Shown: positions 1-36,593 of the stretch, in pieces | Position numbering within the stretch: the stretch's first letter is position 1 | Layout of the letters: each line of letters starts with the position of its first letter | Assembly (NCBI GenBank): GCA_902806215.1 | Contig: CADCVT010000137.1 | Coordinates: forward strand, 1-36,593 | DNA: 36,593 nucleotides | Direction of reading: 5' to 3' | From: an uncultured Solirubrobacteraceae bacterium | Lineage (GTDB): Bacteria; Actinomycetota; Thermoleophilia; Solirubrobacterales; Solirubrobacteraceae | The notes under the pieces: model-generated | The model's database searches: none | Told to the model about the DNA's origin: nothing | What the model saw: the letters and a program-made list of their open reading frames with translations, nothing else | Made by a program: the position numbers and the translations under genes

Positions 1-1481
1 GGCAGGCTCTTCGCCGGGCCGAACGTGCCGGGCTGGATCGCGTCCTCGTCGCGCCCCCAGTTGCACGACGAGCGGGCGCCGTCGAGCACGGGCAGCCGCA
101 GCGCCTGGAACGTCGCGCGCCCGAGCGCGGTGTTGCAGACCTGGGCCTTGTCGTCGGTCACGTGCGGGACGACCGAGATGTCGGCGTAGTACGCCTCGCC
201 CTTCGAGTCGGCCGCGATCGTGTTGACCCACGGGATGCCCTGGTTGCGCCGGATGACCGCGTCGTACTCGCGGACGTCCTGCGCCTGGTTCGTCTCGAAG
301 AAGTGGTTGAGGTAGCGGAAGTTCTGCGCGTTGGCGTCGCCCATCGCGAACGCCTTGCCCTGGCCCCACGGCAGCGGGACGCCGACGAGGTCGTCGACCA
401 TCGGCCCGTACTCGGTCGAGTACAGCGTGCGCTCCTGGTCGATGAGCTTGCCGTCCTCGCCCTTCACCTGGACCTTCACGGTGTCGCGCTGCATCTCCTT
501 CGGCTGGCCGTCGACGAGGTAGGTCGTGGGCGAGCCGGGGACGAGCGTCAGCTCGAACGGCGTGAAGCGGAACGCGGTCGAGACGGTGTGACTCCACGCC
601 AGCCCGCGCGTGTGGCCGATGAGGATGAGCGGGACGCCGTAGAGCGACCCGCCGCTGACGTCCAGCTTGCCGGGGATGGTCAGATGCGCCTGGTAGAAGC
701 GCTCGGACCCGTCCCACGGGAAATGCGGGTTGCCGAGCAACATGCCCTTGCCGTTGTCGGTCTGCTCGCGGCCGATGCCGTAGGCGTTCGAGCCGATCCC
801 GCCGAGCGGGAACCGCTCGCCGAAGGTGTCGATCGCGGCCTGCGCGTCGACCGTGCGGCTGCCGCCCTGGACGTCGCCGGGGGGCGGCGGCTGCGCGCCG
901 CCGATCCCGTCGATCGCGACCGCCTGCGAGGCGAGCAGGGCGAGCTGGTAGAAGCGGCGGTAGGCGTCGATCTCCTCGATCGGCCGGACCCACTCCTTGC
1001 CCCGGCACGCGGGGTCGGGGAGGTTGTCGACGCCGGTCTCGCGCAGGTAGCGGTTGTAGCCCGCCACATAGCCGCGGACACCCTGCTTGACCTCCTCGCG
1101 CGGCCCGAGCGGCGGCGCCTGCGCCATGAGCTTCTCGATGACCCGGGTCTGGTTGATGCGCTTGTAGAAGAAGTCCGACTCGAGGTTCGTAGCCGGGAAC
1201 CCGTTGCCGCGCAGCACGTACTTCTCCTTCGGCCCGAAGAACTTCGAGCGCTCGGCCCGCACCGTGACGTACTGGTCGGCGATGACGCAGATGTTGTCCT
1301 GGGCGAACGCGTAGCCGTAGCCGTAGCCGATCCCCGCGATCGAGCTCGCGGTGATGTGCGGGATCCCGTGCGCGGTGCGCCGGATCGTGGCGTCGAAGTC
1401 GTCCTGTGCGAGGGCGGCCGCGGGCGCGGCGATGACGAGGAGGGAGAGCGCGAGCAGCAGCACGCGTGCCGGACGGGACAT
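1..1481 (-). CDS. Penicillin-amidase-family Ntn hydrolase, acyl-homoserine-lactone acylase-like, secreted; C-terminal part lies left of the window
   Basis: Not in the ORF track because it has no in-window stop. Hand translation of the minus strand from the ATG (complement of 1479-1481) gives MSRPARVLLLALSLLVIAAPAAALAQDDFDATIRRTAHGIPHITASSIAGIGYGYGYAFAQDN... This is a signal peptide followed by the IRR..HGIPHI opening typical of acylase alpha subunits. An internal GGIGSNAYGIG (Ser codon at 789-791) matches the self-processing Ser-Asn nucleophile site. The frame stays open down to base 3 and its third positions are nearly all G/C. Track ORF 162..1496(+) is its antisense shadow. Confidence 0.8.
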   Translation of the reverse strand, partial: MSRPARVLLLALSLLVIAAPAAALAQDDFDATIRRTAHGIPHITASSIAGIGYGYGYAFAQDNICVIADQYVTVRAERSKFFGPKEKYVLRGNGFPATNLESDFFYKRINQTRVIEKLMAQAPPLGPREEVKQGVRGYVAGYNRYLRETGVDNLPDPACRGKEWVRPIEEIDAYRRFYQLALLASQAVAIDGIGGAQPPPPGDVQGGSRTVDAQAAIDTFGERFPLGGIGSNAYGIGREQTDNGKGMLLGNPHFPWDGSERFYQAHLTIPGKLDVSGGSLYGVPLILIGHTRGLAWSHTVSTAFRFTPFELTLVPGSPTTYLVDGQPKEMQRDTVKVQVKGEDGKLIDQERTLYSTEYGPMVDDLVGVPLPWGQGKAFAMGDANAQNFRYLNHFFETNQAQDVREYDAVIRRNQGIPWVNTIAADSKGEAYYADISVVPHVTDDKAQVCNTALGRATFQALRLPVLDGARSSCNWGRDEDAIQPGTFGPAKSL

Positions 1482-1517
1482 GCCCCGGCACGCTAGAGAG
1501 GAGGTGGCCGCGGCGCG

Positions 1518-4301
1518 CTACTTCGCGGTGCGGGCGCCGCGGACGCGGCGGGTGACCCACCCGGCGGCGCGGCCGTCGGGCAGGCGCAGCCGTGCGCGGA
1601 CGCCGCGGGTCCCGCGCGTCAGGCGGACCCGGGTCGCGGTCGTCGCGACCTTCAGCGGACGCCAGCGGTTCGAGCGGCCACGCCTGACCTGCACGTCGAA
1701 CCTCGACCCGGCGGGACCCAGCCGAACGACCGAGCGCTTGACCGTGAGGAGCAGCCGCGGACGCTTGGTCGCCGCGGCACGCGCCGGCGGATCCGGGATC
1801 CTCGGGAACGGCCCGATCGTCGGCAACGGCTTGCCGAAGTCCGACTGGAACGCCGGGGCGAGCGAGGGTCCGTCGTCGGGCTCGTCGTCATCAGGCCGGA
1901 ACTGGGCGGGTGAGGGTGAGCCCGGGTCGCTCGGCGCCCCTCCGTCACCACCGCCGTTGCTCGGGGCGTCGCCCGGCTTCGCGGCGCCCGGCTTCTCGAC
2001 GTAGATCGGCGACGTCATCGCGAGGTAGGTGAGGTCGGCCGTGCAGAGGTCCAGCGGCGACGGCGTGCCGGGCGTGCAGTTGGGGTCGGCGTCGGCGCTT
2101 CGCTGATCGCCGAGCAGCGAGGCGCGGACCCAGCCCGGCTCGCTCGGCGCCTTGAAGGACACGGTCCCGCCGGGGGCGAGCTCCTTCTCGAGCAGGGTCT
2201 TGCCGTTGGCCCGGATGCGCGCGGTCGCCGGGGCGTTCAGACCGTCGCCGCGTACGCGCATCGCGGCGCCGGGTGCGACGGTGTCGCCCATCGTCGACTC
2301 GAACGCGCCGTCGCCGTCGGCGTCGGACTCGAGCAGCAGCCGGGCCGCGCCCTGCGACGGGGCGAGGCGGGTGATCGTCGTGCGCCCGTTGCGCAGCGCG
2401 CGCAGGATCGCGGCCTCGCTGCGGTCCTCGGCGAGCACCCACAGCGAGGGCATCCCGAGGTTGGCCTGGTTGCCGCCGTGCGAGTCCGAGCCGGACGTCA
2501 CCGGGACGCGCCAGCCCTGCTGGAGCCAGCACTCCCAGAACACCTCGGCGGGCCGCAGGAGCGTCGTCGCGTTCCACACCTCGAGCGTGTCCGGCCGCGC
2601 GGTGAACCCGTACTTCCAGTCGGTGTTGCCCTCGCCGCCCCTGGCGATCTGCTCGCAGCCCGTGATCTCGGCGTCGCCCTTCTCGGTCGGGTGGTTGATC
2701 TGGAAGAGCGAGCCGTCGCCGTTGACCGACGCCGCGAGCGTCGCCGCGTCGGGGACCTTCTTCTTGACTTCCTTGGCGCCGATCACGTGGGCGTGGCCGC
2801 CGGGGAGCGAGTGCTCGTAGGCGTGCACGCCGATCACGCCGGCCGACCCGAACGCCGGATCGCTCCACGCGCGCACGTCGTTGTGGTCGGAGATCGTGAG
2901 GAAGTCGAGGCCCTTCGCCGCGCCCTCGGCGAAGCGCTGCGGCACCGAGGCGAACGACGAGTACAGGGTCTCGGGACCGGTGTTGTCGTCGTTGGGCGGG
3001 CAGTACGAGTCGTGCGAGTAGCACGTGTGAACGTGGCCGTCGCCGGCGAGCCACTGGCCCTTCGGCGCCTCGCGCGTGGCCTCGATCCAGATCGGGCTCG
3101 AGTACGCGACGGGCTTGCCGGCCCGGCGGGCGCGGACGAAGAAGTAGCGCTCGTCGCGCCGTGCGGTACGTGTCTCGGCAAGCGTCCCGGTCCCGGTCGC
3201 GACGACCTTGCCCGCACTCGTGACGAGCTCGAGCGCGAGGCTCGGGTCGGTGGTCGTCGCGGCGATCTTCAGCTTGTCGCCGGTCGCGCGCACGAGCCGG
3301 CTGCCCATGTCCGCGCCGTCGACGCCGAACGTCATCCGCAGGCGGCTGCCCTCGCCGGCGGCGAGCGCGTAGAAGCGCCGGTCGAGCAGCGCCGCGCGGA
3401 TGCCCTCGGGCGTGCGGTCGTGGGCGAGCACCACCGTCTTCGGCCACTCGGGGCCCCCCCAGTTGTCGAGCGGCGGCTTGCGGTGACCGAGGTCCTCGGC
3501 GCCGATCGCCCCGACGTGCCAGCCCTTGTCGAGCGCCTCGACGAACGGTCCGGCCTTGTAGTTGCGCGTGTCCGAGCCGTACTCGCGCACGTCGTTGAAG
3601 AGCTCCATGCCGACCATCCGCTCGTCGGCGGCGGGCACGTAGGCGAAGCCCTTCCAGTCCAGATCCGGGCCGCCGGGCGGCTGGAAGTCGAGCTTTTTGG
3701 CCGACGGGTGGTTGAACGTCCCGAGGCCGTCGGCTCCGCCGCCCTGCGCGGGCGACGTCGTGAACCAGCGCCAGAACGCTCCCATGTCGGCGTAGCCGCC
3801 GGCGTCGACCTCGTTGACCCAGTTCTTCGAGAAGAGGACGTTGAGGTGGCCGAAGCGGTCCGAGCTCCACTCGAACCCGCGGATGCCGGCGAACGATCCG
3901 TCGGTGTGCTTCGTCGCCGCCTCGGCCGTGGCCTCCCACTTGCGCAGGCCGTTCGGGCCGTCGGCGACCGCGCACTCGGCGAGCAGGATCTCGCCGTCGC
4001 CGCCGCGTCCCTCGCCGTAGCACCCCTCGTTGAAGGTGCTCGGCAGGCCCATGTTCGTCGAGTGGTCCGAGCCGGCCATGAAGTCGAGCCCGTACTTCCT
4101 GCCGCTCGCGTAGAAGTCGTCCGGGGTCGTCCCGGGCCAGCCGTCGGAGTACGCGCTGTGCTCGTGCATCGCGCCCACGAGCTCGAGGTACGGGGACCTC
4201 TCGGCCGCCGGCGCCGGACCCGGCGAGGCGAGGCAGACGAGGGCAAGGAGCAGGGGGACCGCGAGGCGAGTCATCGACATCTGGAACGATGGTCTAGCCA
4301 T
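1518..4301 (-). CDS. Secreted tandem PHP-domain metallo-phosphoesterase (CehA/McbA-like) with an Arg-rich C-terminal tail
   Basis: This is the real part of the 1268-aa track ORF 1518..5324. The signal peptide is MARPSFQMSMTRLAVPLLLALVCLASPGPAPAA (alternative ATGs at 4280 and 4274). Two PHP-type metal-binding modules follow (HEHSAYSDG...GSDHS, then GDGHVHTCYSHDS...ISDHND...INHP...SGSDSHG), each followed by a beta-rich segment. After a Gly/Pro/Asp linker comes an ~80-aa tail in which about one residue in four is Arg (1521-1766). Confidence 0.8.
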   Translation of the reverse strand: MARPSFQMSMTRLAVPLLLALVCLASPGPAPAAERSPYLELVGAMHEHSAYSDGWPGTTPDDFYASGRKYGLDFMAGSDHSTNMGLPSTFNEGCYGEGRGGDGEILLAECAVADGPNGLRKWEATAEAATKHTDGSFAGIRGFEWSSDRFGHLNVLFSKNWVNEVDAGGYADMGAFWRWFTTSPAQGGGADGLGTFNHPSAKKLDFQPPGGPDLDWKGFAYVPAADERMVGMELFNDVREYGSDTRNYKAGPFVEALDKGWHVGAIGAEDLGHRKPPLDNWGGPEWPKTVVLAHDRTPEGIRAALLDRRFYALAAGEGSRLRMTFGVDGADMGSRLVRATGDKLKIAATTTDPSLALELVTSAGKVVATGTGTLAETRTARRDERYFFVRARRAGKPVAYSSPIWIEATREAPKGQWLAGDGHVHTCYSHDSYCPPNDDNTGPETLYSSFASVPQRFAEGAAKGLDFLTISDHNDVRAWSDPAFGSAGVIGVHAYEHSLPGGHAHVIGAKEVKKKVPDAATLAASVNGDGSLFQINHPTEKGDAEITGCEQIARGGEGNTDWKYGFTARPDTLEVWNATTLLRPAEVFWECWLQQGWRVPVTSGSDSHGGNQANLGMPSLWVLAEDRSEAAILRALRNGRTTITRLAPSQGAARLLLESDADGDGAFESTMGDTVAPGAAMRVRGDGLNAPATARIRANGKTLLEKELAPGGTVSFKAPSEPGWVRASLLGDQRSADADPNCTPGTPSPLDLCTADLTYLAMTSPIYVEKPGAAKPGDAPSNGGGDGGAPSDPGSPSPAQFRPDDDEPDDGPSLAPAFQSDFGKPLPTIGPFPRIPDPPARAAATKRPRLLLTVKRSVVRLGPAGSRFDVQVRRGRSNRWRPLKVATTATRVRLTRGTRGVRARLRLPDGRAAGWVTRRVRGARTAK

Positions 4302-4581
4302 GAACATGCGCTCCGCACTCCTCGTTCTCAGCATCGCCACATTCGCCGCTGCCTGCGGCGAGGAGATCGAGGACCGCGCCGTTGAGCGCGACACGCCCGC
4401 GATCACCTCGCCGGGCACCACGATCCCATACGAGAACGGCGGTGGCGACGGCTCCGGCGCCGACGGCTCGGAGAAGGCCAACGAGCGCGGCGGGGTCGGG
4501 GCGGGCCCCGACACGCCCGCGCCGGTGGACGAGCCGCTGGGGGAGTCCGCCAACCCGGCCCAGGGGGAGGGCGACGAGTGA
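4300..4581 (+). CDS. Small putative lipoprotein / secreted Gly-Asp-rich protein
   Basis: Track ORF (93 aa). MNMRSALLVLSIATFAAAC looks like a lipoprotein signal, although the lipobox is non-canonical. The rest is Gly/Asp/Pro-rich and probably disordered. Third positions are G/C-rich. Its stop overlaps the next gene's GTG (GTGA at 4578-4581). I recognise no family. Confidence 0.5.
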   Translation: MNMRSALLVLSIATFAAACGEEIEDRAVERDTPAITSPGTTIPYENGGGDGSGADGSEKANERGGVGAGPDTPAPVDEPLGESANPAQGEGDE

Positions 4582-4985
4582 GCGAGCACGGCAAGGTCGA
4601 GGGCGACGGGTACGCGCTGGCGAACCTCGACGACCTCGGCGAGGGCTACGGCTTCCGCAAGATCCGCAAGGAGCTCGACGTCAAGGCGTTCGGCATCAAC
4701 GCGATCGTGATGCCGCCGGGGCACGCAGCGGGCTTTCACAGCCACGAGGAGCAGGAGGAGACCTACTTCGTGCACCAGGGCACCGCCGAGTTCTCGTTCG
4801 GCGACGGCACGAAGCACGTGGTCGGCTCCGGCGGCGTCGTGCGCGTCGACGCTCCCACGGTGCTGTCGGTCAAGAACGTCGGCGAGGACGACCTCGTCTA
4901 CGTCTGCGCCGGCGGCAAGGACGGCTACGTCGGCCGCGACGGCGTCATGGCCGAGGGCGCGAGCCGCTCCGAGCCGCCCGCTTGA
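4578..4985 (+). CDS. Cupin-domain protein
   Basis: Track ORF (135 aa). It has the cupin metal motif PPGHAAGFHSHEEQEETYFV (G.H.H...E) and a second beta-barrel motif (GGVVRVDAPTVLSVKN). GGAGG at 4566-4570 sits 7 nt upstream of GTG 4578. Confidence 0.8.
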   Translation: MSEHGKVEGDGYALANLDDLGEGYGFRKIRKELDVKAFGINAIVMPPGHAAGFHSHEEQEETYFVHQGTAEFSFGDGTKHVVGSGGVVRVDAPTVLSVKNVGEDDLVYVCAGGKDGYVGRDGVMAEGASRSEPPA

Positions 4986-4989
4986 GGAG

Positions 4990-6297
4990 CTAGATCGGCC
5001 ACACGCCCTGCCCGGCGGGCAGGACGTTGCGCGTGTCGACGATGAGCCGTGCCTCGTGCCAGTGGGGATCCTCGAGGAACTCCCGGTGCGGCGTGAGCAT
5101 GACGATGCAGTCCGCGTTGCGGACCTCGTCGGGCGTCCACGCGACGCTGAGGTGGCGCTCCGTCCCGATGTCGAGCACGGGCACCCAGGGATCGCAGTAG
5201 CGCACGTCGGCGTGCCGGAGCTGGAGCTGGCGGAAGATCTCGAGGCTCGGCGACTCGCGCGTGTCGTGCACGTCGGCCTTGTAGGCCATCCCGAGGAGCA
5301 GGATCCGTGAGCGCTTGATCGCACGGCCGTGATCGTTGAGCGCGTCGGCGACCTTCTGGATGACGTGCCCCGGCATCGACGAGTTGACCTCGTGCGCGGC
5401 GTCGATGAGACGCGACGTGTACCCGTACTCGCGCAGACGCCACGAGAGGAAGTGCGGGACGACGGGGATGCAGTCGCCCCCCAGGCCCGGGCCCGGGTAG
5501 TGAGGCATGAACGCGAACGGCTTGCTCGCCGCCGCGTCGATGACCTCCCATGCGCTGATGCCGAGCTTGTCGCACATGAGCGCGAGCTCGTTGGCCAGAG
5601 CGCTGTTCACGGCGCGGAACGTGTTCTCGTGGAGCTTCGCGGTCTCGGCGACGGTCGTGCTGCTCAGCGGGACGATGTCGTTGACCACGGTCCCGTAGAC
5701 CGCCTCGGTCCGCGCCCGGCACTCGGGCGTGACCCCCGCGACGAGCTTCGGCGTGTTGTGCAGGTTCCAGGTCCGGTTCCCGGGGTCGACGCGCTCCGGC
5801 GCGTACCCGAGGAAGAAGTCGCGGCCGGCACGGCCGCCCGCGCGCTCGAGGATCGGCAGCACGACGTCCTCGGTCGTGCCCGGGTACGTCGTCGACTGGA
5901 GGATGATCAGCTGCCCGGGCTGCAGGTGCGCGGCGACCGACTCCGCTGCTGAGATGATGAAGCTGAGGTCCGGCGTGCGCGTCTTCGACAGCGGAGTGGG
6001 GACGCAGATCGTCAGCGCGTCGAGATCGGCGATCGCCGAGTAGTCGGTCGTGGCGGTGAGCGACCCCTCGATGCCCGAGTAGCGCTCCTCGGGGACGTCG
6101 ACGAGGTACGAGCGGCGGTCGTTGACCGCCTGGACGCGCCCATCGCTGAGGTCGATCCCGACGACCGGGAACCCGGCCTCGGCGAACGCCAGCGCGAGCG
6201 GCAGGCCGGCGTAGCCGAGGCCCACGATGCCGATGCGAGCCTCGCGGGTCTCGATGCGTTGCTGGAAGCTCGTCGCTGTCCGGGCGGAGGTCGTCAC
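4990..6297 (-). CDS. Nucleotide-sugar 6-dehydrogenase, UDP-N-acetylhexosamine-specific type (TviB/WbpO/WbpA-like)
   Basis: Track ORF (435 aa, GTG start). It has the N-terminal Rossmann motif RIGIVGLGYAGLPLA, the central AKLHENTFRAVNSALANELA helix, the catalytic-Cys motif GPGLGGDCIP and the C-terminal LLLGMAYKADVHDTRESP. These are the canonical UDP-sugar dehydrogenase layout. The GGDCIP variant and overall style resemble the UDP-GlcNAc/ManNAc dehydrogenase group rather than Ugd. Confidence 0.85.
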   Translation of the reverse strand: MTTSARTATSFQQRIETREARIGIVGLGYAGLPLALAFAEAGFPVVGIDLSDGRVQAVNDRRSYLVDVPEERYSGIEGSLTATTDYSAIADLDALTICVPTPLSKTRTPDLSFIISAAESVAAHLQPGQLIILQSTTYPGTTEDVVLPILERAGGRAGRDFFLGYAPERVDPGNRTWNLHNTPKLVAGVTPECRARTEAVYGTVVNDIVPLSSTTVAETAKLHENTFRAVNSALANELALMCDKLGISAWEVIDAAASKPFAFMPHYPGPGLGGDCIPVVPHFLSWRLREYGYTSRLIDAAHEVNSSMPGHVIQKVADALNDHGRAIKRSRILLLGMAYKADVHDTRESPSLEIFRQLQLRHADVRYCDPWVPVLDIGTERHLSVAWTPDEVRNADCIVMLTPHREFLEDPHWHEARLIVDTRNVLPAGQGVWPI

Positions 6298-6391
6298 GCA
6301 CCGGACGGTAGAGCGTCGGGCCCTCCCGTGCGACGGCCGCGGCGAACTGGGCGGCAGAGCACCCGGTCACGCGTGTGCGAGAGTTGTCGCC

Positions 6392-7339
6392 GTGCGAGCG
6401 CTCGTGACCGGCTGCGCGGGCTTCATCGGCTCGCATCTCACCGAGGGCCTGCTCGGCGGCGGCGCGGAGGTGGTCGGGGTCGACTGCTTCAACGACAACT
6501 ACGGTCGCGCGCAGAAGCTGCAGAACCTCTCGCTCGCGCGCGAGTGGGACGGCTTCGACTTCGTGCCGCTCGACCTCGCGCTCGGCGATCTCGCCGACCT
6601 CGTCGAGGACGCCGACGTCGTCTTCCACCTCGCGGCGGAGCCAGGCGTGCGCCCGAGCTGGGGCGCGGCGTTCGAGCGCTACACGCGCAACAACGTGCTC
6701 GCGACGCAGCACCTGCTCGAGGCGGTGAGGGCGACGCCTGAAAAGCGCTTCGTCTACGCCTCCTCGTCGTCGATCTACGGGCAGGCGGAGACCCTCCCGA
6801 CCCACGAAGACATGACCCCGATGCCGTACTCCCCGTACGGGGTGACGAAGCTGGCGGGCGAGCACCTCTGCCAGCTCTACCACCGGAACTTCGAGCTCAG
6901 CACGGTCGTCCTGCGCTACTTCACCGTCTTCGGTCCGCGGCAGCGTCCTGACATGGCCTTCTCGCGCTTCTGCCGAGCGGCCCGCGACCGGACGCGGGTC
7001 GACGTCTTCGGCGACGGTCAGCAGACACGCGACTTCACCTACGTCGGAGACGCGGTCGCCGCGACGATCGCGGCCGGAACCCGTGCGGCCATCGACGGGC
7101 AGGTGTTCAACATCGGCGGTGGCGTCCACGCCTCGGTCAACGAGACGCTGACCCTGCTGACCGAGATCGCGGGGTGCGAGATCGACGTCCGCCGCGAACC
7201 GCGGCAACACGGTGACGTGCGTGACACGTCGGCGGACACGACACGCGCGCGGCGGTTGCTGGGCTTCGAGCCGGCCACGGGCCTGCGCGACGGGTTGTCC
7301 GAGCAGTGGTCGTGGATGACGGCCGTCGCGCTGCGATGA
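6392..7339 (+). CDS. Extended-SDR NAD-dependent sugar-nucleotide epimerase (UDP-glucuronate 4-epimerase-like subgroup)
   Basis: I chose GTG 6392 because it gives (M)RALVTGCAGFIGSHL; the upstream part of track ORF 6227..7339 runs into the divergent gene. Motifs are YASSSSIYG, the catalytic Y...K in SPYGVTKLAGEH, and FGPRQRPDMAFSRF, which resembles the uronate 4-epimerase subgroup. The start codon choice is uncertain. Confidence 0.8.
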   Translation: MRALVTGCAGFIGSHLTEGLLGGGAEVVGVDCFNDNYGRAQKLQNLSLAREWDGFDFVPLDLALGDLADLVEDADVVFHLAAEPGVRPSWGAAFERYTRNNVLATQHLLEAVRATPEKRFVYASSSSIYGQAETLPTHEDMTPMPYSPYGVTKLAGEHLCQLYHRNFELSTVVLRYFTVFGPRQRPDMAFSRFCRAARDRTRVDVFGDGQQTRDFTYVGDAVAATIAAGTRAAIDGQVFNIGGGVHASVNETLTLLTEIAGCEIDVRREPRQHGDVRDTSADTTRARRLLGFEPATGLRDGLSEQWSWMTAVALR

Positions 7340-8349
7340 GCTCGCGTATGCCACGTGTCCTGGTCACCGGCGCTGCCGGCTTCATCGGCTCCCACGTCGT
7401 CGACGCGTGCCTCGCGGAGGGCATGGACGTCGTCGCGACCGACGATCTCTCGGGCGGGTTCCGCGAGAACGTCGACCCCGCAGCCACCTGGGTCGAGGGG
7501 GATCTGCGCGAGGCCCGGTTCGTCGAGTCGCTGTGGAGGAACCACGGGCCTTTCGAGCACGTCTACCACCTGGGCGCCTACGCAGCGGAGGGCCTCTCGC
7601 ACTTCATCCGGGCCTACAACTACCGGACCAACCTCGAGGCGAGCGCCCTCCTGGTCAACCAGTCGGTGCTCCACGACGTCAAGCGGTTCGTGTTCACGTC
7701 GTCGATCGCGGTCTACGGCGCGGGCCAGGTGCCCATGACGGAGGGCCAGGCGCCGCGCCCCGAGGACCCGTACGGGATCTCGAAGTACGCCGTTGAGCTC
7801 GATCTTGCCGCCGCGCACGAGATGTTCGGGCTCGAGTACACGATCTTCCGGCCCCACAACGTCTACGGGGAACGGCAGAACATCGCCGACCGTTACCGCA
7901 ACGTCATCGGGATCTTCATGAACGCGGTCCTCCGCGGCGAGCCGATGCCGGTGTTCGGCGACGGTCGCCAGACCCGCGCCTTCTCGTATGTCGCCGACGT
8001 GGCGCCGGTCGTCGCGCGGAGCCCGCTGGTAGAAGCATCGCGCAACGGTACATTCAACATCGGCGCCGACGTCCCGTACTCGATCATCGAGCTCGCGACG
8101 ACGATCGCCGCGGCGTTCGACGCCCCCGTCGACGTCGCCCACCTGCCGGAGCGCAAAGAGGTCGTCCACGCCTTCTCCGACCACACGAAGGTGCGGCGCG
8201 TCTTCGAGACCCCGGAACCGCTCTCGCTCGACGACGGGATCCGGCGCATGGCCGACTGGGTCCGCGCGCACGGCCCGCGCGATCCGGTGGAGTTCGGCGA
8301 GAGCATCGAGATCGACCGGAACCTGCCGCCCATCTGGCGCGGCGCCTAA
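7336..8349 (+). CDS. Extended-SDR NAD-dependent epimerase/dehydratase (second subtype)
   Basis: ATG 7336 overlaps the preceding TGA (ATGA) and gives MSSRMPRVLVTGAAGFIGSHVV. Motifs are TSSIAVYG, the catalytic Y...K in DPYGISKYAVE, and RPHNVYGERQN..DRYRNVIGIF. The further-upstream ATG at 7306 in the track is less likely. Confidence 0.85.
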   Translation: MSSRMPRVLVTGAAGFIGSHVVDACLAEGMDVVATDDLSGGFRENVDPAATWVEGDLREARFVESLWRNHGPFEHVYHLGAYAAEGLSHFIRAYNYRTNLEASALLVNQSVLHDVKRFVFTSSIAVYGAGQVPMTEGQAPRPEDPYGISKYAVELDLAAAHEMFGLEYTIFRPHNVYGERQNIADRYRNVIGIFMNAVLRGEPMPVFGDGRQTRAFSYVADVAPVVARSPLVEASRNGTFNIGADVPYSIIELATTIAAAFDAPVDVAHLPERKEVVHAFSDHTKVRRVFETPEPLSLDDGIRRMADWVRAHGPRDPVEFGESIEIDRNLPPIWRGA

Positions 8350-8373
8350 GCTGCCGCATCGGATGCACAGAAC

Positions 8374-9345
8374 ATGCGCTATCTGATCACCGGCGGGGCG
8401 GGGTTCATCGGCTCGCACCTTGCCGACGAGCTGCTCAGCCGCGGCCACCGCGTCCACGTCCTCGACGACCTGTCGACGGGATCGATCGCGAACATCGCGC
8501 ACCTCAAGCCCCGGCCGGACTTCGAGTACACGATCGACTCGTGCGAGTCCCCCTCGGTCGTCGCGGAGCTCGTCGACGAGTCCGACGTCATCTACCACCT
8601 CGCCGCCGCGGTGGGCGTCGAGCTGATCGTGCAGAGCCCGGTTCGCACGATCGAGACCAACGTCCGGTGCACGGAGGTCGTGCTCGACCGTGCGAACCGC
8701 AAGCAGAAGCCGGTGTTCATCGCCTCGACGAGCGAGGTGTACGGCAAGTCGCCGGCTCTGCCGTTCCAGGAGGAGGGCGACCTCGTGCTCGGAGCGACCA
8801 GCAAGGGCCGCTGGGCGTACGCATGCTCGAAGGCGATCGACGAGTTCCTGGCGATCGCGTACTGGAGGGAGCGCAAGCTCCCCACCGTCGTCGCGCGGCT
8901 GTTCAACACCGTCGGCCCTCGGCAGACGGGCCGGTACGGCATGGTCATCCCGAACTTCGTCCGGCAGGCCCTCGCCGGGCAGCCGATCACGGTCTACGGC
9001 GACGGCGCGCAGCAACGCTGCTTCTGTCACGTGCATGACGTCGTGCAGGCGCTCGCGGGGATCATGGAGCACGAGGAGGCGTACGGCGAGGTCTTCAACA
9101 TCGGCGCCGAAGAGGAGATCTCCATGCTCAAGCTCGCCGAGCGCGTGCGCGATCGCGCCGACTCGGACTCCGAGATCGTCCTGCTGCCCTATGACCAGGC
9201 GTACGGCCCGGGCTTCGAGGACATGGCCAGGCGCATCCCCGACCTCACCAAGATCAACGCGGTCCTCGGGTGGGCGCCGCAGCGCACCCTGGACGAGATC
9301 CTCGACGACGTGCTCGACCACCAGCGCGCCGGCGCGGGAGCCTGA
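8374..9345 (+). CDS. Extended-SDR NAD-dependent epimerase/dehydratase, ArnA/UXS (UDP-uronate decarboxylase)-like subtype
   Basis: Track ORF (323 aa) starting MRYLITGGAGFIGSHLADELL. Motifs are ASTSEVYG, RWAYACSKAIDEFLAIAY (Y...K) and RLFNTVGPRQ. The STSEVYG / RW.Y..SK pattern resembles the ArnA C-terminal and UXS group. Confidence 0.85.
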   Translation: MRYLITGGAGFIGSHLADELLSRGHRVHVLDDLSTGSIANIAHLKPRPDFEYTIDSCESPSVVAELVDESDVIYHLAAAVGVELIVQSPVRTIETNVRCTEVVLDRANRKQKPVFIASTSEVYGKSPALPFQEEGDLVLGATSKGRWAYACSKAIDEFLAIAYWRERKLPTVVARLFNTVGPRQTGRYGMVIPNFVRQALAGQPITVYGDGAQQRCFCHVHDVVQALAGIMEHEEAYGEVFNIGAEEEISMLKLAERVRDRADSDSEIVLLPYDQAYGPGFEDMARRIPDLTKINAVLGWAPQRTLDEILDDVLDHQRAGAGA

Positions 9346-9394
9346 CGGCCCCGGCCCGCATCGATCGCGCTCGCAGACCGTTTGAGTCCGGGAC

Positions 9395-10657
9395 GTGACG
9401 CTCGGATCCGATCAGGCGCTGTACGGCGCGCTCTGCGGGACGATCACACTTGTCGTCGTCGGCTGGCTGCTGTACGGCCTCGTCTCGCGGCTCGGGCGCA
9501 GCCGACCCGGGCTCTCGCTCACTCGGCCGCTGGCGGCGGCCGTGGCGGTGCGGCTGGCCGCTGCCGGGCTGTTCGCGGCGGTCCCCGCGCTCCAGTCCCT
9601 CCGTGGCCCGGACGAGCGCGTGTTCCTCGGCCTGGCCGCGGCGCTGGGGGAGGGATCGGTCGTGGTCTCGTGGCTGGGCGACCTGCACGTCCGCCTGTTC
9701 GCTCTGCAGTGGGCGGTCTTCGGCGAGGGCGGCGAGTTCCACCTGCGCGTGGGGCAGATCGGCCTCGCGGTCGCCGGCCTCACGCTCGCGGCCGTCGCCG
9801 TCCACGACCTGGCCGGCCCCCGGGCCGCGACGCTGACCGCGTGGATCATCGCCGTCGAGCCGAGCAACGTCTTCTTCTCGACGATCCTGCACAAGGAGGC
9901 GCCGATGATGCTCGCGGGCGGGCTGGGTCTGCTCGGCTGCGTGCGGATGTACCGTCGGCGCGACCTCACCGCCGCGCTCATCCTCGGGGGCGGCGTCCTC
10001 GTCGGCCTGGGCGCACGGCCGTACGCCGGCGCCGCCATCGCGGCCGCGGGGTTCGCGGTGACGCTGCACGCGTCGCTGCGCAGCGTCGGGCCGGCGCGGC
10101 GGCGGGCTCCGCGGATCGCCGCGGCATGCGTCGTCATCCCGCTGCTGGCGCTCGCCGCGGCGCCCACCACCGAAGTCTTCGCGCGGCTTCAGCTGTCGCA
10201 GAACGCGAACGTGTCGGACCAGGCCAACCTCACCCTGGAGCCGATCGACTTCTCCTCGCCCGTCGCGGTCGCGCGCAACCTCCCGCGCCGGGTGGCCGAC
10301 TTCCTCCTGCGCCCGTACCCGTGGCAGGTCGGCAACCTCAGCCAGCAGTTCGGCGTCCTCGGGACCTTGGTCGCCTGGCTGCTGTTCGTCATCGCGGGCG
10401 TGGCGGCGGTGCGCCGGCCACGGCGCCTCGAGCAGATCGTGCCGGCGCTGTACCTCCTGGGCGGCCTGATCGTCGCGTACTCGCTCAGCGCGGGCAACGC
10501 GGGCACGGGATTCCGCTACCGAACCCACGTGGTCGTGCTCCTCGCGGCCGTCGCCTGTGCCCTGGTGGTCGCGGCGCAGCGTCAGCGGCGGACCGGGGAC
10601 GAACCCGGTTCGCGCGCCGCTATGGTCCTCGACCGTGTCCTCGGCGAACGCTCGTAG
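9395..10657 (+). CDS. Polytopic integral membrane protein, GT-C-like glycosyltransferase or polymerase candidate
   Basis: Track ORF (420 aa, GTG start) with about 10 hydrophobic segments. An acidic PDE motif follows the first two helices (LRGPDERVFLGLA), as in the first outer loop of ArnT/PMT-type GT-C enzymes. It ends with NAGTGFRYRTH. The family assignment is tentative. Confidence 0.65.
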   Translation: MTLGSDQALYGALCGTITLVVVGWLLYGLVSRLGRSRPGLSLTRPLAAAVAVRLAAAGLFAAVPALQSLRGPDERVFLGLAAALGEGSVVVSWLGDLHVRLFALQWAVFGEGGEFHLRVGQIGLAVAGLTLAAVAVHDLAGPRAATLTAWIIAVEPSNVFFSTILHKEAPMMLAGGLGLLGCVRMYRRRDLTAALILGGGVLVGLGARPYAGAAIAAAGFAVTLHASLRSVGPARRRAPRIAAACVVIPLLALAAAPTTEVFARLQLSQNANVSDQANLTLEPIDFSSPVAVARNLPRRVADFLLRPYPWQVGNLSQQFGVLGTLVAWLLFVIAGVAAVRRPRRLEQIVPALYLLGGLIVAYSLSAGNAGTGFRYRTHVVVLLAAVACALVVAAQRQRRTGDEPGSRAAMVLDRVLGERS

Positions 10658-11384
10658 ACGCCTGCCTGGGCCCGTCCTCGCGGCGCTGGCTCTCGCGCTG
10701 CCGGCGGCCGGATGCGGCGGCGACGGCGACGCGCCATCGGCGACGCGTCCCAAGGCCGAACGCCCGACCGCGGCCGTCGTCGCGGCGGCGCGCGACCCGC
10801 AGTCGTCCGTGTCCGTCGTCAAGCGGTACTGGCGGTTCGTCCAGGACGGGGCGCTCCCGGGCGCCATCTCGCTGTATGCCCCGGGGGTCGTCCGCACCAT
10901 CGGCGCCGGGACGTTCGCGGGGATGCTCTCGCAGCAGCAGCAGACCATCGCGACCGCCCGGCTCAACCCGCTGTACGTCGAGGCTGTTGCCGACGGGGTG
11001 ATCGTCGGGGTCGAGTCGCTGCCGCCGGCGGGCGCGAAGGCCAAGTTCTCGTACTACCTGCGCCGTGGACCCGATCGCGAGTGGCGCATCATCTACGACA
11101 CGTTCTCAGCGGCCGCGCTCCAGAGCTTCGTGCAGGCGCGCGTGCAGCGCTCCGTCGACCCGGACGCGAAGACGCCGTCGTCGAAGGCCGCCGCGGCAGC
11201 CGACGACATCGTCGACCGGTACCGGACCGCCGCGCTCGAGGGCATCGGGAGGCGTTCGACCGAGCGCGCCCGTCGGGCGCGGGGATCCGACGACGACCAG
11301 GCCGGCGAGTCCCGCGACGCGCCGGCTGACGAGCTCGGCGAGGTGCCTGCCGACGAGCCGCGAGGCACGCAGCCCGACGAGTGA
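10635..11384 (+). CDS. Lipoprotein of unknown function (NTF2-like core, acidic disordered tail)
   Basis: GTG 10635 gives (M)SSANARRRLPGPVLAALALALPAAG-C, a good lipoprotein signal with lipobox; the upstream part of track ORF 10557..11384 lies inside the previous gene. Third positions are strongly G/C. The gene overlaps its upstream neighbour by 23 nt, and its stop overlaps the next GTG (GTGA at 11381-11384). Confidence 0.6.
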   Translation: MSSANARRRLPGPVLAALALALPAAGCGGDGDAPSATRPKAERPTAAVVAAARDPQSSVSVVKRYWRFVQDGALPGAISLYAPGVVRTIGAGTFAGMLSQQQQTIATARLNPLYVEAVADGVIVGVESLPPAGAKAKFSYYLRRGPDREWRIIYDTFSAAALQSFVQARVQRSVDPDAKTPSSKAAAAADDIVDRYRTAALEGIGRRSTERARRARGSDDDQAGESRDAPADELGEVPADEPRGTQPDE

Positions 11385-12082
11385 GTGGGCGCGATGAGGC
11401 GAACCCGCGCCGCCGCCGGCTCGCGCCGCGGCCGGCGCTCCTCGTCGCGCTGCCCTTCCTCGTCTGCATAGCCGCCACCGCCGCCTTCGTGGCGACGCTG
11501 GAGGACGGCTACACGTCCACCGTCACCGTCGGCCTGGGCCCGCAGGTCGTCCTCGACGAGCTCGACGCGGTCCGCGGGGTGGATGCGGCCGGCGAGGCGG
11601 GCATCGCCCGCGCCGATCTCCTCATGGCCGAGAGGCTCGTCCCCCGGCGCCCGTGGATGCGCGGCCGGGTGCTCGACCACATCAGCATCGCTCGCAGCTC
11701 GGTCGGCCGTGATCTGTCCATCACCGCGCGCGGGCCGGACCGCGCCGCGAGCGAGCGTCTCGCCCTCGACTTCACCGCTGCCCTGGCCGGAGAGCGTGCC
11801 CGCGATCTCGATCGGGTCGTTCGCGAGCTTCGCGCCGCGGTCTCGCTCGAGCGCAGGCTCCGGGTCGGCGGCGCGGGCTCGCGGCGTGCGTTCGAGCGAG
11901 CGCGCGTGATCGCCCCGCTCGAAGGGGGCGGTCTCCTGCTCCCCGATCCGCTGCGTGTGAGCGAGACGCGTCCGGTGAAGCGTCCGGCGCGCGACCTCGC
12001 GGCCGCGGCGATCCTCGGCCTGCTGCTCTCGCTCAGCGCTCTCGCGTACCGAGCGCGAGCTCGGAGTAGAGCTCGCCCTTGA
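11381..12082 (+). CDS. Miniature Wzz-like polysaccharide co-polymerase (chain-length determinant) candidate
   Basis: Track ORF (233 aa). It has an N-terminal TM (PALLVALPFLVCIAATAAFVATL), a ~150-aa helical middle and a Pro-rich motif (LPDPLRVSETRPVKRP) directly before a C-terminal TM (AAAAILGLLLSLSALAY). This is the PCP/Wzz topology. There is no kinase domain. The last ~16 codons overlap the convergent GT4 gene. Confidence 0.55.
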   Translation: MSGRDEANPRRRRLAPRPALLVALPFLVCIAATAAFVATLEDGYTSTVTVGLGPQVVLDELDAVRGVDAAGEAGIARADLLMAERLVPRRPWMRGRVLDHISIARSSVGRDLSITARGPDRAASERLALDFTAALAGERARDLDRVVRELRAAVSLERRLRVGGAGSRRAFERARVIAPLEGGGLLLPDPLRVSETRPVKRPARDLAAAAILGLLLSLSALAYRARARSRARP

Positions 12083-13196
12083 TCGCGAGCATCCGGTCCT
12101 CGCGGAACTCGCGCTCGACGCGCTGCCGTCCTGCGGCCCCGAGGGCTCGTCGCCGATCCGGATCGGCCAGCGCCTCACGAAGCCCCTGCGCGAGCGCGGC
12201 GGGTTCGCACGGCGGCACGAGCCAGCCGGTCTCGCCGTCACGGACGAGATCCTCGATCCCGTTGACCCGCGTCGCGACGACGGCGCGTCCGCACGCCATC
12301 GCCTCGAGCACCGTCGCCGGCATCCCCTCCCACAGGGACGGCTGGCAGTAGACGTCGGTCTCCGCCAGCAGGGCGCGGACGCCGGCGCTGTCCAGCGGCC
12401 CCGCGAACCGGACGTGCTCGGCGATGCCAAGGTCGTCGGCGGCAGCGCGGACTTGCCCGAGCGTGGGCCCTTCGCCCGCGAACACGAGGCGTAGGGCGAC
12501 GCCCTCGGCCAGGAGCTTCGACGCGGCCAGCACCAGATCGTGCTGGCGCTTGCGCGAGATGAAGCGGGCGACGCACGCGACCAAAGGGACGTCCGCGGGC
12601 ACGTGGTCGGGAACCCCCCACTCGGCGGTGGCGATGCCGTTGGGGATGTACCGGATGCGGCCGGGGGCGATGCCGTGCGCGTCGAGCAGGTGGGCCGCGC
12701 CTTCGGAGTTCGCGTCGTAGACGTCGACCAGCCTCGACGTCAGACGCTCGAGCGTCAGCACGAGACGCGACTTGAAGCTCCTCATGTCCTCGACCTCGGC
12801 CGGGTGCAAGCCCTGCACGCCCGAGACGAAGCGAGCCCGTGTCAGCGCGCGGACGAGGAACCGGGCGAGGAACGGGCCCTTGAACCCGTACGCGTGGACC
12901 ACGTCGTACCGGCCCCGGCGCAGGACTTGCCCGAGCCGCCAGGCGGTGATCGCCCAGCCTCGCCCGCCGAGCGGCCAGACGGCCACGCCCGCGGCCCGGA
13001 GACGCTGCGTGATCGGACCCCCGGGGGCGAGCAGCGCGACGTGGACGTCGAAGCGATCGCGTGCAAGCGCGGAGGCGAGCTTCACGACCATGAGCTCCGT
13101 GCCGCCGATGCCGTCGCATGTGAGGATCTGGAGGACCCGGACGCGCCGCGCGCGCTGGCTTCCCGCGCTCGTCTCGTCACTAGACTTCTGCGCCAT
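12033..13196 (-). CDS. GT4-family (GT-B fold) glycosyltransferase
   Basis: ATG at 13196 (MAQKSS...) within track ORF 12033..13274. Motifs are VLQILTCDGIGGTELMV at the N-terminus and the C-terminal E..7..E motif region PSLWEGMPATVLEAMACGRAVVATRVNGIEDLVRDGETGWLV. Confidence 0.9.
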   Translation of the reverse strand: MAQKSSDETSAGSQRARRVRVLQILTCDGIGGTELMVVKLASALARDRFDVHVALLAPGGPITQRLRAAGVAVWPLGGRGWAITAWRLGQVLRRGRYDVVHAYGFKGPFLARFLVRALTRARFVSGVQGLHPAEVEDMRSFKSRLVLTLERLTSRLVDVYDANSEGAAHLLDAHGIAPGRIRYIPNGIATAEWGVPDHVPADVPLVACVARFISRKRQHDLVLAASKLLAEGVALRLVFAGEGPTLGQVRAAADDLGIAEHVRFAGPLDSAGVRALLAETDVYCQPSLWEGMPATVLEAMACGRAVVATRVNGIEDLVRDGETGWLVPPCEPAALAQGLREALADPDRRRALGAAGRQRVEREFREDRMLAIKGELYSELALGTRER

Positions 13197-13257
13197 CACG
13201 CCAGAGTCCTCGCCTTCGTTCCCCGCGGGGTCACCGCCATCAAGCCTCACCAGTCTG

Positions 13258-14217
13258 TTGCGGTGCCCGGCCACCGGCGGCCGGCTGGAGTTCGACGGCT
13301 CCGCCCGGCTGACGGCGGCGGGCGTGTCGCGCAGCTACCCGATCGTCCGCGGCGTCCCGATCCTCGTCGTGGAGGAGCGTAGCCTCTTCTCGCCCGACGA
13401 CTACGTCGACGAGGACGTCGTCGCGGGCCGCTCGGGCACTCCGGCGGGCCGACTGGTCCACGCCGTCGGCCGGCGCCTGCCCGCGCTGTCGCCCAACGTG
13501 GGGACGGACGACAACCTCGCCGAGCTGGCCGAGCAGGTCAGGGCCCTCGTCGGCGGTCGGCGCGCCCGTGTGCTCGTCGTCGGCGGGGCGGTCGACGGCG
13601 TCGGGTTCCCCTCGTTCCGCGCGGGCCTCGACGACGCAGAGATCATCTCCGTCGACGCCGCGTTCGGCCCGTCGACGGACGTGGTGTGCGATGCGCACGA
13701 CCTCCCGTTCGAGGATTCGGTGTTCGACGCGGTCGTCTGCCAGGCCGTTCTCGAGCACGTGGCCGACCCGCAGCGCGTCGTGTCGGAGATCCACCGGGTC
13801 CTGCGTCCCGGTGGGCTCGTCTACTCCGAGGTCCCGTTCCTTCAGCCCGTGCACGCGGGTGCCTACGACTTCACGCGCTTTACCCAGGTCGGGCACCGCC
13901 GCCTCTACCGCTGCTTCGACGAGCTCCGCAGCGGCGCCCAGGGAGGCCCCGCATCCGCGCTGGCCTGGTCGCTGGCCTACTTCGCGCGAGCGGTCATGCC
14001 GACGCGGCCGCTCCGGCTCGCGGCGTTCGCCGCCACCGCCGTCATGGTCTCCTGGCTGCGTCATCTCGACCGCTTCCTCGTCGGCCGGCGCGCGGGGATC
14101 GACGCTGCCTCGGGCACCTTCTTCCTCGGCAGGCGGCGCGATTCGCCGGTCGACGACCGCGAGGTGATCGCGAGCTACCGCGATGAGAGCGGCGCGTTCC
14201 ACTACGACCGCTGCTGA
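13258..14217 (+). CDS. Class I SAM-dependent methyltransferase with N-terminal Trm112-like segment
   Basis: This is the real part of track ORF 12772..14217. (L)RCPATGGRLEF...YPIVRGVPILV resembles a Trm112-type ribbon, and DAHDLPFEDSVFDAVVCQAVLEHVADPQRVVSEIHRVLRPGGLVY is a typical Methyltransf_11 core. The start is set at TTG 13258, the first plausible start after the divergent gene, and is uncertain. Confidence 0.75.
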   Translation: MRCPATGGRLEFDGSARLTAAGVSRSYPIVRGVPILVVEERSLFSPDDYVDEDVVAGRSGTPAGRLVHAVGRRLPALSPNVGTDDNLAELAEQVRALVGGRRARVLVVGGAVDGVGFPSFRAGLDDAEIISVDAAFGPSTDVVCDAHDLPFEDSVFDAVVCQAVLEHVADPQRVVSEIHRVLRPGGLVYSEVPFLQPVHAGAYDFTRFTQVGHRRLYRCFDELRSGAQGGPASALAWSLAYFARAVMPTRPLRLAAFAATAVMVSWLRHLDRFLVGRRAGIDAASGTFFLGRRRDSPVDDREVIASYRDESGAFHYDRC

Positions 14218-14265
14218 CCCCTCCTAAGAGCGTCGGACCCCGCCGTCAGACCGGAATCCGACGCT

Positions 14266-16989
14266 ATGATCGGATGTTCGGCCGTGGTATCTCGTGCGCC
14301 CGTATCCGCTCGACTTGTCTCGCCGGAACGCGTGCGGACCGCGCTTCCACGCCGTGCTGCGGCGACGGTCGCGGTGGCCGCCCTCGTGCTCCTGATGCTC
14401 GCCGCGCACGCGGCGCACGCCGCGACGCGTCCCGGCTCGCCGTACGACGACCGCGCGATCGACGTCGATGACGCGGCGGACGCGGTGGCGACGCGGGCCG
14501 AGCTGCGGCGCTTCGTCTGGGGCGACGGAGGACTCCCCGCCGACAAGCTCCCGCTCGTTGAGCACGACGTGGCCTCCCCGGTCAGCGGGCTCGTCAACCT
14601 ACGGCGCGTCGACGCGCTGCGGGTCCCGATGGTCGTCGGGGTGACGGGAGTGGCGTACCACTTCATCCCGGAGGAGGGGGCGAAGGGGCGGCTCATCGTC
14701 GTCCACCAGGGCCACTCCTGCAAATTGCAGGACAGCATCGGCGTCGCGAACACAGGCGAGGGGATCCAGCGGACGATCGCCGGAGCGCTCGCCCACGGCT
14801 ACGGCGTGCTGGCCGTCCAGATGCCGGCCAGCAGTCCGGACAACTGCCGGCCGGGCGATCACGCCGACCTGTTCGCCTTCACGAAGCCGCCGCTCGGCAA
14901 CGCGATGCGGTACTTCCTCGAGCCGACCGCGGTCGGGTTGAACTACGTCGCGACCCAGGGCGAGGAGGACGGCTTCGCCCCCTACGGGGAGTTCGCAATG
15001 GTCGGTCTGTCCGGCGGCGGCTGGGCGACGACCGTGTACTCCGCCATCGACACCCGGATCACCCGCAGCGTCTCGGTCGCCGGCTCGCTCCCGCTCTACC
15101 TGCGGCAGGGGAACTCGATCGGCGACGAGGAGCAGTTCCACCAGGCGTTCTACGCGCGCGCCGGCTACCTCGACCTCTATCTGCTGGCGTCGTCGGGAAC
15201 CGGGCGCGTCCACCGCGAGGTACAGATCCGTCGTGACGAATGCTGCTTCGGCGCCGCGCCGTCACAGTCGCTCGCCGACGAGAACGGCCAGACGTTCGAC
15301 GAGGCCGTCGCGGAGTACACCGGCGCAGTCCGTGCGCGCCTGTCCACCGTCGGCCCGGGCACCTTCCGCGTCGACATCGACGAGGCCGGGACGGGGCACA
15401 GGATCACCAACGAGCTGCTCACGTCGCTGGTGTGGCCGACACTCGCCCGCACCGGCGACGGCCCGCCGCCGGCGTTCCCTCCGCAGGACTTCCCGCCGGA
15501 GACGTTCCTGCGCGGGGCGCCCGAAGGCGCGACGAACAAGACAGGGGCTTCGGTCGAGCCGTCGTCGGATGTCGCGAACCCAGGCTTCGAGTGCAGGCTC
15601 GACACCGGCGCGTGGGCGCGCTGCACGTCGCCGCACACGCTGTCGGGGCTGGCCCCGGGCGAGCACGTCCTCGCCGTCCGCGCGAAGGATCGCACCGGCA
15701 GCACCGACCGCTCCCCCGCCACCGCGACCTGGACGGTCGACACCTCGCCGCCGACGACCTCGCTCGACGCGACCGAGGGCTTGAGCCGCGAGCCATCGGC
15801 GGGCCCGGTCTTCGCCTCGTCGGAGGAGGGCTCGACGTTCGAATGCGCCCGCGACGGGGGCGACTGGGCGGCGTGCACCTCCCCGTTCCGCCTCGATGAC
15901 CTCCCCGACGGCGAGCACACGTTCTCGGCGCGTGCCGTCGACGCGGCCGGCAACGTCGACCCCGCGCCTCCGGTCGCGCGCTGGACGATTGACACCGCAC
16001 CGCCGCTGACTTCGATCGAGGCGGCGCCCACGGGCGTGATCCGCGAGCGATCCGGCGATCCGCGGCTCGGGTCCTCCGAGGAGGGCTCGACGTTCGAGTG
16101 CCGCCCCGACCAGGGCGAGTGGGAGCCCTGCGACGCGATGCCGAAACTCCGCGACCTGGCCGACGGCGAGCACACGTTCTCGGCGCGGGCGACGGACGCG
16201 GCCGGCAACACGGACCCGGCTCCGCCGATCGCGCGCTGGCGCGTCGACACGACGGCGCCCGAGACCTCGATCACGGCCATCGCCACGGCGGGCGCGGGTG
16301 AAGCCGGGACCCGCGTTGACTTCGCATCGACCGAGGTCGGCTCGCGGTTCGAGTGCAGCCTCGACGGCGGCGCACCCTCCGCCTGCTCGTCCCCGCACGT
16401 CCTCGGTGCCCTGGCCGAAGGCGAGCACGCGCTCGCGGTCCGCGCGATCGACGCGCTCGGGCATGCCGATCCGACGCCCGCCACCGTGACATGGACGGCC
16501 TTCGCGCCGCGCATCGTGACGGCGCCGCTGGCGGCGATGCCGCCCGCTCAGCCCGCTGCGCGGGTTGTGCCGGCCCTCGTCCCGACCCCGGCCGCCGGGA
16601 TCCCGGGCGTGCGCTTCATCGTGGGTGCCGGATCGACGGCCCCCTCCCCGGCCGCGCCGCGGTTCGCCCGCCGGACGCGGCGCATCTCGGCGGGCAGGAT
16701 ACGCGCACTGCGGACGACGACCGGGACCGTCTCGTTCCGGGCGATCCTGCGCGGATCGCGACCCCGCACGCTCGAGCTCGGGCGCAGACGCCTCTCCTTG
16801 CGCGCCGGCCGGTCGGCGCCGCTCACGCTCAGGCTGTCGAAGCGCCGGCACGACGAGCTGCGCGCCGCGGGCACCGTCGAGATCGTGGTGACCGTGCGGA
16901 TCGTCAGGGGCGGCACCGTGGGGTCCGTGTCCTCGCGCGGCCAGGTCGCGATCGGCCGCAAGCGCGCCCGCACCGGCGGGGCGCGATGA
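14266..16989 (+). CDS. Secreted alpha/beta-hydrolase (esterase-like) with four tandem Ig-like Cys-containing repeats and an Arg-rich C-terminal tail
   Basis: Track ORF (907 aa). The signal peptide is ...TVAVAALVLLMLAAHAAHAA (an alternative GTG start at 14332 is possible). A nucleophile elbow occurs in FAMVGLSGGGWATTVY. Four ~84-aa repeats follow with the pattern FEC..D.G.W..C.SP..L..L..GEH.F..RA.DA.GN.DP.P....W.VDT..P.TS. The last ~108 aa have about one Arg in four. Confidence 0.85.
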   Translation: MIGCSAVVSRAPVSARLVSPERVRTALPRRAAATVAVAALVLLMLAAHAAHAATRPGSPYDDRAIDVDDAADAVATRAELRRFVWGDGGLPADKLPLVEHDVASPVSGLVNLRRVDALRVPMVVGVTGVAYHFIPEEGAKGRLIVVHQGHSCKLQDSIGVANTGEGIQRTIAGALAHGYGVLAVQMPASSPDNCRPGDHADLFAFTKPPLGNAMRYFLEPTAVGLNYVATQGEEDGFAPYGEFAMVGLSGGGWATTVYSAIDTRITRSVSVAGSLPLYLRQGNSIGDEEQFHQAFYARAGYLDLYLLASSGTGRVHREVQIRRDECCFGAAPSQSLADENGQTFDEAVAEYTGAVRARLSTVGPGTFRVDIDEAGTGHRITNELLTSLVWPTLARTGDGPPPAFPPQDFPPETFLRGAPEGATNKTGASVEPSSDVANPGFECRLDTGAWARCTSPHTLSGLAPGEHVLAVRAKDRTGSTDRSPATATWTVDTSPPTTSLDATEGLSREPSAGPVFASSEEGSTFECARDGGDWAACTSPFRLDDLPDGEHTFSARAVDAAGNVDPAPPVARWTIDTAPPLTSIEAAPTGVIRERSGDPRLGSSEEGSTFECRPDQGEWEPCDAMPKLRDLADGEHTFSARATDAAGNTDPAPPIARWRVDTTAPETSITAIATAGAGEAGTRVDFASTEVGSRFECSLDGGAPSACSSPHVLGALAEGEHALAVRAIDALGHADPTPATVTWTAFAPRIVTAPLAAMPPAQPAARVVPALVPTPAAGIPGVRFIVGAGSTAPSPAAPRFARRTRRISAGRIRALRTTTGTVSFRAILRGSRPRTLELGRRRLSLRAGRSAPLTLRLSKRRHDELRAAGTVEIVVTVRIVRGGTVGSVSSRGQVAIGRKRARTGGAR
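15532..16503 (+). repeat. Four in-frame tandem repeats of 252-255 bp inside the hydrolase gene
   Basis: The TTC of the conserved FEC motif recurs at 15586, 15838, 16093 and 16348, giving spacings of 252, 255 and 255 nt. Copies 2 and 3 share long identical runs: gaggagggctcgacgttcga at 15823 and 16078, and gacggcgagcacacgttctcggcgcg at 15907 and 16162. The outer boundaries are approximate. Confidence 0.85.
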
Positions 16990-18317
16990 TCCCGAGTTCC
17001 CGAGGCAGATCGTCGGCAAAGGACGCAGAGACTGTGAAGTTCGACCGCAAGGCCATGCTCACGATGACCGCGGGCGCCGCCGCGGGCGGACTGATGGCCG
17101 CGCCGTCGGCACGCGCCGCCGACCCCACGCCTGGTAACGACGACGTCATCTTCGAGGGAGTCGGCGACGGCGTCGCCGATGACGGCCCGGCGCTCCAGGC
17201 CGCGCTCGACCGGCTGGCCGCCGCGGCCGGCGGCCGGCTCGTCGTCCCGCACGGCACGTTCCGGATCGCCACAGCGGTCCGAGGTGACTTCACCCGGAAG
17301 GCGGCCGGCGTGCGCATCGTCGGCAGCGGCTCGGCCTCGCGGATCCTGATCGCGACGGGCGTCGCCGCCGACGCGATCACGTTCGCCGGGTGCTTCGACC
17401 TCGTGATCAGCGACCTGTACTTCGTCGGCACGCCGGGGCAGGCCGACGACGCCAGGTGCGCGCTGCTGTTGACCAACTGCGAGAAGGCGTGGATCAGGTC
17501 GTGCGGGTTCGTGGGGCTGGCGGTCGCCGCCGCCACGGCGAGAGCCGTGATCTACGCGTCGGTGTGCGACCTGCGGATCAGCGAGTGCCGCTTCGGCGGG
17601 TGCACGGCGAGCAGCGGCCGCAACAAGTCGGTGGTCGAGGTCGACCAGTGGCGCGGCATCCAGGTCGAGAACACCGACTTCGTCGACTGGGCGTGGCTCG
17701 GCGACGTCTACTACTCGAAGACGCCGCAGAGATCGGCGTACTCGTGGATCACCGTCAGCAGGGCGCAGGACCATTACAACGACGGCATGGATCCCAACGA
17801 GGCGATCTTCCGGAACCTTCGCCTGGACGAGGGGGCCTACGTGCCGCTGTCGGTGCGCGCGGCGAACGGCCCGCGGGTCGCGAACGTGCTGGTCGAGAAC
17901 GTCGGGGTCAACGGCAACGAGGCCAGCGGCGGGATCGGGATGTACTTCCGCAACGTCGACCGGCTCAAGATCCGGGCGAGCCTCGTCGGCCTCCAGCAGG
18001 GTGGGTCGCGCCGCAACGCGGTGCAGCTCAACGACGTCGTCCACACAGAGATCGAGCGGCTCGTCGCCCGCGGGACCTACGACCAGATCACGACGGTCAA
18101 CTGCCCCACCCTGATCCTCGAGGACTGCACCTACGGCTCCCTGTCGACGACCGGAACCACCGTGATCACCGGGACGTCGCCGGCGATGCTCTCGGCGGCG
18201 GGAGACGTCACCGGCCTGCCGCCCGGCAAGGGCCTGGTCGTGATGTCGCCCAACGGCCAGGTCAAGAAGCGGATCGGCATCGACGACTCAGGCGCCGTCG
18301 CCGTCACCGACGTCTGA
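16986..18317 (+). CDS. Secreted right-handed beta-helix protein (pectate-lyase-superfamily / GH28-related polysaccharide depolymerase candidate)
   Basis: This is the real part of track ORF 16353..18317. ATG 16986 overlaps the upstream TGA (ATGA); GTG 17034 is an alternative start. The signal peptide KFDRKAMLTMTAGAAAGGLMAAPSARAA is Tat-like but has RK rather than RR. GVGDGVADDGPALQAALDRLAAAGGRLVVPHGTFRI is the typical N-terminus of Pectate_lyase_3-type beta-helices, and repetitive V.N/I.N-type rungs follow. Confidence 0.8.
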   Translation: MIPSSRGRSSAKDAETVKFDRKAMLTMTAGAAAGGLMAAPSARAADPTPGNDDVIFEGVGDGVADDGPALQAALDRLAAAAGGRLVVPHGTFRIATAVRGDFTRKAAGVRIVGSGSASRILIATGVAADAITFAGCFDLVISDLYFVGTPGQADDARCALLLTNCEKAWIRSCGFVGLAVAAATARAVIYASVCDLRISECRFGGCTASSGRNKSVVEVDQWRGIQVENTDFVDWAWLGDVYYSKTPQRSAYSWITVSRAQDHYNDGMDPNEAIFRNLRLDEGAYVPLSVRAANGPRVANVLVENVGVNGNEASGGIGMYFRNVDRLKIRASLVGLQQGGSRRNAVQLNDVVHTEIERLVARGTYDQITTVNCPTLILEDCTYGSLSTTGTTVITGTSPAMLSAAGDVTGLPPGKGLVVMSPNGQVKKRIGIDDSGAVAVTDV

Positions 18318-19442
18318 CGTCTCAGGCGACGTTCCGGCGTCGAGCGCCTCGAGCCACCGGTCGATCACCACGTCGGGCGCATGATGCTCGACTACGTAGC
18401 GCCGGCACCGTGACGCGAGGTCCTGCTCTCGGTCACGCTGCTCCCACAGCCGCGCCGCGAGGGCCGCGAAGCGCTCGGTGCTCCCTCCGGCGTAGCCACC
18501 GAGCTCATACCGCTCGATCAGTGCGTCGGGGTCGTGGGCGAGCGAGAGGGCGGGAACCCCGCGCGCCCACCCTTCGAGGAACACGTTGGGCATGCCCTCG
18601 TAGTCGCGGGACGTGTTGACGACGGCGACCGCGCGCTCGATGACCGCGCCGACCTCGCGGCGCGGTCGCGCGTCGAGGACCTCCAGGTTCGGCAGCTCGG
18701 CCGCGCGGGTCAGCAGCCGCCGCCGGAGCGCCTCGGCCTCTGGTGAGACCGCCACCCCGAGGAGCCGGAACCGCGCGCGGGGCACGGCCTCGGCCAGGTC
18801 GACGTAGGCCCATGGGTCCTTGTATGGCTCCAGTCGCCCGATCCACACGAACGCCTCGCCCGGGGCGGTGCGCGCGGGCGCCGCCTCCGCGACGCTCCGG
18901 ATCACGACACCGTCGCGGCGCAGGTGCCGCCAGCACAGCTCGCGCTGCTCCTCGGTCTGCACGACGAGGCGGTCTGCCGCCCGGATCCCGAGCGCGTACC
19001 CCGCCCGGTTGAGCCGCGACCGCTCGAGACGATGCCAGGCGAAGTCCGTGACGTTCGCGCTCGAGAACACGAAGCGGCGCCGCCGCAGCCGGGCGGCGAA
19101 CGCGACGAGGCCGGTCACCGATCCCGCGCCGCGCTGCACGTAGGTCCGCGCGTCCGCCGCGAGCAGGAACCGCAGGGCCAGGACGATGCGCACCAGGGGC
19201 CGCAGCGGCCCGCCTCCGGCCGGCCGCGGCTGCCGGAGGACGTGCACCCCGTCGACGGTGTCGGGGAGCGCGATGCCAGTGTCGTCGACCCCGATCCCCA
19301 CGCGCAGACCGCGGGCGGCGAGGCCGCGCGCGACGAGCAGGACCTGGGTCTCCGCGCCTCCGGGAGGCGGACCGCTGCCCGGAACGAGAAGCGTGCCGAT
19401 CCACGGCGAGTAGAAGAGGACATCGAGCCGGTGCTCTGGCAT
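18288..19442 (-). CDS. GT4-family (GT-B fold) glycosyltransferase
   Basis: ATG at 19442 (MPEHRLDVLFYSPW...) within track ORF 18288..19640. The N-terminal motif is GGAETQVLLVARGLAARG, and the C-terminal region is TSRDYEGMPNVFLEGWARGVPALSL. Its 3' end overlaps the convergent beta-helix gene by 30 nt. Confidence 0.85.
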   Translation of the reverse strand: MPEHRLDVLFYSPWIGTLLVPGSGPPPGGAETQVLLVARGLAARGLRVGIGVDDTGIALPDTVDGVHVLRQPRPAGGGPLRPLVRIVLALRFLLAADARTYVQRGAGSVTGLVAFAARLRRRRFVFSSANVTDFAWHRLERSRLNRAGYALGIRAADRLVVQTEEQRELCWRHLRRDGVVIRSVAEAAPARTAPGEAFVWIGRLEPYKDPWAYVDLAEAVPRARFRLLGVAVSPEAEALRRRLLTRAAELPNLEVLDARPRREVGAVIERAVAVVNTSRDYEGMPNVFLEGWARGVPALSLAHDPDALIERYELGGYAGGSTERFAALAARLWEQRDREQDLASRCRRYVVEHHAPDVVIDRWLEALDAGTSPETSDVGDGDGA

Positions 19443-19538
19443 TCGGCGGCGGGACAGGCGGCCATCGTATCCGGAGCATGCCGGGCTTCGCGGGGCGTGT
19501 GACCGCGCCGGGGCTGCCTCTGCGGCAGGATGGAGGGC

Positions 19539-21410
19539 ATGTGTGGCATCTCCGGCTTCGCCGGTCCCGGCGCCGCGGGCCGTCGCGATCTGGCGGACCG
19601 CCAGATCGCGCTGCTCGATCACCGCGGCCCGGACGCGCACGGCGTCTTCGTGAAGCCCGATGCGGTGCTCGCGCAGAACCGCCTGGCCGTCATCGACCTC
19701 GTCTCCGGCGACCCGCCGCTCACCGACGAGTCAGGGGACGTCGGGGCGGTGCTCAACGGCGAGATCTACAACTTCCAGGCCCTGCGCGAGGAGCTGGCCC
19801 ACGCCGGGCACCGCTTCTCCTCGCGCGGTGACACCGAGGTGCTCGCCCACCTCGCCGAGGAGGAGGACGATCCGCGCGAGCTCGCCCGGCGCCTCGACGG
19901 CATGTTCGCGTTCGCGACGTGGGACGAGCGGCGTCGGCGCCTCCTGCTCGGCCGCGACCGCCTCGGCAAGAAGCCGCTGTACTACGCGATGACCTCCGAC
20001 GGTCAGCTCGTCTTCGCCAGCGAGATCAAGGCGCTGCTCGCGCACCCCGGCGTTCCGCGCGAGTTCGACCCGTCAGTGCTCCCCTCCTACCTGCTGTACG
20101 GCTACGTCCCGTCGCCCGGCACGGTGTACGGGGGCATCCAGTCGGTGCCACCGGGGGCGGTGCTCGCCTTCACGCCGGGCGGCGAGCCACGGGTCGTCTC
20201 GTACTGGGAGCCGCCCCTCGTCGGCCACAACGCCGGCGCGCACGCCGACCTGTCGCTTCGCGCGGCGGCCGCCGGCGTCCGCGAGCGGCTCGAGCGCGCG
20301 GTGGAGCGGCGGCTTGTCGCCGACGTCCCGCTGGGCGCGTACCTCAGCGGCGGCATCGACTCGAGCGCCATCGTGGCCCTGGCCGCGGACCGGGCGGACC
20401 ACCGCCTGAGCACGTTCACCATCGGCTTCGAGGACACCGACGGGTTCGACGAGCGCCCGTACGCGAAAATCGTGGCGCGACGCTACGGGACCGACCATCA
20501 CGAGTGGGTGGTGCAGCCCGAGGCCGTCGACCTCGTCGACCGCCTCGTGTGGCACTACGACCAGCCGTTCGGGGACTCGAGCGCGATCCCCACCTACCTG
20601 CTCGCCGAGCTCACCCGCAGGCACGTTACCGTCGCCCTGTCGGGCGACGGAGGCGACGAGCTGTTCGGCGGCTACGAGCGGTTACTCGGCGGCCTGCTCC
20701 TCGCGCGCTACAACGCGGCACCGTCGCTCCTGCGGCGGGGCGTCGACAGGACGCTCGAGGCGGCGGCGTCGAGCCCCGCCCTCGACCGGGCGCGCCGCTT
20801 CACGGCCAGCGCGGATCGTGGGCTGCCGATCGCCTACGAGAGCTGGGCCGGGTTCGTCTCGGAGGCGGACCGCGACCAGCTGCTCCGTGGGCAGGACGGC
20901 GCGGGTGCCGCGCACGCGCGGATCTGGGAGGCTTCGGCCGGCGCCGCGACGCTCGACCGCCTGCTCGACCTGAACCTGAGGACCTACCTCCTGGGCGACC
21001 TGCTGCCGAAGGCCGACCGGATGAGCATGGCCCACGCGCTCGAGGTGCGATCGCCGTTCCTGGACGCCGAGCTCCTCGACTACGCGGCCCGCCTGCCGCC
21101 CGCGCTGAAGATCCGCGGGCCGGTGCTGAAGCGGGTCCTCAAGGCGGCCGTCGCCGACCTGCTCCCAAGCGAGATCGTCAAGCGGCGCAAGAGGGGTTTC
21201 GGGGTGCCCGTCGACCGGTGGTTCCGGACCGACCTGCGCGAGTACGTCACGTCGCGCCTCACGGCCCCCGACGCGCGTCTCAAGGAGTGGCTGGACCCCG
21301 GCGCCGTCGACGCGCTCGTCGCCGATCACGTGAGCGGCCGGCGCAACAGCGGGCACTCGCTGTGGACGCTCCTGACGCTGGAGGTTTTCCTGCGCGAGCG
21401 GATCGGCTAG
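19539..21410 (+). CDS. asnB: Asparagine synthase (glutamine-hydrolysing) family amidotransferase, WbpS-like role likely
   Basis: I chose ATG 19539 so that the product starts MCGISG, with Cys2 as the Ntn glutaminase nucleophile; the track start at 19530 adds MEG. Motifs are RGPD, NGEIYN and GDTEV in the glutaminase domain, and the PP-loop LSGGIDSS plus LSGDGGDELFGGY in the synthetase domain. Confidence 0.92.
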   Translation: MCGISGFAGPGAAGRRDLADRQIALLDHRGPDAHGVFVKPDAVLAQNRLAVIDLVSGDPPLTDESGDVGAVLNGEIYNFQALREELAHAGHRFSSRGDTEVLAHLAEEEDDPRELARRLDGMFAFATWDERRRRLLLGRDRLGKKPLYYAMTSDGQLVFASEIKALLAHPGVPREFDPSVLPSYLLYGYVPSPGTVYGGIQSVPPGAVLAFTPGGEPRVVSYWEPPLVGHNAGAHADLSLRAAAAGVRERLERAVERRLVADVPLGAYLSGGIDSSAIVALAADRADHRLSTFTIGFEDTDGFDERPYAKIVARRYGTDHHEWVVQPEAVDLVDRLVWHYDQPFGDSSAIPTYLLAELTRRHVTVALSGDGGDELFGGYERLLGGLLLARYNAAPSLLRRGVDRTLEAAASSPALDRARRFTASADRGLPIAYESWAGFVSEADRDQLLRGQDGAGAAHARIWEASAGAATLDRLLDLNLRTYLLGDLLPKADRMSMAHALEVRSPFLDAELLDYAARLPPALKIRGPVLKRVLKAAVADLLPSEIVKRRKRGFGVPVDRWFRTDLREYVTSRLTAPDARLKEWLDPGAVDALVADHVSGRRNSGHSLWTLLTLEVFLRERIG

Positions 21411-22558
21411 CGCCGTTCGAGGAGCTGGTCGTAGAGCGCCTCGACGTCGGCGACGAGCCGGTCGACCCCGAACCGCTCGCGCACGTGGGCCCGCGCGTGC
21501 GCCCCCATGCGCTCGCGCAGGGCCGGATCGGCGGCCAGCTCGGCCAGCGCCGCCGCGAACCCGGCAACGTCGTCCGCGGACACGACGAACCCGGCCCCTG
21601 GGACGACGACGTCGCGCACGCCGCCGACATCGGTCGCGACGAGTGGCCGGCCCGCGGCCGCCGCCTCGATGAGCGATACGGGCGTGCCTTCGCTGGCCGA
21701 GCTGAGGGCGCCGACGTCGGTGGCGGCGGCGATCGCCTCGAGGTCCCGGCGATAGCCCAGGAACGTCGTGTGGCGCTCCAGGCCGACCGCGCGGACCTGC
21801 TCCTCCAGCTCGGCACGCAGCGCCCCGTCGCCGACGACCGCGAGGTGCAGGCGCGCACCGTCGCGGCGAGCCTCGGCAACGGCGTCGACGAGTCGGTCGA
21901 CGCGTTTGATCGGCACGAGTCGTCCGACGAACGTGACGACCACATCGTCGTCGGCCACGCCGAGCTCGGTGCGCACGGCCCCGCGCGCCCCGGGCTCGAC
22001 GCGGTCGAACCGGGCGAGATCGAGGCCGAGCGGCACGACGCGGAAGCGCCGGGCCGGGGCGATCCGCAGCTCGACGAGATCGTCGACGGTCGCTCGGCTG
22101 ACGCCGACGAGGCAATCGGTGACGAGACCGAGCGCGCGCTCGATCGACCGGAAGATCGCGTTGCGCGCTGGGCCGAAGTACCCGCGCAGCACGTGGCCGT
22201 GGTACGTGTGGACGATGATCGGGCGCCCACGGCCGGCGAGGAGAGCGGCGACCCTCCCCAGCGTGCCCGCCTTAGCCGCGTGCGTGTGGACGATGTCCGG
22301 CCGGAACCGCCGGATCTCGCGGACGAGCCGCCACAGCGCCCGGGCGTCCGCGGCCGGAGAGAGCTCCGGCCCGAGGAAGGGCACCGAGATCCACCGAGCC
22401 CCAGAGCGGTCGGCCAGCTCGTCGTACGACTCCTCGCCTGGGCCGACGGACCCGGCCAGCAGCAGCGACTCGTAGCGCGAGCGGTCCAGGCGGCCGCCCA
22501 GGAGGCTGACGTGGTACGCGGGGCCGCCGAGGTTCATGCGGGCGATGATGCGCAGCAC
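21407..22558 (-). CDS. GT4-family (GT-B fold) glycosyltransferase
   Basis: GTG 22558 gives (M)LRIIARMNLGGPAYHV, a typical GT4 N-terminus; ATG 22537 is an alternative. The upstream 265 codons of track ORF 21407..23353 overlap the next gene out of frame. The C-terminal motif region is SASEGTPVSLIEAAAAGRPLVATDVGGVRDVV. Its stop shares a CTAG with the asnB stop. Confidence 0.88.
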   Translation of the reverse strand: MLRIIARMNLGGPAYHVSLLGGRLDRSRYESLLLAGSVGPGEESYDELADRSGARWISVPFLGPELSPAADARALWRLVREIRRFRPDIVHTHAAKAGTLGRVAALLAGRGRPIIVHTYHGHVLRGYFGPARNAIFRSIERALGLVTDCLVGVSRATVDDLVELRIAPARRFRVVPLGLDLARFDRVEPGARGAVRTELGVADDDVVVTFVGRLVPIKRVDRLVDAVAEARRDGARLHLAVVGDGALRAELEEQVRAVGLERHTTFLGYRRDLEAIAAATDVGALSSASEGTPVSLIEAAAAGRPLVATDVGGVRDVVVPGAGFVVSADDVAGFAAALAELAADPALRERMGAHARAHVRERFGVDRLVADVEALYDQLLERR

Positions 22559-22602
22559 CCGGACCGGTGCGTCCGGGGGTGCGGTGTCGCCGGCGCCCCG
22601 GG

Positions 22603-23553
22603 TCAGGGCGCCACCGGCAGGTCGGTCGCCCCGCTCAGCGCTTCGTAGGTCCGGCGGAGGCCCTCCCCGAAGCCGATCGACGGCCGATACCCGAGGATCT
22701 CCGTCGCGCGCGAGATGTCGGCCAGCGAGTGGCGGACGTCCCCGGTTCGAGGCTCCGCGTGCTCGACATCGACCGTGAGGTTCAGCAGCGCGCCGATCTC
22801 GACGACCACCTCGTTCAGCGTGACGCGCTCGCCACACGCGACGTTGAAGACGCCGCCGCCGGGGGCGCGGCCGCTCATCGCCAGCAGGTTTGCGTCCACC
22901 ACGTTGTCGATGTAGGTGAAGTCGCGCGACTGCTCGCCGTCGCCGAAGATCGTCACGCTGCGGCGGGCCGCGGCGGCCTCGAGGAAGCGCGGGATGACCG
23001 CGGCGTACTGCGAGTTCGGATCCTGGCGCGGCCCGAAGACGTTGAAGTAGCGCAGGGCCACCCCCTCGACGCCGTAGACCTGGCTGAACGAGCGGCAGTA
23101 GCTCTCGCCGGCGAACTTCGCGACCGCGTAGGGCGAGATCGGCGCCACCGGCATGTCCTCGCGCTTCGGGAGCGCTGGGTTGGCGCCGTACACCGACGAC
23201 GACGACGCGTAGACGACGCGCTCGACGCCGGCGTCGCGCGCGGCGAGGAGCACGTTGAGCGTCCCGGTGACGTTGACGGCGTTCGACATCAGCGGGTCCT
23301 GCACGGATCGCGGGACGGACGGGAGCGCCGCCTGGTGGAGGATCAGCTGGCACCCGCGCGTTGCGTTTGCCACGCGCTCGTAGCTCTGGACGTCGCCCTC
23401 GACGAGGTCGACCTCACCGGCCACGTGCGCGAGGTTCTCCCGCCGCCCGGTCGCGAACGAATCGAGGACGCGGACGTCGTGGCCCTCGCGGAGGAGGCGA
23501 TCGACGAGGTGGGATCCGATGAACCCTCCTCCGCCTGTGACGAGCACTTTCAC
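22603..23553 (-). CDS. UDP-N-acetylhexosamine(uronate) C4-epimerase, WbpP/TviC-like extended SDR
   Basis: Track ORF (316 aa, GTG start) starting (M)KVLVTGGGGFIGSHL. Motifs are HQAALPSVPRSVQDP, NAVNVTGTLNVLLAA, YASSSSVYG, SPYAVAKFAGE (Y...K), RYFNVFGPRQDPNSQYAAVIPRF, GDGEQSRDFTYIDNVV and D.RHSLADIS. From memory of the family, this string of motifs matches the WbpP/TviC group closely. Confidence 0.88.
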   Translation of the reverse strand: MKVLVTGGGGFIGSHLVDRLLREGHDVRVLDSFATGRRENLAHVAGEVDLVEGDVQSYERVANATRGCQLILHQAALPSVPRSVQDPLMSNAVNVTGTLNVLLAARDAGVERVVYASSSSVYGANPALPKREDMPVAPISPYAVAKFAGESYCRSFSQVYGVEGVALRYFNVFGPRQDPNSQYAAVIPRFLEAAAARRSVTIFGDGEQSRDFTYIDNVVDANLLAMSGRAPGGGVFNVACGERVTLNEVVVEIGALLNLTVDVEHAEPRTGDVRHSLADISRATEILGYRPSIGFGEGLRRTYEALSGATDLPVAP

Positions 23554-23593
23554 GGCACCCGTTGTACCGCACCCGGCCCCACGTGACGCTACG

Positions 23594-24349
23594 GTGGGCC
23601 GCGTCCTGAGCAGCGAACCGCACCCTCACAACGTCGAATGGACGCCCCGGAAGATCGCGCGGTTCTGGGGCTGGTGGGGCGACCAGATGGGGTCGCAGGC
23701 CTTCTTCAGCCTGACCCACGGCCCGCGGCTGCTCGACATCGCCGGGCGCTCGGTCCGGTTCGACGGCGCCCGCGTGGTCGACGTCGGCTGCGGTCCAGGG
23801 CACCTGCTCGACCACCTGCTCGAACGCGGCGCTCGGTGCTCCGGCGTCGAGGTGGCCGAGACGCTCGTCGCCGAGGCGAACGCCCGCCTCGAGGGGCGCC
23901 CCTGCTTCGAGGGGGTCTCCCAGGGTTCCGTCGACCACCTGCCGCTGCCCGACGGCATCGCCGACGTCGCGTGCTCGCTCGAGGTCGCGGAGCACCTGCT
24001 CGACGACCAGCTCGACGCCCACGTCGCGGAGATGAGGCGGATCCTCCGGCCGGGCGGCCACCTCGTCCTGACCACGCCCAACCGCGAGGACCTGCGTGCC
24101 GAGCACGCGCTGTGCCCGGACTGCGGCGCGGTCTTCCACCGCATCCAGCACGTTCGGGCGTGGACAGCCGAGTCCCTGACCGCCGTCGCCGGCCGCGCCG
24201 GCTTCGAGCCTGTCCGCGTCGTCACGACGGTCATGGCGCCGACACGGACGCAGGTGGTGCTGAACGTCGCCCGCCGGCGGCTGCGGCCTCTGGTCGGGGC
24301 CCCTCGGCTGCCGCTGCCCCAGCTCATCTACATCGGCCGGCGCGACTAG
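23594..24349 (+). CDS. Class I SAM-dependent methyltransferase
   Basis: GTG 23594 is the first in-frame start after the divergent epimerase in track ORF 23519..24349. Motif I is VVDVGCGPGHLLDHL. The rest of the core is DHLPLPDGIADVACSLEVAEHL...RILRPGGHLVLTTPN. A CPDCG..FH segment suggests a small zinc-ribbon-like insert. Confidence 0.8.
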   Translation: MGRVLSSEPHPHNVEWTPRKIARFWGWWGDQMGSQAFFSLTHGPRLLDIAGRSVRFDGARVVDVGCGPGHLLDHLLERGARCSGVEVAETLVAEANARLEGRPCFEGVSQGSVDHLPLPDGIADVACSLEVAEHLLDDQLDAHVAEMRRILRPGGHLVLTTPNREDLRAEHALCPDCGAVFHRIQHVRAWTAESLTAVAGRAGFEPVRVVTTVMAPTRTQVVLNVARRRLRPLVGAPRLPLPQLIYIGRRD

Positions 24350-25680
24350 CGAGCCGCTCCCGAGGCGCGTGGCCTGCGCAGCTGGCCGACGACCGACCGG
24401 ATCACGCCGGGCGGTGGCGGACGGAGCACCGCGCGGACAGGCGTCCCGGTCTGGGCGCGGAGGACCAGCAGCATGAGGCCGGCGAGCGTCCAGTAGGCGA
24501 TGGCCGACGCGATCGCCGCGCCGACGATGCCGAAGGGCGGGATCAGCAGCACGTCCAGGATGATGCTGAGAACCACCACGGACACCGCGGCGAGCGACAC
24601 ACGCGAAGGCGACGCCAGGCGGATGAGCAGCCCCCGCACCGGCCCCTCGATCGCCAGCCCGATCGCCCCGAACGCGAGGATGATCAGCGGCACGACGCTC
24701 TCCGTCCACTCCGATCCGTACAGGATCGCGATCAGGGGATACGCGGCCGCGGCGAGGAGGCTCGCCGCCGCTACCGCTAGCAGCCCCGCGAAGCGCGCCA
24801 GCTGCACGGTGTACTCGATCGCCCCCGCGTCGTCGTCCTCGGTCTGGCGGTTCAGGCCGGCGAGCGCCAGGCTCGACGCCACGAGGAACGCCACCTCTGC
24901 GATCGACGTGGACACGGAGTAGCGGCCTGCGGCGGCGGTTCCGATCAGGACGCCGACGAGCACGATGTCGAGCCGCATGATGAGGAACGCGCCGAGAGCG
25001 GTGGGGTGCAGCCACACCCCGAGGCCGAGCGCCCTCCGCCCCAGCGTGCCGGGCCACATCGGCAGCAGCGACCGCCAACCGACCCGGCGCGCGAGCGCGA
25101 GCGCCACGCCCCCGGTCCCCACGGCGAGCGCTCCCGAGATGACGGCAAGGACCGTGGCGGGCGCTACCGGTCCGACGACGACCTCGAGCAGCACCAGGGT
25201 TCCGAGCTGGACGCCCGCGCTGAACGCCATGGCGAGCCCGTAGGGCACCACGCCTCCGATGCGAAGGAGCACCGAGGCCCAGAGGAAGCTCGCCGAGGCG
25301 AGCGGGACGCCGGTTGCGGCGATGGCCAGCTCGGACACCGAGACGCCCTCGGGCAGGGCGGGGCGGATCGCCACTGCGAGCGCCGCATAGCCGACGAGCC
25401 CGACCGCGCCGACGAGCGCGCAGCCCGAGGAGGTCAGCCGCACGGCGGTCGGCGCGTCGAGCTCGCGCCGTGCCAGCAGTCTGCCGATCCCGCTCTCGAC
25501 CGACAGGTGCGTGGCGGTGCTGAGGATCGCCGCGAAGGTCGCGGGCAGGACGTACTCGCCGCGTCCAGCAGGACCCAGCACGCGGGCCGCCGCGACGTTG
25601 AAGCCGAACAGCAGCGCGAACTGCAGCAGCCGCAGGCCGATGAGCGCCGCGCTGCGCGATACGCCGTTGGGCGCCATCAT
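24346..25680 (-). CDS. Wzx-type oligosaccharide flippase (MOP superfamily, polysaccharide biosynthesis protein)
   Basis: ATG 25680 (MMAPNGVSRSAALIGLRLLQFALLFGFNV...) lies within track ORF 24346..25788; the 36 upstream codons would overlap the divergent methyltransferase. The product has about 12-14 hydrophobic segments, the Polysacc_synt-like N-terminus and a ...GIVGAAIASAIAYW C-terminal helix. Its stop shares a CTAG with the upstream methyltransferase stop. Confidence 0.8.
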   Translation of the reverse strand: MMAPNGVSRSAALIGLRLLQFALLFGFNVAAARVLGPAGRGEYVLPATFAAILSTATHLSVESGIGRLLARRELDAPTAVRLTSSGCALVGAVGLVGYAALAVAIRPALPEGVSVSELAIAATGVPLASASFLWASVLLRIGGVVPYGLAMAFSAGVQLGTLVLLEVVVGPVAPATVLAVISGALAVGTGGVALALARRVGWRSLLPMWPGTLGRRALGLGVWLHPTALGAFLIMRLDIVLVGVLIGTAAAGRYSVSTSIAEVAFLVASSLALAGLNRQTEDDDAGAIEYTVQLARFAGLLAVAAASLLAAAAYPLIAILYGSEWTESVVPLIILAFGAIGLAIEGPVRGLLIRLASPSRVSLAAVSVVVLSIILDVLLIPPFGIVGAAIASAIAYWTLAGLMLLVLRAQTGTPVRAVLRPPPPGVIRSVVGQLRRPRASGAAR

Positions 25681-25687
25681 CGGGAGG

Positions 25688-26542
25688 ATGGCAGCAACGT
25701 CAGAACCGGCGAGAAGCGCGACCGACCTCCTCCACGCAACCCGCCGCCGCGAGCTCGACCTGCTGTTCGGGCGCGTCCCTCCCGGCACGTTCGCGACCGG
25801 CCTGGAGCTCGGTGCCGGGGACGGCTACCAGTCCACGCTCCTGACGCGATGGGTCCGGCGGCTGACCAGCACCGACTACTGGGGGCCGCCGCCCGGCGAG
25901 CCCTCGGACGCGGTCGAGTACCGGCGATGCGACGCGGAGCGGGTGGACGAGGAGCTCCCCGACCGGCGATTCGACCTCGTCTTCTCGTCGAACATGATGG
26001 AGCACGTCCCCGACCCGCAGCGGGTCCTCGACGGCACGAGGCGCGTGATGGCGCCGGGAGCTCTCGCGGTGCACGTGATGCCGACCCCGTTCTGGAAGGC
26101 GACGCACCTCGCGGGGTTCTGGCCGAGCCGCGCGCGGACGGTCATCCGCGCCCTCCGCCGGCGACAGGCTGCGCTGGCCCCGCTGGCGACGGACGTGAAC
26201 AACCCGCACAAGGACGAGGGCTCCCCGCCGCGCCGCGCGCTCCTCGTCCCGCCGCCGCACGGCGCGGACGAGAACACGCTGGCCGAGCTCTGGCGATTCA
26301 GCCGGCGGCGCTGGCGCAGCGAGTTCGAGCGGGCCGGTTACGTGGTGGTGGCCGAGATCGCCGGCCCCGTCACGTCGGGGTACGGCTTCGGGCTCGACGC
26401 GACAAGGCGGCGGCTCGAGGTTGCCGGCGTGTCGTCGGAGACCGGGTTCGTGGTACGTCCAGCCGGCGACCCGTCGCCGTACGAGCCCTTCCTGACGGGG
26501 GATGCGCCGCGAACGGGCGCCGCACCCGTGCCGGGCCGCTAA
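25688..26542 (+). CDS. Class I SAM-dependent methyltransferase
   Basis: ATG 25688 (MAATSEPARS...) lies within track ORF 25511..26542. Motif I is GLELGAGDGYQS. The core is RFDLVFSSNMMEHVPDPQRVLDGTRRVMAPGALAVHVMP. The earlier part of the track ORF is antisense to the flippase. Confidence 0.8.
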   Translation: MAATSEPARSATDLLHATRRRELDLLFGRVPPGTFATGLELGAGDGYQSTLLTRWVRRLTSTDYWGPPPGEPSDAVEYRRCDAERVDEELPDRRFDLVFSSNMMEHVPDPQRVLDGTRRVMAPGALAVHVMPTPFWKATHLAGFWPSRARTVIRALRRRQAALAPLATDVNNPHKDEGSPPRRALLVPPPHGADENTLAELWRFSRRRWRSEFERAGYVVVAEIAGPVTSGYGFGLDATRRRLEVAGVSSETGFVVRPAGDPSPYEPFLTGDAPRTGAAPVPGR

Positions 26543-26595
26543 CCTCGACCGACCCGACGTCCTGCTCTAGGTGGGAGCGGCGGAAGCCGTCCTCC

Positions 26596-27633
26596 ATGCC
26601 GCTCGAAGCCCGCCTGCTCACCGGCCTCGCTCTCGCGCTCGCTCTCGTCTACTGGACGACGCCGATCGCGATCCGCGTCGCGCACCGGTTCGAGTTCTAC
26701 GACAAGCCGATCGGCTACAAGGGCCATCGCGCCCCCACGCCCTACCTCGGCGGCAGCGCCGTCGTGCTCGGGTTCGTCGCCACGGTGCTCGCGCTCACCG
26801 GCGACTGGCAGCGCACGACGCCGCTGGTTGCCGGGGTCCTCGTGCTCTGGGTCGTCGGCACCGTCGACGACCGGCGACAGGTCGCGCCGGGCTACCGCGT
26901 GGCCGTCGAGTGCGCCATAGCCGCAGCGCTCTGGGCGACCGACCTCGGCTGGTCGCTCGGCCTGGGAGACGGCGTCGACTTGGTCGTCACGACGCTCTGG
27001 ATCGTCGGCGTCGTCAACGCCTTCAACCTGTTCGACAACCTCGATGGCGCGGCCAGCACGATGGCGCTCGTCGTCGCGTCCGCCGTGGCCGTCCTCGGCG
27101 TCGTCGACGGTGACGTCTGGGTCGCCGTCACGGCCGCCGCGCTGTGCGGTGCGTGCATCGGCTTCCTCCCGCACAACTTGGCGCTGCCCGGCGCCCGCAT
27201 CTTCCTCGGCGACGGCGGCAGCATGCCTGTCGGCTTCGCCGTGGCGGCGCTCGTGATGATCGGCGCGTCGAGCGCGGCGGCAGAGTGGCAAGCGCTCGTC
27301 CTGGGGCTGCTGCTCGTCGGCATCCCGGCCCTGGACACGACGCTTGTCGTCGTCTCGCGCCGTCGCCGCGGGATCTCGCTGCTCACCGGTGGGCGCGACC
27401 ACCTCACGCACCGCACGCTCGAGCGCGTCCGCACGGCCCGCGCCGTCGCGGTCGCCCTCGGCGGCACGCAGGCGCTGCTGGCGGCCCTGGCGATCGTCTC
27501 GGTCCGCGGGGGATCCTTGCTGCTCGTCGTCGCCGTCGCGCTCTACCTCGCGGGGGTCGTCACTGCGATCGCCGTCCTCGACGCGCCGGGTGCCAGGCCG
27601 GAGCCGACCGGGGCGCGGCCGGGCGCGACGTCG
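26596..27633 (+). other. PNPT (Glycos_transf_4, WecA/WbpL/TagO-like) domain of the fusion ORF
   Basis: Motifs are VGTVDDRRQ (Asp-Asp at about codons 91-92), NAFNLFDNLDG (27016-27048), FLGDGGSMPVGF (from 27208) and LLTGGRDHLTHRTLER. About 10-11 hydrophobic segments are present. The domain ends in a Pro/Gly/Ala linker, GARPEPTGARPGATS. Confidence 0.85.
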
Positions 27634-29625
27634 ATGGAGGCGCCCGGCCGCGGGCCGCTCCTCCCGTGGGCGGCGCTCGCGCTCGCGCCGCTCGGGCTCG
27701 CCATGGCGCTCAGCCCATTCGCGGGCGGCTTCTACGACTCGGACGTGTGGACGCCCGCGGGGGTCGTCCTGTGCATCCTGCTGATCACGACGATCGTCGC
27801 TCGGACCGGCACGCTGCCGCGGCCCGCCATCGCCGCCGTCGGGCTGCTCGCGGCGCTCGCGGCCTGGTCGCTGGCCTCGGCGAGCTGGGCGGACTCGGTG
27901 GAGCAGGCCGTCGTCACCGGAAACCGCTGGGCGGTCTACGCGGTCCTCCTGGGGCTGCTCGTCGCGCTCGTCCGGAACGAGCACGCCTTCACCTGGCTGC
28001 TGGCGTCGGTCGCGGTTGGCGTCCTCGTCGTCGCGGCGGTCGTCGTCGCGCGCCTCCTCGACGGCAACGGCGAGGCGCTGCTCATCTCGGGGCGGCTCGA
28101 GGAACCCCTCGGCTACGCCAACGCGCAGGCGAGCGTGTTCCTCCTCGGCCTGTGGCCGTGCATGGCGCTCGCCGAGCAGCGCCGGAGTGCAGCGCTCGCG
28201 GCGGTCGGCATGACCGGCGCGACCCTCCTCGCGGCGATGATCGTGCTGTCCCAGTCGCGCGGCGTCACCATCGCTGCGATCGCGTCGGCCGCAGTCGTGT
28301 TCGCGTTCGTCCCCGGCCGCGTGCGCAGGGCCTTGGCGTTCGGGGTCCTCGGGCTGTGCCTGCTGCCCGCGTTGTCCGCCCTGCTCGACGTGTTCCCGAT
28401 CGGGCTGCGGGGCCGTGTCCCGGCCGACGTCCTGCAGGACGCCGGCACGGTCGCGCTGCTGTCGGCCGGCGCGGCCGGTCTGCTGTGGCTCGCCGCGAGC
28501 GCCGGCGCCGCCCGGCTGCACCGGCTGCAGTCGCCCGCGGTGGCCTGGACGCGGCGGGCGGTCGCGGCGGGGATCGGGCTCGCGGCGCTCCTGGCCGCGC
28601 TCGTGGCGGTCGTGTCGTTCGGCGAGGTCCGCGGCTATGTCGACCGCCAGTACGACGCCTTCGTGACGGTTGGCGGCGCGACCGGCGAGCCGACGGCGTC
28701 GCGTCTGGCCTCGGGCTCGGGCAACCGGTACGACTACTGGCGCATCGCCGTACGCGCCTGGCATGAGGACGAACTGCGCGGGATAGGCGCCGGGAGCTAC
28801 GACCGCCTGTACTTCGCGCAGCGGACCACGACCGAGGACATCCGCCAGCCGCACAGCCTCCAGCTCCAGACGCTGGCCGAGACCGGGCTCGTCGGGCTCC
28901 TCCTGCTCGCCGCGTTCCTGATCGCGGTCGCGGTCGGCGCGAGACGGCACATCGCCGCTGCGCGACGCGTGCGCTCGCGGGCGCCGTTCCTGACGGCGTC
29001 GGTCGGCGTCTTCGTCGCGTGGCTCGTGCACACGAGCGTCGACTGGCTGCACCTGCTCCCCGGCCTCACCGGTATCGCGCTCGCCGCGGCCGCAGTCCTC
29101 CTGGCTCGGCCGGACCACGAGGCCGCGGAGGCGCGGGGCGTCGTCGCGCCCGCGTCGCCGCGGCGGCGGGCGCCGCAGCTGGCCCTCGTCGGGCTCGGCG
29201 CGCTCGCGCTGATGGCGAGTGCGGTCAGCCTCAGCCGGCAGGCGCTCGCCGAGCACTATCGCGATCAGGCGCAGTCGGCGCTCGCGACCCGGCCGGCGGA
29301 GGCGCTCGAGAGGTCCAATCGCTCGCTCCGCCTCGACGCCGACGCGGTGCCGACCTATTACGCCAAGGCCGCCGCGCTGGCGCGGCTGGGCGAGGGCGCG
29401 GCCGCCGAGCGCGTTCTCACGGATGCCACGCGGCGGGAGCCGGCCGACTTCGTGACGTGGGCGCTGCTGGGCGACCTCGCCGTCCGGCGCGGCGACCTGT
29501 CCCGGGCGCAGCGCCACTACCGTCGCGCCTCGAGCCTCAACCCGCGCGACCCGGGGCTGCGGGCGCTGGCCGACGACCCGCGCCTGGCGGCGCAGCGGCT
29601 GGCCGGCGCGGCTCCCACCGGATAG
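26596..29625 (+). CDS. Fusion protein: WecA/MraY-family polyprenyl-phosphate HexNAc-1-phosphate transferase + O-antigen-ligase/Wzy-like polymerase domain + TPR repeats
   Basis: ATG 26596 lies inside the 1539-aa track ORF 25006..29625, whose upstream 530 codons are a shadow over the flippase and methyltransferase genes. There is no in-frame stop from 26596 to the TAG at 29623-29625. The sub-features below list the domain motifs. Confidence 0.85.
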   Translation: MPLEARLLTGLALALALVYWTTPIAIRVAHRFEFYDKPIGYKGHRAPTPYLGGSAVVLGFVATVLALTGDWQRTTPLVAGVLVLWVVGTVDDRRQVAPGYRVAVECAIAAALWATDLGWSLGLGDGVDLVVTTLWIVGVVNAFNLFDNLDGAASTMALVVASAVAVLGVVDGDVWVAVTAAALCGACIGFLPHNLALPGARIFLGDGGSMPVGFAVAALVMIGASSAAAEWQALVLGLLLVGIPALDTTLVVVSRRRRGISLLTGGRDHLTHRTLERVRTARAVAVALGGTQALLAALAIVSVRGGSLLLVVAVALYLAGVVTAIAVLDAPGARPEPTGARPGATSMEAPGRGPLLPWAALALAPLGLAMALSPFAGGFYDSDVWTPAGVVLCILLITTIVARTGTLPRPAIAAVGLLAALAAWSLASASWADSVEQAVVTGNRWAVYAVLLGLLVALVRNEHAFTWLLASVAVGVLVVAAVVVARLLDGNGEALLISGRLEEPLGYANAQASVFLLGLWPCMALAEQRRSAALAAVGMTGATLLAAMIVLSQSRGVTIAAIASAAVVFAFVPGRVRRALAFGVLGLCLLPALSALLDVFPIGLRGRVPADVLQDAGTVALLSAGAAGLLWLAASAGAARLHRLQSPAVAWTRRAVAAGIGLAALLAALVAVVSFGEVRGYVDRQYDAFVTVGGATGEPTASRLASGSGNRYDYWRIAVRAWHEDELRGIGAGSYDRLYFAQRTTTEDIRQPHSLQLQTLAETGLVGLLLLAAFLIAVAVGARRHIAAARRVRSRAPFLTASVGVFVAWLVHTSVDWLHLLPGLTGIALAAAAVLLARPDHEAAEARGVVAPASPRRRAPQLALVGLGALALMASAVSLSRQALAEHYRDQAQSALATRPAEALERSNRSLRLDADAVPTYYAKAAALARLGEGAAAERVLTDATRREPADFVTWALLGDLAVRRGDLSRAQRHYRRASSLNPRDPGLRALADDPRLAAQRLAGAAPTG
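27634..29110 (+). other. O-antigen ligase / Wzy_C-like polytopic domain of the fusion ORF
   Basis: It begins at an internal in-frame ATG (27634, MEAPGRGPLLPWAALALAPLG). Motifs are VLSQSRGVTIAAI, NRYDYWRIAVRAWHEDELRGIGAGSYDRLYF and QPHSLQLQTLAETGLVGLLLLAAF, which are characteristic of the O-antigen ligase/polymerase family. The boundaries are approximate. Confidence 0.8.
29248..29600 (+). other. TPR-like repeats at the C-terminus of the fusion ORF
   Basis: AEHYRDQAQSALATRPAEALERSNRSLRLDADAVPTYYAKAAALARLGEGAAAERVLTDATRREPADFVTWALLGDLAVRRGDLSRAQRHYRRASSLNP reads as about three 34-residue helix-turn-helix repeats with the A/L/G/Y spacing of TPRs. Confidence 0.65.
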
Positions 29626-29662
29626 CGGAGGCGTGTCGCGAGCGAGCGGCCATACTGGACTG

Positions 29663-30172
29663 ATGCGACGCTGCCGCCGGAGCCTGCTTGCCGCCCTCGT
29701 CCTCCTCGCGCTCGGGGTCGCGGACGCCTCGGCGCAGGAGGACGGAGTCACGGTGGACCCGGACTCTCCGAGCGGCAAGGAGTACGCGATCCCGCTGGAC
29801 CGTGCCCGCCGCGACGCCTCGCCAACGCCGCGCGGCGAGGCGCCCCAGGCCCCGCTCTTCGGCGAGGGAGTTGGTGATCGTCCCGCGGGCGGCGACGGCG
29901 GTGCCGCCGCCGCGGGAGGCTCCGCGCCCGGAGCGTCCGGTGACCGCAATGGCGACGGCAGCGCGGGCGACGGCGGGACCGCGGAGGGCGGCGCCGGCGA
30001 GAACGGCTCGGCGGCACCCGGTGACGACGAGGCGACGCCGGAGGCCCTCCGCGCGCAGGTGCCGACGCCCGGTGCCGCGACCGGCACCCTGGCACTCATC
30101 GGCGGAGGCAGCGGGATCGCGCTGCTCGTCGGCGGCCTGGCCGGCCTCGCGCTGCGCCGGCGCTCGCAGTGA
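29663..30172 (+). CDS. Secreted Gly/Ala/Asp-rich protein with C-terminal TM segment and Arg tail (sorting-signal-like)
   Basis: ATG 29663 gives MRRCRRSLLAALVLLALGVADASAQE, a signal peptide; the track start is GTG 29633. The middle is low-complexity. The C-terminus ...VPTPGAATGTLALIGGGSGIALLVGGLAGLALRRRSQ has a motif-TM-basic-tail layout. Third positions are G/C-rich. Confidence 0.55.
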   Translation: MRRCRRSLLAALVLLALGVADASAQEDGVTVDPDSPSGKEYAIPLDRARRDASPTPRGEAPQAPLFGEGVGDRPAGGDGGAAAAGGSAPGASGDRNGDGSAGDGGTAEGGAGENGSAAPGDDEATPEALRAQVPTPGAATGTLALIGGGSGIALLVGGLAGLALRRRSQ

Positions 30173-30182
30173 CGCCGCTGCT

Positions 30183-31277
30183 TCAGCCGCGCCTGAAAGC
30201 GTCGAACGCCGGCTTGCGCCGGCCGTTCGCGTCAAGGAGCCCCCAGCGGATCTCGTCGCGCTGCGCGTTCGGCTGCTCGTCGTAGAGGCCGAGGTAGCCG
30301 AATGTGTAGATCCGCTTCCAGCCTCGTGCGACCCGCAGCGCGGAGCTGATCCAGCTCGCCTGCGTCCGGCGTGTGACGAAGAAGTTGAACTCGCGGTTGC
30401 GGCGGTCGGTCGGCAGCGAGTACTCCGACAGGAAGAGCCGCAGCTTCTTGCCGCGCCCCACGCGGTAGCGGTCGAGCCACCGGGCGAGCGTGTCGAGGTC
30501 GCCGAAGTCGGCGAAGCCGTTGCCGAGCGGGCTTGCTCGCAGGTCCGGGCGCCGGAGCGAGAACGGGTTGTGGCCGTAGAGGTCCATACGCGGCGCGCGA
30601 CCGTTCGGAAGGCGCATCGCCCGGATGAAGTTCAGCGGGCGGACCGTTCCGACGGTGTACGTGTTGCCGCCGATCACCAGGTTGGCGCGGTTGAGCGCCT
30701 TCAGCCGTCCGTACGCCTCGTCGAGGAGTTGCGCGTACAATCGCGGCCCGCGCGCGCCGCTTCCACGCAGAGGCCCCTTCCTGTCGCTCTGGAGGGGCTG
30801 GAAGTTGCTCTCCTTCGACGGTTCGCCCCAGATCATCCAGTGCCGCACGCCGGGGTACCGGCGGGCAGCGGCCTCGAGGAAGTCGGCGTAGTCCTTCGGA
30901 TCGTTGGGCGTCCACCGCGCGTCGCGCCCTCCGTTGGCCCAGCGCGGCGTGCTCGTGACGAGCAGACTCACGCTCATCCCATGGCCCGGGGCCTGGGCGG
31001 CGGCGAGGTCGACGTCCGCCGGCCAGCGGTAGGCCGGGTCGGCCGGGTCCCGCGGCGTCGCCGGCCGTGCCGAGGCGATGGCGCTCCACGAGAGCGTCGT
31101 CTGGTACAGGCCGACCCCGAGATCGCGATAGATCGGGAACTGCGATTTCCCGTCGCGCACCACCGGGCCCCAGATCGCCTTCTTGCGCGACGGCGCGGCG
31201 TCCGCGATCGGCGTCACGGCGCCGCCGAACAGGGTGACCAGCAACAACCCGATCACGAGCACGCGCATCTGTGCCAC
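30183..31277 (-). CDS. Secreted TIM-barrel glycoside hydrolase candidate (clan GH-A-like, PslG-type role)
   Basis: Track ORF (364 aa; GTG 31277, alternative ATG 31268 giving MRVLVIGLLLVTLFGG...). A signal peptide is present. Motifs are HWMIWGEPSK (acid/base Glu in a W.EP context), LFLSEYS (candidate nucleophile Glu) and DPKDYADFLEAAARRYPGV, typical of (beta/alpha)8 glycosidases. The exact GH family is not determined. Confidence 0.7.
   Translation of the reverse strand: MAQMRVLVIGLLLVTLFGGAVTPIADAAPSRKKAIWGPVVRDGKSQFPIYRDLGVGLYQTTLSWSAIASARPATPRDPADPAYRWPADVDLAAAQAPGHGMSVSLLVTSTPRWANGGRDARWTPNDPKDYADFLEAAARRYPGVRHWMIWGEPSKESNFQPLQSDRKGPLRGSGARGPRLYAQLLDEAYGRLKALNRANLVIGGNTYTVGTVRPLNFIRAMRLPNGRAPRMDLYGHNPFSLRRPDLRASPLGNGFADFGDLDTLARWLDRYRVGRGKKLRLFLSEYSLPTDRRNREFNFFVTRRTQASWISSALRVARGWKRIYTFGYLGLYDEQPNAQRDEIRWGLLDANGRRKPAFDAFRRG
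30203..30229 (+). terminator. GC-rich hairpin 31 nt downstream of the 29663..30172 stop, embedded in the 3' end of the convergent hydrolase gene
   Basis: The sequence cgaacgccggc-ttgc-gccggccgttcg forms an 11-bp stem with one bulged C. There is no T-tract. It lies inside coding sequence of 30183..31277(-), so a terminator role is speculative. Confidence 0.25.
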
Positions 31278-31437
31278 TGTAACTGGGGGAATCGCTCGCC
31301 CGACCGCATCGCACAGGGATGTGGCGTGTTTGCGGTTTCGATAGGGTAGAAAAATTGGTCAGTCAGCTGTCACGCGGGGGGCGGGCGGTGGGTCTCACAG
31401 CAGAGCGAGCGTCGAGTTCGCCCAATGGAGGAACGTT
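31278..31437. promoter_or_regulatory. Largest and most A/T-rich intergenic region; presumed divergent promoter region
   Basis: This 160-nt spacer separates the divergent starts 31277(-) and 31438(+). It contains gatagggtagaaaaattggtcagtcagctgtcac. TAGGGT (31342-31347, TANNNT form) and its complement TACCCT are candidate -10 elements, but I could not pair them with a convincing -35. GGAGGA at 31427-31432 sits 5 nt before TTG 31438. Confidence 0.3.
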
Positions 31438-32007
31438 TTGAAGAGGCAAGTGACAGCAGTCGTCGTGGTCTTCGGCGCAGGCGCCGGTGCGCTCGCGGGC
31501 GGCGGTGCGTTCGCCGGGGCGCAGCAGCAGGCCCAGCAGCCGCCGGTCCAGTCGCAGCCGGCGGTGCGCCAGGCGCCGCGGAACGTGACGATCAACGTCA
31601 ACCCTCGGGTTGATCGCCGGCGCCCGTGGCGGTTCACGGTCTCCGGCCGGGTCAACCTGCCGGCGCCGGGCCTGGTGTGCCCGCCCGGACAGACCAGCGG
31701 CTACTACTGCCTGCCACTGGCGCGCGAGCGTGCCTGCGATCGGGCTAGGGTCGCCATCCGCTTCAAGGGCGGACCGCGCACCCGCCAGACGATCTCGACA
31801 CGGCGGTACCGCACCCGGATCGGGGGGACTGCGCAGCAGCTTCCGTTCTGCACGTATCGCGGCACCGTGTCGTTCAACGTGGCGCGCCGCCTGCGGCCGA
31901 CAGGGCGCGTGCAGGTCGACGTCCGTTTCCTCGGCAACGCGTACTACGGGCAGAAGTCGAGCCCGCGGCGGACCGCTCGCGCCGTCGGCGTGGGCCGCAG
32001 GCGCTAG
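31438..32007 (+). CDS. Secreted hypothetical protein, four Cys, Arg-rich C-terminal half
   Basis: Track ORF (189 aa). The TTG start has the best Shine-Dalgarno in the window. The signal peptide is MKRQVTAVVVVFGAGAGALAGGGAFAGA. A Gln/Pro-rich linker follows, then a beta-rich Cys-containing domain. The last ~82 aa have about one Arg in four. I recognise no family. Confidence 0.65.
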   Translation: MKRQVTAVVVVFGAGAGALAGGGAFAGAQQQAQQPPVQSQPAVRQAPRNVTINVNPRVDRRRPWRFTVSGRVNLPAPGLVCPPGQTSGYYCLPLARERACDRARVAIRFKGGPRTRQTISTRRYRTRIGGTAQQLPFCTYRGTVSFNVARRLRPTGRVQVDVRFLGNAYYGQKSSPRRTARAVGVGRRR

Positions 32008-32033
32008 CACGCCGCCAGAACGACGCTCTCGAC

Positions 32034-32059
32034 GAACGGCCCGCCTCGGCGGGCCGTTC
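32034..32059 (+). terminator. Intrinsic-terminator-like hairpin after 31438..32007
   Basis: gaacggcccgcc-tc-ggcgggccgttc is a perfect 12-nt inverted repeat (effectively an 11-bp stem with a 4-nt loop). It lies 27 nt after the stop and is followed by gcgttcttgcc, a weak T-tract. It is the only strong hairpin I found in intergenic DNA. Confidence 0.5.
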
Positions 32060-32108
32060 GCGTTCTTGCCCTGCGCGCTCTGGATGCAAGAGCCTTAGCC
32101 TCCCTCGG

Positions 32109-33050
32109 GTGGAGCGTGAACGTCAGGTGAGGTCGCGGCACCGGCGGGTGCTCGAGACGCTGCGCGTGGACGCCGTGATCCGCGAGGTCTTCGACGCGCT
32201 CCGGACCCAAGGCATGCGGCCGATCCTGCTCAAGGGGCCGGTCATCGCGGCCTGGCTCTACGAGCAGCCCGGCGACCGCCTCTACGTGGACGGCGACGTC
32301 ATGGTCGCCCCCGCGCAACTCGCCGAGAGCGAGCGCGTGCTGCGCTCGCTCGGCTTCACGCCCGACCACTTCGGCCTCACCCGCGATTCGAGGGAGTGGC
32401 GCCGCGGGACGGCGCAGATCGACCTCCACACGTCCATCACGGGCATCGGCGTGGAACCCGAGCGTGCGTGGAAGCTGCTGACAGCCGATACGTCGTCCGC
32501 GGTCGTCGGCGGGACCACGGCCGTCGAGGCGCTCGCGGAGCCGGCGCGCGCGCTGCATCTCGCGCTGCACGTCGCCCAGCACGCGTCCGCCGTTGCCAAG
32601 CCGCGGGAGGATCTCGAGCGGGCGCTCGCGATGGTTCCGCAGGAGACCTGGGAGGCCGCGGCAACGCTCGCCGAGCAACTCGACGCGCAACCGGCGTTCA
32701 CGACCGGACTGCGGCGCGTCGACGGCGGCCAGGCCGTCCTCGACCGCTTGCGTCTCCGCCCCGTGGCCACGCCGATGATCGTGCTCCTCGAGCACGGGGC
32801 GCCTCCGGGCGCGATGGGCCTTACGCAGATCTCGTCGGCGCGCGTGCGGGATCTGCCGGCCGAGATCGCTCGCGCGATCGTGCCGCCCGCCGCCTACATG
32901 CGCCGCGTCTGGCCCGGCCACCGCCCCGGCGCGGCCGGGTTGGCGGCGGCGCACGTGCAGCGCTGGCTGCGGCTCACGCTCGGCCTGCCGGTCGCCCTCT
33001 CTTCCTGGCGTGCCGCCCGGCGCTCGGCGGCGGAGCCCCACCGGCCGTGA
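32109..33050 (+). CDS. Nucleotidyltransferase-family protein (NTP_transf_5-like, uncharacterised)
   Basis: Track ORF (313 aa, GTG start). ...VFDALRTQGMRPILLKGPVIAAWLYEQPGDRLYVDGDVMVAPAQLAESERVLRSLGF followed by IDLH matches the pattern I associate with the PF14907 family (LLKG....Y......R...D.D.LV). Its stop overlaps the next gene's GTG (GTGA). Confidence 0.7.
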   Translation: MERERQVRSRHRRVLETLRVDAVIREVFDALRTQGMRPILLKGPVIAAWLYEQPGDRLYVDGDVMVAPAQLAESERVLRSLGFTPDHFGLTRDSREWRRGTAQIDLHTSITGIGVEPERAWKLLTADTSSAVVGGTTAVEALAEPARALHLALHVAQHASAVAKPREDLERALAMVPQETWEAAATLAEQLDAQPAFTTGLRRVDGGQAVLDRLRLRPVATPMIVLLEHGAPPGAMGLTQISSARVRDLPAEIARAIVPPAAYMRRVWPGHRPGAAGLAAAHVQRWLRLTLGLPVALSSWRAARRSAAEPHRP

Positions 33051-34804
33051 TCGCGACGCTGCGGCGGGGGTGGGCGACCGCGACGTTCGGCTCGCGCCGG
33101 CCTGGTCGGCGGGTGGCCGGTCTCGCATTGTGCGGGGTCGTCGGCGGCGTCGGCGAGTCGCTCGTGGTCGTGCTCGTCGTCGGGCTGGTGTCGCCTGGGA
33201 ACGGCGGGGGGCTGCCACTCGTCGGTGAGCTTCCGGAGACGTGGTCGGTCGCGGGTGCCGCGCTCGCGCTCGTGGTGGTGCTGGCCGCCGCGCACGCTGC
33301 GTCGGGATGGATCTCGGCCGCGGCGGCCCGCGACGTGCAGAGGACGGTGCAGCGTGAGCTGATGCAGGCCTACGTCGACGCCCCGTGGCCGGTGCAGTCG
33401 TCGGTCCGGGCCGGCGAGCTCCAGGAGCTCATCACCGTGCGGACCCAGATCCTCGCCTACGGGACGCAGGAGACCGCGCAGGCACTGAGCGCGGCGTTGA
33501 ACGTCATCGTCCTCGTCGTGGCGGCGGTCGCGCTCAGCCCGTTCGCGACCGTGGGCTTGATGCTCGCCGTCGGCACCGTGATCGCGCTGTCACTCCCGCT
33601 GCGTACGGTGCGGCGCGCGGCAGTCCGCGAGTCCGCCAACGCGCAGTCGTCACTCGCGATCGAGCTGACGGAGACGGCGTCACTTGTTCGTGAGGCGCGC
33701 GTGTTCGGCGTCGACGCGGTCGCGTCCGCGCGCGTCGGCGAGCAGATCGAGGACGCGGCCCGCAGGCAGGGACGGGTGCGGCTCGCTGCGACCGTGACCC
33801 CGCCGCTCACACGCGATGTCACCGTCGCGCTGATCGTCCTCGCGCTCGCCGTCGTGGTGTCGTCCGGTTCGGTCGACGCTGCGGTTCTCGGCGCGGCTGT
33901 CGTGCTCGTGCTGCGGGCGCTCTCCCACGCCCAGGCGCTGACCGCCTACGGGTTGAAGTGGACCGAGCGTGAGGAGGGGGTGCGGCGGATCCGCCTTCGG
34001 CTCGACGAATGGCGCGCGCCAGGCGCGCGCGGGACGCTCCCGTGCCCCAGCATCACCGAGGTCGCCTTGCGCGACGTCGGCTTCACGTATCCAGGTGCGG
34101 AGGCCGCCGCCCTCTCGGGCGTCGACCTGCGGCTGCAGCGCGGCGAGCTCGTCGGCGTCGTCGGCCGGACGGGCGGCGGCAAGTCCACGTTGGCCGGCAT
34201 CACCCTCGGCCTGCTCGTGCCGACGCGCGGCGAGGTCCTCGTCGACGGGTCGCCACTGCGCGAGATCGATCCGCGCGACTGGCACGCGCGCACCGCGTGG
34301 GTCGGCCAGGAACCGCGGCTGCTGACCGGCACGGTAGCCGAGAACATCCGCTTCCTGCGCGAGTGGGTCGACGACGCGGCCCTCGAGCGCGCGGCCCGGG
34401 ACGCGGGGCTTGCGGGCGAGCTCGCACTCGACCACCCCGTCGGACCCGGAGGCTCGGACGTCTCGGGCGGCCAGCGCCAGCGCATAGCGATCGCCCGGGC
34501 GCTCGCGAGCGACCCCGCAGTCGTCGTTCTCGACGAGCCGACCAGCGCGCTCGACCTGGCGACCGAGGCGACCGTCCGCGAAACGATCGAGCGCCTGCGG
34601 CACGATCGGATCGTCCTCGTGATCGCCCACCGGATGTCGACGGTGCGGAGCTGCGACCGCCTCGTCGTCCTCGAGGACGGACGGCTCAGCTCGCTGTCGG
34701 CCCCGGCTCAGCTCACGCACGCGGACGAGACCTGGCTACGCGACACCTTGTCGCCTCCGGCCACGCCGCACTCCGGCGCGCTCGATCGCACGGGCGAGTC
34801 TTGA
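33047..34804 (+). CDS. ABC exporter, fused permease + ATPase half-transporter
   Basis: GTG 33047 lies within track ORF 32396..34804. About six N-terminal TM segments are present. The NBD has Walker A GRTGGGKST, Q-loop WVGQEP, signature VSGGQRQRIAIARAL, Walker B VVVLDEPTSALD and H-loop VIAHR. Confidence 0.9.
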   Translation: MIATLRRGWATATFGSRRPGRRVAGLALCGVVGGVGESLVVVLVVGLVSPGNGGGLPLVGELPETWSVAGAALALVVVLAAAHAASGWISAAAARDVQRTVQRELMQAYVDAPWPVQSSVRAGELQELITVRTQILAYGTQETAQALSAALNVIVLVVAAVALSPFATVGLMLAVGTVIALSLPLRTVRRAAVRESANAQSSLAIELTETASLVREARVFGVDAVASARVGEQIEDAARRQGRVRLAATVTPPLTRDVTVALIVLALAVVVSSGSVDAAVLGAAVVLVLRALSHAQALTAYGLKWTEREEGVRRIRLRLDEWRAPGARGTLPCPSITEVALRDVGFTYPGAEAAALSGVDLRLQRGELVGVVGRTGGGKSTLAGITLGLLVPTRGEVLVDGSPLREIDPRDWHARTAWVGQEPRLLTGTVAENIRFLREWVDDAALERAARDAGLAGELALDHPVGPGGSDVSGGQRQRIAIARALASDPAVVVLDEPTSALDLATEATVRETIERLRHDRIVLVIAHRMSTVRSCDRLVVLEDGRLSSLSAPAQLTHADETWLRDTLSPPATPHSGALDRTGES

Positions 34805-35722
34805 CGCCGGTCGCCGTACCGCGCTCGCGAGGCTCGGTGGCAGCCTCCCGACCGTGAGGAGCAACCGGTCCGCCGGGCCGGGGCGCAGCCGGTACAGCCG
34901 CCGGAGCGACCGGATCGTCTCGACGTCGGCGATCTGGACCGAGGCGCGCAGGCACCAGCCGACGTAGCGGTCGACGTAGTCGTCGAGACCTGACGGCGAA
35001 GTGCCGGTCGCCGCCACGTGCTCGAGCACCGTGGCGACGGCGGGTGCGATGTCGGCGGCGGATGCCGGCCGGGCGCCCTTCCAGCGGGCCCTCGCGCTCT
35101 CCATCGCGCCGCCGGTCCCGTGGACGTAGACCGCGGTTCGGCGGGTGGACGTCGCGACGGGTCCGCTCAGCGCGAGGCGTGCGAACAGCTCGGAGTCGGC
35201 CCCGAGGGCGTGGTCCGCGAAGCCGCCGACCCGGTCGACCGCCGACCGGCGAACTGCCGCGGTGCTCGCGCACAACGGCAGGGGCCGACGGCCGACCTCC
35301 TCGAAGTACCGGACGAGCGCGATGGTCGGGTCGGCCGGTGGGGGGACGTCGTAGCGGCCGGCGAAGTCGCTGTCGACGTATCGGGTCCCGATGAGGCCGG
35401 CATCGGGGAACCGTTGCCGCACACGGTCGAGCTCCGCCAGATGCTCGGGGAACCAGAGGTCGTCCGCGTCGAGGAAGGCGATCCACTCGTGCGACGCCAC
35501 GGCGATCCCGCGGTTGCGGGCCGCTCCTTCGCCCGCGTTTTCCTGGCGGACGACGACGACGCGCGGGTCGAGCGGCTCCGACAGCGCCGCGATGCCGCCG
35601 TCGGTGGATCCGTCGTCGACGACGACGAGCTCGAAGTCCTGGAAGCTCTGCTCGAGGACGCTGCGAACCGCGCGTCCGAGCGTCCGGCGAGCGTTGAAGA
35701 CGGGGATGACGACGCTGAACAC
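34736..35722 (-). CDS. GT2-family (GT-A fold) glycosyltransferase
   Basis: GTG 35722 gives (M)FSVVIPVFNARRTLGRAVRSVLEQSFQDFELVVVDDGSTDG and DADD. TTG 35728, which overlaps the upstream TGA as TTGA, is an alternative start. The upstream 287 codons of track ORF 34736..36583 are out-of-frame overlap with the sulfotransferase. The 3' end overlaps the convergent ABC gene by 69 nt. Confidence 0.85.
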   Translation of the reverse strand: MFSVVIPVFNARRTLGRAVRSVLEQSFQDFELVVVDDGSTDGGIAALSEPLDPRVVVVRQENAGEGAARNRGIAVASHEWIAFLDADDLWFPEHLAELDRVRQRFPDAGLIGTRYVDSDFAGRYDVPPPADPTIALVRYFEEVGRRPLPLCASTAAVRRSAVDRVGGFADHALGADSELFARLALSGPVATSTRRTAVYVHGTGGAMESARARWKGARPASAADIAPAVATVLEHVAATGTSPSGLDDYVDRYVGWCLRASVQIADVETIRSLRRLYRLRPGPADRLLLTVGRLPPSLASAVRRPASRLARAIERAGVRRGRRRQGVA

Positions 35723-35724
35723 GG

Positions 35725-36593
35725 TCAACGCCAGTGCGACAGGTCGCAGCCGAGCAGCGACTCCAGCTTGTCGACCTGCGGCGCGAAGACCTGGGCCAGC
35801 TCCTCGCGGAACCTGGGCTCGAGCGGTGCGCTCGGGCCACGTCGCACGTTCGCCCGGTTGATGAGGCGTGACGGGCTGATGCCCGCGCGCGCGGCAACGA
35901 CACGCGCCGGCTCGTACAGCGGTCCGAGCCGGCGCGGCAGCGACCTGTGGACACGGGCTGCCGCGGGGCTGCGGAGGGTCGCCCTGACGTTCGCCGGTGC
36001 GAAGTCGCGCCGCCCGTCGTCCTCGAGACGGAGGAACGCGAGGACTTGCAGGTACACCGAGCGCGTGTCGCGCTTCAGGTCGTCGAACAGGACGACGAGC
36101 CTCTGCTGCTCGGGCACGATGGCGCAAAGACGCTCGAGCTGGTCGCCGGTCGCGCAGACCCGTGCGTAATCGAGTAGGCGCGGGTCGGCACACTCGACCG
36201 GTATCCGTCGACCCTGACGCCGGACATCCTGCAGCCGCCATGCTCGTTCGAGGTCGCTGACGTCCTCGTGGTAGGTCTTCACGAGCTCGGCATGAAACGA
36301 CACGACCATGTCGACCGGGTCTCGCAGCATCACGACGAACCGCGCGTCGGGCCGCTCGGCGAGGATGGCCGGTACGGCGACCGCGGACCGGAGGTAGTTC
36401 GCCGTCGCCTCGCCCCGCAGCGCGTCCTCGGGCGCCCCGTCCCACAGCGCCAGGTATGCGGTGCGGTCGCGCACGGGGTCGCGTCGATCGAGGTCCGGGC
36501 TCCAGTATCCGGGCTCCTTGCGGCTCGACATCGCGATGCCGGGGTGCGTCGCGAGGTACCCGTGCATCGCGGTCGTCCCGCACTTGGGGGCCC
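35725..36593 (-). CDS. Sulfotransferase-family protein; N-terminus lies right of the window
   Basis: Track ORF 35725..36567 begins at an internal Met. The same frame stays open to the window edge and reads ...GPPKCGTTAMHGYL, where PKCGTT is the 5'-phosphosulfate-binding loop of PAPS-dependent sulfotransferases. The later RDPVDMVVSFH resembles the 3'-phosphate-binding region. Confidence 0.85.
   Translation of the reverse strand, partial: APKCGTTAMHGYLATHPGIAMSSRKEPGYWSPDLDRRDPVRDRTAYLALWDGAPEDALRGEATANYLRSAVAVPAILAERPDARFVVMLRDPVDMVVSFHAELVKTYHEDVSDLERAWRLQDVRRQGRRIPVECADPRLLDYARVCATGDQLERLCAIVPEQQRLVVLFDDLKRDTRSVYLQVLAFLRLEDDGRRDFAPANVRATLRSPAAARVHRSLPRRLGPLYEPARVVAARAGISPSRLINRANVRRGPSAPLEPRFREELAQVFAPQVDKLESLLGCDLSHWR

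Follow-up and report, generated by a model that had tools for sequence, protein, structure and literature searches.

A conserved fusion of a polytopic phosphoglycosyl transferase with a WaaL-like Wzy_C domain and a TPR tail in Solirubrobacterales

Introduction

WecA and TagO are UDP-GlcNAc:undecaprenyl-phosphate GlcNAc-1-P transferases of the polytopic phosphoglycosyl transferase (PGT) superfamily, to which MraY and GPT also belong. The Pfam family Wzy_C holds polymerases as well as ligases, and TacL is a member of the O-antigen ligase family. The genes of the O-linking oligosaccharyltransferases TfpO, TfpM, and PglS adjoin the gene of their acceptor protein, and PEP-CTERM/exosortase loci also hold an O-antigen ligase-like protein. 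In Escherichia coli WaaL, R215, R288, H338, and D389 are critical (bioRxiv 10.1101/2022.10.31.514599). PglL, PglS, TfpO, and TfpM share a Wzy_C domain in which a conserved His is essential; in PglS and PglL, the C-terminal periplasmic domain is larger and may recognize protein substrates (PMC9829042). TacL, the pneumococcal lipoteichoic acid ligase, passes a polyprenyl-linked polymer to a membrane anchor rather than to lipid A-core and offers a Gram-positive precedent (PMC5727136). The known bifunctional PGTs (BiPGTs) are monotopic, with an acetyltransferase or a glycosyltransferase as the fusion partner (PMC11257628).

The window analyzed here, 36,593 nucleotides from an uncultured Solirubrobacteraceae bacterium, contains a gene whose product would join the initiating and last carrier-dependent steps in one polypeptide, a fusion type of which we found neither a published description nor a characterized example in the literature, in agreement with the first-pass annotation, which knew of none. 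The gene and its parts are as follows.

26596-29625, + strand: whole fusion gene, in the order PGT, linker, Wzy_C, extra TM helix, TPR
26596-27582, + strand: polytopic PGT domain, WecA/MraY family (aa 1-329), 11 predicted TM helices, N terminus outside and C terminus inside
27583-27663, + strand: Pro/Gly/Ala/Arg linker, predicted cytoplasmic (aa 330-356), with low pLDDT and variable alignment
27664-29103, + strand: Wzy_C/WaaL-like domain (aa 357-836), 14 predicted TM helices
28615-28857, + strand: large extracytoplasmic catalytic loop (aa 674-754) with invariant residues, H753 near its end
29170-29238, + strand: extra TM helix that returns the chain across the membrane (aa 859-881; helix 859-895 in the model)
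29239-29622, + strand: TPR tail of about 3.5 repeats, predicted outside (aa 882-1009), from TPR models and profiles

Comparison with described systems

The PGT half shares Pfam family and fold with WecA and TagO, as well as the 11 predicted TM helices, the cytoplasmic C terminus, and a place in a glycan cluster with Wzx. Pfam Glycos_transf_4 (PF00953) matches aa 77-223 (E = 7.9e-27; 94.6 bits, where the cutoff is 27), and NCBIfam TIGR02380 (ECA_wecA) matches with E = 6.6e-31 and 107.7 bits, well under the equivalog cutoff of 326. BLASTP aligns 274 aa with E. coli WecA (E = 4e-24; 26% identical), and the DD, NxxNxxDGxDG, and GDxGS motifs coincide in that alignment. The fold search returns MraY and GPT, with MraY 4j72 at a TMt of about 0.7. 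Residues D91, D92, N141, N144, D147, D150, D206, D268, H269, and H272 are invariant in the family alignment, invariance of catalytic residues being scored across 45 diverse members. The window protein differs from E. coli WecA in having HLTH in place of HIHH and, whereas the known WecA and TagO enzymes stand alone, it is followed in the same chain by a second enzyme of some 680 residues.

With respect to the second half, Pfam Wzy_C (PF04932) matches aa 641-771 above its gathering score (E = 4.6e-11, 43.2 bits versus a cutoff of 31.7). The sole specific PDB fold match of the middle domain is the O-antigen ligase WaaL (7tpg_B; E = 2.6e-3, probability 1.0), at a modest fold similarity (TM 0.48-0.51), and 14 core helices, the extra helix, and the TPR tail stand against the 12 helices of WaaL. 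The counterparts of WaaL R215, R288, H338, and D389 are LSQSR555G, GNR711YDYW, H753, and VD816W, all invariant and in similar local contexts; since profile comparisons between the middle domain and the E. coli proteins WaaL, WzyE, and WbbH gave no match, the Arg and Asp mapping rests on local context only. Invariant residues of the loop are R703, R711, D713, Y714, W715, G729, G731, G733, R743, E747, Q751, P752, H753, and S754, and the loop motif (found in 45 of 2000 shuffles) recurs in E. coli WaaL, at H338, but not in E. coli WzyE or WbbH. The acceptor must differ from that of WaaL, because this actinobacterial class presumably lacks lipid A-core.

The best NCBIfam match of the Wzy_C domain (TfpM, E = 5e-6, far under the family cutoff) and its top PDB sequence match (9rmk, an oligosaccharyltransferase, E = 0.021) both belong to the O-linking oligosaccharyltransferases, and the additional C-terminal periplasmic domain of PglL and PglS is paralleled by the additional domain of the fusion, here a TPR. 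These enzymes adjoin their acceptor gene and the fusion adjoins the gene of a small secreted protein, which is not a pilin; unlike the window protein, known members are never fused to a priming transferase. TacL, likened here by description, is stand-alone, has a glycolipid acceptor, and has no TPR. The BiPGTs also occur naturally as a priming transferase joined to another enzyme of its own glycan pathway, but they belong to the monotopic superfamily and have cytoplasmic partners for the next steps, whereas the window protein pairs a polytopic PGT with an outward-facing last-step enzyme.

Reading frame, topology, and TPR tail

As the first-pass annotation had claimed, a single frame runs without a stop from ATG 26596 to TAG 29623-29625 and encodes 1009 aa. 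The hmmscan that it proposed matches PF00953, Wzy_C, and TPR models to this product, and the motifs that it quoted are all found, both in the transferase (VDDRR, aa 90-94; NAFNLFDNLDG, 141-151; GDGGSMPVG, 205-213; GGRDHLTHR, 265-273) and in the Wzy_C half (SQSRG, aa 552-556; NRYDYWRIAVRAW..GIGAGSY, 710-735; QPHSLQLQTLAETGLVG, 751-767). GC3 stays at 0.92-0.98 throughout the linker with no frame switch, and neither a stop nor a frameshift is seen there. The AF2 model of the full protein has a pLDDT of 81.7 and a pTM of 0.75. The N terminus, MPLEARLL, is the consensus N terminus in 44 homologues. The frame is also open further 5', back to 25006 (about 1.6 kb), an extension that we rejected as a high-GC artifact given that the GC3 coding signal is in frame only from about 26540; the gene 5' of the fusion, a methyltransferase in a different frame, ends at 26542.

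The predicted topology has 26 membrane helices, 11 in the PGT and 15 after the linker, where the first-pass annotation had counted about a dozen hydrophobic segments; the segments are there, in larger number. This prediction places the PGT active site and the linker on the cytoplasmic face and the ligase loop and TPR tail outside, and it follows the positive-inside rule, with 20 Lys and Arg residues in inside short loops versus 3 in outside ones. An Arg-rich loop (aa 837-858) lies just before the extra TM helix. The tail is matched by Pfam TPR_14 and TPR_2 at aa 954-989, by profiles of consensus TPR and OGT-TPR structures, and by TPR in the fold search, with a column identity of 0.70 and many invariant residues; the roughly three repeats first described become about 3.5 in the model. 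The linker, in contrast to the domains, is poorly conserved (column identity of 0.31 versus 0.64-0.77 in 45 homologues), with a pLDDT below 50 over aa 328-354 and a length of 24-83 aa among the 45 homologues, in which the frame is kept. The internal ATG at 27634 corresponds to M347, which is found in 1 of 45 homologues, and there is therefore no conserved internal start.

Conservation of the fusion

The full-length fusion is present in at least 120 protein clusters and at least 80 species-level genomes of Solirubrobacterales/Thermoleophilia, among them closed chromosomes as well as short-read and long-read assemblies. Full-length homologues show 51-59% identity to the window protein, and across the order the protein is kept at 45-60% identity while the glycosyltransferase content around the gene varies. 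The first-pass annotation had left it to a database search whether uncharacterized homologues exist: they are abundant, cataloged as "MraY family glycosyltransferase" or "O-antigen ligase family protein" but unstudied, and the orthologues are not uniformly split. Close relatives of the Wzy_C-TPR module are also found as unfused proteins of about 650 aa, the genes of which usually adjoin a separate PF00953 gene, and fused and unfused modules interleave in similarity.

Gene neighborhood

The fusion lies in a cluster with Wzx, glycosyltransferases, and sugar-modifying enzymes.

29663-30172, + strand: small secreted, membrane-anchored partner protein (ORF open from GTG 29633; likely start ATG 29663)
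30183-31277, - strand: PslG-like (GH39-like) putative polysaccharide hydrolase, secreted, from a signal-like helix and a PDB match
24346-25788, - strand: Wzx-type flippase (Polysacc_synt_3; Pfam E = 2e-10)
19530-21410, + strand: AsnB-like amidotransferase (Pfam/NCBIfam), recurring with the fusion in related loci
21407-22558, - strand: GT1 (Pfam/NCBIfam), likewise recurring
22603-23424, - strand: TviC-like epimerase (Pfam/NCBIfam), likewise recurring
8374-9345, + strand: SDR epimerase/dehydratase, its orthologue (65-73% identity) directly beside the fusion in most related loci

The partner protein combines a signal peptide and the motif V.DPDSPxGKEYxxPLxxAR...PLFGEGV with a disordered spacer; at its C terminus, a TM helix is followed by an RRR tail. 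It matches no Pfam or NCBIfam family, and each of its 108 homologues is annotated as "hypothetical." Its gene aligns with those that follow Wzy_C-TPR in L082-L086. In 66 of 81 evaluable loci, it lies directly 3' of the Wzy_C-TPR gene and on its strand, and 10 further loci have it at another position; no terminator-like site was found between the fusion and partner genes. The hydrolase has an N-terminal signal-like helix and PslG as its best PDB match (E = 2.5e-4, around W-x-W-x-EP), with homologues in at least 32 related loci, usually adjoining the fusion gene. L081 and L082 likewise have Wzx genes with the fusion, a GNVR/AAA_31 Wzc-like gene is present in L084, and a second, variable Wzy_C paralogue occurs alongside Wzy_C-TPR in L085-L088 and also in L004, L014, L043, and L067, where the module is fused. 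A separate protein with 9-10 TM helices and no known family is encoded at 9395-10657.

Some features recall PEP-CTERM/exosortase loci: the best NCBIfam match of the AsnB-like gene is the XrtA/PEP-CTERM system amidotransferase and the tail has a weak TPR match to PrsT, both under cutoff, and the C-terminal TM helix and Arg tail of the partner resemble a sorting signal. The exosortase gene and PEP motif are absent here, and the similarity is a resemblance only.

Alternative explanations

High-GC DNA yields long spurious frames, as the open 1.6 kb upstream shows, and some related long-read assemblies (L062 and L084) have frameshifts in the fusion gene. An artifact of assembly or sequencing, in which a frameshift or lost stop joins two adjacent genes, is nevertheless effectively refuted by the continuous GC3 and by an uninterrupted architecture of about 1000 aa in all those independent clusters and species, with the frame preserved through linkers of very different length. 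The fusion is thus genuine and conserved, and both halves keep their catalytic residues. This last point makes it improbable that one half is a degenerate scaffold, or that the protein, once made, is split by processing or internal initiation. The linker is disordered and protease-exposed, unfused orthologues show that the halves are able to act apart, and an ATG is available at 27634, but this start is not conserved and the sequence carries no sign of a processing site.

It is possible, though we consider it rather unlikely, that the Wzy_C half polymerizes repeat units, as the Wzy of a Wzx/Wzy exopolysaccharide pathway, with initiation and polymerization coupled 1:1 and with the TPR tail and small protein acting as co-polymerase or as a chain-length or export scaffold. 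One polymerization per initiation would be a natural 1:1 stoichiometry, Pfam Wzy_C takes in polymerases, and in the window, L081, and L082, a PGT, glycosyltransferases, and Wzx occur with no other recognizable Wzy within reach. The secreted PslG-like hydrolase is typical of exopolysaccharide systems and, with the Wzc-like gene of L084, points to a long polymer, which counts against a ligase, as does the presumed lack of a lipid A-core acceptor in the host lineage. However, the half matches no polymerase-specific family (Pfam, NCBIfam, PDB sequence, and fold), and it has the full WaaL-type Arg/Arg/His/Asp pattern with the loop motif that E. coli WzyE and WbbH lack. Wzy proteins usually diverge along with the repeat unit, whereas this protein is conserved across an order amid varying glycosyltransferases; furthermore, the second Wzy_C paralogue found in several of these clusters could be the polymerase, as could the 9-10-TM protein of the window. 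Nothing in evidence separates ligase from polymerase by chemistry, but the half is most likely of the ligase/oligosaccharyltransferase type.

Proposed role

We put at about even the probability that this is an integral membrane protein with two enzyme activities, serving a Wzx-dependent surface-polysaccharide pathway, and that its second half is of the ligase/oligosaccharyltransferase type. The PGT half would use a UDP-sugar to load polyprenyl phosphate with HexNAc-1-phosphate on the cytoplasmic face, and the lipid-linked glycan would be extended by the neighboring glycosyltransferases and flipped by the neighboring Wzx. Beyond the flexible cytoplasmic linker, the 14-helix WaaL-like domain, its catalytic loop predicted outside and bearing the same Arg/Arg/His/Asp residues as O-antigen ligases and O-oligosaccharyltransferases, would most likely take the finished glycan off polyprenyl diphosphate and pass it en bloc to an acceptor. 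The TPR tail, brought outside by the extra helix, is probably a docking site for a partner or acceptor, for which the small type I membrane protein encoded directly 3' is the best candidate.

The interpretation offered in the first-pass annotation is partly supported by these results. If the TPR tail acts as a scaffold, it would hold extracytoplasmic partners and not the cytoplasmic glycosyltransferases, because the tail is predicted outside the membrane. Direct hand-back of the carrier also needs revision: the carrier leaves as the diphosphate at the outer face and needs dephosphorylation and flipping before reuse, the fusion protein has no domain for either, and, as unfused orthologues with a neighboring PF00953 gene exist, the mechanism is unlikely to be indispensable. 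Because close relatives often work as two adjacent genes, interleaved with fused forms, the covalent link appears evolutionarily labile and is unlikely to be essential; the fusion would mainly secure co-expression, 1:1 stoichiometry, and colocalization of the first and last carrier-dependent steps. Its conservation extends across soil Thermoleophilia.

Limits and conservation of the fusion gene

The reading frame of the fusion gene is uninterrupted from ATG 26596 to TAG 29623-29625 (1009 aa), and all signatures that the first-pass annotation quoted for it are found at their places. Its gene limits also proved right, because third-position GC identifies this frame as coding (GC3 0.92-0.98) only over ~26540-29500, the sequence upstream is that of a methyltransferase gene, and the N-terminus, MPLEARLL, is the consensus N-terminus of 44 homologues. 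Long open frames come cheap at high G+C (~73% in the window), and this one is open upstream to 25006, 1.6 kb 5' of the start. We rejected the extension (25006-26595, +) as an additional coding part, since it is a high-GC shadow ORF with no Pfam match and no GC3 signal, in a stretch that belongs to the methyltransferase (25511-26542) in another frame. Antisense and shadow ORFs of more than 150 aa are plentiful throughout the window.

A search of 5.8 billion proteins gave 884 matches, and the best 120 clusters of these are all 973-1050 aa long, 51-59% identical to the query and cover ~100% of it, with PF00953 and PF04932 present in all of them and TPR in many as well. They derive from independent ENA, JGI, NCBI and Logan assemblies, and the named members are Solirubrobacteraceae or Thermoleophilia. 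Scanning one genome per GTDB species, we observed 342 relatives; the best 80 of these loci span query residues 1 to ~1000 (contig-truncated copies excepted), lie in Solirubrobacterales, Conexibacteraceae, Baekduia and Thermoleophilaceae, and include fusions on the closed chromosomes OY970068.1 and OY970283.1. Of the 77 loci with the PGT motif, 63 have the ligase motif QPHS further along the same unbroken ORF, and most of the other 14 have either a ~1000-aa ORF with a variant motif or a cut at a contig end. The fusion, which had been put forward with the proviso that relatives be searched for it, is therefore found at full length in independent assemblies and closed chromosomes, and an assembly or ORF artefact is effectively excluded as its explanation. 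One MAG, JAEMRF01, contains two fusion copies on different contigs, with 46-48% identity to the query, and some genomes may thus hold paralogous systems.

Around the linker (27550-27700), where a frameshift had been considered, GC3 shows neither a dip nor a switch of frame. The linker ranges from 24 to 83 aa among family sequences and is disordered (aa 328-354) in the AlphaFold2 model, with a column identity of 0.31 versus 0.77 in the PGT half, 0.64 in the Wzy_C core and 0.70 in the TPR tail. The internal ATG at 27634, suggested as a possible start for a separate product, is not a conserved feature, with Met kept in only 1 of 45 sequences. The fusion is maintained, its tether flexible and no internal start conserved.

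The phosphoglycosyl transferase half

Both family assignments made from sequence alone, Glycos_transf_4 for the N-terminal half and Wzy_C for the C-terminal half, are confirmed by Pfam scores above the curated cutoffs.

Domain-model matches of the fusion protein
aa 24-303, NCBIfam ECA_wecA (TIGR02380): 107.7 bits, under the equivalog cutoff of 326; E 6.6e-31
aa 77-223, PF00953 Glycos_transf_4: 94.6 bits, cutoff 27; E 7.9e-27
aa 641-771, PF04932 Wzy_C: 43.2 bits, cutoff 31.7; E 4.6e-11
aa 706-834, NCBIfam TfpM (NF058641, O-oligosaccharyltransferase): weak, 25.8 bits, cutoff 600; E 5e-6
aa 954-989, Pfam TPR_14: 24.4 bits, cutoff 23.5

In Foldseek comparisons with the PDB, the PGT part, the N-terminal third of the fusion protein, matches 4j72, 5ckr and 8cxr (E 1e-5 to 1e-6, TMt 0.68-0.72) and also human GPT (6bw5/6bw6), with MraY/GPT TM scores of ~0.7 on the target. 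BLASTP against E. coli K-12 WecA yields 26% identity over 274 aa (E 4e-24), and the motifs of the two proteins pair as follows.

Motif pairs, fusion protein and E. coli WecA
GTVDDRR and GALDDRF
NAFNLFDNLDG and NAFNMVDGIDG
FLGDGGS and FMGDAGS
RDHLTH and RQHIHH

Residues D91, D92, N141, N144, D147 and D150 are invariant in 45 sequences; the Asp motifs of the cytoplasmic loops in E. coli WecA are D90/D91 and D156/D159 (in NxxNxxDGxDG). The E. coli HIHH motif aligns with HLTH in the fusion, which keeps H269 and H272 and has Thr as the third residue. With this altered motif and a TIGR02380 score below the equivalog cutoff, the half is, judged by its sequence, a member of the polytopic PGT family rather than an assured GlcNAc-specific WecA orthologue.

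The Wzy_C/WaaL-like middle domain

The best profile and fold matches of the middle domain are ligases and oligosaccharyltransferases, all at weak or modest similarity. Its profile matched a single PDB sequence, the oligosaccharyltransferase 9rmk, weakly (E 0.021 over 65 columns), and the whole-protein profile matched only TPR and MraY chains. Against family-specific profiles of O-linking oligosaccharyltransferases (PglL/PglS/TfpO/TfpM) the domain stays below cutoff, far below it in the case of TfpM. With Foldseek, WaaL (7tpg_B) is the sole specific PDB match (E 2.6e-3, probability 1.0), and the likeness is modest (TMt 0.48 with the domain modelled alone, 0.51 with the whole protein). The domain-only model, built from a 12-sequence alignment and with a weaker catalytic loop (pLDDT <50 over domain residues 344-409), matches WaaL alone and does not separate ligase from polymerase.

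[quoted passage not shown] The fusion has this motif as H753SLQLQTLAETGLVG. All 45 of the 45 family members share it, E. coli WaaL has it at H338, and the polymerases WzyE and WbbH of E. coli lack it; by chance, it arises in 45 of 2000 shuffles of the fusion protein. Three further contexts resemble each other in E. coli WaaL and the fusion, namely LTQTR215A and LSQSR555G, GAR288LAMYEIG and GNR711YDYWRIA, and SD389VIIW and VD816WLHL, and R555, R711, H753 and D816 are all invariant in the family. The Arg/Asp equivalence is one of local similarity only, because hhalign of the domain alignment against E. coli WaaL, WzyE and WbbH gave no significant alignment, these single-sequence templates being too weak. 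From their residues, both halves of the fusion look catalytically competent.

Membrane topology and the TPR tail

An AlphaFold2 model based on a 45-sequence family alignment (mean pLDDT 81.7, pTM 0.75) supplied the helices from which topology was read, with the N-terminus set on the outer side, where it lies in E. coli WecA (11 transmembrane helices, cytoplasmic C-terminus). The PGT half is likewise predicted to have 11 helices, with its catalytic loops and C-terminus cytoplasmic. The Arg-containing linker would then be cytoplasmic as well, followed by a predicted 14-helix Wzy_C core with its 81-residue catalytic loop (aa 674-754) on the outside, together with the other conserved loops. Beyond the core, the model places an Arg-rich loop (aa 837-858) in the cytoplasm and a helix (aa 859-881) that would take the TPR tail outside. 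From the helix count, and from Lys and Arg in short loops (20 inside versus 3 outside), the predicted helices therefore contain no topological conflict, so that both halves would be correctly oriented across the linker, as the first-pass annotation had asked, and the TPR tail is predicted to be extracytoplasmic.

The TPR tail itself is borne out by the above-cutoff TPR_14 match and by its fold, with profile matches to consensus TPR proteins (E down to 2e-26) and Foldseek matches to CTPR and OGT TPR structures. Its predicted position outside the membrane is similar to that of the additional periplasmic domain at the C-terminus of PglL and of PglS, which may contribute to protein-substrate recognition (PMC9829042).

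Unfused relatives and the coupling of the two steps

The Wzy_C-TPR module also occurs without the PGT half. Searching 1.84 billion cluster representatives with the middle-domain profile returned 1691 clusters at E ≤ 1e-30, and among the best 150 of these are ~110 stand-alone Wzy_C-TPR proteins of ~620-680 aa, whose N-termini lie 10-40 residues ahead of the domain's first helix, and ~25 fusions. In three related loci with a stand-alone gene (L086, L087, L088), the cluster also contains a PF00953 gene of its own (343-368 aa), which is the immediate, divergently oriented neighbour of the stand-alone gene in L087 and L088 and is parted from it by the epimerase gene in L086; a fourth (L085) has no PF00953 gene within 10 kb of the stand-alone gene. 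Fused and split counts in databases are affected by frameshifts in this gene in long-read metagenome assemblies of relatives, and several candidates were set aside: locus L084 is probably a frameshifted fusion rather than a true split (PF00953 and Wzy_C together span 3002 nt, 6925-9926), the homologues P0122, P0137, P0139 and P0198 begin inside the PGT domain and are not true stand-alone proteins, and an apparent triple fusion with the small partner protein (L062, 10203-13562) contains frameshifts that put the TPR region out of frame.

The nearest relatives of the stand-alone protein P0127 are fused (50-57% identity), interleaved with other stand-alone proteins, and a crude neighbor-joining tree of 160 middle domains has at least 20 changes between fused and unfused states, a count biased upward by assembly and gene-calling artefacts. 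As read from these sequences, the fusion junction is evolutionarily labile; we infer that the two activities belong together and that the covalent bond is dispensable. The suggestion that the fusion hands the released lipid carrier straight back to initiation, if meant as an obligatory step, loses ground, because the covalent bond appears dispensable in view of the unfused relatives. Furthermore, a ligase releases the carrier at the outer face in its diphosphate form, which needs dephosphorylation and flipping before reuse, and the fusion protein has no domain for either. Since the fusion is labile in evolution, the covalent link probably adds efficiency and not new chemistry.

The surrounding polysaccharide cluster

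By its gene content, the window is a polysaccharide cluster, with a UDP-HexNAc-type dehydrogenase, four SDR epimerases/dehydratases (one nearest TviC), three methyltransferases, glycosyltransferases of GT1, GT4-family and GT2 type, a Wzx flippase immediately upstream, an ABC exporter, and secreted Ig-like and pectate-lyase-like proteins.

Genes bearing on the function of the fusion
9395-10657, +, 420-aa protein, 9-10 hydrophobic helices; PMT_2 (GT-C) the only match, sub-threshold, E 0.004
19530-21410, +, AsnB-like amidotransferase; best NCBIfam match the XrtA/PEP-CTERM system amidotransferase, 535 bits, cutoff 817
29633-30172, +, likely start ATG 29663, small partner gene directly 3' of the fusion gene, without family assignment
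30183-31277, -, secreted 364-aa protein; no Pfam match, best solved relative PslG, E 2.5e-4, around WMIWGEPS

The AsnB-like enzyme, the TviC-like epimerase and the UDP-HexNAc-type dehydrogenase together suggest amidated HexNAc-uronic acid sugars; no exosortase gene is present alongside the XrtA-like amidotransferase. The usual flanks in related loci are one epimerase (65-73% identity), the TviC-like epimerase, the GT1, the amidotransferase and the ~364-aa secreted protein, with the other glycosyltransferases varying. Homologues of the secreted protein, whose relative PslG is an exopolysaccharide hydrolase, often adjoin the fusion gene. The protein at 9395-10657 has a homologue in only one related locus (L076) and is a candidate for a GT-C glycosyltransferase or for the repeat-unit polymerase that is missing.

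Ligase or polymerase

We regard a ligase or oligosaccharyltransferase type as having about an even chance of being the right assignment for the middle domain. This is because the full WaaL residue pattern is present (its Arg/Asp part by local similarity); TfpM, 9rmk and WaaL come out on top by profile, sequence and fold; the domain is strongly conserved across an order despite variable glycosyltransferases; many clusters with the domain also contain a second, variable Wzy_C paralogue that could be the polymerase; and a small secreted protein adjoins, reminiscent of transferase-acceptor gene pairs. The second Wzy_C proteins (569-782 aa) were located in related loci as follows.

Second Wzy_C proteins
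L085, 7401-9110
L086, 14811-16661
L087, 1822-4143 (-)
L088, 3863-6211 (-)

They also occur in the fused loci L004, L014, L043 and L067 and are more variable than the Wzy_C-TPR module, which points to two separate roles for Wzy_C proteins within a single pathway; we found none of them in the window. There, as in the related loci L081 and L082, the fusion is the only Wzy_C protein, with no other recognisable Wzy beside Wzx, which is a point in favour of the somewhat unlikely reading that the middle domain is itself the polymerase. The PslG-like hydrolase and a Wzc-like gene (the latter only in L084) agree with that reading in suggesting a long polymer. Against it, the window has the 9-10-helix protein of no assigned family at 9395-10657 as a possible polymerase, and Pfam and NCBIfam scans at E up to 0.01 contained no polymerase-specific family (WzyE PF06899, O-ag_pol_Wzy PF14296, EpsG PF14897, TIGR04370); polymerases are very diverse, so that a missing match is compatible with polymerase function. 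Other arrangements, with the polypeptide processed or with one half of the fusion inactive, we consider improbable. We saw no LPS genes in the window, whose host is a Thermoleophilia-like actinobacterium; if the domain is a ligase, its acceptor must differ from lipid A-core.

The small partner protein

The small gene at 29663-30172 has counterparts following every fused or stand-alone Wzy_C-TPR gene examined in L082-L086. Counted with an HMM from six copies and an end-to-end distance rule, it is the next gene 3' of the Wzy_C-TPR gene, in the same orientation, in 66 of the 81 loci that could be evaluated, and another 10 have it at some other place in the locus; a strict regular expression found it in 13 loci only, and a first adjacency rule undercounted it, since ORFs defined from stop to stop start within the gene before. 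All of its 108 homologues in databases are named "hypothetical," and Pfam and NCBIfam scans gave only sub-threshold C-terminal sorting-signal models. The protein consists of an AxA-Q signal peptide, a near-invariant N-terminal segment V.DPDSPxGKEYxxPLxxAR...PLFGEGV (the Ser of DPDSP being near-invariant), a disordered Gly/Ser/Ala/Pro-rich spacer and a C-terminal Gly-rich transmembrane helix with an RRR tail.

Because its peptide and the TPR tail are both predicted to lie outside the membrane, the small protein is the obvious candidate for the TPR ligand and possibly an acceptor. In an extended proposal, which we consider unlikely at present, Wzy_C-TPR would be a protein-directed glycan transferase: the outside TPR tail would dock the V.DPDSPxGKEYxxPLxxAR peptide of this small type-I membrane protein, the WaaL-like site would then move a lipid-linked oligosaccharide or polysaccharide onto it, and the priming transferase, fused or adjacent, would be part of one three-component machine. 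If this were true, the surface polymer of these monoderm actinobacteria would be membrane-anchored via a small protein and not via lipid A, a glycolipid or peptidoglycan, that is, it would be a protein-anchored surface polysaccharide.

Relation to known systems

Each part of the fusion belongs to a known family (polytopic PGTs, the Wzy_C/WaaL superfamily, TPR), and fusions of pathway enzymes are common. The first-pass annotation's statement that no characterised example is known agrees with our literature search, in which no paper turned up on a PF00953 and PF04932 fusion or on the envelope glycans of Thermoleophilia. In databases, the architecture is already plentiful under generic names; it is real, conserved and uncharacterised. 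TacL is one of the Gram-positive precedents for a WaaL-like enzyme with a non-LPS acceptor, and among such precedents we know of none that is fused to an initiator or has a TPR tail. The bifunctional PGTs on record are monotopic and have a cytoplasmic acetyltransferase or glycosyltransferase as their fusion partner (PMC11257628), whereas the fusion here joins a polytopic PGT to a WaaL-like enzyme; TacL itself is the pneumococcal LTA ligase (PMC5727136).

The family acts as a natural "Rosetta stone," with a PGT and a WaaL-like enzyme as one polypeptide in hundreds of Thermoleophilia and as adjacent genes in relatives. A physical complex of the enzymes at the ends of the polyprenyl-phosphate cycle (initiating transferase, flippase, polymerase/ligase) has long been discussed and is poorly documented. 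The genomic evidence argues for a functional, and probably also physical, coupling of both steps, and the fusion offers a tractable single-protein system for testing it, with two candidate partners in the outside TPR domain and the conserved small membrane protein. It also raises the question of what job a WaaL-like ligase has in a lineage presumably without lipopolysaccharide; Thermoleophilia are abundant in soil, and their envelopes have hardly been studied.

Further genes of the window

Upstream of the fusion, the Wzx gene (24346-25788, -) and the methyltransferase gene (25511-26542, +) are divergent, and their longest ORFs overlap by ~280 nt at the 5' ends, so that at least one true start lies further in. 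A promoter and terminator scan of 25400-31500, uninformative for high-GC actinobacterial promoters, returned nothing.

Peripheral genes
3-1481, -, penicillin-amidase gene adjoining 1518-4589
1518-4589, -, 1023-aa protein at the cluster edge, with weak DUF3604 and PHP-associated matches only
14332-16989, +, 885-aa protein, hydrophobic and signal-like near its N-terminus, with bacterial Ig-like (Big_13) domains
17034-18317, +, pectate-lyase-like beta-helix protein

Neither of the last two is conserved beside the fusion in relatives, and a Pect-lyase_RHGA_epim protein is present in L088; their products could be surface proteins or polysaccharide-processing enzymes.
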